Shown piece by piece: positions 1 to 47,960 of a DNA stretch of 47,960 bases. Positions within the stretch are counted from its first letter, which is position 1; every line of letters begins with the position of its first letter. This stretch comes from an uncultured Rhodobacter sp. (GTDB lineage Bacteria; Pseudomonadota; Alphaproteobacteria; Rhodobacterales; Rhodobacteraceae). The position numbers and the translations under genes were made by a program. The DNA is taken from contig CAYXXQ010000001.1 of NCBI GenBank assembly GCA_964469075.1, positions 1 through 47,960 on the forward strand. Direction: 5' to 3'. Under the pieces are notes generated by a model. That model was not told the origin of the DNA, ran no database searches, and saw only the letters and a list, made by a program, of their open reading frames with translations.

Positions 1-59
1 GGCCGCGTGACCGGAGGCAGAGTTGACGGGATCGGAGTCTAAACAGGAAAGGAAGTAAG

Positions 60-563
60 ATGAATACGAGAACGTCCAACGGCAGCAGAGCGCCACCGGC
101 AACGGTATGGTTGCTACGCGACGAACGACTGCGGCTACCTGTTCGGTATGCCTGTGAGGAGGACTTAAGCATGGCAACACCACCACCAACCACCATCAAG
201 AACATCGTTCGGCTTGTCGCGTATCAGCACATCTATCAGACATCGGAGCTGATAGGTGCAGCACATCGGGCCGCACATATGCCCGAGCTGGATCAACAAG
301 TGATCCTGAACAAGGTCAGGCACTACGACGTCCCTACTGGGATCTTGCCAAAGTCGAAATATGATAGGCGTATGGTGTTGCGCGTACGGGATAAGTCCCG
401 GGAACCGTGGGCCGACGTGGCCAGTGTTGAGGTCTGCTATAACCGCATGGTCACCAATAAGGAACTACTGACAACCTTTTTCGGCGCTGTCGTCCGGGCC
501 GCCAAGGCGCACAAAGTCGGCAACATCAAAATAGTTGTCGCCTGTCGCTTGCGGAAGTCGTGA
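60..563 (+). CDS. hypothetical early protein (167 aa as tracked; ATG 171 behind GAGGAGG would give 130 aa)
   Basis: This is the first long + strand ORF. A purine-rich SD-like stretch (AGGAAAGGAAG) precedes ATG 60, and GAGGAGG lies 8 nt before ATG 171. I recognise no motif. Confidence 0.5.
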   Translation: MNTRTSNGSRAPPATVWLLRDERLRLPVRYACEEDLSMATPPPTTIKNIVRLVAYQHIYQTSELIGAAHRAAHMPELDQQVILNKVRHYDVPTGILPKSKYDRRMVLRVRDKSREPWADVASVEVCYNRMVTNKELLTTFFGAVVRAAKAHKVGNIKIVVACRLRKS

Positions 564-622
564 CCCGAGAGTAGGATAGTAGAGCAATCGTGTAGATGTG
601 TAAATGTGTGGGAGTGTAGAGA

Positions 623-1027
623 ATGCCCGATTTAACCCCCGACCCTCAGATCCCCTTTCCTATCCCCGACCTCGACTTTTTGGACTTCAACGCTGTTGTA
701 ACAGCGTATCTCGATTGTGCCCAAAAGTCTGAAGGTATCTCCCAACAGTCCCGATACGTCTTTACCTCCAAAGCCCGATACACTGCGGCGAAGGACGTGT
801 ACCAGTTTCTATCTGACGCGGCGCCGGTTATAATCAGAGACACAAAAGGGTGCTCTGAGAAGGCGCTAGGACATGATCTGTGGCTAACTCGGAATGGCTA
901 TTGGGCGGGGTTTTTGGATGGCTCGTATTCAGATACCACCTGCCACGCACTATTTGAACTCGCTGCAGATATGGGAGATGTGCCCGTAGATATCGATAGG
1001 CACTTGGGAACGATCGATTTTGTTTAG
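623..1027 (+). CDS. hypothetical early protein (134 aa) with GHDLWLTRNGYWAGFLDG motif
   Basis: ORF with an SD-like GGGAG upstream. The GHDxWLTRNGxGAGF-type motif recalls a conserved phage/plasmid family that I cannot name from memory. Confidence 0.55.
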   Translation: MPDLTPDPQIPFPIPDLDFLDFNAVVTAYLDCAQKSEGISQQSRYVFTSKARYTAAKDVYQFLSDAAPVIIRDTKGCSEKALGHDLWLTRNGYWAGFLDGSYSDTTCHALFELAADMGDVPVDIDRHLGTIDFV

Positions 1028-1106
1028 AGGACACATGAAAACTGTTACAGGGTAGTCATTGCCAATATCGGTAGACGCGACAGCGACAAGAAACGGGGCA
1101 AGGAAA

Positions 1107-1328
1107 ATGATCAGCAGAATAATCCGAAAAGAGATCAAGCGGTGCAAACGAGTCAGGGCGGAAGTGGTCCGGTTCGACCGGAAACTATATACCCTGGAGC
1201 AGACCTTGAAAGATGAGTTGAAGTATACCACTGGTTACCGCCGATATCCGATCAGAGAGCGATTAGCGGCGAAGCGATCCAGCCTGGATCTGTCTGCTGA
1301 CTTGGCTAAGTGGCGGCGGGGCGAGTAG
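1107..1328 (+). CDS. small basic protein (73 aa from ATG 1107; tracked ORF starts at 1059)
   Basis: AAGGAAA precedes ATG 1107. The product is Lys/Arg-rich (MISRIIRKEIKRCKRVRAEVVRF...). No family recognised. Confidence 0.4.
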   Translation: MISRIIRKEIKRCKRVRAEVVRFDRKLYTLEQTLKDELKYTTGYRRYPIRERLAAKRSSLDLSADLAKWRRGE

Positions 1329-1352
1329 CGACACAGGAAAGGGAGCAGAACC

Positions 1353-1487
1353 ATGGCGACAACCAGACTCACAAACGCGATCCGAGACATAATCGTCCGT
1401 GCCGTATTGGATGATGTGTTCACTACGCGCACGGCATCGCTCAAAAAAGAGTTCAACATGATCGCGAGTCTTGGAGGTGTTGAATGA
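1353..1487 (+). CDS. 44-aa ORF, below the track cutoff (MATTRLTNAIRDIIVRAVLDDVFTTRTASLKKEFNMIASLGGVE)
   Basis: I translated this by hand. AGGAAAGGGAG sits upstream of ATG 1353. Its TGA (1485-1487) overlaps ATG 1484 of the next ORF (ATGA), which suggests translational coupling. Confidence 0.35.
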   Translation: MATTRLTNAIRDIIVRAVLDDVFTTRTASLKKEFNMIASLGGVE

Positions 1488-1699
1488 CGTCCCTGCAGAT
1501 CATGCGCAAATACGACCTCAGCTACGTGGATGCGGTACAGGCTGCTCCGTTCGGCCAAGACGCTACCAACGTCACGTATCTATTCCAGCCCTCACGCCCG
1601 ATTCCGCCACCTGTACGCAAGCCCGGGGACGTAATCACCCACAGGGACGGGCGACGGTACCAAGTGGCTAAAAACGGATCTTTTCGACGCATAGGATGA
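1484..1699 (+). CDS. hypothetical protein (71 aa)
   Basis: ORF is ATGA-coupled to the preceding small ORF. No motif recognised. Confidence 0.45.
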   Translation: MTSLQIMRKYDLSYVDAVQAAPFGQDATNVTYLFQPSRPIPPPVRKPGDVITHRDGRRYQVAKNGSFRRIG

Positions 1700-1704
1700 C
1701 ACTT

Positions 1705-1777
1705 TCCCCCGCCCCGCGTGACTTCCCCCGGTCAGGCGTGCGACACACGCGGATGCGTGTCGGTCAGGGGCGGGGGA
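1705..1777 (+). other. GC-rich three-way-junction hairpin element (possible terminator or structured RNA)
   Basis: TCCCCCGCCCC (1705-1715) is the perfect reverse complement of GGGGCGGGGGA (1767-1777). Two inner hairpins are enclosed: TGAC/GTCA (1719-1734), and CGACAC..GTGTCG extended by GC/GC around a GGAT loop (1741-1762). The element lies between the stop at 1699 and ATG 1809. Confidence 0.35.
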
Positions 1778-1808
1778 TTCAATCACAGAGACGGAAGGGA
1801 GTTGAGGG

Positions 1809-2216
1809 ATGACACTGGAAGAACTGAGAAGTGAAATTCACGACATGTTACGGGGCAGCATCGATGCTGCGAATCTTCGCAATCGCGGTGAGAACCTAGA
1901 TTGCGTGAATGACTCGATTGAGAGCATACTTGCCGAATGTCGCACCTCCCTCTCCCCCACAGCAGCCGAGGAATCCACGGGGGTTGAGGCGTGGAAAAAA
2001 TGCGGAAGAGAGGGGGCTGAGCAGCATCGTCACCGAGTCCTGTGCGGATCAATAGGTCTAAAGGGGGAGTGGTCCGACTGGGAGGACGGCATCCGACCTG
2101 CCGTTTATGGCAACGTACAAATAGAATACCGCTGCAAGGCAACTGCCGAGGAATCCACGGGGGTTGAGGTCAGAGACTCGTGCCGAGACGACGCCAGAAG
2201 CGCCGGAAGGGAGTGA
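1809..2216 (+). CDS. hypothetical protein (135 aa) containing two identical AEESTGVE segments
   Basis: GGAAGGGAG SD lies before ATG 1809. The N-terminal half looks plausibly helical. The ORF contains a 25-nt perfect direct repeat at 1965-1989 and 2145-2169. Confidence 0.5.
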   Translation: MTLEELRSEIHDMLRGSIDAANLRNRGENLDCVNDSIESILAECRTSLSPTAAEESTGVEAWKKCGREGAEQHRHRVLCGSIGLKGEWSDWEDGIRPAVYGNVQIEYRCKATAEESTGVEVRDSCRDDARSAGRE

Positions 2217-2219
2217 GTA

Positions 2220-2483
2220 ATGGATAAGTACGTACCGCGTGGGCCGTTGGCGCTGAACGCTACCGGATACAAGCAAAAGCTCCTCAACCGCCGTGTTCAA
2301 GTTGGGTGGGATGAAGATGCCAAATCTTGGGCACTTCATTTCCGAGGATTGGTTAGCCGGAAAGACCGGAAAATCAACAGGATCAGTCTGGCTTTGAGTG
2401 ATGAGGCTATGCGCGCGATGGTGGAAATGGTTAGTTGCGTGTACTCCGATAGGGATTATAGGCCGGAAGGGGGCAAGGTATGA
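2220..2483 (+). CDS. hypothetical protein (87 aa)
   Basis: ORF starts 4 nt after the previous stop and is ATGA-coupled to the next ORF at 2480. Confidence 0.5.
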   Translation: MDKYVPRGPLALNATGYKQKLLNRRVQVGWDEDAKSWALHFRGLVSRKDRKINRISLALSDEAMRAMVEMVSCVYSDRDYRPEGGKV

Positions 2484-3100
2484 AGGCAGAGGCCAACAAC
2501 ATAACTGCCGAAGTGACTACCCACAGGTTGCCGTGGCTCCGGCTGGAACACTGGCGCATCTGGGTTCGGCCCCGGTTGGAGTTCCATCTCGCTGGGATCA
2601 AGATAGGCCGAGTGAAGTTCATGGTCGGCTGGCACCTGCTCCTGGGCGGTGTGGTCTGTCAGGCGATGATTTTTGGGTTTGAACTCGCCGGTGCGCGCGC
2701 TCAGGGCCGCGAACAAGCACATGTGATCCTCAAAATGCAATGGGAACTAGCTGAAAAACTTGAAAAGGACACTTCCGAGGGTCAATACGGCATCGTGGTC
2801 GGAGGTCGCCATAATGTGGCCAAATGTTCGACAGGAGTGTACGGCGACCTATTTTTAGCTGATCCAGATTGGAACTCTGTTTCCGGTTCCTGGAGCATAG
2901 TCTCAGGGAAAAGGAACACGGTGTTCGCTGATAGGGTAGTACTTATCGGAGGCTCCGGGCACACGGCGGACACGGACGACCAAGTTCTCATTGCGGACGA
3001 AAACGGCGCCATGATGGACGAAGTGAACCCCAGGTTATCCAGAGCGATCCGCCAGGCTGTCTTCGATTTCTCGGGCAAAATACCTAAGGATTTTGAATAG
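2480..3100 (+). CDS. membrane-anchored protein (206 aa) with a Gly/Asn-rich repeat C-terminal domain
   Basis: There is a hydrophobic segment FMVGWHLLLGGVVCQAMIFGF. The C-terminal part, GIVVGGRHNVAKCSTGVYGD...SIVSGKRNTVFADRVVLIGGSGHTADTDDQVLI, resembles GG-x-x-N-x-A type beta-roll/tail-fibre repeats. ATGA coupling supports the start. Confidence 0.5.
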   Translation: MKAEANNITAEVTTHRLPWLRLEHWRIWVRPRLEFHLAGIKIGRVKFMVGWHLLLGGVVCQAMIFGFELAGARAQGREQAHVILKMQWELAEKLEKDTSEGQYGIVVGGRHNVAKCSTGVYGDLFLADPDWNSVSGSWSIVSGKRNTVFADRVVLIGGSGHTADTDDQVLIADENGAMMDEVNPRLSRAIRQAVFDFSGKIPKDFE

Positions 3101-3358
3101 TATGAAAGATTTCCCAATTCTGCAAGCCTGACGATGACCCAACTCCACATTTTCCTGATCATCGGCGGGGAAGATGGAGACAGGATCAAGAACACGGAAT
3201 ACCCACCGTCTGCACCCCCAAGCTGATCAAGTATCAGCGTATCGATGGGCGCTTCAAGTACTTCACAACACCCAGGGGCAGGAAGCAGCATAAGGATATC
3301 CTTGACTCCCTGTATTGTTAGGTCGAAACAGACACACAACACCAGGAACACCCACCCA

Positions 3359-3970
3359 ATGCAAACAGTACCACAATCAGCCTCATGTTTAGCACACACC
3401 CCGAATCCACTGCAGCTCATTGAGCGTGCGGGGAGGGTCTGCTACAAATCCGAATCCAAGATCACGGCAACTAGTGCCGACAAGTTCATCCGTATGATCC
3501 TGGCGCGAGGGCACGAATCGGTCTTGGAGCATGCATCAGCGACCTTTCACATCATCACCGATCGGGGAATCTCGCATGAGATCGTAAGGCACCGGTTGGC
3601 GAGCTACAGTCAGGAATCTACCCGGTACTGCAGCTACAAGTCGTCTGATCTCGTTTTCATCGACCCCGGATTCAAGCGTAGGGATAACGCGACCCTATGG
3701 GAACGGGCATGTATGGAGGCTGAAGATGCCTATAAGCGCATCCTACAGTACTCCACACCCCAGTGGGCCAGGAGCGTGCTGCCCAACAGTCTCAAAACCG
3801 AAATCGTGATGACCGCTAATTTTCGCGAGTGGCGGCATTTTCTGAGGATGCGTGCGGCTCAGGATGCTCATCCCCAGATTCAGGCCATCGCTGGGATGAT
3901 CCTCTCCTGGTTCACTGAGACCTACCCGGTGATCGTTGAAGACTTGGGACTGAAACAGGAGGTGAAGTAA
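3359..3970 (+). CDS. thyX: flavin-dependent thymidylate synthase ThyX (203 aa from ATG 3359; tracked ORF starts at 3245)
   Basis: The ThyX signature RHRLASYSQESTRY is present, together with GHESVLEHASATFHI. The N-terminus from ATG 3359 aligns by eye with the usual ThyX start. Confidence 0.9.
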   Translation: MQTVPQSASCLAHTPNPLQLIERAGRVCYKSESKITATSADKFIRMILARGHESVLEHASATFHIITDRGISHEIVRHRLASYSQESTRYCSYKSSDLVFIDPGFKRRDNATLWERACMEAEDAYKRILQYSTPQWARSVLPNSLKTEIVMTANFREWRHFLRMRAAQDAHPQIQAIAGMILSWFTETYPVIVEDLGLKQEVK

Positions 3971-4306
3971 ATGACAGCTCACACCAAAGAACTCGACGCC
4001 AAGGTCTGCGAGTTTGTTATCATAGTAGGTGGATTTTCTACGGGAAAGACGCTCAACAAAGGGGCGATCAAGCGGTATTTTAGGTGTGATGAATGCTACG
4101 ATTGTCCGGGGGAAGAGCTTGGGATTAGGAACTCTCAAGCCGGTCGGATTCTGATTCTCACAACTGATGCAGACGTTAAAGACCCTCGGGGCACACTTAA
4201 GCGCAAACCACGCATGGAAGGCGTCCGCGTTTCGGTGAGCCAGGTACGAGAACTGTTAGGCTCGGCGTGGATCGAGCCGGTAGCGAACCCCACATGTGAC
4301 CGTTGA
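3971..4306 (+). CDS. hypothetical protein (111 aa) with a CDECYDC cysteine cluster
   Basis: ATG directly abuts the thyX stop (TAAATG). No family recognised. Confidence 0.5.
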   Translation: MTAHTKELDAKVCEFVIIVGGFSTGKTLNKGAIKRYFRCDECYDCPGEELGIRNSQAGRILILTTDADVKDPRGTLKRKPRMEGVRVSVSQVRELLGSAWIEPVANPTCDR

Positions 4307-4322
4307 CGAGTGGAGAATAGCC

Positions 4323-4517
4323 ATGATTAGCCCCTACGAACCGGAAAAAGTGTCATTAATAGTCGAAAATAGACGCGAATTGAAATTGAAACACCTACTG
4401 CGTCAAGCCCTTACCATATTGGAAGAATACGATAGGGATCCTGAATTGATGGATCAAATACGGGAAGCGTCTCGTTTGAAGTGGTGGGAAAAAAGGAGCG
4501 GGGGCGTGGTAGTATGA
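4323..4517 (+). CDS. hypothetical protein (64 aa from ATG 4323; tracked GTG start at 4296)
   Basis: GGAGA lies 8 nt before ATG 4323. The stop overlaps the next ATG (ATGA at 4514). Confidence 0.45.
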   Translation: MISPYEPEKVSLIVENRRELKLKHLLRQALTILEEYDRDPELMDQIREASRLKWWEKRSGGVVV

Positions 4518-4747
4518 ACAGACGAGGATTCCTAGGATCGGCGATCGGGATCGTAGGGACTTTGGCGGCAGCGAGATGTACCTTCCTGCCAGAAAAGAAA
4601 GTCCCAAGTAGTAACATCGGGGACGGTTACGCAGATTTCAACAACCTGGGCACCACTGCATATGTAATGGAGCGAGGGCGTCGTTACCAATATGATCTGT
4701 CCGTCCCTTGGGACATTACCACCGCAGTATTTGTGGAGACACCCTAA
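4514..4747 (+). CDS. small exported protein with a twin-arginine-type signal (77 aa; tracked ORF starts at 4481)
   Basis: The N-terminus MNRRGFLGSAIGIVGTLAAARC matches the Tat pattern (RRxFL followed by a hydrophobic core and an AxA-like AAA). It is ATGA-coupled upstream and TAATG-coupled downstream. Confidence 0.5.
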   Translation: MNRRGFLGSAIGIVGTLAAARCTFLPEKKVPSSNIGDGYADFNNLGTTAYVMERGRRYQYDLSVPWDITTAVFVETP

Positions 4748-5073
4748 TGGTTTACGTGGATGATTATCCCGGACGTGTCGGAGGAATGCGGATGACCCGC
4801 ATGGCCGCTAAGTCCGAGGCCGAGCTGGACCGGATGGCAGTCGCAGTCGGGCTGCACATCGTGTGGAAACACCGGTGTCAGAGAACAGTATATTACAACC
4901 TCAGCAAGGCGAAGCACAACAAGGCCGTTGATTTGGGTGCGGTACCGATCACGGCAGCCGAGATGAGTCGTAAGTTCTTTTCGGGGGAGGAAAACATGAA
5001 GTTGGCCACGGAGCTGCAATATGCCCGACATGCCTTAGCCAAGCAGTCGGAAAGCGGGGAGACGATCCAATGA
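4747..5073 (+). CDS. DUF4031-like protein (108 aa from ATG 4747; tracked ORF starts at 4708)
   Basis: MVYVDDYPGRVGGMRMTRMAAKSEAELDRMAVAVGLHIVW...YYNLSKAKHNKAVDLGAVPIT follows the DUF4031 pattern as I remember it (VYVDD...M.HM.ad..eEL..mA..iG....hYdls..kr..A...GA). Confidence 0.6.
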   Translation: MVYVDDYPGRVGGMRMTRMAAKSEAELDRMAVAVGLHIVWKHRCQRTVYYNLSKAKHNKAVDLGAVPITAAEMSRKFFSGEENMKLATELQYARHALAKQSESGETIQ

Positions 5074-5258
5074 CAGCAGCAAACGAGAACCAAAAAGACA
5101 CCCGCATCGCGGAGCTCGAAACCCGGGTACGGGAACTGGTTTCTGAGGTAGAGGCGTCGCACCAAGAAACCAAGAATCTGGCACACACCCTGCGCCAGGT
5201 CAAAGCGGAGAAGTTCAGGCTTCAGCGCAAGGTCGAAGAGTGTGAAACTGTTCGGTAG
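5070..5258 (+). CDS. small coiled-coil protein (62 aa)
   Basis: ATGA-coupled. The sequence is heptad-like and charged (RIAELETRVRELVSEVEASHQETKNLAHTLRQVKAEKFRLQRKVEE). Confidence 0.45.
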   Translation: MTAANENQKDTRIAELETRVRELVSEVEASHQETKNLAHTLRQVKAEKFRLQRKVEECETVR

Positions 5259-5332
5259 GTTGTTCCCTGGGGCTTGCCTCCAAGGCATCCCAGGCGTATA
5301 GTGAATCCTACCTGGCGAAAGGGCGGTAAACA

Positions 5333-7927
5333 GTGGACGTAAGCGCATTCTCCTCCGTGTACGTACATAAGCTGGTATCCTTTATGGATGCCAACGACCC
5401 CGAAATCGAGCTATGTGATTACATCCAGCTTGATACCCCGTGTGAGCGGGACGTGGTCTTTTCCAGTTACAGGCTGTTCTCTGAAGCGAATCAAGCCTAC
5501 ACACAGCACCCAAGACTGGCAAAGACTCTGTACCCCGAGCTTGAAACTCAACAGCTCAGTCTGCATTTCCACTTCCTGATCCTCGATATTGATTCCCCCG
5601 ATCACACCCCTCTGGTGGACCTCCCGGACCCCGATGGGTTCATTACGACAGTGATCATGGCGTTGGAGGGTATGGAAACACCCCCCTCATGCGTCTATTC
5701 GACCCGTGCAGGCTTCCGAGCGCTCTGGTACCTGTCTACACCCATAACCGATCCCGACGAGTGGGACGGGCGTCAAATGGGCATGATAAAGGCCACACAG
5801 AAGACCGACATACCCGAGGAGTGTGTTGATGTCACGGCCGCGCAGTGGTCCCGGTTGTTCCGCGCACCCAACGTACACAGGCGTGGGTACCCCGCTATCG
5901 AGAGCGTCGACCACAAATACTACATGTTCACCGAATCCGAGAGATACTACGATCCCGAGGCCTTCGACATAGCCATCGTGCCCCGCACACTATCTGTGGT
6001 GACCGACGTCGAGGCCCCGGACCCGATCGAAGCCCTCAACCTGGTCGAATGCCTGCAGGATGGTGTGATCCGTCCGACAGTGTTCGGCAAGCTGGCACGT
6101 ACCAAGCTGAGAGGTACTATAGCGTTCAGCGCGGCATTCGATGAATGCTACGAGATTCCCCCCGGCCAACGGGACCACACGGTCTGCTCTATCGTAGGTA
6201 CTGCCCTGAACCGGCTGCCCGATGCATCCTTGATTGAGGTGTATGGGTTGTTCGTGGCTGTTGCCCAAGCGATGGGGTTGGACCAGAGTGGGATGCCGTT
6301 CACGGAACTCCTCTGGAACAAGATTCAACGCTTCGGCGCTCAGCGCGAAATGCAAAAGCAACAAGACAAGGTACTGGAAAAAGAGCTCAAGGAAATGACC
6401 CCGATTGAGCGGTGTGTTTTGGGGATGCAGAAATGGGTTCCCCGGAGCTCAGCCCCCGACCTCTATGCCGATGAGGAGTTGGCTTGGGAGTACATCCGGA
6501 GCCACGCATTCGCTAACCACGCAGACCGGTATTACAAGCTCACCGAGCACGGGGTCTATGCTACTGCCGGCGACCGTAAGAACCAGCTCCAAGCGACGAT
6601 AAAGCACGACACGTTCATGCGAGGCCTGCTCGGGACGGTCAACAACGGTCAGCTACGGGTACCAACCCCGGCAAATATTATGGCAAACAACACATCGGTT
6701 GTCTACGATATCGAGATGATACCAGAAGCGACCGGCGGACGCATAAGCGACATCAACACAGACCGCGCCACACTGGTGGTCGGTATGTACCGAATCGACC
6801 CGAAGCTGGCGTCAGAGTTCAACGCAGATGTGGACGACTGGCTGAAGAGTTGGACTGGCAACCACTACCAAGACATCTGTCGGTGGATCGCGTGGTCATT
6901 GGCGTTCAAGGAAGGCCCGACGTGTGCACTATCGATCCAAGGATTCCCGGGTATCGGTAAGGGAATGCTTGTCCAAGGCTTGGCTGAAGCCCTTGAAGTC
7001 CCCAACATCATGTATGGGGAAGAGTTGGTTGGTGATTTCCGCGCCACGCTGAAGAAGACACCCTTCATCTGTGTGAACGAGGGTTGGCCGATCGTCTCTA
7101 AGCGTCACCATCCAGCCAACCTGGTGCGGGAATTGATAGGCAGTTCCCGGTTAGCCATCGACGAAAAGTTCAAATCGGTTACGACCGTCTACAATCCCTG
7201 CAGGCTGATCCTGACGGCGAATAACGAGAGTGTCGTATCGGCACTCACTAAGGGTCAGATTCTGGAGCGTGCGGACAAGGAAGCCCTGATCTCGCGTGTC
7301 TACCACATGGTAGCTCCCTCGACAGCATTCGGGTGGCTGAGTGCTCGGGGCGGTCGGATGTTCACCAAGGACTGGATCCGGCCCGACGATGGGACAGCAA
7401 GCAAAAAGATCCTGGCAAAGCACTTCCTGTGGCTCTACGAGAACCGACACGACTACGGACACAAGGGCAACCGGTTCCTATGTGACGGATCCGACATGCA
7501 GGACAACCAGATACACCGCGTACTTTCAAGTGACTATCAGTTTACACCGCTCGTTGTTGAGGCTATTTTGAAGCTGATAGGTTTGAGCGTTGGTAATGGC
7601 ATGATTGGCGGGACATGGGAACGGGATTCCTACCACTACGATGTCGAAGCAGGCATCCTAGAGATTTCCGCAAAAGCTGTAAACGACATTTACCGTCAGT
7701 ATTTGATGGCTGTTTCCCGCGAACCACTTACAATGCACAAGATCAAACAGGTTCTGCAAAACTTTGCGGTACATGTAGATACGGGTAAGTACTACCTCGA
7801 CTGTGTGCGCCTGATGTCGTCCGCAATGGGGGATGGATTCACGTGTAAGATCTTAGAGAACATTGCAGCAACACAATATCAACAAAAAACGGGGGAGCGA
7901 CTTGCAGATAAGTTAAATTGGTGTTAG
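5333..7927 (+). CDS. bifunctional primase-helicase: AEP/prim-pol-like N-terminal domain plus SF3 (D5/P4-type) NTPase
   Basis: AEP-like motifs are FLILDIDSPD (hhhhDhD), YSTRAGFRALWYL and VDVTAAQWSRLFRAPN. The Walker A is GFPGIGKGM and the Walker B-like motif is PFICVNEG. The tracked start is GTG 5333; the first ATG is at 5384. Confidence 0.8.
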   Translation: MDVSAFSSVYVHKLVSFMDANDPEIELCDYIQLDTPCERDVVFSSYRLFSEANQAYTQHPRLAKTLYPELETQQLSLHFHFLILDIDSPDHTPLVDLPDPDGFITTVIMALEGMETPPSCVYSTRAGFRALWYLSTPITDPDEWDGRQMGMIKATQKTDIPEECVDVTAAQWSRLFRAPNVHRRGYPAIESVDHKYYMFTESERYYDPEAFDIAIVPRTLSVVTDVEAPDPIEALNLVECLQDGVIRPTVFGKLARTKLRGTIAFSAAFDECYEIPPGQRDHTVCSIVGTALNRLPDASLIEVYGLFVAVAQAMGLDQSGMPFTELLWNKIQRFGAQREMQKQQDKVLEKELKEMTPIERCVLGMQKWVPRSSAPDLYADEELAWEYIRSHAFANHADRYYKLTEHGVYATAGDRKNQLQATIKHDTFMRGLLGTVNNGQLRVPTPANIMANNTSVVYDIEMIPEATGGRISDINTDRATLVVGMYRIDPKLASEFNADVDDWLKSWTGNHYQDICRWIAWSLAFKEGPTCALSIQGFPGIGKGMLVQGLAEALEVPNIMYGEELVGDFRATLKKTPFICVNEGWPIVSKRHHPANLVRELIGSSRLAIDEKFKSVTTVYNPCRLILTANNESVVSALTKGQILERADKEALISRVYHMVAPSTAFGWLSARGGRMFTKDWIRPDDGTASKKILAKHFLWLYENRHDYGHKGNRFLCDGSDMQDNQIHRVLSSDYQFTPLVVEAILKLIGLSVGNGMIGGTWERDSYHYDVEAGILEISAKAVNDIYRQYLMAVSREPLTMHKIKQVLQNFAVHVDTGKYYLDCVRLMSSAMGDGFTCKILENIAATQYQQKTGERLADKLNWC

Positions 7928-7964
7928 AATATGTAAGAGCGACTATCAAGGGAAACTCAAAAAC

Positions 7965-9707
7965 ATGACCCGAGCAAAACGCAAGTATACATCGGCATCC
8001 GCCATATCCACGGCAAGTCAATGCCAGCGTAAATGGTTCATCGAGAAGGTTTGCAAGCTGGCAACACCTCCATTCTCCGCAGGGGCATTCGGTACTGTAT
8101 TTCACGCAGTCCTTGAGCGGTATTTCCTCAACCAAGAATTGTACCCCAAGGGGTGGTTCATGTACCGTGAGGACTTCGGGAAGGGGTTCCTTACCAGCGT
8201 CAACAGGTCTGACCAGCAGCTCATCATCAGCCTTGCGACCGCAGGGATCGAGGGCGGCTACCTGGAACACACACCGGGAACTCAGGTTGAATTGCCGATC
8301 CGTCGCAAGCTTTGGGACGCTCCCAACGTGACCTTGATGGGCTCGATCGACAAGGATACCGACTTCGGAATCGAGGATCACAAGACTTCAAGCAACACCA
8401 GATACCTACTGTCCCCTGATGACCTACTCTCTGATATTCAGATGACGATTTATGCTCGGGATTGGCTCGACAGGCACCCCAAAGAACCCTCGGTCAACCT
8501 TCGGCACAACCAGTTCGTCAAGCGACCACCACGTGCTGATAAGGCCTCGATAGACGCACCTCGGGATTTCGTGTTGTCCACGTACCAAGAAAAGATCACG
8601 CCCGTCGTGATCGAAATGTTGAGTTACTGGGATCTGAACTGCGAACCCTTGGATATCCCAGGGGACGAATCAGGAGCTATGTGCCAAAAATATGGAGGTT
8701 GTCCGTGGGCAGAAGCGTGTAACGGAGGGTGTACCCTCGAAATCCTACATCAGCGACACACTGTGATGCAAGCCGAAAAGAACAAAGAAGCAGCGAAAAT
8801 TGAAAAGAAACTGCTTCGCCAACAAGGAGAATCGAAAATGCCATCATTGAAAGACATTCTGGCCGCCAAAGGTGCATCTGGAGTAGCTACGACACCGTCG
8901 GCTGGGGCAACCGTAGCTCCGGCAGCGCAGGCAGGGGGTATGGTCATGTCCCCGGCCGCCCCCGTTGCAGCGGCAGCGATCCCCGTTGCAGCGGCAGCGA
9001 TCCCCGTTGCAGCGGCAGCGATCCCCGTTGCAGCGGCCCAGGGAGACCGTGCGCCTTGGGGAGTGGTCGGTTGTTCCATGTGCTCTGGGAAAGGCCCCCT
9101 GTTGGGGCTCAAAGCGGACGGCAACCCCTGTCCCCTGTGTTCCGCTCGGACGTCGGATGTGTCCATGAAGCCGGATAACTTCGACGTAACAGTGGACGCT
9201 ATGGGTAGTATCTCTATTACCCAGAAGTGTGCTGCAGCTCCCGCAGCCGCCGTCGCGGCTCCGGTGCCTCCGGCTGCGTCGGCCCCCCCTCCTGCCGTTA
9301 CCATTGCCCCGGAAAAGGTCGCTGCAGGTCCGGCAGTTCATGCCGCCCCCGCAGCGCAGGCACCCGCCCCCATAGCCGGAGATCCCGTCAGCAAGGGTTT
9401 CATTCTGGTTATCAACGCGGTTCCGTACGATGTCAAGTTCGGAGCAACGGTCAGCCTCGCTGATGTGATCTCGGCAGCCCAGGAAAGCCTCGCCCAGGAT
9501 CCCGCATATGTTGGGGCGAACACGTTCGACAAGCGCGACATGATCGCAGCTCATGTGAAGGCCGCTGTTTCCGGGGACGGATCTCTTGACGGTGATTTCG
9601 TTGTCGCCCCATACGTCTCCAAGGGGACCGGGCGTGTCGAAGAGATCGTCATCAGAGAGTTGATGATGTGCGAAAACTGCAACGGCATGATCGTGGCGGC
9701 ACTCTAA
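7965..9707 (+). CDS. Cas4/RecB-like PD-(D/E)XK exonuclease fused to Ala/Pro repeat linkers, a zinc-ribbon-like motif and an unknown C-terminal domain (580 aa)
   Basis: Nuclease-domain motifs are SASAISTASQCQRKW, GTVFHAVLE, GSIDKD...IEDHKTS, DIQMTIYA (QxxxY) and the Cys triad CQKYGGCPWAEAC. These are followed by AAPVAAAAIPVAAAAIPVAAAAIPVAAAQ, CSMCSGKG...CPLCS, a second Ala/Pro stretch and a globular C-terminus of about 130 aa. Confidence 0.75.
   Translation: MTRAKRKYTSASAISTASQCQRKWFIEKVCKLATPPFSAGAFGTVFHAVLERYFLNQELYPKGWFMYREDFGKGFLTSVNRSDQQLIISLATAGIEGGYLEHTPGTQVELPIRRKLWDAPNVTLMGSIDKDTDFGIEDHKTSSNTRYLLSPDDLLSDIQMTIYARDWLDRHPKEPSVNLRHNQFVKRPPRADKASIDAPRDFVLSTYQEKITPVVIEMLSYWDLNCEPLDIPGDESGAMCQKYGGCPWAEACNGGCTLEILHQRHTVMQAEKNKEAAKIEKKLLRQQGESKMPSLKDILAAKGASGVATTPSAGATVAPAAQAGGMVMSPAAPVAAAAIPVAAAAIPVAAAAIPVAAAQGDRAPWGVVGCSMCSGKGPLLGLKADGNPCPLCSARTSDVSMKPDNFDVTVDAMGSISITQKCAAAPAAAVAAPVPPAASAPPPAVTIAPEKVAAGPAVHAAPAAQAPAPIAGDPVSKGFILVINAVPYDVKFGATVSLADVISAAQESLAQDPAYVGANTFDKRDMIAAHVKAAVSGDGSLDGDFVVAPYVSKGTGRVEEIVIRELMMCENCNGMIVAAL
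8960..9037. repeat. perfect 21-bp tandem repeat, about 3.7 copies (CCCCGTTGCAGCGGCAGCGAT)
   Basis: I counted the copies directly: 8960-8980, 8981-9001 and 9002-9022, plus a partial copy to about 9037. The repeat is in frame and encodes (P)VAAAAI units. Confidence 0.9.
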
Positions 9708-9710
9708 GCC

Positions 9711-11807
9711 GTGGGAATATTCGCCAACCAACTCAAAGCGTCTCCCCCCGCACCGGCTACGGTACGAAATACCAAGCTGGCGCAGATCCTGAGCGATAGC
9801 AAAAGTAGGTATCACATATCACCAGAAGTCAAGCGCATCTGTGATATGCCTCTGAAATGCGAGGTCTCCGAAGACTTGATACAGGCATTATCAGAGAACT
9901 ATCTCCAGCCTGAAATCCGGGCACAAGGGATCGCCTTACGGCCCTCCCAAGCAGATGGTCTGATCCAGTTTGCTGCAGCTGATGGATTGTTCGCGCCTAT
10001 CGGTGCGGGGGGAGGCAAAACTCTCCTCTCGCTTCTCCTGGCCCACATCGGGCACGCGGAGATGGGACTCAAGAAGATCATGCTTTTGGTACCTGCGCAA
10101 CTGGTTGGCAAGTTGCTGGATCATGAGCTGTCTTACTACCGCAAGTGGATCAATCTATCGTTTTCCGTGCATTGCCTCGCTGGCCGGCCGAAGTCCAGGC
10201 GCCTACACATCGCCCGATCGAACCGCCCCGGGCTTTACATCTACAGCTACTCCATGTTGTCTTGCCCTGACGCTGAAGATGTGTTGAGTCTCGTAGCCCC
10301 GGAAATGATCATCGCTGATGAGGCCCATTGCATCGCAGGCCAATCCGCCCGAGCCGATCGGTTTTCCCGGTACATGGATTTTGCCCAACCGATCTTTGTT
10401 CCGATGTCTGGTACCATGACCAGCAAAAGGATTTCAGATTACGCTAATCTGGCTCGGGCAGCATTGAAAACCAACAACTTCCTGCCGACCAGTAACATGC
10501 TTACGAACGACTGGGGTGCTGTTCTCGATGCTGATACCAATTACATGGATAGGGTGCCCGCTGGAGTCTCTGGGGGGCTGGATTACGTGTACGGATGGGC
10601 CTTGAACTCAGCTCCAGCCAACACGATCACCTACCCTGCTATCACGGCATCCGGACTCAGGCAGGCGTACTGCTACCGCATGGCCACGACGCCAGGAGTA
10701 TCGGTCAGTAGTGTCTTGGATTGTGAAGCGTCCCTGCTGATCCACAACAAGCCAACCACCATGCCTGAAGAAGATCCAGCTATCGTGCAGCTCAAGAAGC
10801 ACATGGATGTTGTCGACGAGTTGATGATAGCTCCTAATGGAGATGAGATCTCCCACGCGTTCCATACATTCAAGTGGCAGTCAGAGCTTACTGTGGGGTT
10901 CTACAACGAGCTGTACTGGCCTACCGTAGGCATCGTGGCTAAGAAAGCCGAGATCTCCGACCACGATGCCTTAGACCTACTGTCGAGGTCTCAGATGCAC
11001 TTTGAGGCGCACCAGCAGTACAACCGGGATCTCCGAAAGTGGATAGGCTACAACGCGAAAAAAGGCTTGGATACCCCGATGCTTATAGGCAACAGCATGT
11101 ACAATCACGGGGCTGAGGCTGTTGGGGAACCTCTGTACGCCAGTTGGTCACACATGAAGTCCCTGGATTTTGACGGACGTATCGAGCGCATCTCGCGTGC
11201 CGTCCGTGTCTGCGACTTCAAGATCAAAGCTGCAGCATCGTTTGCAAAGGAGTACCGAAAAGAGTTCCAGAAGGGCATGCTGTTTTGGTATAATCACCAG
11301 GAGATCGGGCGTTGGCTGTTTGAGGTATTCAGTGCTGAAGGTTTGGACCCCCTGCTGTGTGAGGCTGGTGACGCTGCAGCGAAGATCTTCCTCGATGAAG
11401 AAGCCTGCAAAGGTCGAATCATCTTGGCAACATACAACAGCCACGGTACCGGCCGGAACCTGCAGTTCTTTGATACCCAGTATTTCGTAGAGTGGCCACG
11501 TCCCGCCAAGACAGCGGAGCAGGTCATTGCCCGAGAGCACCGGCTGGGCCAGAAGTCAGACGAAGTGACCTGCATCACAAACATGTCCACCGACTTCGAT
11601 TATATGTGCTTCGCAGCGACCCTTAACGATGCCCTGTACATTCACCAGTCGAACGGTACACCTCAACGGTTGATCCTGGCTGCCTACGAACCACGGCCCC
11701 GTATCTTTCCGCCCCACGTCCTCAGGGAGCGTGGATTCACTCTGGTCTACGACCTCAACAACGACCTCTTGCACAAACTTGAAGCGATGGGGGTTGACCA
11801 TGTCTGA
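9711..11807 (+). CDS. SNF2/DEAD-like superfamily 2 helicase (698 aa, GTG start)
   Basis: Motif I is GAGGGKTL and motif II is IIADEAHCIA. Helicase-C motifs are SHGTGRNLQ and QVIAREHRLGQ (Q..R..R.GQ). Confidence 0.85.
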   Translation: MGIFANQLKASPPAPATVRNTKLAQILSDSKSRYHISPEVKRICDMPLKCEVSEDLIQALSENYLQPEIRAQGIALRPSQADGLIQFAAADGLFAPIGAGGGKTLLSLLLAHIGHAEMGLKKIMLLVPAQLVGKLLDHELSYYRKWINLSFSVHCLAGRPKSRRLHIARSNRPGLYIYSYSMLSCPDAEDVLSLVAPEMIIADEAHCIAGQSARADRFSRYMDFAQPIFVPMSGTMTSKRISDYANLARAALKTNNFLPTSNMLTNDWGAVLDADTNYMDRVPAGVSGGLDYVYGWALNSAPANTITYPAITASGLRQAYCYRMATTPGVSVSSVLDCEASLLIHNKPTTMPEEDPAIVQLKKHMDVVDELMIAPNGDEISHAFHTFKWQSELTVGFYNELYWPTVGIVAKKAEISDHDALDLLSRSQMHFEAHQQYNRDLRKWIGYNAKKGLDTPMLIGNSMYNHGAEAVGEPLYASWSHMKSLDFDGRIERISRAVRVCDFKIKAAASFAKEYRKEFQKGMLFWYNHQEIGRWLFEVFSAEGLDPLLCEAGDAAAKIFLDEEACKGRIILATYNSHGTGRNLQFFDTQYFVEWPRPAKTAEQVIAREHRLGQKSDEVTCITNMSTDFDYMCFAATLNDALYIHQSNGTPQRLILAAYEPRPRIFPPHVLRERGFTLVYDLNNDLLHKLEAMGVDHV

Positions 11808-11946
11808 TCTTATCGCACTCGGGTTCTGCCCTGTAACACTCCCAGATAGCGTGGACCCGGGATTTCAACCGGTTGATGTGGTATGGAGAATCGCCATACC
11901 ACGCGCCCCAACCCCTACCAGGCAGTCCAACTCAGGATTCGTTTAG
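11800..11946 (+). CDS. small ORF (48 aa from ATG 11800; tracked ORF starts at 11731)
   Basis: ATG 11800 overlaps the helicase stop. No motif recognised and support is weak. Confidence 0.3.
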   Translation: MSDLIALGFCPVTLPDSVDPGFQPVDVVWRIAIPRAPTPTRQSNSGFV

Positions 11947-11973
11947 CTGTTAACTTCTGGGAGATGTAATCAA

Positions 11974-12007
11974 CCCCCCGGGCTACCCACTTTTTAGCCC
12001 GGGAGGG
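11974..12007 (+). terminator. GC-rich hairpin (CCCGGGCT / AGCCCGGG plus flanking C/G pairs)
   Basis: An 8-bp perfect stem (11977-11984 with 11996-12003) can be extended by CCC/GGG across one bulge. The loop contains TTTTT, but there is no clear 3' T-tract. Confidence 0.3.
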
Positions 12008-12083
12008 GTTCGATGTAAAGTAAGGTTGTTGTGAATCAAGAGTCAATCGCAGGAACGGGAAACCAAGAAATCAGGAGAGAAAG

Positions 12084-12677
12084 ATGTCAGTCAAAGTAAC
12101 AACGGTAGCCGGACTGTTTAATGGCATGAGGGACGCCAAGGTCACCCAGAAGGCCAAGTACATGTCTGGGAACGTCGCATGCATGGTGACGTCCGTGGAT
12201 GTCATCAATACACGCATCAACGAAACGGCTCTGATTTTCAGATGCCTTGTGATCCTGCCGTACGAAGACGACAAGGGAGCCCCTTTCGGCCAAGCCGGGT
12301 ACTCTGGCCTGAACCCCGGGGACGAGACCAGTATCTACATCAAGATCAGTGGAAGTGAGTACTTCCTAGCTGACATGAAGCGCGTACTGATGGCACTGTT
12401 CCCCGAAGCTTCGGGCGAAGAGTTGGACGAGTCCGACGCGTACTTGGCTGCTGGCTATACTGAAGACGGCACGGCCTTGACAGGCAACCAGCCATGCTTC
12501 GGGCGCACGTTCCGCTACTACCAACGAGGGTACACAAACAAGGCAGGAGAAACCAAGTTCGCTCACGAATACGAGCCGACCGTCCCGGTACCCGAACTCC
12601 TGCTGTCGCTTCCGGCCAACTGGGCCGAACGGATTCTGAGGAATGAGAACGTCGTAGCTGCTGCTGCCTCCAACTAG
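12084..12677 (+). CDS. hypothetical protein (197 aa), an isolated unit bracketed by hairpins
   Basis: AGGAGAG SD lies before ATG 12084. Hairpins sit upstream (11974-12007) and downstream (12685-12729). No family recognised. Confidence 0.6.
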   Translation: MSVKVTTVAGLFNGMRDAKVTQKAKYMSGNVACMVTSVDVINTRINETALIFRCLVILPYEDDKGAPFGQAGYSGLNPGDETSIYIKISGSEYFLADMKRVLMALFPEASGEELDESDAYLAAGYTEDGTALTGNQPCFGRTFRYYQRGYTNKAGETKFAHEYEPTVPVPELLLSLPANWAERILRNENVVAAAASN

Positions 12678-12684
12678 CCGCCAC

Positions 12685-12736
12685 TGCCCCCTTAGCGACC
12701 TTTCGCCGGGACTCACCGCTAAGGGGGCAACCTTTT
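12685..12736 (+). terminator. intrinsic-terminator-like hairpin
   Basis: A 13-bp perfect stem is formed by TGCCCCCTTAGCG (12685-12697) and CGCTAAGGGGGCA (12717-12729), followed by ACCTTTTCC. Confidence 0.55.
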
Positions 12737-12754
12737 CCAGGAAGGTAAGGTAAA

Positions 12755-15214
12755 ATGTCAGAGACAGTAAACAACTTAGTTGGGATGGATACAGAGACGT
12801 TCCTGATAGGTCAGGAAGCACCGTTCCCGAGGCCAGTCTGTGTTCAGTTCTCAGATTTCGATAAGGGTCAGGTTGACCCCGGGACCGTATCAGTTCTCGA
12901 TGGGATGGAATCGATTTTCGAGATCACTGCAGATTCAGGCGAGAACAACATTGTCACAGTGTGGCACAACGCGAGCTACGACTTGCAGGTCATGTGCCAG
13001 CACCGACCGGACCTGCTACCCAAGATGATCGAGATGGTTCGATCTGGACACGCCAAGTGTACTTTGATCCGCGAGCAGATGCTGAACCTGGCACAGTATG
13101 GCCATCCTAGCATGATCGAGATCAACGGAGTGTTCAAGCAGATCAGCAACGCCCTTGTAGAGTGCGTTCGTCGGTATTTCGGTGTCGACCTGTCTGCATC
13201 GAAAGCGGATGACTCTTGGCGCATGAATTACGCATCTCTGATCAATGTGCCGTTAGCGCAGTGGCCACCCGAGGCTGTCGAGTACGCGGCAGACGATCCG
13301 GTGTGGGCTGCCAAGCTGTACATGGCCCAGGAGAAGCGCCGGGAAGAATTCATCGATCGCGTCGGCGTGGATCCCCTGAAGCAGGAGACCTTCCGTACCG
13401 AGAAGTCTTTCCTACTCACGTTCCTGACACAGGTAGGCTACGACGTGGATCCGATACGGTTCTGGGAGATTGAGCAAGGGATCCTGGATAACTTCAACGA
13501 GACACTATTCCCCCTGCTCACAGAGGCGACCATCTATCGCCCGAAGACACCTCCCCAACCGTTCGCCAACGGCGCTAAGGACCACACTGAAGACTGCTTC
13601 GCCAACAACAAGAGTCCTCAGTACGACAAGAAGCGTGCAACTGGGAAGAACAAAGAAACGTGCGACTGCCCTCCGAAGATGACGGGAGGCAAAAAGGCCG
13701 GCATACAAACCAAGATATTGCAGGCCTACGTGTGGGAGCTGTGTCGGGGATCGGATGATTTCCAAATCTCGTTCACTAAGTCTGCAAACCATGCCGATGT
13801 TGGGCACTTCTCGAAACACCAATGGGCATCGGATCCATTAGTTACCACAAGGCTGATGACCTTTGTTGCTGTTAACAAGGAATTCCTTGAGGCACATAAG
13901 CAGCTTGACCCTATCGTACTGGAATATGCCGACTACCAAGAGTACTCCAAGCTAGTATCAAGCTACCTCCCCAGCCTCCGAGAAGCCAGCGAAAATGGGT
14001 ACCCTGTTAGGTCTCAATACAGCGTCGTAAAGAGTACCGGGCGCACGTCAGCTAGAGACGCTAGCAAGGGCAAAACCAAAGAGAAGTTCTACTGCTCTTG
14101 GAACAGCCAACAGGTTGACCCTCGTGTCCGCACAATCTGCATTGCTCCGAAGGACATCGGGTTCACCGAAATTGGCAACCGCTACGAGTGCCCGGGGATG
14201 GATTGGGTCATGGCATCCATTGATTATTCCGCGATGGAGCTTGGCACCTGGAGCCAACGGTGTATCGATCTGCTGGGGTTCAGTGATTGCGCTACCATGA
14301 TCCTAAACCAGGGCAAGGACGCGCACATGTACCTGGCTGGGGCTCTGGCAACGCAATTCGATCCGGACTTCGCTGCAGCCTACGCAGGGGATAGTCTGAT
14401 GGCTACCTACGAGTTCCTGGAAGCTATCAAGAAAGACACATCTTTTTGCGATCTCCCATTGTTCATCGAAACCTGGAAAGACGCAGGAAGATCATCAAAA
14501 CCGACGTGGAAGGATTTCTGCAAGCACTACCGCACGTTCGCCAAGCCTGTCGGTTTGGGCTATCCCGGGGGTCTTGGTGTCCGCACCCTCTGCACCATGG
14601 CCGCTGCAACGTACCACTTCAAGGTAACGGAAGCGGAATCAAAGCAGGCGCGTGAAATCTGGAAGAGCACTTACCGGGAAGCCCAGGCAGCGTTGACCTA
14701 TGTCAACAACGAACTTGTCGATCCCTCCCGCGACATCATGTGGAAAGAGGATCCACGGACGGGCAATAGGAAGCGCGAAGTGCGTTACGCTTACACGACC
14801 GCCGGCGGATTGTACCGTAGCAACTGCACGTACACTGCAGCGGCAAACGGGTGCTTCCTCCAGGCTCCTGGCGCCGAAGGGGCGTTGGCCGGCATGGCGA
14901 ATACGATTCGGGAAGCGTATTCCGGTAGTGGGATACTCGGTCCGGACAGCTATGGACTGCAGACAGTCCCCATCAACTTTGTCCATGATGAGGGTATCTT
15001 CTTGCTACGGAGAGATGGTAACGAATCAAAGCGGGCGTTTGAACTTGCCGATTTGATGGTTGCAGGTATGAAGACCGCCACCCCGGATGTAACTGCAGGA
15101 GCCGAGCCTGTGTTGATGTTCAGATGGGACAAGAAAGCTGAAGCAGAGTACGATTCGGACGGGGTTCTGATCCCGTGGGACGAAGACGATAGGCCAGAAA
15201 GGGAAATGATATGA
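12755..15214 (+). CDS. family A DNA polymerase with 3'-5' exonuclease domain (819 aa)
   Basis: Exo I is VGMDTETF and Exo II is WHNASYDLQV. Polymerase motif A is SIDYSAMELG, motif B is FAKPVGLGYPGGLG and motif C is NFVHDEG. Confidence 0.9.
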   Translation: MSETVNNLVGMDTETFLIGQEAPFPRPVCVQFSDFDKGQVDPGTVSVLDGMESIFEITADSGENNIVTVWHNASYDLQVMCQHRPDLLPKMIEMVRSGHAKCTLIREQMLNLAQYGHPSMIEINGVFKQISNALVECVRRYFGVDLSASKADDSWRMNYASLINVPLAQWPPEAVEYAADDPVWAAKLYMAQEKRREEFIDRVGVDPLKQETFRTEKSFLLTFLTQVGYDVDPIRFWEIEQGILDNFNETLFPLLTEATIYRPKTPPQPFANGAKDHTEDCFANNKSPQYDKKRATGKNKETCDCPPKMTGGKKAGIQTKILQAYVWELCRGSDDFQISFTKSANHADVGHFSKHQWASDPLVTTRLMTFVAVNKEFLEAHKQLDPIVLEYADYQEYSKLVSSYLPSLREASENGYPVRSQYSVVKSTGRTSARDASKGKTKEKFYCSWNSQQVDPRVRTICIAPKDIGFTEIGNRYECPGMDWVMASIDYSAMELGTWSQRCIDLLGFSDCATMILNQGKDAHMYLAGALATQFDPDFAAAYAGDSLMATYEFLEAIKKDTSFCDLPLFIETWKDAGRSSKPTWKDFCKHYRTFAKPVGLGYPGGLGVRTLCTMAAATYHFKVTEAESKQAREIWKSTYREAQAALTYVNNELVDPSRDIMWKEDPRTGNRKREVRYAYTTAGGLYRSNCTYTAAANGCFLQAPGAEGALAGMANTIREAYSGSGILGPDSYGLQTVPINFVHDEGIFLLRRDGNESKRAFELADLMVAGMKTATPDVTAGAEPVLMFRWDKKAEAEYDSDGVLIPWDEDDRPEREMI

Positions 15215-15486
15215 TTATGGGCGAAGTAACAGCAAAAGCGGCACGCAGAGGCAAGTACGGGGAATTCGCAAAGAGGTTAATCAATCTGCATATCGGCAGT
15301 GAGTTTTCGGTCTTCGAAGACGGAACCCCTGCCAACCTCCTCCGCACCCGACTGTGGTCCGCGATGCGCACCAACGAGGATGTTCAATCGTACCTGGACT
15401 CGACCGGGCGCCTGTTGAAATTCCGGACCGAAGGCGGCACCATGGTTTTCGTGAGCGTTGAAAACCAGAAATCAGAAGTCGTATAA
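15211..15486 (+). CDS. hypothetical protein (91 aa)
   Basis: ATGA-coupled to the polymerase stop. No motif recognised. Confidence 0.5.
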   Translation: MIMGEVTAKAARRGKYGEFAKRLINLHIGSEFSVFEDGTPANLLRTRLWSAMRTNEDVQSYLDSTGRLLKFRTEGGTMVFVSVENQKSEVV

Positions 15487-15527
15487 TCGGCTCCCCTGGC
15501 ATACTCAAAAACAAGGAAAGCGACAAC

Positions 15528-16610
15528 ATGTTGAAACTGACAAAGAAGCAGGTTAACGCGGTAGTAACCGCAGCATCGGCAGTCTTGACTCGCAAGATTG
15601 ATGAGGAGCTCAAGAACGTACTATTCGTTCCGAGTGGTGTCGATCATTTGGAGGCGATGTCGACCAACGGTACCGAGACGATTGGGATCCAGATCGACGC
15701 CGCTTTGGAAGAATCAATCACGGTACCTCTCAACGCCCTGACCTCCTACAAAGCAGCCAAGCCGGAGGAAGACTTCTACGCTTACTTCGACGGCAACTGC
15801 GTGTACTGCGGTCCGGAGTCTGACATGGCCGAGTATCCGGAAGCATCATCCGACGCAACCAAGCCTGCAGGGATCAATCTTTTTGATTTCAACGTAAAGA
15901 CATTCCTGTCCACGGTTCGGGGACTTGACTGGGGAATCCCGAAAAAGGATCCGATGCTGTACTTCAGCGATCAAGGTGTATACGTCGGGAGCGGCCTGAA
16001 TCTGGTATGGGGTTACGTCGCTGGGTTACCGGAAAGCATACCTTTCGGCAATGTCCCCTTGACCCGAGTACTTCTCAAGAAGATGCCTACGAGGGGATCT
16101 GGCAAGATCGGGTATGGCCCCGGGGGCGATATTTTGTACCTGGAGGTGGGCAAATACTGGTACAGTGTCAAATTTGCCATCATCGACAAGACAGACATCA
16201 TTGAAACTTTGGCTTTGTATGTCCCTGGGTACAAAACCACTCTTGTATTCACAGATCCCCAGAAACAGGCCCAGGAGCTTCGTGAGGTCTTGGCCGCATT
16301 CCCGGCCGGATCTTCCGACCACGCAGCGCTCAGCGCCGGAAAACGGGCCAGTATGGTAACTGTGTTGCTGGAGGGCAGACCAGTGGGGTTTCCCTTGGAC
16401 GTCTTGACCGAAGGTGAGTCCTACACACGCCCAGTCGTATCACTGACACTCATAGTGAATGCTTTGGACGCTGGTCTCACTGAGCTGTGTTTCGGAAATG
16501 ACCCGTCTCAACCTCTTGTATTCTCACATGCCGATACCGCATGTGTCATCATGCCCATTACCCCAGGGACATACTCACCCGAGGACAAGATTCTCGTTGG
16601 AGGTGCGTGA
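15528..16610 (+). CDS. DnaN-like beta sliding clamp candidate (360 aa)
   Basis: The size matches DnaN. The N-terminus (KNVLFVPSGVDHLEAMSTNGTETIGIQIDAAL) and C-terminus (LIVNALDAGLTELCFGNDPSQPLVF...ACVIMPI) parallel E. coli DnaN segments as I remember them. No search was run. Confidence 0.5.
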   Translation: MLKLTKKQVNAVVTAASAVLTRKIDEELKNVLFVPSGVDHLEAMSTNGTETIGIQIDAALEESITVPLNALTSYKAAKPEEDFYAYFDGNCVYCGPESDMAEYPEASSDATKPAGINLFDFNVKTFLSTVRGLDWGIPKKDPMLYFSDQGVYVGSGLNLVWGYVAGLPESIPFGNVPLTRVLLKKMPTRGSGKIGYGPGGDILYLEVGKYWYSVKFAIIDKTDIIETLALYVPGYKTTLVFTDPQKQAQELREVLAAFPAGSSDHAALSAGKRASMVTVLLEGRPVGFPLDVLTEGESYTRPVVSLTLIVNALDAGLTELCFGNDPSQPLVFSHADTACVIMPITPGTYSPEDKILVGGA

Positions 16611-16611
16611 C

Positions 16612-17232
16612 ATGGAATTCGCAGGAGCAGATCCTGATTTAAGGACTGTCTCGATCGCCTACGTGGATCGCAACGGGAAGATGGTAGGGTTCTTTCTCTA
16701 CCGGTACCCGTCGAAGGCAAAGGGTGTCCCAAGGGACGAACTGCTGAACTGGGGGGTACACACGGCCACTTTCTGCCGACACCCGGCGATGTTGGCTTTC
16801 GTAGAGTATCCCCAGATCACACCCAAGACGCCCAACCGTCAAAGCCTGGTAGAGCTGTCTGTCATCGCAGGCGCTCTGGCTGGGAACTTGGATGCCAGGT
16901 TGGCTCTGCCTATGCAGTGGAAAGGCTCGATCCCGAAGCACATCCACCAGGGACGGGTGTACGCCACCCAAGGATGGGACTTCAAGCAGGTAAAGGGTAA
17001 GAGTGAGAAATACTCATACCCGATCGGGGAAGCGTATCGGCAGCACCTGAACAGCTGCTGGACTATCATTGACGGAGATCTCATCGAAGCTGGAGTCGAA
17101 AAGAGTCTCCCAAATTCCGTTTGGAAGGATCTGGGAGACTCGTTAGGCTTGGCCGTTCACGCGCAATGTGTGTATGAGGTCGAGACTACGGAGCGTCTTC
17201 CAGGTCACCTGATATATCCCACTCGTCAGTAG
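16612..17232 (+). CDS. RuvC-like Holliday junction resolvase (206 aa from ATG 16612; tracked ORF starts at 16459)
   Basis: AGADPD (compare GIDPG), AFVEYPQ (compare AIEQVF) and DLGDSLGLAVHA (compare DAADALAIAITH) follow the order of the RuvC catalytic motifs. ATG lies 2 nt after the previous stop. Confidence 0.55.
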   Translation: MEFAGADPDLRTVSIAYVDRNGKMVGFFLYRYPSKAKGVPRDELLNWGVHTATFCRHPAMLAFVEYPQITPKTPNRQSLVELSVIAGALAGNLDARLALPMQWKGSIPKHIHQGRVYATQGWDFKQVKGKSEKYSYPIGEAYRQHLNSCWTIIDGDLIEAGVEKSLPNSVWKDLGDSLGLAVHAQCVYEVETTERLPGHLIYPTRQ

Positions 17233-17869
17233 CAACTTTCCGAAGCGTTACCGTCGAATACTGCGCCCTGACTTTCAGAGTCTCCGGGGTATTCACGGTA
17301 ACGCCGGAGCCGGCCGCCACAGTTACCTGCCCCACCCCTACCTGGATGACCGGGATCTCCGCGCCAACAGCAAACACCAAGCTGGAATCCGGGGGTACTG
17401 TAACCGTGATAGCGCTGGCATTCGATGCGCGCACATACGAGTACTCATCAGTCAGAGCCAGGGTGTAAGTTGTCCCTGTCTGGTCGTTGACAGTCCTGTT
17501 GTGGGGGTTGGCCCAAGTGCCATCGGCTCGCAGGAAGTGGTACGACGCGCCGGTCAGCTTGCGAAGCAGGCCATGCACGGAGGTCGACGCATCCAGATCC
17601 GTGTTGTCATCAGGTGCAGCCAGATCGTCGAGTTTTGAACTGGCAGCCACGTTTACCCAAGAAGAGCCGTTCGACACCATCAGGGCCGGGGGTGAGGACT
17701 GCACCACCACAAGGCAGTGTTCGAACGACGCGGCTGCCGGCAACGCACCTACCGTTGCTACCCGATAGATCGGAAATGCGCCGCCTACCAATAGGCCGAA
17801 GTTGGTGTTGACTTCGACTTCCCAGTTATTGAGACCTGAGAGAATTTCATCAAGTGTTGGACGTGCCAC
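17186..17869 (-). CDS. tail fibre / receptor-binding protein candidate (227 aa)
   Basis: This is the last gene of the tail operon. HGLLRKLTGASYHFLRADGTWANP resembles the common tail-fibre motif (fLrgDGtW). The N-terminus is loosely DUF2793-like. Confidence 0.5.
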   Translation of the reverse strand: MARPTLDEILSGLNNWEVEVNTNFGLLVGGAFPIYRVATVGALPAAASFEHCLVVVQSSPPALMVSNGSSWVNVAASSKLDDLAAPDDNTDLDASTSVHGLLRKLTGASYHFLRADGTWANPHNRTVNDQTGTTYTLALTDEYSYVRASNASAITVTVPPDSSLVFAVGAEIPVIQVGVGQVTVAAGSGVTVNTPETLKVRAQYSTVTLRKVATDEWDISGDLEDAP

Positions 17870-17881
17870 AGTTCGTACCCC

Positions 17882-20386
17882 TTATAGCTTCTCGAAAGAA
17901 CTCTCGTCGTATTCGCTTTCAAGCCCGTTCAAAGTGTTGACCAAGCGGATGAGGATTTCAGAAGGCTCCGACCCGAAATCAGATACCATATTGCCGTTGG
18001 AATATGTGTAGCTGTTGTCGTCCAGGGAACTCACGGTCCTCTTCAGTGTGGTGCCGGTAGAGTCATAGATTCTCAAGGTAAACGTACCTTCAGGCAGTAC
18101 AGGCTGTATCGCGGTACCGGCAGCTTGGAACCCGGCGCCGGAAGCTTTTTCAGAGGCGTTCCGAAATGACCACTTCAGATCGAGATCATTCCCTGCGTCC
18201 CAGCTGAGTAGGTTGTCAGACGAATTCAGGTTCTCGGGGGACATTGGTCGGTATCCGCTCCCCTGCATCGCTAGAGATGCTGTCGTGGCCACAGACTCAT
18301 TTATCGCATCGTTCCAGGTTTGCGGAATCGTTTTGATGGAGACCGTGTTTCCTGCTGCTAAGAAATCCCCTACGTACGGTACCAGGTACTTCTGATCGAA
18401 GATGAACACGTTTGACCCGGCCGCGTGCTCGACCTTTCTGGATCCAAACCTACCTCTGATTATCCCTTCCAATTGATAGGTAGTACTCGACAGGATAACT
18501 ATGTTTCTCAAGAACATGAATTCCCTATCGATCACACATAGCTGGTACCCGTTGCGCCATCCGGCTTCCGCTCCGGTGTAGTTGTCGACTTCATCCAGGT
18601 CGTCTCCAACCAGGGTGACCTCTGGGCCTTCCTCCTGTAGACTAAGCGCCGTGTCGCCTCCCATGGAGCTGTTCAACGTGCCTCCAAGGGAAATCATGCT
18701 GTTTGCCCCTAGATCATCATATGTCACTGAATCTAGGGAAAGGAGGATCGATGCCTCCGAGATTACTTTGGAGTCACGCACCCTGAATAGGTACGCTGCA
18801 AGGGTGTCAGGGCTTTGGTACCGGTTAGATTCAAGGAACGCGATAGCCGGATCAGGCTCAGCGACATCTAGGTCAAAACCTCCAGCGCCTATGGTATCAG
18901 GCAACCGTGAATTAAGACCATAGATATCCTGAATCGACGCAAGTTCAGCGTACCCCTCGTCAGGCTTCATGATGACACTCGTCAAGATGTACAATGGTAC
19001 AGTTCCCTCGATCCGGAACCGCTGACCGGGATACATCAACAGTGCCTCTCTGGAGGCTTTGAACTTCTGAGCAGACCCCCTACCGGAATCCTCCTGACTG
19101 CGTCTCTCAGATACGATCAGGGCAGTGTTCCAGTCACCTATGGTCGCCATCTGGACCTTTGCATCCTTTGGACTCTCCGAGTCGTCCAAAATACCTTCTG
19201 ATCCCCACACTACGGTCGTTTCTTTGAAGTTACGGTCCATGTCCGTAAACGTGTAGACAGTCCTTTCACAAGAATTTACGTAGTGGGATGTGATTGTCTC
19301 TGGTTCCCCAAACTCCAGTAGCCCGTAGGGAATGTCCGGAAAGGATTCCGACGATTCCCTGATCAAACTGAACTCAATAAGTCCAGTACTCGGGTTCCTA
19401 CCCTTCAGGATCCCAAAATCCTGCATGAGAGCGGCAACGCTAGCTTTCCAAGACTCCCCATTTTGAAGCATCAAGTGACATGGAGTACCCTCAGCATCTA
19501 CCGCTACCCCCACTGACGCCAGGCTATCGAGATCGAAGTGCCCTGTCGGTAGCTGCATCCCCCTCGGACTTGCAGAAAACAATATTTCCCGTAGGAGCGA
19601 CGCCGGATTGTAACCTTCCCCATTAGCCGTCATCCAGTCGTCGATGCCTGGTATAAGAGTCTCTGTAGGTTTGACTGTGATCTCGTAATCAATAGTAGGC
19701 CAAATAGGGGAATACCCTAGACGCCTCTTAATCCACACACCATAGCACACACCCCGCCATGCGGAGCTTATGTTGTAGTCGCTAGCTACGGTCGCTCTTT
19801 CCTGAACACTGGCTTTAGCCGATTTAAACGCCGGTATGCCTCCCCAAAACAATTCCTGAAATGATAACTGAGATGATATTAGTTGTTGATAATCGGTATT
19901 CGATATATGAGATACTCTCAACTCTGATGGTATATCTTGTGTGAGCGTTCCCCAGTATAAGTGAAAAGTCCCCCCTTTACCTAGATCTATGACGGCTTTG
20001 TCAGGATTGCTATCCCTTGTTACTTCCCCCTCCCAGATTACTTCCCCATTTGCCCATATCTTCGTTAGGGAATACGCAGGCCCGACACACAGGAAGTGGA
20101 GGGCATTCTCGTTATAGATGGTAACCTTGGAACTTTTCTTGCTACCACCTTTCTTCCCTCCACTGCCAGACTTTTCTTTCGTTATCACCCTATCCCCTAC
20201 CCACCCTATGATAGCCCCGATCCTCTTTTTTCCCTTCAAAATTGGGATCATATTCCCGCGTGTGGAAGATGTCGTTGCCTTATCGTCGTTGAGCGTTGGC
20301 TCTTTTTGGTCCTTCCTGAGAAGCATCCCAGCCATGAGAGACAAGGCTTGAATGACAATGAAAGTTATTACCTTACCGATAAACAT
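17882..20386 (-). CDS. host-specificity / central tail fibre protein, RcGTA g15-like (834 aa)
   Basis: The N-terminus has IPILKGKKRIGAIIGWVGDRV...SGGKKGGSKKSSKVTIYNENALHFLCVGP...KIWANGEVIW, the pattern I associate with GTA g15/gpJ-like proteins. The gene follows the NlpC/P60 gene with a TAATG overlap. Confidence 0.7.
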   Translation of the reverse strand: MFIGKVITFIVIQALSLMAGMLLRKDQKEPTLNDDKATTSSTRGNMIPILKGKKRIGAIIGWVGDRVITKEKSGSGGKKGGSKKSSKVTIYNENALHFLCVGPAYSLTKIWANGEVIWEGEVTRDSNPDKAVIDLGKGGTFHLYWGTLTQDIPSELRVSHISNTDYQQLISSQLSFQELFWGGIPAFKSAKASVQERATVASDYNISSAWRGVCYGVWIKRRLGYSPIWPTIDYEITVKPTETLIPGIDDWMTANGEGYNPASLLREILFSASPRGMQLPTGHFDLDSLASVGVAVDAEGTPCHLMLQNGESWKASVAALMQDFGILKGRNPSTGLIEFSLIRESSESFPDIPYGLLEFGEPETITSHYVNSCERTVYTFTDMDRNFKETTVVWGSEGILDDSESPKDAKVQMATIGDWNTALIVSERRSQEDSGRGSAQKFKASREALLMYPGQRFRIEGTVPLYILTSVIMKPDEGYAELASIQDIYGLNSRLPDTIGAGGFDLDVAEPDPAIAFLESNRYQSPDTLAAYLFRVRDSKVISEASILLSLDSVTYDDLGANSMISLGGTLNSSMGGDTALSLQEEGPEVTLVGDDLDEVDNYTGAEAGWRNGYQLCVIDREFMFLRNIVILSSTTYQLEGIIRGRFGSRKVEHAAGSNVFIFDQKYLVPYVGDFLAAGNTVSIKTIPQTWNDAINESVATTASLAMQGSGYRPMSPENLNSSDNLLSWDAGNDLDLKWSFRNASEKASGAGFQAAGTAIQPVLPEGTFTLRIYDSTGTTLKRTVSSLDDNSYTYSNGNMVSDFGSEPSEILIRLVNTLNGLESEYDESSFEKL

Positions 20387-20916
20387 TACCAGTTATCCTT
20401 CCCCATAGGGCGTAACACTTGCTTGAACGAGTAGACCCCGTACTCCATGAAAGAGCACCCAGCCTTCACCACACTGAAAGTCGTAGCGTGATACATCGTC
20501 CCAGGAACCGCCCCTACAACCATTCCATGCCCGAGGGTTCCCAATAGCGGACCACAGCACACCAGATCCCCTGGTTCCACACCATACGATCCGTCAGCAT
20601 TCGCCTCGATCTCAGTACTGGGGTAATGCTTCAAGAGCAAGTCGTAGATTCCCTTTGACTGTTTGTGGTCGGTCAAACAACAATCTTGAGCTATCAGGGG
20701 GAACTTTATGTAGGGTTGCTGGAACATGTCATCCATCACCCCGGTAACAAATCGTATGCAGTCTACCCCTACACCTTTGACTTGTTGCCCGAGGCCATAA
20801 GGTGTGTTGTTCCAACCATCCAACACCGATTTAAGACGATTGACATAACTGGCTTCTACTTCCGGCCAGCGGAAATCCATCGACCTCATTGATCGTTTCA
20901 GCGGCGTACGCATCAT
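20386..20916 (-). CDS. NlpC/P60-type cell-wall peptidase, tail-associated (176 aa from ATG 20916; tracked ORF starts at 21006)
   Basis: A Cys motif (GVGVDCIRFV) and a His motif (GTLGHGMVVG) are present. ATG 20916 overlaps the upstream stop (ATGA). The position matches GTA g14 / lambda gpK-like genes. Confidence 0.7.
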   Translation of the reverse strand: MMRTPLKRSMRSMDFRWPEVEASYVNRLKSVLDGWNNTPYGLGQQVKGVGVDCIRFVTGVMDDMFQQPYIKFPLIAQDCCLTDHKQSKGIYDLLLKHYPSTEIEANADGSYGVEPGDLVCCGPLLGTLGHGMVVGAVPGTMYHATTFSVVKAGCSFMEYGVYSFKQVLRPMGKDNW

Positions 20917-21695
20917 ATGGTCTCCGATAGCGGGGAATACGGAACCATCTTGTATCCACACCCCAAGAAGTTGATCTCGTTGTTGTAGGCTAGGCAGGAT
21001 TCCCAAGATTTATCACACCCTTGAATAAGCGTGACTTCTTGCCCTGCCATAGCCGCAGGAGGGGGCTGCACTAGAGTTAAGACACTTCCGGATTCCCACT
21101 TTTTGATCGTGAAATTCATACCGGCATACCGAAGTTTTCCCCTCCCGTATTGGTCGTCACTTGTTACGTGGGGTCGCGAGATGGTTACTTTGTTACCAGC
21201 GACCACTGAGCAAGTAACTGTTTCTTCCAAAAGAATCATCCGACACCCAATATCACCAAACACTCTCATACACTGGGCGTTACATGAAATCCCTGCAGGT
21301 TTGTCGAAGTAGCTGCACACGTCCCGGTACGTCAAACGAGTTACCCCGAACTGATTTTTTGGGTTCCTGGTTGCGATGTACAAGTACCCGATGTCGATCA
21401 GGTACACGTCATCGTCAAATTTCCCAAACACCTTGATCTCAGTTTTTGGCGAGACAGTCCCGTCTGTCAGTCGGGTGAGTATGACATCCTCGTCGCTGGA
21501 GATATCAATAGTGCCCTCAGACTCCTCCAGATCTGTAGTAGATGGTGCCAGGGTGATCTCCATCCCAGACACTGGGGAGTATGTGTCGCCGTCGTAAACG
21601 ATCTCTTCATCGCTGGACGTCCAGAAGGCACCTGTCTCGCTATTTGACATCTTGACAAGGTAGTAGAATTCGTACCCTGGATCATGTATCGACAT
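20913..21695 (-). CDS. DUF2163 / BR0599-like tail hub protein (260 aa), RcGTA g13-like
   Basis: FWTSSDEEIVYDGDTYSPVSGMEI parallels the (TDHD..l.fdG..f....G) start of DUF2163. The C-terminal CNAQCMRVFGDIGC matches the C...GD..C BR0599 motif from memory. Confidence 0.55.
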   Translation of the reverse strand: MSIHDPGYEFYYLVKMSNSETGAFWTSSDEEIVYDGDTYSPVSGMEITLAPSTTDLEESEGTIDISSDEDVILTRLTDGTVSPKTEIKVFGKFDDDVYLIDIGYLYIATRNPKNQFGVTRLTYRDVCSYFDKPAGISCNAQCMRVFGDIGCRMILLEETVTCSVVAGNKVTISRPHVTSDDQYGRGKLRYAGMNFTIKKWESGSVLTLVQPPPAAMAGQEVTLIQGCDKSWESCLAYNNEINFLGCGYKMVPYSPLSETI

Positions 21696-21710
21696 CCCAA
21701 TACTCCTGCC

Positions 21711-23429
21711 CTAGATGGTGATTGTCGCTTCTTCCAGTGTCTCTATCAGACTCACATCGACCGTCGCTATGGATCGAGTAACCCAAGATTCCGACATTTC
21801 ATCAGACGCAAACCGTACCAGAGATCCGAATCCTGATCTGGTGACATCCAACAGTGATTCTAATATGGTGCCAGTTACCGTAAAAGTCATCCTATCGGTA
21901 ACACTATCATACGTAGCGCTGGATATCGGGTAGAACGACGTGCCTGTACTGGTCTGCAAATATACAAACTGGGAGACGGCTTCCGCCAACACCGAAGAGT
22001 CCGTCCAAGACTCCACCACAACCGTAGATGTTCCGACTGATACTAGGACGAAGGGCGCGTAGTCCGGCATATACCAAAACGATTCCAGCCTGCCCTTGGC
22101 CAGCTCAAAGAATCCCCCCAAGCGCCAGATCTCCGCACGACTGTTGAGAGATAGCTCAAGGTCATAGGATAGCGCAGGCCGGTCCCCTTTTGGCACGAAG
22201 ATGCTGTTGGCTCCGAGAGTGTGGTCTTCCCCGTACATCTTGGACGAGATCCCGTAGCCTGACTTCCAGTTGTGATCAAAATCGAAGATCATCTTTCCGC
22301 CATATTGATCGATGGTGCTAGGCACCGAATCGTAGCGGGCTGGGAGTCTTGTGGCTCCTGGTTTTTCAGTCGCTGAGTACTCCATGTCGGCGTTTGTCCA
22401 GTGGTTCATTGTCACGCCTGATTCCACAGTATACTTGGCGAGGTAACCAGGGAAGATCTTATCCCCGGCATGGATTGTAGCGGAGCTGAACGACTCTTGA
22501 ACGATAACGTGATCGGAGTACACGGCAGTAATCGTGAAGGGGATGGCGGCCTTTTGTAGAGAATCTCCGGACAAAACGACAACATAGCCCCCAACGAAGA
22601 AGCGCTTGTACTCGGTATCGATGTTGATCTGCCTGGCCGAGACGTCGACAGAATCGACCTCGGTCAGATCGCAGTATATGATCGCTGGGTATTCTTTGGT
22701 AGCGATACGATTAAGAGCTGCTACCATGCCCCTAGTCGTTCCCTCGTCTTGGGCACGGAAAGATGCCGTGCTTGACCTCTTGGGCCGTTTCCTGGTGCCC
22801 GTACGGCTTTCTGCTGATGTTCCAGCCAGGAACAATGACGTAACGAAGCTACTCGACAGCTCAAAGGACTCCAGCCAGTTGTGTTGGAAGATTGGATACA
22901 CAAGTCGCAGACCGTCTACTGTGACATCTGCGACATCGGCGCCTGTGATGATCCAGATGTAGGATGTGTCGACAACAGCAGGCCCGTCCTTATCTACGAC
23001 TATCGTGTACTTGAAGCTGCCGTAGGGATCGAAATCGAAGGGGACATCAGTAGGCCCAGTCCCTATCTCCACACCCTCGACATCACCTGAGATGCTGGTG
23101 CACGTCTTCTTTTCTCGGTACGTGCTCCAAACTTCAACGTCTTCAGTGGCCGTCCCCAAGATCCTGTCGAGCGATATCGACGTGGGGTCTACGATAATCC
23201 TATCGTACAGGGCCTCCCCAAGACCTTCGTATACGGCTCCGGACAACTCATCGCTGCCGATATCAGGATTGGTGTGCGCCAGATCCCCGGATTCAGTATC
23301 GGGAAGAACCCACCCCCCACTCAGGTAAGGCGCAGCCTCTGATACGTTGACCACGTTGGACGACATAACTGATGCGTCCAACGCAGGCGATATCAACGAA
23401 TGTGCAATTGTCCCTGACAGGCTCGCCAT
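21711..23429 (-). CDS. distal tail protein candidate with a DUF2460-like C-terminal part (572 aa)
   Basis: The gene lies immediately upstream of the g13-like gene. EIWRLGGFFELAKGRLESFWYMPDYAP resembles the (ffeArrG....FrwkDw.Dy) segment of GTA g12. The protein is much longer than g12. Confidence 0.4.
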   Translation of the reverse strand: MASLSGTIAHSLISPALDASVMSSNVVNVSEAAPYLSGGWVLPDTESGDLAHTNPDIGSDELSGAVYEGLGEALYDRIIVDPTSISLDRILGTATEDVEVWSTYREKKTCTSISGDVEGVEIGTGPTDVPFDFDPYGSFKYTIVVDKDGPAVVDTSYIWIITGADVADVTVDGLRLVYPIFQHNWLESFELSSSFVTSLFLAGTSAESRTGTRKRPKRSSTASFRAQDEGTTRGMVAALNRIATKEYPAIIYCDLTEVDSVDVSARQINIDTEYKRFFVGGYVVVLSGDSLQKAAIPFTITAVYSDHVIVQESFSSATIHAGDKIFPGYLAKYTVESGVTMNHWTNADMEYSATEKPGATRLPARYDSVPSTIDQYGGKMIFDFDHNWKSGYGISSKMYGEDHTLGANSIFVPKGDRPALSYDLELSLNSRAEIWRLGGFFELAKGRLESFWYMPDYAPFVLVSVGTSTVVVESWTDSSVLAEAVSQFVYLQTSTGTSFYPISSATYDSVTDRMTFTVTGTILESLLDVTRSGFGSLVRFASDEMSESWVTRSIATVDVSLIETLEEATITI

Positions 23430-24352
23430 TACAACACCTTCTTGAACGCATATGCGATACCCGCATCAGTAGGGACAGGGTATGCATAGGTACCTGTTGC
23501 CTGGAACACCATGTACGTATCTGCCCCGAGGATCATCTCGCGCCCCTGAGTGTCGTTGAGGCCGTTGTACAGGGCCAGAGAGTCCTCCAGTGCCCCGAGG
23601 GCGTTCAGGTACCCAGACCCCGCATCAGACAGTATCTCTGGAACAACCAAAGCCCGACCTCCGGAAAAGCTATCCACTCCATGCAAGAGCATCGGATAGT
23701 TGAGACCGAAAGCAGATTGGAAGTGTGACTCGCTGGGTGATGCCTGACCGAATCCGGTACGCGCCCAGTATTTCCAGGTGCTGTTGTGATAGATAGCACT
23801 GGCGCAGCTGGCGTACCCCGTAGAGTTTGCCAATCCGGCATTGAGAAAGTGCAACGGAAGCAGATATGCTGGGGATGTCCCGGACGCCTTCATTGATAGG
23901 CTACCACTGTACCAGATGTCCCCCTTGTTCGTCTCCCCAAATGCCAAGAAGTTCCAGTGGCCGCCAGAACTGAGGACGGCCATTCCGTGTGTATCACCGT
24001 CAATGAAGAAGTGGTATTCTTCAGCATCTGTGAGATCGAACGTCTGAGCGAATCTGTTGTACGTCAGAGTGGATGCGCCGGGTTGCTCGTACCACCCCAA
24101 CCCAGACGAATAACTCGTACCGAGGTTCATGCAGATTCCGTCTACAGCAGTCTCTGACAGTCCGAAATTGTCACCAGTCGTGCGGGAACGCATGTTGAGG
24201 AATAGGCTACCCTTGTGGGCATGGAATCGATAGCCGTTTCCATCTACAGCCAAGTTATCCTGAGTCCACCCATTAGTCGTCAGAAATATTGACCAGGCTA
24301 TCAACAGAGAGTCCTGACTAGCAACGGATGCTGTATTCGTTTGATATGCCAT
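23429..24352 (-). CDS. tail-associated structural protein, unknown family (307 aa)
   Basis: The ORF is tightly packed in the tail operon, with a 1-nt overlap with the next gene. It may be a paralog of the terminal domains of the 1154-aa protein. Confidence 0.45.
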   Translation of the reverse strand: MAYQTNTASVASQDSLLIAWSIFLTTNGWTQDNLAVDGNGYRFHAHKGSLFLNMRSRTTGDNFGLSETAVDGICMNLGTSYSSGLGWYEQPGASTLTYNRFAQTFDLTDAEEYHFFIDGDTHGMAVLSSGGHWNFLAFGETNKGDIWYSGSLSMKASGTSPAYLLPLHFLNAGLANSTGYASCASAIYHNSTWKYWARTGFGQASPSESHFQSAFGLNYPMLLHGVDSFSGGRALVVPEILSDAGSGYLNALGALEDSLALYNGLNDTQGREMILGADTYMVFQATGTYAYPVPTDAGIAYAFKKVL

Positions 24353-24358
24353 AACTCT

Positions 24359-27300
24359 CTACCTCTTGATTGCGCAGTACAGCTGTAGGGTCTCGGCCGG
24401 GAACACGTCGTAAACGTCGGTTCCTACCGTCACTGTGTCTTCGGCCGATACCCCAAACGGAGGAATGAAGTACATCCCCTCCAGTTGGCCGAACACCTTT
24501 CCGTCCGTGATCAATGTGGCTGCCATCAGGTCGTACACCGAGGACTCGTCCGGCTTGAGTATAGGGCCCAACTCGGTCAAATCGGAAGAGTCATACTGCA
24601 CGTTCCAAGGCCACACTGAAACCCGACCTGTATCTGGGTGATCTCCTATCGGAAGCCAAGTAGTGTATCTCAGGTAAGCGTTCGACGCAGACTCCCCAGG
24701 GTAACCGTTGTAGAAGCAGGCTCCGAGGTGTTCTGAGATAATCTGACTCAACGACGATGCTCCGACGTACATCGGATATGGGTTCCCCGTCACGGGGCTC
24801 AGGGGAGAATCGTTGCTGTAGTACAGCCCCGAGTACCCGACTTCATATCGCATATTGGGACGAGCTACAGTCACGATAGACCGACCCGATATGTACAGCC
24901 AGTACTCATAGGAGTTGTTGTTGACCAGGCGGTACAGAGGTCGGTATGTCTGGCTTACTTGGTACATCGATCCGGGTTGGAGCCAGAAGGTTTGAGCACT
25001 CTCGTATCCCGTGTAGCCCTCGGCATAAAGCCCGAACCTGCCGTTCGTGACGTCTGTGTATGTCCGGAATCCGATGTAAACATCATCCGTCCCATCGCTG
25101 CCGGGTCCTTTAAGTATCAGCTCCGATTCGGTATCCAGTACGAATTCGAAGATTTTGGAGTTTATCCCCTCTGCAATAAACAGTGTCGATCCTCCCGGAT
25201 CGAGGGCTATGCCCGATGGTGCCATGGTGTACGAGCTGAGGTCGAAATACTCAGAACCGTAACTCGCCGTAGTGATATCCCAAGCTGTCGTTAGATCGTA
25301 CTGGTAGGCGTAGTCGTTGTCCTGACCACAAATGATGAAGCGCATGCCGTCGTCGGTGAACACAAGGTTGTACATGTCTGTGTCTTCACTGGACATGTCG
25401 AACATCGACACGTAGCTGGCGGTGGACAGGTCCCAAGGTGTCGATAGTGTGTACCTTGCCAGGGTGGCTGTTGTCCCGACCCTCACCACGAACATCTCAG
25501 TGCCGTCCGGACTAAAACAGATCCCCTGAGGGACCGTGGTTAAGTAGGAAACATCCAAGGACACGACCCCGACAGCGGTGGCTGAGGTGAGATCATAGGC
25601 TGACGATAATGGGTACTGATAGACGTATTTAGTAGAGGCGCCAGCCACGTACATCTTGGTGCCGTCGTCGTTGAACGCCACGCCGTTCGGAGTGGCGTCT
25701 TGGGCAGAGACATCGAATTCAGCAATCGCGACACTAGTAGCGGTCCTTAGATCATAGGCGGAGCAAGCATACTCGACTACAGCCGTTGACGAAACGAAAA
25801 AGGTAACAGCCGTGCCGTCTGAATTATACGCGAGGTCTCGAATAGTCGCCGTAGGTAGGGATAGGTATACTGTTATTGATCCTACACTATACGCTAGCAT
25901 CCAAGCATAGTGCAAAGTGTGCGTTCGAACTCTATTGCTAGAGCCCACGATCCCAAGCTGCGTTCCTGTTGGATCGAATGCGAAGCTTTTAACACCTATA
26001 GAGGTTGCAAGGGCGTCCGTGTAAGACATCGTGCTTATATCCCAAGCCGTCGAAAGCTCCCAGTGAAAGATAGTCGACCAATTAGAAACGTAGACGTGTG
26101 TGCCGTCAGAACTAAGAGCTAATCCCCTATAACTGCTGCTTACAGTAGCTTGGGTGGTTACGAGTGTGGCCGTTCCAAGCGTCCAGGGGGATGTTAAAGA
26201 ATATTCTTCTATGTACCCTCCACTAAGGTACTTAGATACATACAGCTTCGTCCCATCTGGATTGAAGAAGCAATCGCCGATAGTCCCAGATGCCAACACC
26301 AATGAATCTCCGCCGTATGTCGCCGTTGATGCTACCCAAGGAGCCCCCAACTCATATCGGAAAATCGTGTCTGGGGTACCATCACACAAGAACATGTACT
26401 TGCCGTTCGCACTGAAGTGTATCCCTTGCGCATCAGAACACTGGGCCGTAGGGTCGTACTCTTTCGCGTCGTAATAAGCACTAGCAATGCGCCAAGGCAC
26501 TTCCATGTCCAACATGCGCACGTATCCATCGGTTACGTCGGTCAGAAACACTTCTTCCCCGTCTGGATTGAACGCCATCCCTACCAATCCCGTACCGGAG
26601 ATAGCATCCGAGGCATCGACCTCCTTCGTATCTTGCCAAAGGGTAGAAACATCCCAATCCGTAGACATGGCAAGCTGATAAATGGTATCGTCGTCCGGGT
26701 CCATCACATACCAGATATCGCCGGTAGCATTGGCTTTCATAAAGACTGGATTGCCCCATCCGAAATCGACAATCGACGATTTTTCCCCGTATGAAATTGT
26801 TGAAATATCTCCCGGAGTAGCTACAGGATACCGGTACAGGGTATCGGCAGTACTGCTGTAGAAAAAGGCATCATCCAAGTCAGAGCTCAGCACCATGGAT
26901 CGACAATACGCCACATCTGCATAGGCCCCTTGTTTCGATGTGTAACTCCCAGTAGACAGGTCGTACGGGGTAGTCATGGAGTACTGGGCAACGATGTTGT
27001 TCGTACTGGACGTCACGTACAGATTGGATCCCGTATCGTCGAAAACCAGATCCGATCCTGTAGTCGTCAGCTCTGTAGCCACACTGAGCGTCTTTGACGC
27101 ATACGTGGCCGTGCTCAGGCCCCAGGCGACGGTCATCGTGTATTGGTACACGACCCCCCCAGTACCCACCACGTACATACCCAACCCGTCCGGGCTGAAC
27201 GCCAACCCTTGAGGGCTGGTTGTTTGTCCCGAGGTATCAAAAGACGCCGTATCGTACGTAGCGGAATCTATATATCCCGCACGACTCAGCGTGTAAGAAT

Positions 27301-27823
27301 AGACAGACTTATTTGTGTCCAGTATGAAGAGTTTTGTCCCCTCTGGGTTCAAGACAAACGCCCTAGCGTTAGCCGCCCCCGCACTGTAATCAAACTCTCC
27401 TGTGTACCCTTCTGCTGTCGTAACGTCTACCAGATTCCTGTACCTCATCTCCTCCCACACATTTTCCCCGATTAGTTGGGTTACGACAAATTCGAAGACA
27501 TCTCCGACGATGAAATCGGTTGACCCGTCCGAGATCGTAAACGCCACGATATCGTTGTCGTATGCCGTCCCAACATAAGTCACTGCCTTCGCTCCGGACA
27601 CACTACCTACCACTGAGAACGTGCCTCCATCGACGGCTGTAGCCGTGCATGTAAGAGTCCAAGTTTCGGACGGGGCGTCGTTCTCTGCCACAGGATATGA
27701 GATCAAGCCGTTACCCGTACCAGTCGCGGCCGGAGTACTCACGGAATTGGCGACAGTGGCGTGGTCTCTGATCTTTTCCAGCAACCCCAAATGGCTATCT
27801 GTAGTGCCTGTGAATCTCATCAA
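24359..27823 (-). CDS. large tail protein carrying about 15 YVTN/NHL-like beta-propeller repeats (1154 aa)
   Basis: ATGA-coupled to the tape measure stop. Residues 150-897 consist of units of about 50 aa of the type FD.S.....P.G.AF..DGTK.YV.......YQY.L...WD.STA.Y. Confidence 0.6.
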   Translation of the reverse strand: MMRFTGTTDSHLGLLEKIRDHATVANSVSTPAATGTGNGLISYPVAENDAPSETWTLTCTATAVDGGTFSVVGSVSGAKAVTYVGTAYDNDIVAFTISDGSTDFIVGDVFEFVVTQLIGENVWEEMRYRNLVDVTTAEGYTGEFDYSAGAANARAFVLNPEGTKLFILDTNKSVYSYTLSRAGYIDSATYDTASFDTSGQTTSPQGLAFSPDGLGMYVVGTGGVVYQYTMTVAWGLSTATYASKTLSVATELTTTGSDLVFDDTGSNLYVTSSTNNIVAQYSMTTPYDLSTGSYTSKQGAYADVAYCRSMVLSSDLDDAFFYSSTADTLYRYPVATPGDISTISYGEKSSIVDFGWGNPVFMKANATGDIWYVMDPDDDTIYQLAMSTDWDVSTLWQDTKEVDASDAISGTGLVGMAFNPDGEEVFLTDVTDGYVRMLDMEVPWRIASAYYDAKEYDPTAQCSDAQGIHFSANGKYMFLCDGTPDTIFRYELGAPWVASTATYGGDSLVLASGTIGDCFFNPDGTKLYVSKYLSGGYIEEYSLTSPWTLGTATLVTTQATVSSSYRGLALSSDGTHVYVSNWSTIFHWELSTAWDISTMSYTDALATSIGVKSFAFDPTGTQLGIVGSSNRVRTHTLHYAWMLAYSVGSITVYLSLPTATIRDLAYNSDGTAVTFFVSSTAVVEYACSAYDLRTATSVAIAEFDVSAQDATPNGVAFNDDGTKMYVAGASTKYVYQYPLSSAYDLTSATAVGVVSLDVSYLTTVPQGICFSPDGTEMFVVRVGTTATLARYTLSTPWDLSTASYVSMFDMSSEDTDMYNLVFTDDGMRFIICGQDNDYAYQYDLTTAWDITTASYGSEYFDLSSYTMAPSGIALDPGGSTLFIAEGINSKIFEFVLDTESELILKGPGSDGTDDVYIGFRTYTDVTNGRFGLYAEGYTGYESAQTFWLQPGSMYQVSQTYRPLYRLVNNNSYEYWLYISGRSIVTVARPNMRYEVGYSGLYYSNDSPLSPVTGNPYPMYVGASSLSQIISEHLGACFYNGYPGESASNAYLRYTTWLPIGDHPDTGRVSVWPWNVQYDSSDLTELGPILKPDESSVYDLMAATLITDGKVFGQLEGMYFIPPFGVSAEDTVTVGTDVYDVFPAETLQLYCAIKR

Positions 27824-30800
27824 AATCCTCCGCCAGCGCGTGTTTGATTTGGGTTTTGGTTCGACGCCTTGGATACTGCTGCGTCAAAGGACGACCTGCC
27901 TCCGGCGATCATTCGTTCCATCGACAGCTCGTTGGCAACCAGAACGGGAAGAATCTGAGACATTGGTCCAGATCCGTAGCCAACCGATCCACCAGAAGCT
28001 GCTGATGCCATACCCCTTACCATAGGCACCGACTCCACAACTGTCGAGACGCCGGGCAAAGAACTGCTATCGAGCTGCAGGTTATTCATAGCCTGGAACA
28101 GCGACGCTCCGTACTTGGACACGGCTTCGGGACGTATGACGTACTCAGAGGGTCTTAGCCACGCAGGAACCGTATCCCTACGATCGATACCGGCAGGTCG
28201 GCCAGGTACTGGACCCCCGGACGCATACCCTCTGACCAGGCCTCCGTGAGCTGCACCCCCGAAGAAACTCATGGCCATTGATGCCAAGCCGCCGATAGCA
28301 GCACCCACACCACCCCCACCACCCCCACCACCCATACCAGAAAACAGACTGCTTAGGGATCCCATAATCCCCTCAAATCCCCCAGACAGCAGTCCAGACA
28401 TACTACTCATTAACCCCCCAAAACCTCCAGAGAACAACCCACCTATACTGCCTAGGAGTCCAGAGAAACCTCCGGACAAGACTCCGGTCAGGCTGCCAAG
28501 CATCTTTTTGAAGCCCCCGGTAATCGTCCCCAACATGCCGGGCGACTTAGAAGTCATCATGTCTGTCGTTTCGGTGGCTCCCTCTACAATGCCTTCACCC
28601 GAAACCACAGATGTCTGCTTCTCTGCCGTTTTCGTGCCAAAGATACCAGAAAAGATCTTGCTTAGTGGCCCCATAACCGCCTCAGATTTCGCCCCCTCGG
28701 TCAATGCAGATACTATCCCGTCCAAGGTCTCTTCGAATACCTTCTGACCCAACTTATCCGCGAAGCTCAGCAGTGCGTTGCCTAGGGCTGTGCGCAGGTC
28801 GTAATCAAGTCCTGCGACACTGCGAGTGAACGCCTGGGAGAGGGTACCTGCTACGGTCGTCTGAAGTTCAGAGAATCCATCCCCCATTTCAGTGAAATAG
28901 TTTACCGTCCCTTTTCGCTTGATATCAAGGCTGTCCTCCTCCATTTGGGTACGGATTTTATGTTCATCACGCAACCCCCCAATGTTAATGTCGATCACCT
29001 TTCGTCTATTAGCGATCTCTGTATCGAGAGCTGCTTGAGCGTCCGTTACCTTGGTTTTATCTTCAGGTGTGGCAGCTTTGGAAAGCTGGTCTGAGAGTAT
29101 GCGCTTCCGGACAGCCTCTTCTTCCTTCAGGTTCGCGAGAGCTTGGGTGTGCAATGTAAGCAACGCGCTACGCTCAATATCAGATTCCTGAGCCAGGTAC
29201 TGTCTGTTGATGGTTGCACGTTCTTTGGCAGCTTTTTTCTCAGATAGCTTACCAGAATCAACCTTGAACTGAACGACATCCAACGCGAACTTCTTTTCCT
29301 GTGCGATACGCGCCGTCAGGTAGTTCTTTTCGGCGTTCTTCTGGGCCTGCACCTTGATTAGCGCCAACTGTTCTGCATACACCTTATCGAGAGATGTTAT
29401 CTGTGCACCTGTGGCTTTCGCCCCAGATTCGGCTTTGATTATACCTCCCACTTGGGTCGTTACTTTTCCCTTTGACTCAGTATTTAATCCACTTAGTGTC
29501 GCTGCCTGCCTACCCTTCGCGAGTCCCAGCCCTTCTTTGATCACCTCAAGTCTTGCTTTAGCATCCCGCAGTGACGATGCGTCTCCTGCCATCTCCAAAG
29601 CTTTGATCTCGTTAACAAGCTGTCGCTCGGATCGCTTCAGGTCAAGAACCTCCAGGGACGCCGCCTTGAACGCCGCCACCGCGTGGATCTCACCAGCTGT
29701 GAAGAGCTTTGTCGATTTGGCTTCTTCCTTTCTGGCATCTGCCGATGCCTTGAACGCTGCCTGCTGATCCTGCAGCGTCTTCTTCAGGTTGGCGTATTCT
29801 TCCCGGGCAAACGATGCCGCCTGGACGTCTTTCAGAATCACAGCGGCCAATCCCGACACGCTGGTCCCATAATCCCCAGAGTCGAACTTGAACTCCCCAG
29901 CTTCCTTTTTTGCCTCTTCAAGGTACGAGGTCATATCGGCAAGGTTGTAGTTGGTTGAAATCACGGATGCCGCCACGGAATCCAGGAACGTGTCTATCAA
30001 CTTCAGAGACTCTACCGTACCATCGTCTACCCCAATCCCAGCCCTCTTATCTGCCTTTTGGGTGATGCCAACTAGCTTATCGGATGTTTCCTTTCCGATA
30101 GCTTTCCAGACGGCGTTAAGGTCTTCTTTCGTCTGCTCCAGGGTCTTTATTGCTTTGGCGTCAGCTTCCGTTAGGATTCCAGTAAAATGGAAAGCCTTTA
30201 GCATCGAATCTAAAATACTCTTGAATTGCCCGAGAAAGTATCCACCAAATGCAAACAGTGGGGCTGCCAGTACCTGTGCTGCACCCTCAAACAATACCCG
30301 AAGGGCACTCAGAAATTCTGTGAAATTGAGTTGGCCGCCCTCCCCTCCCATGCTGGCTAGTTTGTTCGAAATCATCTGAAGTGCTTTTACCACAACCAAA
30401 GTGATCACAGATATCGCGGCGCCAGTGAGCAGGACTGATTTCATCCAAACGATAGCAGCTCCTGCTGTAAGCCCTCCACCGGCCCCGACACCGGCGCCGG
30501 CACCTACCAATCCAGCTTTACCGGCAGCCCCTGTCGCAAACTGACTAATTGCTCCTGTGGCCCCTGCGACCCCTAACAACCTCCAAGCAGTTGCGAGTCC
30601 GACTACAGCAGCAGTTAGCTTGCCCAGACCTGCAGCCAGTGTGCTAGATCTCGTCCCAAAGATCTCCAGCTTGTCGAATGCTGTTACCAGCTTGCTGACC
30701 CACCCGAAGATTGTTACGAACGTTTTAACGATCTCCAACGCGTATACGACCAACACCCTCAAAGATTTCCCCAAGGAGGCAGCCAGATCCTCTAAATTGC

Positions 30801-32757
30801 CCCCTACCGCCAGCCTGCGTACGTATTGAAGAAGCAGCTTGATTTCATCAGCGAATGCCGTTAGGGCTGCCAGTGCCGACTTGCTCGGCTGCATTTTGCC
30901 AAACGGATCCTTGGTAACCAAAGCGTTCGACAGATCCGTAACCAGGTCTTTGAAATCTTCGAACACTCCTATCCCGGCTGCTCCGGCTAGCAACTGGAAC
31001 CGGTCTTTCAGGTTACTGAGTTTGACTGTGAGAGTTTCCATACTCTCTTCGCCGGCGTCGTTGAACGCTTGGAACCGCGACTGGAGTTCCTTGAACAGCG
31101 TCCCCATAGCTGTCCAGTTTTTCACGTCCTCCCGAGAGATATCCAAACTCACTGCCAGACGCGATGTCTGTTGACGGATCTGCCCTGTGAGTAGCGACCT
31201 GATCTCTTCGGGTAGCTGGTTCTGAAGAAGTCCGACAGCCGTGGCCGCCCGGGACACACTGCCTGTAAACTCCCGAACCTGATCCGGATCAAACCCGGCT
31301 TTCATTCCCGGGGCTATGGCATACTGGAGATTCCTAGCCAGATCCTCAAATGTCGAGCTCGTAGATAGGGCATCAACGCGCAACTTGCGCATCTGGTCCC
31401 TCGACACCGCATGGGCAGCGTTAAGGGCTTCCACCCCCTTTAATAGCCTCCCGTTCTCATCCACAAGGGTACCCGTAGCTGTGAACAAGGCTGCCAACCC
31501 CAACTCGGTCACTTCCATCTCAGCATTGAACCGGAACAGTTCCGTGATGACGGTACGTAGTGCTCTGGTAAACTGGTTGATGATGGTGTAGAAGGCGTAC
31601 ACCTTGAACAGGTGGGCCAGATTCACTGCGTAGCTTCTTGTGGACTCCGAAGCCTGACTCATCGTTTTTGCGTTCTCCTGGACTTCAAGACCCAGCTGCC
31701 TCGCAACGTTCGGGTCATTGATATCCAACCCGGCCTTGGTTGCTAGAGTTTTGGTGCGCCGGGCAAGAACCTGCTGATTAAGCAAATTCGTGATTCGCTT
31801 CTGTGCCTGCTCCTCAACAGAGAGTCGCTGGAGGTTCTTGTCCTTCAGCTCTGCGATAGTTGTTTCGATAGCTCTCTGGGCCTTCAGTATCGAAATAACC
31901 CGCTCTTTCTTTTGGAGCGTCAGGTTTTCAAGCTGGAACTTTTTGCTCTCCAAAGAGACAAGTCTGGCTTCCAGATCATACTTCTTCTTTATGGTCTGGT
32001 AATCCCGATCGTGAAGGACATCCCTCGACGTTTCGAGAGCTTGTCTACGCTGCATGAGCGCTACTTGCTTCTGCAGCCCCTGAACATCCGGACTGCCACC
32101 AACAGTCAGTGTAGTTTTCAACGACGATAGGCGTGTCTGTAGTGCTACCTGAGTCTTGAGACCTTGAAGCACTCGACTACCGGCCAAAACTAAGGCCTGC
32201 TTCAAACTCTGTTGCTGCTGGAGCGCAGCATTCTCTAGTTTGAGCTTCTGCAGTCCCGTATCTGAAGACGAAGCTATTTGGTTGGTGAGCTGTTGTTTCT
32301 TAGAGAGTATCGCGACAGAGCGTTCTTGCTCTTGGAGCGCCCGGTTCCCGAGTTGGAGTCTCTTACTCTCCAGTGCCAGAGATCTGGATTCCTGGTCGAC
32401 ACGAAGCTTGAGCCTCTGGTATTCCTTATCGTGCAGAGAATACGACTTGTTTTTGAGGTTCTGAATCTGACGCTGGAGGTATGCTTGCTGCTTCGTAAGA
32501 TCTACTGTATTCTCAACCTCCGTGTTGAGGTTATGGGCAGCTTTAGCCGACTTGTCGAGCGCTGTAGAAAGTGCTACTGCATTCTGGGCAGATTGCTTGG
32601 AGAACTTGAATGATGCGCTGAGATCCTTAACCGATTGCAACTCAGCCCGAAGGGCTTTCAAGTCGTTGGCAAAGGCCTGCATCGCTTTCTGGGAGTTCTC
32701 ACCCCCCACGACATCCAAGTGGTACTGTAGTCCGCCTGTATCTTGAAATTCGCCCAC
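27820..32757 (-). CDS. tape measure protein (1645 aa)
   Basis: The size and the position after the chaperone pair fit. There is a long N-terminal coiled-coil region and central Gly/Ala-rich hydrophobic segments (GAGAGVGAGGGLTAGAAIVWM). A Gly-rich stretch (GMGGGGGGGVGAAIGG) lies near the C-terminus. Confidence 0.9.
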   Translation of the reverse strand: MGEFQDTGGLQYHLDVVGGENSQKAMQAFANDLKALRAELQSVKDLSASFKFSKQSAQNAVALSTALDKSAKAAHNLNTEVENTVDLTKQQAYLQRQIQNLKNKSYSLHDKEYQRLKLRVDQESRSLALESKRLQLGNRALQEQERSVAILSKKQQLTNQIASSSDTGLQKLKLENAALQQQQSLKQALVLAGSRVLQGLKTQVALQTRLSSLKTTLTVGGSPDVQGLQKQVALMQRRQALETSRDVLHDRDYQTIKKKYDLEARLVSLESKKFQLENLTLQKKERVISILKAQRAIETTIAELKDKNLQRLSVEEQAQKRITNLLNQQVLARRTKTLATKAGLDINDPNVARQLGLEVQENAKTMSQASESTRSYAVNLAHLFKVYAFYTIINQFTRALRTVITELFRFNAEMEVTELGLAALFTATGTLVDENGRLLKGVEALNAAHAVSRDQMRKLRVDALSTSSTFEDLARNLQYAIAPGMKAGFDPDQVREFTGSVSRAATAVGLLQNQLPEEIRSLLTGQIRQQTSRLAVSLDISREDVKNWTAMGTLFKELQSRFQAFNDAGEESMETLTVKLSNLKDRFQLLAGAAGIGVFEDFKDLVTDLSNALVTKDPFGKMQPSKSALAALTAFADEIKLLLQYVRRLAVGGNLEDLAASLGKSLRVLVVYALEIVKTFVTIFGWVSKLVTAFDKLEIFGTRSSTLAAGLGKLTAAVVGLATAWRLLGVAGATGAISQFATGAAGKAGLVGAGAGVGAGGGLTAGAAIVWMKSVLLTGAAISVITLVVVKALQMISNKLASMGGEGGQLNFTEFLSALRVLFEGAAQVLAAPLFAFGGYFLGQFKSILDSMLKAFHFTGILTEADAKAIKTLEQTKEDLNAVWKAIGKETSDKLVGITQKADKRAGIGVDDGTVESLKLIDTFLDSVAASVISTNYNLADMTSYLEEAKKEAGEFKFDSGDYGTSVSGLAAVILKDVQAASFAREEYANLKKTLQDQQAAFKASADARKEEAKSTKLFTAGEIHAVAAFKAASLEVLDLKRSERQLVNEIKALEMAGDASSLRDAKARLEVIKEGLGLAKGRQAATLSGLNTESKGKVTTQVGGIIKAESGAKATGAQITSLDKVYAEQLALIKVQAQKNAEKNYLTARIAQEKKFALDVVQFKVDSGKLSEKKAAKERATINRQYLAQESDIERSALLTLHTQALANLKEEEAVRKRILSDQLSKAATPEDKTKVTDAQAALDTEIANRRKVIDINIGGLRDEHKIRTQMEEDSLDIKRKGTVNYFTEMGDGFSELQTTVAGTLSQAFTRSVAGLDYDLRTALGNALLSFADKLGQKVFEETLDGIVSALTEGAKSEAVMGPLSKIFSGIFGTKTAEKQTSVVSGEGIVEGATETTDMMTSKSPGMLGTITGGFKKMLGSLTGVLSGGFSGLLGSIGGLFSGGFGGLMSSMSGLLSGGFEGIMGSLSSLFSGMGGGGGGGGVGAAIGGLASMAMSFFGGAAHGGLVRGYASGGPVPGRPAGIDRRDTVPAWLRPSEYVIRPEAVSKYGASLFQAMNNLQLDSSSLPGVSTVVESVPMVRGMASAASGGSVGYGSGPMSQILPVLVANELSMERMIAGGRSSFDAAVSKASNQNPNQTRAGGGF

Positions 32758-32767
32758 AGCACCACCC

Positions 32768-33052
32768 TTACGCTAGGCCCATATCCCTTGCAAAATCCGA
32801 ACCATTGCCGGCCCGATTCTGTTTGCTCAAGTTCTTGACCATTTTGTTGATTGCCTTACCTGTACCTTGTGCCGCCAGCGCACCTAAGGCCAAATTGTTC
32901 GCCAACTCTACGTTCCGCAATTCTGAAGCTTTCTTGATGATAGCCTCCAAACTCACAGAATCTGTATCAAGTACCAGGCTTTCAGGCAACCCAAACGATT
33001 GAAGAACGATGGCGGCTTCCGCCAAACCCTCTTCATACCCGTCCAGATTCAT
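32768..33052 (-). CDS. tail assembly chaperone T-segment (94 aa as a separate ORF; probably expressed as the -1 frameshift extension of the upstream ORF)
   Basis: ATG overlaps the upstream TGA (ATGA). The same frame is open for at least 33 codons upstream, back to the A_AAA_AAG site. Confidence 0.6.
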   Translation of the reverse strand: MNLDGYEEGLAEAAIVLQSFGLPESLVLDTDSVSLEAIIKKASELRNVELANNLALGALAAQGTGKAINKMVKNLSKQNRAGNGSDFARDMGLA

Positions 33053-33645
33053 TCCGGATCGCTTGGCCCGATCTCGGGCTCCGCGTCTTCGCTTGTCGTC
33101 GGGGCGGTCCCTTGAAGCTTTTCCTGAAGTACCGGAACCACCCCCTTCAGCTTTTTTAGGATGTCGTTGACCTCCAGCACGGTGTCCAGAGTTTCGGCCA
33201 GCTGGTCAAGGGAAAATGAATTCAAGACATCCTCATCTGAGTCCCCGTCGAACTCGTCTCTGTACGTATCTCGGAGGATAGCGGCCAGCGCTGTGGCAGC
33301 CTCATCCCGGTCCAGAAGCTGGGCTAGGGCAGCCCAGGCAGAGTCCCGGCGATCATTGCGCATTTGCGCCACGTCAAGGGACACAGGTGCCACCTTGCGT
33401 GAATAGGCGCCTTCCTCGTTCTGGACAATCTCCACTGACGAATCCCGGCCGGTATCTTCGAATAGTACAGCGACATGCGCCAGCGCCCTCTGTACCAGTT
33501 TCCCCCCAGACAAGATGACCTTACCGGTCAGTCGGTACACCTTAACTGACTCGCCTTCGATCCGGACAGTTTTAGCGGCTTTTTTCGAGAGTCTGGCAAA
33601 CACATTCATTGTCGCTTCCTTTGTTCTGTTGCTGCCCCACATCAA
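33049..33645 (-). CDS. tail assembly chaperone, gpG-like (198 aa)
   Basis: The gene sits between the major tail protein and the tape measure. It has an acidic C-terminal part and contains a slippery heptamer in the correct frame. Confidence 0.65.
   Translation of the reverse strand: MMWGSNRTKEATMNVFARLSKKAAKTVRIEGESVKVYRLTGKVILSGGKLVQRALAHVAVLFEDTGRDSSVEIVQNEEGAYSRKVAPVSLDVAQMRNDRRDSAWAALAQLLDRDEAATALAAILRDTYRDEFDGDSDEDVLNSFSLDQLAETLDTVLEVNDILKKLKGVVPVLQEKLQGTAPTTSEDAEPEIGPSDPE
33151..33157 (-). other. -1 programmed ribosomal frameshift slippery heptamer A_AAA_AAG
   Basis: The minus strand reads ATC CTA AAA AAG CTG (..ILKKL..) in the zero frame, so the heptamer is phased X_XXY_YYZ. The -1 frame has no stop and runs into the 94-aa ORF. 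Confidence 0.7.
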
Positions 33646-33699
33646 ATACTAAGATTCCCAGTACAGCAATATAGGTTATCTATGCAAATTCTACAACAC

Positions 33700-33740
33700 A
33701 AAAAACCCCCGCCCCTGGGAAAGGGGGCGAGGGCGGGGGG
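33700..33740 (-). terminator. rho-independent terminator after the major tail gene
   Basis: A 9-bp G/C stem forms between CCCCCGCCC (33706-33714) and GGGCGGGGG (33731-33739). On the minus strand it is followed by six U (A run at 33700-33705). Confidence 0.7.
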
Positions 33741-33756
33741 CAGGGGAAGCGAGCGA

Positions 33757-34596
33757 CTACGCTTCCACAATTGGGGTGACACGGACCGGGGACGTCTGGC
33801 CGTCGGGTGTTACGAGCTTGCCGGAGAATGTGAGAGTCTTGTACTCTTCGGTAATCAAGCCGTGGTCTCCTTCGGGGCGGAGGCCGCACTTGTAGAAATA
33901 GTACTCAGTCTTCTCTTCAGTCTTCGGGTCTTCCGCGAAGAACATGAGCGCCACGTCACGGGTTGACGTGAATGCGTTCACAGAAACCAGGTTCTGAATC
34001 TGGCTGGTGTTGGCTGCCAGGTCCAGGGTGAGTCCCTCAGCACCGGCAATGGCTGTCGCCAGTTTCGTGGATGTCGAAATCAACTGAATGGTACCCTCTT
34101 TGGCATTCAGCGTGTAATCCGTGTCCTTGACGAGGGCAACCGGAGTCACGTTCGACGTCTCGATTGTGATATCCGTGGCCACGACATCGTAGCACCGACT
34201 TCCGGTCACGTTGACCAGAGGTACGATAGTGCCGAGCGTGATATTGCCGGCGACAACAATCACAGCCCCGGTAAAGCCTATGTACGTCGGATTGGCAACG
34301 GCTGTCTGGCCTCCCATCAGGAACCACTGCAGTGTGCGTTGGTTGATGTTCTCGCAAGTGAACGAAACGTTCAGAGCACGCTCCAGGATATCGGTACGGT
34401 CAAGGTACCTCTCTGCCGTACGAGACGAGTAATGCTCGCTCTCTTCGACCTCAGGAGTGATAGTGAACTCAGTAACGTTGCCCAGATCCCAAAAGGAATC
34501 TACAGCATCACTGGAATCCAGTTCCCCGAGGTTCATGATCCCCCGACCGAGGGAATATTCTGCTGTTGATGGCACGCCCGTGGTGTTGTTTTTCAT
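33757..34596 (-). CDS. major tail protein candidate (279 aa)
   Basis: The gene lies immediately upstream of the chaperone pair and is followed by a strong terminator. The composition is Thr/Val-rich and beta-type. No family was recognised by motif. Confidence 0.6.
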   Translation of the reverse strand: MKNNTTGVPSTAEYSLGRGIMNLGELDSSDAVDSFWDLGNVTEFTITPEVEESEHYSSRTAERYLDRTDILERALNVSFTCENINQRTLQWFLMGGQTAVANPTYIGFTGAVIVVAGNITLGTIVPLVNVTGSRCYDVVATDITIETSNVTPVALVKDTDYTLNAKEGTIQLISTSTKLATAIAGAEGLTLDLAANTSQIQNLVSVNAFTSTRDVALMFFAEDPKTEEKTEYYFYKCGLRPEGDHGLITEEYKTLTFSGKLVTPDGQTSPVRVTPIVEA

Positions 34597-34609
34597 CTAA
34601 CCTATCTCC

Positions 34610-35029
34610 TTACTTTACAGGGTTGACCTCAAACATAAAAACTGCTGCTGTTGCACCTTGTGCCGACGCCCTCGTTGGATGTGCTACAAGGTAATTCAAA
34701 AGCATCAACGATGCAAACTCCCCAGATTTCTCGATGAACTGGACTTTGGTCAAGAACGTATCACACGCTGGATCCAACAAAACCTCTTGAGCAAACTCGA
34801 TATAAGCAGCGAATTTCCAACCTGCCCTGGCCTGAGACAGCGACCGGTTGCTGTTTTTGTCCAAAATAAAGGCACACCCGGTCTCGTTCACCTCCACCAC
34901 AGCAGGGGCTATTTTGTTCCCAGTCAGTGTAGGTTCTGCGTATTCTGAAGCATCATATTCGACAACATCGAAAATCTCCTGGTTGAGGATTTCGACGATC
35001 TTGTCTTGAATGTCTGTTCTGAGGATCAA
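34610..35029 (-). CDS. tail terminator / tail completion protein candidate (139 aa)
   Basis: The call rests only on position (directly before the major tail gene) and on size. Confidence 0.35.
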   Translation of the reverse strand: MILRTDIQDKIVEILNQEIFDVVEYDASEYAEPTLTGNKIAPAVVEVNETGCAFILDKNSNRSLSQARAGWKFAAYIEFAQEVLLDPACDTFLTKVQFIEKSGEFASLMLLNYLVAHPTRASAQGATAAVFMFEVNPVK

Positions 35030-35598
35030 GAATATAGCCTCCCAAGGTCATCTATATCCAAAGGAGAATGTGAGTATGACCCCCAAGGTACATCCCTATC
35101 CAAAGACGAAAACGGGTAACTTTGCCTGGTCCCACCAGCTCCCAGCAAGGCCTCAGAGTCTGGGGTGGTATCGCTGTCTGATGTCGCCATATCAGCCACC
35201 AACCCAGCCATCAACGAGACGGCATGCTGGGTGAGTCTGTCGCTCTGATCCTTCAGCTGAGCAAACTGCTTCCGAGATGCCGCGTTATCGTTGTACGACA
35301 TCCTAGACTTGGATTGCGCCTCCAAGAAGAAGCTTGGCAGCCTGAATAGCATATTGGAGAACACGTAAAGCGTCTCTGCCTGCTCGGCTTTAAGGCGTAT
35401 CGCCCCTTCAGCCGTCGTCGGGATCGCGTCGTCAGGATACGCTATGATGTCCTGAACTATGTCTGGGGTGAGCTCTCCCACGATCCAGGCAGCGGCAGAC
35501 CGTTCTGACTCATCAAAGATCGCCAACGCCTCAGCGTCAACCGCTGTCGACAGCCGGCAGCGGGCTTTCAAAGTGCCTGTTGTGACGAATACGCCCAT
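35026..35598 (-). CDS. head-tail connector/adaptor candidate (190 aa)
   Basis: The call rests on position. The N-terminus TLKARCRLSTAVDAEALAIFDESERSAAAWIVGEL is loosely gp6-like. ATGA-type overlap with the next gene. Confidence 0.35.
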   Translation of the reverse strand: MGVFVTTGTLKARCRLSTAVDAEALAIFDESERSAAAWIVGELTPDIVQDIIAYPDDAIPTTAEGAIRLKAEQAETLYVFSNMLFRLPSFFLEAQSKSRMSYNDNAASRKQFAQLKDQSDRLTQHAVSLMAGLVADMATSDSDTTPDSEALLGAGGTRQSYPFSSLDRDVPWGSYSHSPLDIDDLGRLYS

Positions 35599-35604
35599 TG
35601 TAAT

Positions 35605-36027
35605 CTACGCCCGATCTTGGCTCAGGTGTTTGAGTGCGGCGGCTTTGATGGTGTTGGGCTTCTTGGTCCGGAACTTCGGTGGAGTCAGTCCGCGCTCCTC
35701 ACAGACGGTATCGATCAAGGCTAAGAGTTCCGTGTGGGAGCTCTCTGAGAATTCCTCCGGGTCAAAGATCCAGGGACTCCCCACATTCAGAGACACACTG
35801 CCTTCAGACTTTTCTTTCGGATCCTTGTTCAGTTCCGATGTTTTGATTCTGGCGGGAGCTTCGGGGGGGTCCGGCTCCACGTAAGGGACAATGAAGCCTC
35901 TGTCAACCAGGTGCTTGACGTTGGCCGGATTGATGCCCACATCTGATGCTGTAAAGGATGCATCACCAGGAGACACACGCCTGTGGTTGCCCAGAATGGT
36001 AATTGCCGCTGTGTACTTTGCTTCCAT
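35605..36027 (-). CDS. hypothetical head-proximal protein (140 aa)
   Basis: ORF lies between the capsid and connector genes. No motif recognised. Confidence 0.4.
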   Translation of the reverse strand: MEAKYTAAITILGNHRRVSPGDASFTASDVGINPANVKHLVDRGFIVPYVEPDPPEAPARIKTSELNKDPKEKSEGSVSLNVGSPWIFDPEEFSESSHTELLALIDTVCEERGLTPPKFRTKKPNTIKAAALKHLSQDRA

Positions 36028-36063
36028 GCCCTAGCCCCTTTCAAATGCTGGTACTGAGAAACC

Positions 36064-36092
36064 GGAAGGGGGCTTTAAGCCCCCCCCCTCCG
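36064..36092 (-). terminator. hairpin downstream of the major capsid gene
   Basis: A GGGGGC/GCCCCC stem with a 5-nt loop (36068-36084) is embedded in G/C runs. On the minus strand it is followed by TTCCGGTTTC, which is only a weak U-tract. Confidence 0.35.
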
Positions 36093-36111
36093 ATTCTGAG
36101 ATTCCGCGCGA

Positions 36112-37206
36112 TCAATACGGAACGATGTCGAACACCCAGTCCGCTCTGGTTTCGAACGGGAATTCCCGCGATTCCAGGTATTGGACGAAGGAGACCGGAT
36201 CGTCTTTCGGTTTGGCCCACGACAGCTTGCGCGTCCGTACCAGCTGGATACCCTTCGTGGTAGCCTTCGGGATCGGGGCGTACATGATGATGCGGGAACG
36301 AGTGCTGGGATTGAAGCACCGGATGGTGTCATTGGGAACGAACGGGGTGGTGCCATCGTCCAGGTCCACGCCGTTGTAGCACCAGACTTCAACACCCCCA
36401 AGGCGGCCGAGGTACACAGAATCAAAGTCCTCGTCCATACCTTTGAAGATATGATTTACGATGGTCGTGTTGGTGCCGTAGGTGTTCTTGAGGTTGTCCT
36501 CGTCCCACTTGAGCTGTCCTGCCTCAACGGAAGCAAGCAACTTGTTCGCCATGTTGTCGTTGCAGATACCGAGCCGCAAAGACGTCTGGGCCGTGCTGGC
36601 CAGAAGCTTCAATGCGACCATATCTTTGCGAGGTGTGCAGGCGTCATCGTTCCATTTTGTTCCGGGCGTGGATGTGTTACCGACCGGGCGTTCCAGGTCG
36701 ATAGCGAAGTTCGTACCGTCGGTATCGGAGTACGACACGGCGCCTGCGAGAAGCTTTGCCGCGAACCACTCCTGGCGTCTCCACCAGGCGTCGAGCATGT
36801 TCTGTGCGTCAGCAGAGATCGTCTCGGCTACCACCTTCATGAAGTAAGACGCCTCGCCGGGCCGGATCAGACCTCCACCGGAAATCATACCGGGAAGACG
36901 CTTGTACAGGTCTTCGTTGTACGAAATCGGCATCTTCATGCGGATATTCGGCAGCGTGCCATTCTTGACATCCCCGGTACCGCGCGTCAACATCTTGGCC
37001 TCGCCGTCCGTACGGGTCAGAGGTGCAATGTTGGCGACACCGTTCTTAATGTCAATCTGGTACTGGCCGGTCTCCACATACCGAACCGGGGCGTTCCGAT
37101 ACAGGATGTTGTACAGAAACGTGGACGGTTTCTGTAGTTTGTTGATGATAGCGGTAAGGACAACCGCCGATTGATCAGTGACCGCTGATACTGGGACTGC
37201 TGGCAT
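36112..37206 (-). CDS. major capsid protein, lambda gpE-like family (364 aa)
   Basis: Several segments align colinearly by eye with lambda gpE as remembered: PSTFLYNILYRNAPVRYVETGQYQID..., GGVEVWCYNG (compare GDVAIVVYSG) and FVPNDTIRCFN (compare FLPDNTMVLGN). The gene order (protease/scaffold, D-like, E-like) agrees. Confidence 0.7.
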   Translation of the reverse strand: MPAVPVSAVTDQSAVVLTAIINKLQKPSTFLYNILYRNAPVRYVETGQYQIDIKNGVANIAPLTRTDGEAKMLTRGTGDVKNGTLPNIRMKMPISYNEDLYKRLPGMISGGGLIRPGEASYFMKVVAETISADAQNMLDAWWRRQEWFAAKLLAGAVSYSDTDGTNFAIDLERPVGNTSTPGTKWNDDACTPRKDMVALKLLASTAQTSLRLGICNDNMANKLLASVEAGQLKWDEDNLKNTYGTNTTIVNHIFKGMDEDFDSVYLGRLGGVEVWCYNGVDLDDGTTPFVPNDTIRCFNPSTRSRIIMYAPIPKATTKGIQLVRTRKLSWAKPKDDPVSFVQYLESREFPFETRADWVFDIVPY

Positions 37207-37271
37207 GATATACTCTCCCTGTTGGTTGCCTTATGTGGCGATTGTTGCCTTACTCGGCTTGTTGAAAACCC

Positions 37272-38006
37272 TTACCGGATACCAGCCAACGACTCGATCC
37301 GGATGCCAAGGCCTCGGAACGTCTTCTTGGCGATGTACTGGAAATCGCTGTCATCTGCCGATTCGACTGTGATGTCATCAATGTGAACTTTACCGGCCCA
37401 CATGACCACACCAACTGTCTCACCATCCGCGTACGTTTGAATCGAAGTCGGTGCGACGAACGCCTTCGGGATGTCGGTACCATTGGCTTCGACACCGGCA
37501 ACGGTGTTGGTTATGGCAGCCCCGGTACCGCCAACCAGACTGCCAAAATCGGCCGTCATGGTGATGGCTCGACCCCGGAAATTACCGGTCGTCGCAAACG
37601 TGAAGATGAATCCACCGAGATCGATATCGACGCCGCCTGCAGCAGCTTCCGTTACCACGATGTCTCCAGAGCGCACGTTGGAAAGGGCATCGACAGCTGC
37701 CTGCACGGTAGCCAGAGATGCACTGCTCGCGATCGTGCCAGACGTTTCGCCGTCAATTGTGACCGTGAAGGTACCGCTTGTGTAGTCGGTGGTGACCGCG
37801 ATGGTGTAGACGTCCTGGGTCGGCTTTGCCCACTTAGCCCAGTAGCCGGTGTTTTCGTTGTACGCCACGGGCGTAAGCAGAGCCAGCAGGGGCGCTGCCG
37901 CATCCGTACCGAATGTTACGTTCTTGACTTCAGTGCACTCAAACCGCTTCTGCGTAGAGAACTGGTCTGTGTTTGAGGTCAGAGCTGGTTGTGCTTTCAG
38001 AGTCAT
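37272..38006 (-). CDS. head decoration protein, gpD-like with an internal insertion (244 aa)
   Basis: The C-terminus VGVVMWAGKVHIDDITV...KKTFRGLGIRIE parallels the gpD C-terminus (FYKSGTFRYEDVLWP...KKRTAFAGTAISI). The gene lies directly before the capsid gene. It is about twice the length of gpD. Confidence 0.5.
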   Translation of the reverse strand: MTLKAQPALTSNTDQFSTQKRFECTEVKNVTFGTDAAAPLLALLTPVAYNENTGYWAKWAKPTQDVYTIAVTTDYTSGTFTVTIDGETSGTIASSASLATVQAAVDALSNVRSGDIVVTEAAAGGVDIDLGGFIFTFATTGNFRGRAITMTADFGSLVGGTGAAITNTVAGVEANGTDIPKAFVAPTSIQTYADGETVGVVMWAGKVHIDDITVESADDSDFQYIAKKTFRGLGIRIESLAGIR

Positions 38007-38071
38007 GTTCCATATCTCCTTCTCTTGTGGATGGTATTAACCGAGCCGACTACCCACGGCTGATGACTAAC

Positions 38072-39118
38072 TTACTTGCCGTTGAGTGCCACGTCCGCTG
38101 CGTCTTCGAAGGACTTCATCAGCTTTTCCCCGGTCGTGAGTGCCGCGAGATCAGCGTCAACATTCTTCTGGATGCTGCCGGGAGTGACGTCCGTGTCATC
38201 CTTGGAGACTTCGGCTTCCAGGGCCTTGAGGTGCTTCTCCAGGGCTTCAGGGTCGTTCGGATCCAGACCCTCGATAGCCTTCTTGAGCTTCAACTGCTTG
38301 ATATGCTCCTTGACGGCTTTCGGGTCGGTCAGATCGACTTCGCCCTTGGACGCCTCAGCTTCCTTTTTGAGTCTCTCAACCTTCTCTTCGTCGGTTTCGG
38401 CATCGGGCTTCATGGCCTTGGCCACAGCCGTCGCAGTCGAAGTTGCGACGAGTTCTGCGAAATCCTTCTTTTCCTGGTCAGTCATCGAGTCTTCTCCTTC
38501 TGTATGTCCGTGCTTTACGAAATGTTCCTTCATCGATTTCAGAAGCCGCTCCCACAACGCCTCCCCATCCGATTCCGACTTGGCAACCTCTTCTGTGGTC
38601 CCATATCCAAACATGCTGACACCTTGCCAGCCCTTTTCCTTGTACAGCTCCCTGAGATCCTTGTCCTCCAGCTTGATCGACAGCGCCCACCCACCCTCGG
38701 GGTCAACAGAAGTCCCGTCAGTCAGCTTAACATCCTCGAAACGGGTATCGCCCTTTTGGACGATAAACGACTGGGCCACGAAAGCCTTATCTTTCGAGAT
38801 AGGCATGTTGTTGTGGCGGATATCCAGGTTCAGGCCGTTTTTCGCAAACGAGCTGCAAGCTTCCTTGATCACGCCAGCCCCAGCGGAATCTCCGTCACTG
38901 TCGGGGAGTTCAGGGACGTACACTAATGCTAGGATTTCCCCGGTGGTGTCAAATTCAGGTGTCGCTTTGGCCACGGTACCTATAGTGATCATCGGCCGGT
39001 CGGACTCAGACGTAGCCGCCTTCATTACCACAGGCAGTCCGTTTTTGCCTTTAGGGCACAACGACACGAAAGCTATGTCCAGTTTCGTGTACCTGCGTTT
39101 TCTCTTTGAATTCGGCAT
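38072..39118 (-). CDS. XkdF-like prohead protease fused to a scaffold-like coiled-coil C-terminal half (348 aa from ATG 39118; tracked ORF starts at 39166)
   Basis: YVPELPDSDGDSAGAGVIKEACSSFAKNGLNLDIRHNN...FVAQSFIV resembles the XkdF/S78_2 pattern from memory. The C-terminal half is charged and helical. GGAG lies 6 nt before ATG 39118. Confidence 0.5.
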   Translation of the reverse strand: MPNSKRKRRYTKLDIAFVSLCPKGKNGLPVVMKAATSESDRPMITIGTVAKATPEFDTTGEILALVYVPELPDSDGDSAGAGVIKEACSSFAKNGLNLDIRHNNMPISKDKAFVAQSFIVQKGDTRFEDVKLTDGTSVDPEGGWALSIKLEDKDLRELYKEKGWQGVSMFGYGTTEEVAKSESDGEALWERLLKSMKEHFVKHGHTEGEDSMTDQEKKDFAELVATSTATAVAKAMKPDAETDEEKVERLKKEAEASKGEVDLTDPKAVKEHIKQLKLKKAIEGLDPNDPEALEKHLKALEAEVSKDDTDVTPGSIQKNVDADLAALTTGEKLMKSFEDAADVALNGK

Positions 39119-39193
39119 GCTTGCTCCCTGAAATTGCGTCTTATCTATTATCGCAATATATTGCACCCATACTTTACGTCAACTCAATCTAAT
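39119..39193. promoter_or_regulatory. AT-rich divergent intergenic region with the 12-bp perfect palindrome GCAATATATTGC
   Basis: The palindrome is at 39153-39164. A flanking inverted repeat pairs ATTGCG (39133-39138) with CGCAAT (39152-39157). The region separates the divergent protease/scaffold (-) and portal (+) genes. Confidence 0.5.
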
Positions 39194-40588
39194 ATGGGGA
39201 CAGCTAAAATGCCAGCAGAAACCTTGAATTGTACGTCTATCGACACACGTATCGAACTTTTTGGGTCAGAAGGTAGGATCCAAAAAGAATTGCTCACGGA
39301 CGCATCTGGATCCCTCCAGCCTGGGGAATCGTATGGCAGCAGCCTCACAGCTGAAGGTGTCATGGTTCACACCTTCAACAAACCCGGTGCCCGTGCCTGG
39401 CTCAAAAAGAATGCTACACACGGAGCGTGCATCAGATCAAAAGTTGCTTGCTCGGTAGGTCTCGGTATGATAAGTGATCAAGAGAAGGAAGCGGCAGGCG
39501 CTGAGGCCGGCCAAGCTGGCATCGACCCAAAAGACATCATCCAGTTTATAATGGATCCGGATATCCACAGATCTGAAGCAGAAAAACAGCTCGATGCCCT
39601 TTGCCTCATCGACTTTCAAGATCTACTCTCACGGGGTGGGTCCGATTTCTTCGAATTGGGGGACATGGCCATAGAAGTGCGTCGAGATTCAAATGATCCG
39701 ATCAACGGAGAGGTCAAGGCCCTGTATTACCTGCCGACTGATGAACTATATGCGTTCAGTGAAGGCAATGGCAAAGATTTCTATTTTAATATCGGGTACG
39801 GATCTGATATCGATACTGCTTTCTGCCGCTTCGGGGACAAAGCCAGATTCCTGGCAACAGAGGCTGCCAACAATCTACAACCTGAAAACGTGTCTGAAGT
39901 CATCTATATCCCAGATCCTCTCGGGGGGCATCCTCTCTATGGGGAGCCCGGCTGGCTATCTTCAGCCCCTGCCATGGAAACAGCCAATGCTGCCTGGGAA
40001 GAAAAACTCTCTGACTACGTCAATCGGTGTATTGTGGACTTCCTACTGTTCATTCACGGTCCTGGAACGCCCATCGGTAAAACAGACTGGAACAAAATCA
40101 GAACCGCGATTTCCCAGACATCCGAGACCGGCAAGAAGCACCAATCCGTGGCCCACGCTTTCTCAAGCACTGCCGACACAAAAATCTTCTTCCAACAGAT
40201 CACCAAAGACAGCAAGACCGATGAGGCGTTCCAGAAGAACTACGAAGTAACCAAGATGGACATCGTTACCAGTCACCAGGTTCCCCCACTGCTCGCCGGC
40301 ATTCAGATTCCGGGCAAGCTCGGAGCGAATAACGAATTCGTCAACGCCTTAATGTCTTTCCAAGCCCTGGTCATCGGGAGATCTCAGCGAACCATCTCCC
40401 GGGCACTGTCTCGTACCCTCGGAGATACGAAAAAGTCAGGCCTCGGTATCGACCCAGATTCATTCAATTTCCGCAAAGTCACTGACTACATCGACATCAA
40501 GACTGCAGACACTGTTGGGCGCATGCGTGAAAGTGCCCCAGAAGCCGCAGCAAACGGTCGAGACCTCTCAGATGGTGTGAAGGAGTGA
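39194..40588 (+). CDS. portal protein, PBSX/Phage_portal family type (464 aa from ATG 39194; tracked TTG start at 39134)
   Basis: GDMAIEVRRDSNDPINGEVKALYYLP, GEPGWLSSAPAMETANAAWEEKLSDYVNRCIVDFLLFIHG and IVTSHQVPPLLAGIQIPGKLG follow the conserved portal blocks as I remember them. Confidence 0.8.
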   Translation: MGTAKMPAETLNCTSIDTRIELFGSEGRIQKELLTDASGSLQPGESYGSSLTAEGVMVHTFNKPGARAWLKKNATHGACIRSKVACSVGLGMISDQEKEAAGAEAGQAGIDPKDIIQFIMDPDIHRSEAEKQLDALCLIDFQDLLSRGGSDFFELGDMAIEVRRDSNDPINGEVKALYYLPTDELYAFSEGNGKDFYFNIGYGSDIDTAFCRFGDKARFLATEAANNLQPENVSEVIYIPDPLGGHPLYGEPGWLSSAPAMETANAAWEEKLSDYVNRCIVDFLLFIHGPGTPIGKTDWNKIRTAISQTSETGKKHQSVAHAFSSTADTKIFFQQITKDSKTDEAFQKNYEVTKMDIVTSHQVPPLLAGIQIPGKLGANNEFVNALMSFQALVIGRSQRTISRALSRTLGDTKKSGLGIDPDSFNFRKVTDYIDIKTADTVGRMRESAPEAAANGRDLSDGVKE

Positions 40589-40592
40589 CCCG

Positions 40593-41150
40593 ATGGCTAC
40601 CGGCTCGGCAGGGCAGATTACAGTCCCGGATTACTTCATCCAGTTCCTCGACCCAACCATCAAGGATCTGAGGGATCTGCTACACAGACAATCTATGTCC
40701 TCGATACCTTCTACAGCACTAAAGGGCGGCTTGGAAATCGCACAAGATGGCAGAACCAGCCTAAAGGCACAGGTACCCCACTTCTGGGCTGTCATCCTGC
40801 ACGACGGTCGGGAAGCGGTAAAGAGAAAAGAAGGCGGCCCCATGCTGGCGTACTATCGTGACGTCGCAAACGATCCACGTATCGCCAATGGGTACCCAGA
40901 GCGGTTGTCTGAGGTACAAAAGCTGTCCCTGACCTCAGTGCAATTCAGTGAAGCGGTAAAGTCCGGCGAGTTGATTCTACGGGAATCAGTAGGCCCGACT
41001 GTAGGAAAGAAGTTCTTTGACAACGACGTTGGCTTTGCAGGATTCAAGCAGAAGGTAGCGGATACGGTCTTGGCTCGGTTCCAGAAATTCTCAAGAGCTT
41101 ACGCCAAAGGTGTGTCCTTCGAGATGCGTACCAGGGTCACCTTCAAGTAG
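40593..41150 (+). CDS. virion-associated hypothetical protein (185 aa), possibly HK97 gp10-like
   Basis: The gene follows the portal by 4 nt on the same strand. The resemblance of AQVPHFWAVILHDGREAV to gp10-type neck proteins is weak. Confidence 0.4.
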   Translation: MATGSAGQITVPDYFIQFLDPTIKDLRDLLHRQSMSSIPSTALKGGLEIAQDGRTSLKAQVPHFWAVILHDGREAVKRKEGGPMLAYYRDVANDPRIANGYPERLSEVQKLSLTSVQFSEAVKSGELILRESVGPTVGKKFFDNDVGFAGFKQKVADTVLARFQKFSRAYAKGVSFEMRTRVTFK

Positions 41151-41212
41151 CTGCTAACCCAAGACCCTTGAACCTCCGGTGCTCTGCTATGAGTCGGGCG
41201 AGTTCTTTGGGG

Positions 41213-41650
41213 TCAGGCGCTGGCATCTTGTGTCCCTCGTCGTGATCGGTTCCACGGCGCCCAGCCTCCGGCGCGTACTGCTCTGTGCATAGCCCATGCA
41301 CGGCGCTTCCCGACGCCGCGTGCGAGCATTAGACGGTAGAATAGCTCGTCGATCTCTTTCCGTGTCATCTCGCATGATTCCAAGATACCATCTACAGGTC
41401 CAGACAGCAACTTGCCGCTGTATCCCGCATCGTGGATGATGGCGGCTCTGAGATAGCGCCCAGTCCAGGGAGAGCCCACGATGCGCCATGCAAATCGCGG
41501 TATGCTCGCTCCGTCGGTCAGCATCCCAGCCGGAGCGCGGTACAGAACTCCGTCCTCGATGGCGTCGAAGGGCTTCGTCAGCATGAACCAGCCCGGCATG
41601 CTCAGATCTTCGAGGTCAGAGAGCTGGACGCAATGCGGGAACGTAATCAT
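41213..41650 (-). CDS. DUF1353-like protein (145 aa)
   Basis: YRAPAGMLTDGASIPRFAWRIVGSPWTGRYLRAAIIHDAGY matches the DUF1353 core (TDGaSiP...HD..Y) from memory. Its start overlaps the upstream stop. Confidence 0.6.
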   Translation of the reverse strand: MITFPHCVQLSDLEDLSMPGWFMLTKPFDAIEDGVLYRAPAGMLTDGASIPRFAWRIVGSPWTGRYLRAAIIHDAGYSGKLLSGPVDGILESCEMTRKEIDELFYRLMLARGVGKRRAWAMHRAVRAGGWAPWNRSRRGTQDASA

Positions 41651-42042
41651 GGGCTCCCTCGCTGGTCCGCGTCCACGTCGCCGTTCTGGCTTGCTGCCGC
41701 TCTCGCGTTCGCCGTGGTGTCCGGCGAGATGATACCACCGAAATCGACAGGCTTCGCGGCGACCTGCGCGCCGATGACGATGATCGTTGGCGCCGAGCCC
41801 TCGGAAAGCGACTCAGCCGGTAGAGTGATTACGGGGTCATGAATGTGCTGGACGTTGCTGACGCATCCAGAGCATATGAACACGCACGCCATCACGAGTA
41901 CCAATGCTACAATGTCGTTGTCTTTCATCTTGCTCGTACCCCCGGTTTTTCGTGTCGTGGCGCAACCGCCGCGTCCCCTATTGCTACGGTTACCACGTCC
42001 TGATCCGTCCCGTTTCGGGGTGCCTTTTGCCGTTGTTTTCAT
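41647..42042 (-). CDS. membrane-anchored or lipoprotein-like small protein (131 aa)
   Basis: An Arg/Gly-rich N-terminus is followed by IVALVLVMACVFICSGC, a hydrophobic helix ending in a lipobox-like SGC. ATGA-coupled to the upstream gene. An alternative start, MKDNDIV, would give about 93 aa. Confidence 0.5.
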   Translation of the reverse strand: MKTTAKGTPKRDGSGRGNRSNRGRGGCATTRKTGGTSKMKDNDIVALVLVMACVFICSGCVSNVQHIHDPVITLPAESLSEGSAPTIIVIGAQVAAKPVDFGGIISPDTTANARAAASQNGDVDADQRGSP

Positions 42043-42386
42043 TCTGCGTTCTCCAAAGTTGCCCCGGTGAGTTCCTGCATCTGGATTGCACGGCCCAAGA
42101 GGTCGTCGGCAGCATCATCAAACCACTTCTTGCCCGATACGCCAGCTACCCGCATCTGCTGGTGCGCAACGGCGACTTTGCCTGCCAGCATCGCTTCCTT
42201 GCTCAAGTACGCAGCGAGATGGATGTCGGCGGAGTCGTTGGCAATGGACACGGTGAACTCCTCAAGAGCCCAATACGTGGCTGCGATGCCTGAACTCATT
42301 ACCTTGTCCAGCTTCACCCTCTTCGGTTTTGCCATGACTGCGATTGACAGGCCCAGGATCAGTGCGATTGCGATAGTGTTTCTCAT
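42039..42386 (-). CDS. signal-peptide or N-terminally anchored envelope protein (115 aa)
   Basis: The N-terminus is MRNTIAIALILGLSIAVMAKPK. AAGGAG SD lies before the ATG. The remainder is predicted helical. Confidence 0.5.
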   Translation of the reverse strand: MRNTIAIALILGLSIAVMAKPKRVKLDKVMSSGIAATYWALEEFTVSIANDSADIHLAAYLSKEAMLAGKVAVAHQQMRVAGVSGKKWFDDAADDLLGRAIQMQELTGATLENAE

Positions 42387-42398
42387 TCTTCGGTCTCC

Positions 42399-45300
42399 TT
42401 ACTCGATGACTTCAACCAGGGTTGCGTAAATCACGATCTCTGTACCGTTATCTGCGTCGGGGGTAAACTGCATTCTCAAGTAGTCAGTAGTGCTGTCCAC
42501 TGCGTCAATAGCAAAGACCCACGTCGCATCATCTTCATCAATAGTAGTGATGGTCGCTGCCGACTTCATGGCAGTGGTCCCCGCATCGTTCTGGATCGTG
42601 CAGGAAAACTCCCATGAATTGGACTCGTTTGCCGTAGGGTCTCGGGCAACCGCCAGTCCCTTGACGACGACTGTGGACGACGACGTGATAACCGCGTACT
42701 GCGACCCTACGCCTCGCAGAAAGATCTCAGTTGCCCCACTGGCCGCAGTCACGTTCCCGTACCACGATACCTCAGACTTACGAAACGTCATAGTCTTGGT
42801 CTGAGGGGTTCCGAGACTGGCTACGTCTCCATAGCGTGCGCCCTGTGAGTAGGGGCCTAGTGCCGTGCTGTATGGGTGTGTATTTGTGTCAGAACAGTCC
42901 CCTAGTGCCACTCCAACGGGGCAAGCGTCCGCATTGTCCCCAACCGCCACGCCGAAGTTAGACCCGTTCGCGCCGTTACCAACCCCCACGCCGAATACAG
43001 ACCCGTTTGCTGCGTACCCAACCGCCGCGCCATGGTTCCTAGCGTTAGCCGAACCACCAACCGCCGCGCCATGGTCGTTAGCGTTAGCCGCACCACCAAA
43101 CGCTGACCCAAAATTAGAAGCATTTGCCCCCTGCCCGATACTGGTGTTGATAAATTCCTGGTCGTAGGTGTCAGCCCCGGTTCTGGTATTTATGAATCCT
43201 GGGCCTACACAGCGCCACAGGCTGTCGGTGCTGTCATAAACAAAATGTGCTCCCCCTCCTACGTTTACCCGAGTAAAATACTCGGTAGCATCACCCGACA
43301 ACGAGACCTCAAGGTAAAAAGCGCCAGTTCTAGAACCAGAGTTCACAACCCAGAACTCGCTGTCTGCCGCTGGAGCAGCAGGAAGGTACACATCTCTGTT
43401 CTCGCCGTCGGGGTCAAGCAGTTGTGTCTGCGGGTCGCCGTCCGCTATTGTCTTTGCGTCTGCAAGTGTCTCGACGTTTACGGCGAAGGTAGTGCCGCCG
43501 CCTCCAGCCCCGAGCTGCACTTCAGCCGCCGTATCGTCTGCGAACCAGAGCGTATTCGGTGTCCCGGTCTTAACGTATATCTGCCCGTACCCGGCAACAG
43601 AGGTCGCCGCCGCCGCCTGCTCCAGCAGACGCATAGCCGCATCCGCGCTGAACACGGTATCCGAAAAGTAAGCCCTCCGTACCCCGTTGGTTGCAATGTC
43701 TACGTACCCATCTGCTGAGCTGTAGATGCCGTCGCCGTCGTCCCCGAAGTTGATCGTCGGGGTAACAGCGTCGTTGGTGAGAGGGAGGTACGCATGTCCT
43801 GTGAGGTCGATGTTGACCGCAGCCGTCAGACTGCCCGAACTAAGGGTTGCGGTACCGTCCGTGATCGACACCCCTGTAATACTGCCCGCCGCGTAGATGT
43901 TCTTCGGCCGATTCGCCCCCGAGGTGCCGATATCCGTTGTATTGTCCGTGCCGAACACTATGGCCTGGTCATGGATGTCGAGCACAACCGCCGTGCCGGT
44001 ACCCGAGCCGTCCTGGTCGACGCTGATACGCAAGTACGGATCTGCCCCATAAATCAGTTGCAGCACGCCGCTAACGGCGTTTCCTGCGTTATCTCCAGAC
44101 AGTGTGAGTGTGGGGGAATTGACCCCGGTGCCGCTCTGGTCTACGACCACCCCGCTGTCCACCACGTCCACCGTGCCTGTACCATTGGGCGTTAGATTGA
44201 TGCCGCCATTCGCAACGCCCACGGTGATATCAAAATCGATACCGGTCTGGCCGAGCGTGGTTTTGTTTGCTGTGCCTTCGTGAATCTGGATATCGGTGTC
44301 GCCCCCCGTGCCAGAGCCCACGATGATATCGGCGTCCTTCTCGTAGTTCATCCAAATGTTCTTGTCAGATGCGTTCCCCAACCAAAAGTTCGTCTCATCG
44401 TTCGAAAACGCAAAGTACGTGGGGTACGTCTTATCGATACCTATGTACGTGTTCTCAACATCGTCGAACTCGATGTACGCCGCATGCATGTCGGTCGTGA
44501 CGTAGAGGTCGCCGTTAAGCACCAAAGCATTGCGGGTAAATATCCCGGCCCCTGTCGAGCCCTGAGCGGCTATTAGATTGCTTGACCCGGTTACCGCAGT
44601 ATCCCCGGCTGCGATATCTCCGGCGTAGTTAGTAGTGAACCCTGTCAAAGAGGCATTTACTCCAAATATCTGAACCTCTGCCCCTCCAGCGGGCGAGTCC
44701 AAGTACAGCAGTGTTCCGGTTCCGTTACCAGCAGACGACACCTCAATATCCAGACTCCGTACACACGCTTTAGTGGGGAGTCCCAATACCCTAACGAAAT
44801 TCACGGCACCAACGTACGCTGCATCCAAAGCGTCGATTCTCTGTTCCCCACCCTCGATGCAGAATTCCCCCGTATAGGACGAATCGAAGTTGTACGTGTA
44901 CATGTTGTCATCGTAATCTTCGGTATCACAGTCTGAATGTACGTCCTGGAACGTACAATTCGAAGACCCAGTAACGGCTACTGGAATGTGGGTCACGACA
45001 CCTACCGAATCACCCCCACCATTGTATCTCAACTTACCTCCATAGAGGCTGAACACGCCACCGTCTATGTCGAGCAGCGTACCGCTGGCCCCGTTGTCGC
45101 TATTGACCCACGAAAACCAAACATTGTGGTGGATACAGAATCCTGTAGTCTGCTTAAATACTGTCCCACCATCGCCGGTGCTCTCTATCGAGATATTGGC
45201 GATATTCCCAGCCGTTGCGGCCGCCGGTGCGGTGACCGTGATTCCTGAACTTGACGTAATCGTAGTTGCGACATGATCCCCTGCCCCAATCAAGGATGTG

Positions 45301-45686
45301 TACCCAGGCAAGACAACATTCTCACTGGAGTACTCTCCCGGGTAAACGACGATAACGTATCGTTTACTGGTTGAACTATCCGTGATGCTTGCTGCGGCTG
45401 CCGTTACTGTTGTGTGCTGCCCCCCGCTCTTGGCCACGGTGACGACCTGTGCTGGGCTCAGCCCTAAGAGTGCCCCAGCAGCTCCAGCGTCAGCTGCCCC
45501 TACCAGAGACCTCCCGAAAGTGGAGAAATCCGTTGACGTCACATCTGCAGACCCTGTACCGTCGAGGTACGGCAGCTTGTCCGCTGCCCAGTCCGATCGG
45601 TTCACGTACACCGGTACTCTCTGGGCATAGGCCGCCCCCGAGATGAACAGAAGTAGTGCCCAGAAACTCATAACCCGGGATCTCAT
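42399..45686 (-). CDS. 1095-aa protein with a Sec-type signal peptide, a pectin-lyase-like beta-helix region and YadA-head-like 13-aa repeats (tailspike-like or exported adhesin/depolymerase)
   Basis: The N-terminus is MRSRVMSFWALLLFISGAAYA|Q. VAKSGGQHTTVTAAAASITDSSTSKRYVIVVYPGEYSSENVVLPGYTSLIGAG is pectinesterase/beta-helix-like. There are six repeats of 13 aa (GANASNFGSAFGG AANANDHGAAVGG ...). Confidence 0.65.
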   Translation of the reverse strand: MRSRVMSFWALLLFISGAAYAQRVPVYVNRSDWAADKLPYLDGTGSADVTSTDFSTFGRSLVGAADAGAAGALLGLSPAQVVTVAKSGGQHTTVTAAAASITDSSTSKRYVIVVYPGEYSSENVVLPGYTSLIGAGDHVATTITSSSGITVTAPAAATAGNIANISIESTGDGGTVFKQTTGFCIHHNVWFSWVNSDNGASGTLLDIDGGVFSLYGGKLRYNGGGDSVGVVTHIPVAVTGSSNCTFQDVHSDCDTEDYDDNMYTYNFDSSYTGEFCIEGGEQRIDALDAAYVGAVNFVRVLGLPTKACVRSLDIEVSSAGNGTGTLLYLDSPAGGAEVQIFGVNASLTGFTTNYAGDIAAGDTAVTGSSNLIAAQGSTGAGIFTRNALVLNGDLYVTTDMHAAYIEFDDVENTYIGIDKTYPTYFAFSNDETNFWLGNASDKNIWMNYEKDADIIVGSGTGGDTDIQIHEGTANKTTLGQTGIDFDITVGVANGGINLTPNGTGTVDVVDSGVVVDQSGTGVNSPTLTLSGDNAGNAVSGVLQLIYGADPYLRISVDQDGSGTGTAVVLDIHDQAIVFGTDNTTDIGTSGANRPKNIYAAGSITGVSITDGTATLSSGSLTAAVNIDLTGHAYLPLTNDAVTPTINFGDDGDGIYSSADGYVDIATNGVRRAYFSDTVFSADAAMRLLEQAAAATSVAGYGQIYVKTGTPNTLWFADDTAAEVQLGAGGGGTTFAVNVETLADAKTIADGDPQTQLLDPDGENRDVYLPAAPAADSEFWVVNSGSRTGAFYLEVSLSGDATEYFTRVNVGGGAHFVYDSTDSLWRCVGPGFINTRTGADTYDQEFINTSIGQGANASNFGSAFGGAANANDHGAAVGGSANARNHGAAVGYAANGSVFGVGVGNGANGSNFGVAVGDNADACPVGVALGDCSDTNTHPYSTALGPYSQGARYGDVASLGTPQTKTMTFRKSEVSWYGNVTAASGATEIFLRGVGSQYAVITSSSTVVVKGLAVARDPTANESNSWEFSCTIQNDAGTTAMKSAATITTIDEDDATWVFAIDAVDSTTDYLRMQFTPDADNGTEIVIYATLVEVIE
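42940..43135. repeat. tandem 39-bp coding repeats, about 5-6 units; the two central copies are near identical
   Basis: Copies at 43018-43056 and 43057-43095 differ at only a few positions. Flanking units are more diverged. Confidence 0.8.
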
Positions 45687-45700
45687 AGTCTTGTCCTCGT

Positions 45701-46039
45701 TTATGCCCCGAGAGGCATCGTTACGTTCCAGTTTCCTGCTTCACCCTTGAAGATCATCGATTCTGGGTAAGCATACAGCACTTTGTTCTCTGCCACATCG
45801 TTCACCGTGTCCGCGCCATCCAGAACACACGTTACTTGGTTGGTGCCGGAATCGACGATCTCCAAATCCAACTCGTCTACGGCAGACGGCAGGTTGACTG
45901 TAATTGCCCCGGTGGATGAGTCCACCAGGATCCGGTAATTTCCGGACGTGTACCCCGTCAAGTCGTGTGGGCCAGCCCCGGTAAGGGGTACTTGTGTGGG
46001 TGCTAAAGAGCAGTCAGGTGCGGGGTATATCTTCGGCAT
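45701..46039 (-). CDS. hypothetical small beta-rich protein (112 aa)
   Basis: GGAG lies before the ATG and the gene is tightly packed in the TerL operon. No motif recognised. Confidence 0.5.
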   Translation of the reverse strand: MPKIYPAPDCSLAPTQVPLTGAGPHDLTGYTSGNYRILVDSSTGAITVNLPSAVDELDLEIVDSGTNQVTCVLDGADTVNDVAENKVLYAYPESMIFKGEAGNWNVTMPLGA

Positions 46040-46042
46040 TTG

Positions 46043-46363
46043 TCAACTCCTCAAAACTGAGGTCGTAGAAGTCAACCCCGTACCACAGATCCCCTTCAAC
46101 CCGGCATTCGGCAGATCTTTGTCGACCTTGGAGAATGTCAAGTATCCCCCAACCGCCATAGGCCACCCCTTGCCAAACACACAACTCGCATCATCCAGGT
46201 CACCAGGGAAGGCGTCTACCGGATTCGATCCGGTGTTCCGGACCAGTACCGATGTGACTTCCATCCCGTCAGCACTGGACACCGGTGCGAGCGAAGCAGC
46301 GAGGATCAACCCAACTGTTGCCGTTACAGATGCGTCGATTGGGGCGTAACCTTTGAAAGACAT
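46043..46363 (-). CDS. hypothetical small protein (106 aa) with one hydrophobic stretch (ATVGLILAASLAPV)
   Basis: AGGAGG lies before the ATG and the gene directly follows TerL. No motif recognised. Confidence 0.5.
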   Translation of the reverse strand: MSFKGYAPIDASVTATVGLILAASLAPVSSADGMEVTSVLVRNTGSNPVDAFPGDLDDASCVFGKGWPMAVGGYLTFSKVDKDLPNAGLKGICGTGLTSTTSVLRS

Positions 46364-46412
46364 GACTTACCTCCTGAACTGCACATATCGTTTTCGAAAT
46401 TTAGCATCTCTA

Positions 46413-47894
46413 TTACCGAGTTGCAATATCAAAACCAGAAGAGATCGCACATGGGTAGTGCGCCATCACAAAAGCATCCGCCCTATCTGGGGACTCTCCA
46501 TTTTCCGATCTGTGCTGATCCTTTGGCACCATAATCGGCCTGCCTTTCGGGTCTATCATGTACTTCCTCGTAGTCAACTGCCGAATCAGAATCGGGTCAT
46601 CCGGCACGTTGATACACTCGGCCAGCACCTTTTTCCTGATCCAAAAGTAAGCCTCTGTTATCCGATTGGCATATTCCCGTGATAGTGGCTTCCCATGGTT
46701 GTGGAATTCGAATGCTTGCCACTCCTCTTCGTAAAACGTCCCGATACACCCCTGGCCCATGCCACTGGAATCTGGCACAAAGGTACACTTGTCCTTTTTC
46801 CAATGGAAGTCCTCTGCGTACTTGATCGCCCTGCGCGTGGTCTCGGCTGGCTCTATCATCGACTTCGTCCACCATGACAACGTTGCGTTCCCTTGGATGG
46901 CGTAGATGGCGTTCTCGTCACCGCCCTTACGAGCGTAGTCCAACGAAATCTGTCTCCGGATTGCCCGGTCCCCGAACTGGGGATCGAGACACAGCTCCTT
47001 GTATCCTCGCTGATCTGGTATGAGAGTCCCCGGCTCCATCATGTACCGTAAATGCTGATCCGGTGTGTCGGTAACGAGGGGGTCAATCAGTTCCGTGGAC
47101 AACACAGCGTCTGCATCCTGCTTCGGAAACTCCCCCAACACATTCACCCGGTAGACATCCGATTCCTTACCATACTCCCTCGCCAATTGCTTGGCCTGGT
47201 CCGAGTTGTAGTAGGGACTGACGGTCTCTTCAGCGTTCCAGTGCAATTGCACCCAGGTATGCTTGTCTGGTCCGTAGAAGCAGTCAAAGAACGCACTGGA
47301 GCGAATTGACGGGTTCCCGATCGCCAGCATCCAGTTATCCGGACCTGTCAGCGTGCTCTTGTACACATGCCACATCTGCCGATCGATAGCACTCGCCTCT
47401 TCGAAGATCACCCCCATGTGGTTCTCATGCTGCCCCCTGGCGCGGTCGGAGTCCCGAGCAGCCTTCAGCATGCACCCCCAAACGTTCTGTTTCCGATTCA
47501 AGATCCCGAACCCGGTCTCAGTGAAGTCGAAGATATTCTGCAGGACAGCGTTGGCTTCAGGGTTCTCGACGATCAGTTTCTTGGCCTGGGCCAGCCAAGC
47601 ATCCTTACACTGAGACATGGTAGGCGCCGTCACGATCAGCTTATGGCTGCGGTGCCGAATAGACGCAAACATCCCCACGATACCGGCAGTAAACGTCTTC
47701 CCTGGCCCCATTCCCGACCGCACAGCAATGCGCCTCGAACCCTTCTGTACTTGGTCAAGCAACTCTTCTTGCTGGGATGTTGGGGTTACCCCGATCTCAC
47801 GACAAAAATTGTAAATGTCTGCTGTGAGGTATTGTAGGTAATCCTCAAACGGGTTGTGAGTGTTTTTTGATGTTAGGAACATCGCCCACCCCAC
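46413..47894 (-). CDS. terL: terminase large subunit (493 aa from GTG 47894; ATG at 47882 is an alternative start)
   Basis: Walker A is RSGMGPGKTF and Walker B is MGVIFEEAS. Nuclease motifs are FVPDSSGMGQG and SPDRADAF. Confidence 0.9.
   Translation of the reverse strand: MGWAMFLTSKNTHNPFEDYLQYLTADIYNFCREIGVTPTSQQEELLDQVQKGSRRIAVRSGMGPGKTFTAGIVGMFASIRHRSHKLIVTAPTMSQCKDAWLAQAKKLIVENPEANAVLQNIFDFTETGFGILNRKQNVWGCMLKAARDSDRARGQHENHMGVIFEEASAIDRQMWHVYKSTLTGPDNWMLAIGNPSIRSSAFFDCFYGPDKHTWVQLHWNAEETVSPYYNSDQAKQLAREYGKESDVYRVNVLGEFPKQDADAVLSTELIDPLVTDTPDQHLRYMMEPGTLIPDQRGYKELCLDPQFGDRAIRRQISLDYARKGGDENAIYAIQGNATLSWWTKSMIEPAETTRRAIKYAEDFHWKKDKCTFVPDSSGMGQGCIGTFYEEEWQAFEFHNHGKPLSREYANRITEAYFWIRKKVLAECINVPDDPILIRQLTTRKYMIDPKGRPIMVPKDQHRSENGESPDRADAFVMAHYPCAISSGFDIATR
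47835..47889. repeat. copy 1 of a 55-bp perfect direct repeat (period 71 bp) spanning the TerL start
   Basis: TAGGTAATCCTCAAACGGGTTGTGAGTGTTTTTTGATGTTAGGAACATCGCCCAC was read at 47835-47889 and again at 47906-47960. Confidence 0.9.
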
Positions 47895-47905
47895 CCGGGT
47901 AGTCC

Positions 47906-47960
47906 TAGGTAATCCTCAAACGGGTTGTGAGTGTTTTTTGATGTTAGGAACATCGCCCAC
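47906..47960. repeat. copy 2 of the 55-bp direct repeat, ending exactly at the window end
   Basis: Identical to 47835-47889. The window terminates at its last base. Confidence 0.9.

Follow-up and report, generated by a model that had tools for sequence, protein, structure and literature searches.

Background

Biochemical data for the DUF1353 family come from TtaP (STY1887), a phospholipase A2 from the typhoid-toxin islet of Salmonella, where it is encoded together with the muramidase TtsA (PMC11525133). The authors propose that TtaP perturbs the outer membrane; alone it is not lytic (PMC11525133), and the S. Typhi envelope is not overtly damaged. A phospholipase A2 has also been proposed as lysis effector in phage WO, where a patatin gene is located beside that of a small single-TM protein and no canonical endolysin is seen, although this lytic cassette is itself only a hypothesis (PMC9203015). 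With respect to surface glycans, Pantoea stewartii WceF and Erwinia AmsF are exported, tailspike-like right-handed beta-helix proteins that target the bacterium's own exopolysaccharide (PMC7949094).

In phages with spanins of the lambda Rz/Rz1 type the two genes are adjacent or embedded. Other routes exist: mycobacteriophage LysB, an esterase resembling cutinases, acts on mycolyl-arabinogalactan, and the phiKT disruptin gp28 is a cationic peptide.

Here we analyse a block of phage genes in a 47,960-nucleotide stretch (the window, 48 kb out of a 55.9-kb genome). We give about an even chance to the reading that the block consists of two envelope-directed gene pairs, one for an exported glycan-directed protein and the other for a lipid-attacking pair acting at the end of lysis. 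This suggests a phage that would attack the host envelope from inside, outside the standard lysis models.

Organization of the late operon

Seven tightly packed genes are present on the minus strand (as are all features below) in the order TerL-106aa-112aa-1095aa-115aa-131aa-DUF1353. The large terminase gene (TerL, 46413-47894; phrog_5902, E=8e-36) opens the co-directional array within the window, and the operon extends further upstream; on 55,889-bp contigs carrying the same TerL, same-strand genes for a 360-aa and a 137-aa protein precede it. Counted from TerL the first four gaps measure 49, 3, 14 and 12 nt, whereas the last two junctions are ATGA overlaps of 4 nt, and a GGAG/GAGG-type SD is located ahead of each start. 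The ORF coordinates and the SD check hence bear out the initial annotation, which had described four SD-preceded and partly ATGA-coupled genes after TerL and two small ORFs. No promoter- or terminator-like sites above shuffle expectation were detected inside the block, and its composition equals that of the rest of the phage, with no indication of a foreign insert.

A beta-helix protein with a signal peptide and its small neighbour

The 1095-aa protein (42399-45686) starts with a Sec-type signal peptide (aa 1-21, 45624-45686), MRSRVMSFWALLLFISGAAYA followed by Q, in which an n-region of charge +2 precedes an h-region of 17 uncharged residues and then AYA-Q. This AxA signal, recognized already in the initial annotation, recurs in all four beta-helix homologues on other phage contigs (P0002-P0005), which begin with MR(K/T)(R/L) and a hydrophobic stretch; the n/h/c layout with AxA is found again in their neighbour genes, while the sequence itself is unconserved. 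The GC content of these contigs ranges from 36% to 62% and more signal-peptide or lipoprotein genes adjoin, e.g. five consecutive ones in L001, all with Q at +1. A cellular homologue in an archaeal MAG also has a hydrophobic N-terminus, and the relatives P0006/7 lack a signal and have a long fibre-like N-terminus in its place. The predicted signal peptide is a conserved feature of the family, and we infer export from sequence rules together with this conservation.

Only some 60 residues separate the signal from a right-handed beta-helix (aa ~81-390, 44517-45446), modelled by AF2 with pLDDT 70-87 over residues ~80-390. The best Foldseek matches in the PDB were two pectin methylesterases (1gq8 and 1xg2, E~4e-4 to 7e-4) together with phage tail fibres or tailspikes, including gp52 of Klebsiella phage Kp7 and the fibres of Agrobacterium phage 7-7-1. 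The earlier designation as a pectinesterase-like beta-helix is accordingly correct for the fold, but Pfam Pectinesterase scored 12.6 bits against a threshold of 27 and covers the N-terminal cap only, as do the PDB profile matches (3grh and pectinesterases). Catalytic residues could not be assigned in the beta-helix, and the term "YadA-like" found no support in Pfam. The six 13-aa Gly/Ala/Asn repeats noted before are present (aa 853-930, 42897-43130) and belong to a C-terminal module (aa ~687-1095, 42402-43628) common to signal-less proteins of the tail-fibre type (P0006 is 28% identical across aa 687-1077). A beta-helix combined with a fibre-type C-terminal module is the architecture of phage receptor-binding proteins, and the predicted Sec-type signal stands where related fibres have their virion-attachment region.

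The likeness to WceF is one of fold class, sequence homology not being shown; WceF (736 aa) is chromosomal and has a Tat signal, whereas the 1095-aa protein is phage-encoded, has a Sec-type signal and adds the fibre-type module and a putative dedicated secreted partner (PMC7949094). Virion tailspike depolymerases of the P22 gp9 and Klebsiella K types share the fold class, modular C-terminal domains and a gene position just upstream of lysis-type genes, but they lack a signal peptide and bind the particle through an N-terminal domain.

The adjacent 115-aa protein (42039-42386; phrog_5084, unknown function, E=1.5e-5) has a predicted signal of its own (aa 1-19, AVMA-KPK). Its family is tiny, with only 6 matches among 1.84 billion representatives, and in each of P0026, P0028 and P0031 the signal looks cleavable. 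Since the gene for P0026 directly follows, in another contig (L016), a gene homologous to the C-terminal module of the 1095-aa protein, we presume that the 115-aa protein is a partner of this module and not an i-spanin.

A predicted lipoprotein gene coupled to DUF1353

The 131-aa ORF (41647-42042) comprises an RG-rich basic part (aa 1-38), a hydrophobic segment, CSGC (Cys60) and a conserved domain of ~71 aa; the RG-rich segment, previously described as a tail, lies N-terminal to the hydrophobic one. The SD stands before M1 and speaks for translation beginning 38 codons ahead of the position usual in lipoproteins, with M39 (41928) as an alternative. Invariant in the family alignment are xGC-(V/M)(S/T)NVQ (xGC-VSNVQ in the window), GAQxxAKPVDxG and AAS(Q/K)(N/E)G, and the homologue P0034 starts MKLAIILIIVLLCAGC. 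The homologues P0033 and L007 satisfy the PROSITE lipobox pattern, whereas the CSGC of the window fails it in its strict form; that the product, called lipobox-like in the initial annotation, is a lipoprotein is predicted by the family alignment. Weak Rz-like PHROG matches are confined to the signal region. In the otherwise different phage L007 the homologue runs into the 5' end of a DUF1353 gene (61% identity), with no spike-like gene ahead of the pair; this family travels with DUF1353 or with other downstream genes. Lipoprotein genes also follow signal-bearing beta-helix proteins, of the 131-aa type in L018 and unrelated in L002.

The DUF1353 protein (41213-41650; 145 aa, no signal) matches PF07087 with E=3e-20, in agreement with the core motif reported initially. 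DGASIP, H73, D74 and D101 are invariant across 18 sequences, and H73-D74 (41429-41434) and D101 (41348-41350) are candidate catalytic residues. A profile of these sequences retrieved only phospholipase A2 chains from the PDB, with the HD and the D aligned, which together with the biochemistry of TtaP (PMC11525133) makes the protein a predicted group-XIV-like phospholipase A2 homologue with conserved catalytic residues. The suggested structural check, which gave the beta-helix above, did not lend similar support here: in spite of a confident AF2 model (pLDDT 86), Foldseek found no phospholipase A2 in the PDB (best E=1.2).

TtaP and the DUF1353 protein share PF07087, similar size, absence of a secretion signal and the conserved His-Asp...Asp, and both loci derive from, or resemble, a phage lysis cassette; the protein of the window differs in being phage-borne, in a late operon, coupled to a lipoprotein gene, with no adjacent muramidase and with a predicted activity (PMC11525133). 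The phage WO patatin has a fold unrelated to the group-XIV-like one, and its host is without detectable peptidoglycan (PMC9203015).

Genomic neighbourhood of DUF1353 and other lysis genes

Of 12 annotated small phage genomes, 10 have a PG hydrolase or holin gene within five genes of DUF1353, as does the unannotated metagenomic contig L011. At 49 non-redundant IMG/VR loci with 122 neighbours, PG hydrolases account for all of the commonest Pfam families (M15_3 x5, CHAP x4, M15_2 x3, Amidase_2 x2, M15_4 x2), with GH108 and a LydA-type holin found once each; only about one quarter of the metagenomic loci have a PG hydrolase that can be recognised no more than two genes away. A lipoprotein-like gene directly adjoins DUF1353 at 9 of the 49 loci (background 1/284). 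Unrelated lipoproteins flank it in phages Carin1, DMCA and NrS-3 and are found at a distance of two genes in L011, and in JCSV one is part of a spanin-like pair, the arrangement that the initial annotation had suggested looking for. In many phages DUF1353 thus goes together with lysis cassettes, but not in jumbo phages, where it is not near lysis genes. The phospholipase A2 homology (PMC11525133) supports the earlier proposal that DUF1353 is enzymatic.

Among the ORFs scanned in the window none matched a Pfam holin or endolysin, as noted previously, and none was identified elsewhere in the phage, so that no full lysis pathway can be put together. The earlier statement had rested on the window, an incomplete genome, and the 8 kb beyond it yields only a weak i-spanin-like candidate, the 137-aa protein encoded upstream of TerL, with one TM segment, a coiled coil and matches to three Rz-like PHROGs (E=0.0015-0.035). 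The tail NlpC/P60 protein, earlier named as the only peptidoglycan enzyme, matches TIGR02219 weakly (E=0.015).

Compared with the lambda Rz/Rz1 type, the locus similarly has a small lipoprotein gene ending the late region and a type-II coiled-coil membrane protein (137 aa) in the same operon. However, the two candidates are ~6 kb apart, the gene adjoining the lipoprotein (115-aa) is presumably not an i-spanin, and in the lipoprotein a hydrophobic core motif is conserved and just ~6 of ~71 residues are prolines.

A proposed reading as two gene pairs directed at the envelope

The layout and coupling, the conserved signal, the 115-aa link, the lipoprotein family, the phospholipase A2 homology, the neighbourhood statistics and the composition are the grounds for dividing the 3' half of the TerL late operon into two pairs. 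In the first, the 1095-aa and 115-aa proteins would be exported late in infection into the periplasm and perhaps as far as the cell surface, with the latter as folding or assembly partner; the former would bind or cut the surface glycan recognised by the phage family, so that capsule or EPS is loosened, receptors are destroyed and progeny are freed instead of trapped. In the second, the lipoprotein gene is translationally coupled to that of a cytoplasmic DUF1353 phospholipase, which would be latent until the inner membrane is permeabilised and then hydrolyse envelope phospholipids, with the resulting lysophospholipids breaking the outer membrane; the lipoprotein might be an o-spanin-type partner or an outer-membrane tether of the enzyme. 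As for LysB and phiKT gp28, the last lysis step would not depend on spanins and an outer lipid layer would be breached by an enzyme or direct attack, but neither of these is a phospholipase A2 or lipoprotein-paired. Export, substrates, timing and lytic effect are in each case our inference. Against the two-pair reading we count the failed lipobox pattern, the upstream SD start, the Foldseek result, TtaP without overt damage, the jumbo phages together with the one record that labels DUF1353 structural, the one quarter of loci, the lack of an identified holin or endolysin and the failure to assign catalytic residues in the beta-helix. The initial annotation had placed an envelope-directed cluster here, which our data support, and had offered a lysis module and an exported depolymerase as alternatives; probably both are true, each for a different pair.

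An ordinary virion module is unlikely. The 1095-aa protein would then be a tail fibre or tailspike with a structural or membrane-tethering N-terminal helix, the 115-aa protein an assembly chaperone, and DUF1353 a tail-assembly chaperone or an entry phospholipase in the virion. The receptor-binding domain make-up, the Foldseek matches to fibres, the fibre-type relatives P0006/7 and a hydrophobic N-terminus on another tail protein of the same phage are consistent with this, as are the label "tail assembly chaperone" of PHROG 1158 for DUF1353, the tail fibres encoded close to it in NrS-3 and SURPRISE13, and the phage Arash record, which describes it as structural. However, the full n/h/c and AxA layout recurs although sequence is not conserved, the supposed chaperone has its own signal, a complete GTA-like tail-tip module is already present 20 kb away, DUF1353 retains its catalytic residues, and lysins, not tail genes, are its commonest recognisable neighbours.

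Still less probable is superinfection exclusion or receptor masking with no role in lysis, in which the receptor would be altered or blocked by the exported spike-like protein together with the 115-aa product and the lipoprotein, the last acting like T5 Llp, and DUF1353 would remodel membrane lipids to the same end. The T5 Llp gene adjoins that phage's receptor-binding gene, and lambda lom and bor are exported accessory genes situated in late regions; in the block, three products in a row are predicted to be exported or lipid-anchored, and the lipoproteins in L018 (same family) and L002 fit as well. Against it, the lipoprotein gene overlaps DUF1353 also in L007 where no spike-like gene precedes, lysis genes dominate the DUF1353 neighbourhood, no integrase or repressor was seen among the ORFs scanned and nothing in the composition points to a foreign insert.

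A self-contained lysis cassette (41213-42386) with the 115-aa and 131-aa proteins as i-spanin and o-spanin and DUF1353 replacing the missing endolysin is improbable, since the ATGA-overlapping order of a membrane-signal and a lipobox-like protein, the weak Rz-like matches and the lack of a Pfam endolysin are outweighed by the cleavable AxA signals of the 115-aa family and its co-occurrence with the spike module instead of the lipoprotein, by lipoprotein homologues (L007, L018) without such an upstream partner, by the better i-spanin-like candidate upstream of TerL and by DUF1353 being a lipase homologue, not a peptidoglycan hydrolase.

The 106-aa and 112-aa proteins

The 106-aa protein (46043-46363), preceded by a strong SD, has a hydrophobic N-proximal segment (aa 11-31, ...APVSSA-DG) and may be exported; it is weakly similar to a 93-aa gene product from the L007 tail-fibre region (E=2e-4 in a database of only 26 proteins). 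The 112-aa protein (45701-46039) is without a signal and, in the same 26 proteins, weakly similar (E=0.007) to that of a 142-aa gene in L011, two genes upstream of the signal-bearing homologue.

Organization of the gene block and its genome setting

We report that the block is a minus-strand array which runs from TerL (46413-47894) through ORFs of 106 aa (46043-46363), 112 aa (45701-46039), 1095 aa (42399-45686), 115 aa (42039-42386) and 131 aa (41647-42042) to the 145-aa DUF1353 ORF (41213-41650), and which converges on the plus-strand portal operon (39134-41150). The positions and strand given for these genes in the initial annotation are exact throughout. From TerL onwards the first four gaps between genes measure 49, 3, 14 and 12 nt and the last two junctions are ATGA overlaps, every start is preceded by an SD of the GGAG/GAGG type, and no promoter- or terminator-like site within the block rose above the expectation from shuffled sequences. 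Since GC3 in the block (0.60-0.68) falls within 0.54-0.72, the spread observed in the other phage genes examined, the block does not have the look of a recent insert, and a recent foreign insertion ("moron") is not favoured.

The window is a siphovirus-type genome that encodes a lambda gpE-type major capsid protein, an XkdF-type protease, a portal protein (weak match) and, at the position of the tape-measure gene, a 1645-aa ORF; the replication genes are on the plus strand. The tail tip is GTA-like (BR0599, phiJL001 gp84 and Rcc01698_C domains) and a separate tail fibre is encoded at 17186-17869, and therefore a complete adsorption apparatus is already present 20 kb from the block. The genome extends beyond the window, as an identical TerL was found on 55,889-bp contigs, where the additional approximately 8 kb correspond to 14 small genes. 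The region and the 1095-aa protein had no blastn/tblastn match among 50,697 phage records, and IMG/VR pattern scans with the 1095-aa protein and with TerL returned nothing.

The 1095-aa spike-like protein

The 1095-aa protein starts with MRSRVMSFWALLLFISGAAYA|Q and shows a full n/h/c layout (MRSR / VMSFWALLLFISGAAYA / AYA|Q), and the 115-aa protein that follows starts with MR / NTIAIALILGLSIAVMA / VMA|K; both are predicted Sec type I signals as defined by a basic n-region, an h-region of 10-20 residues and small residues at -3 and -1. The layout is kept in homologues of both proteins, in agreement with the n-h-c signal and AxA site that had been proposed for the 1095-aa protein. Homologues of the latter are rare (7 among 5.8 billion clusters). 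Four of these (P0002-P0005) are 33-52% identical to it over the beta-helix core, start with MRKRILFTLLLFATSIFAQ, MRKLILFVLISIFLMAGISFAG, MRKLILIIALLLISTLYPQ and MRTRNIVSLLAPALLAGALCIAG, respectively, and are all (4/4) encoded on phage contigs, with GC contents of 36%-62% and with more signal-peptide or lipoprotein genes nearby. Among these proteins, the predicted signal is conserved as a property and not as a sequence. Moreover, on contig L001 five consecutive phage genes (9511-14302; 162, 888, 186, 213 and 133 aa) encode predicted signals ending in A/S|Q, a pattern with Q at +1 that is typical of Bacteroidota. The genes that come next encode two small TM proteins and one with DUF5675; the five-gene run appears to be an entire block of exported proteins ahead of putative lysis genes.

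The AF2 model of the 1095-aa protein is confident for residues ~80-390 alone, which are predicted to form a right-handed beta-helix. The model of the whole protein was based on an alignment of seven sequences and left residues 390-1095 unmodelled, and for this reason the C-terminal domains are described by sequence homology alone. Foldseek groups the modelled beta-helix with pectin methylesterases as well as with tail fibres and tailspikes of phages. In a profile search the match to pectinesterases was confined to their N-terminal cap. The pectinesterase-like beta-helix of the initial annotation is retained as a predicted helix and lost as CE8 membership: PF01095 scores 12.6 bits against a cut-off of 27 and over profile positions 2-69 only, and no QDT or DFIFG catalytic motif was seen when the sequence was read by eye. 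Similarly, six 13-aa Gly/Ala/Asn units are indeed present at aa 853-930, but their likeness to an adhesin head is compositional only, with no Pfam match to Hep_Hag (YadA head) at E<=0.1. PHROGs and NCBIfam gave nothing for this protein.

The predicted helix corresponds to the right-handed parallel beta-helix of virion tailspikes; the N-terminal particle-binding or fibre-shaft domain of such proteins is missing, and the helix is preceded by the putative signal (residues 1-21) and ~60 further residues. Residues 22-84 gave nothing significant in tblastn against phages, and the idea of a tail-fibre N-terminal motif in this segment was dropped for lack of a significant match. P0006 and P0007 have the helix and the whole C-terminal module in common with the 1095-aa protein and start with ~230 fibre-type residues and no signal. 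Because these signal-less proteins carry the same C-terminal domain, it is unlikely to be a T9SS sorting domain. In our reading, the 1095-aa protein has the build of a receptor-binding protein and a putative Sec signal where related fibres carry the virion anchor.

One homologue of the beta-helix core is cellular. It is a 520-aa protein with a hydrophobic N-terminus, encoded at 7857-9419 of L027, a chromosome-like 224-kb contig of a Woesearchaeota MAG, and its neighbours, as judged by eye, are cellular (ZIP-like permease, CorA-like, Kae1-like and Lon-like). In the window, a hydrophobic N-terminus was seen a second time, in the 834-aa Rcc01698_C-like protein of the tail tip (17882-20386, minus strand), whose role in the tail is clearly structural and which starts with the hydrophobic helix MFIGKVITFIVIQALSLMAGMLL.

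The 115-aa predicted secreted protein

When 1.84 billion representatives were scanned exhaustively with HMMER, six matched the 115-aa protein, and the signals of the three relatives that are full-length look cleavable (TAALA|KPK, AQGIA|KE and SIMA|AT). One relative, P0026, is encoded immediately after a gene in which the final 313 residues of the product are homologous to the C-terminal module of the 1095-aa protein, and therefore the 115-aa protein travels with this module. Its behaviour is like that of a co-exported partner, in the manner of tail-fibre assembly proteins and unlike that of an i-spanin, as far as can be predicted from these sequences. That the two genes encode an ordinary virion fibre and its chaperone would fit the domain make-up of the 1095-aa protein. 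We consider this unlikely, however, since it leaves unexplained the signal layout conserved in the homologues, the neighbours of these homologues and the partner protein.

The DUF1353 protein is a predicted phospholipase A2 homologue

The DUF1353 protein matches PF07087 at 72 bits (gathering cut-off 22.5, E=3e-20), and in an alignment of 18 DUF1353 sequences the columns DGASIP, P61, H73, D74, D101 and G129 are invariant, which corroborates the family assignment made in the initial annotation from TDGASIP...HD. Searching PDB with the profile of this alignment retrieved phospholipase A2 (PLA2) chains only, at E=5e-5 to 1e-2 (8k1w, 5e-5; 1faz/1lwb, 1.5e-3; 7ygk, 3e-3; 4aup, 1e-2), and three printed alignments (8k1w, 1faz/1lwb and 7ygk) match the HD pair and the Asp after it to those of PLA2. 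These matches suggest that the DUF1353 protein is a PLA2 homologue with H73/D74/D101 as candidate active site and sn-2 hydrolysis as predicted activity. The profile match appears to reproduce independently the PLA2 identity published for TtaP, for which H70, D71 and D85 are given as the catalytic His-Asp dyad and Asp (PMC11525133). The AF2 model of the DUF1353 protein is confident (pLDDT 86), and Foldseek with this model against PDB returned no PLA2 (best E=1.2); for TtaP, similarity to group XIV PLA2 is reported in a three-helix core only (PMC11525133). The protein of the window lacks a signal peptide. In PHROGs the family is labelled "tail assembly chaperone", and none of the consulted literature passages that mention DUF1353 places it in phage lysis.

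DUF1353 genes in other phages

In 10 of 12 annotated small phage genomes (AH02, Bjorn, Carin1, NrS-3, phiRTG5, DMCA, FNU_1P, Funu2, JCSV and ctjLE16) DUF1353 lies at most five genes from an annotated PG hydrolase or holin, and likewise on the unannotated metagenomic contig L011. No annotated lysis gene was present near DUF1353 in Vibrio phage 1.049.O and a Helicobacter prophage, and in the large and jumbo phages examined DUF1353 was not within five genes of a PG hydrolase or holin. From IMG/VR, 80 loci were grouped at 70% identity into 49 groups. Ten known lysin seeds identified PG hydrolases at 5/49 loci, and this search was replaced by Pfam, applied to all 122 neighbouring genes up to two positions away, where the commonest families were all PG hydrolases (Peptidase_M15_3, five; CHAP, four; M15_2, three; Amidase_2 and M15_4, two each) and where GH108 and a LydA-type holin were represented by one neighbour each. 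By crude gene calling, a lipoprotein-like gene was located directly beside DUF1353 in 9/49 loci and within two genes in 11/49, compared to a background of 1/284 among more distant same-strand ORFs. Moreover, unrelated lipoproteins flank DUF1353 in Carin1, DMCA and NrS-3, a lipoprotein is encoded two genes away on L011, and in JCSV the order after DUF1353 is a TM and coiled-coil protein, a lipoprotein, a holin and a transglycosylase. The association of DUF1353 with lysis cassettes, particularly with lipoproteins, is therefore real, though not universal.

That the block serves superinfection exclusion only would be consistent with three exported products; the lysis-type neighbourhood of the lipoprotein-DUF1353 pair does not fit, and we regard this as improbable, somewhat more so than a virion fibre.

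The putative 131-aa lipoprotein

When the 131-aa protein was aligned with its homologues P0033 and P0034 and a gene product of phage contig L007, xGC|(V/M)(S/T)NVQ was invariant, followed by (I/V)(I/V)GAQ(V/L)(A/S)AKPVD(F/L)G and a conserved AAS(Q/K)(N/E)G; the start of P0034, MKLAIILIIVLLCAGC, is that of a short lipoprotein-type precursor. The lipobox was scored as [LVI][ASTVI][GAS]C within ~35 residues of the start and after a hydrophobic stretch (PROSITE PS51257 core). P0033 and the L007 protein pass PS51257, while the window protein (ICSGC) and P0034 fail, the sole cause being a Cys at -3. The earlier description of this protein as lipobox-like agrees with the Cys that is invariant across the family and disagrees with the strict PROSITE core. 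The SD favours the upstream start of the ORF, which adds 38 Arg/Gly-rich N-terminal residues and places the lipobox Cys at residue 60. The RG motif PKRDGSGRGNRxNRGRGGCATT (window 41929-42042, minus strand; aa 1-38) is also located C-terminally in the unrelated small proteins P0035 and P0036 and is present in shortened form in P0033, and it appears to be an independent conserved module fused in frame to the lipoprotein signal.

On L007, an otherwise different phage, the lipoprotein gene overlaps the start of the DUF1353 gene (61% identical), and on locus L018 a 759-aa protein with a signal and a weak beta-helix match precedes a lipoprotein homologue. That the genes after the lipoprotein in L018 and in L002 encode NlpC/YiiX-type amidases was considered and dropped, as Pfam gave no support.

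Two arrangements in related loci were noted separately. On L011 the DUF1353 protein (165 aa; 14856-15353) has a C-terminal TM segment, and downstream are a signal-peptide protein, a lipoprotein and a GH108 endolysin. L007 (10449-10673) and L002 (11652-11930), two unrelated phages, share a small conserved protein (M-x-[DE]-IDY-x-x-LG...; mutual E=1e-8) that has a TM segment at its C-terminus and adjoins the lipoprotein/DUF1353 or the lipoprotein/211-aa genes; it is a candidate holin, and the window has no relative of it.

Lysis genes and spanins

The 39 window ORFs scanned have no match to Pfam PG-hydrolase or holin families, as the initial annotation had foreseen in noting no canonical holin or endolysin, and a small single- or multi-TMD holin beside a PG hydrolase, i.e. 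a canonical cassette, is absent from these ORFs. No holin-like ORF was found in the gaps, the lysis-region genes of related loci have no relative in the window, and the extra ~8 kb gave no lysin or holin (Pfam and PHROGs each covered 10/14 genes). The tail NlpC/P60 protein that had been named as a peptidoglycan enzyme does have a match, but a weak one (TIGR02219, E=0.015).

Directly upstream of TerL on the same strand, just past the right end of the window (7319-7732, plus strand, on L028 from the 55.9-kb genome), a 137-aa protein has one TM segment (aa ~40-57), a long coiled coil and weak matches to three Rz-like i-spanin PHROGs (E=0.0015-0.035). If this is an i-spanin, the spanin genes would be ~6 kb apart across the terminase operon. 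Compared with an o-spanin, a small, Pro-rich outer-membrane lipoprotein that binds the i-spanin through its C-terminus, the 131-aa protein is lipoprotein-like with a mature part of ~71 aa, and its matches to Rz-like PHROGs are weak (E=0.004 and 0.027) and mainly over the signal region. An i-spanin has an uncleaved N-terminal TMD and a periplasmic coiled coil and lies beside an o-spanin; the 115-aa protein departs from this type, and it and its relatives have predicted AxA cleavage sites and no spanin family match. The 115-aa/131-aa spanin-type pair was abandoned, and a cassette built on it, failing on the properties of the 115-aa protein, is very improbable.

Proposed roles

The sequence evidence is solid, and all functions are those that we infer from it. 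The spike-like 1095-aa protein and its 115-aa partner would be exported late in infection and would act, from the periplasmic or the outer side, on surface glycans; receptor destruction or capsule loosening would be the most economical purpose. The DUF1353 phospholipase would wait in the cytoplasm until the inner membrane is breached and would then degrade envelope phospholipids, with the putative 131-aa lipoprotein acting either as an o-spanin-type partner of the 137-aa protein or as a tether for DUF1353. Group XIV PLA2s require Ca2+. This, together with the reported absence of envelope damage by TtaP alone, fits a latent enzyme.

We tentatively put forward, as a joint proposal whose chances we put well below even, that DUF1353 PLA2s, often with a small lipoprotein, are widespread unrecognised phage lysis effectors, mis-annotated as "tail assembly chaperones", that breach the outer membrane by lipid hydrolysis and not by spanin-driven fusion, and that some phages Sec-export derivatives of receptor-binding proteins with a dedicated secreted partner, which act on host surface glycans from inside before lysis (receptor-destroying or capsule-loosening).

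Diderm lysis is described as a sequence of holin, endolysin and spanin, and rarely a peptide, disruptin, is used instead. The nearest known systems are TtaP, spanins, LysB and disruptin, to which a hypothetical cassette and an exported tailspike-like protein can be added. The former is the patatin cassette of phage WO, a hypothesis (PMC9203015), and the latter is WceF, which is Tat-exported (PMC7949094). Among the papers retrieved on phospholipases and lysis proteins, and judging by titles and abstracts, the phage WO work alone proposes a phospholipase as lysis effector (PMC9203015). If the proposal is true, a lipid-hydrolysing enzyme that recurs in lysis cassettes would represent an enzymatic third way of crossing the outer membrane, it would be clear where the ttsA-ttaP pair of the typhoid-toxin islet comes from, a propagated annotation would be corrected, and a small outer-membrane-permeabilising enzyme would become available that could be combined with endolysins against Gram-negative bacteria. 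The exported spike-like protein bears on the escape of progeny from the capsule/EPS layer and from trapping on debris, and a Sec-exported receptor-destroying enzyme would be the phage counterpart of viral neuraminidase.

Other features of the genome

An 88-aa ORF in the early/middle region (4481-4747, plus strand) has a twin-arginine-type start, SMNRRGFLGSAIGIVGTLAAA, and no Pfam or NCBIfam match, and is possibly a Tat-exported small protein. In the tail region, a 1154-aa protein (24359-27823, minus strand) matches SMP-30/gluconolactonase (E=1e-12) and an arylesterase beta-propeller (E=1e-8), with a C-terminus similar to the next gene (phrog_687), and may be a tail-borne lactonase or esterase. 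Finally, beyond the window, the divergent intergenic region of the 55.9-kb genome (L028 5661-6189) contains dense tandem repeats (21-bp x7.4, CAGGTGTCGGATTTCGCGACA; 52-bp x3.3; 8-bp x13) of iteron-like look, which may be an origin or a regulatory region.
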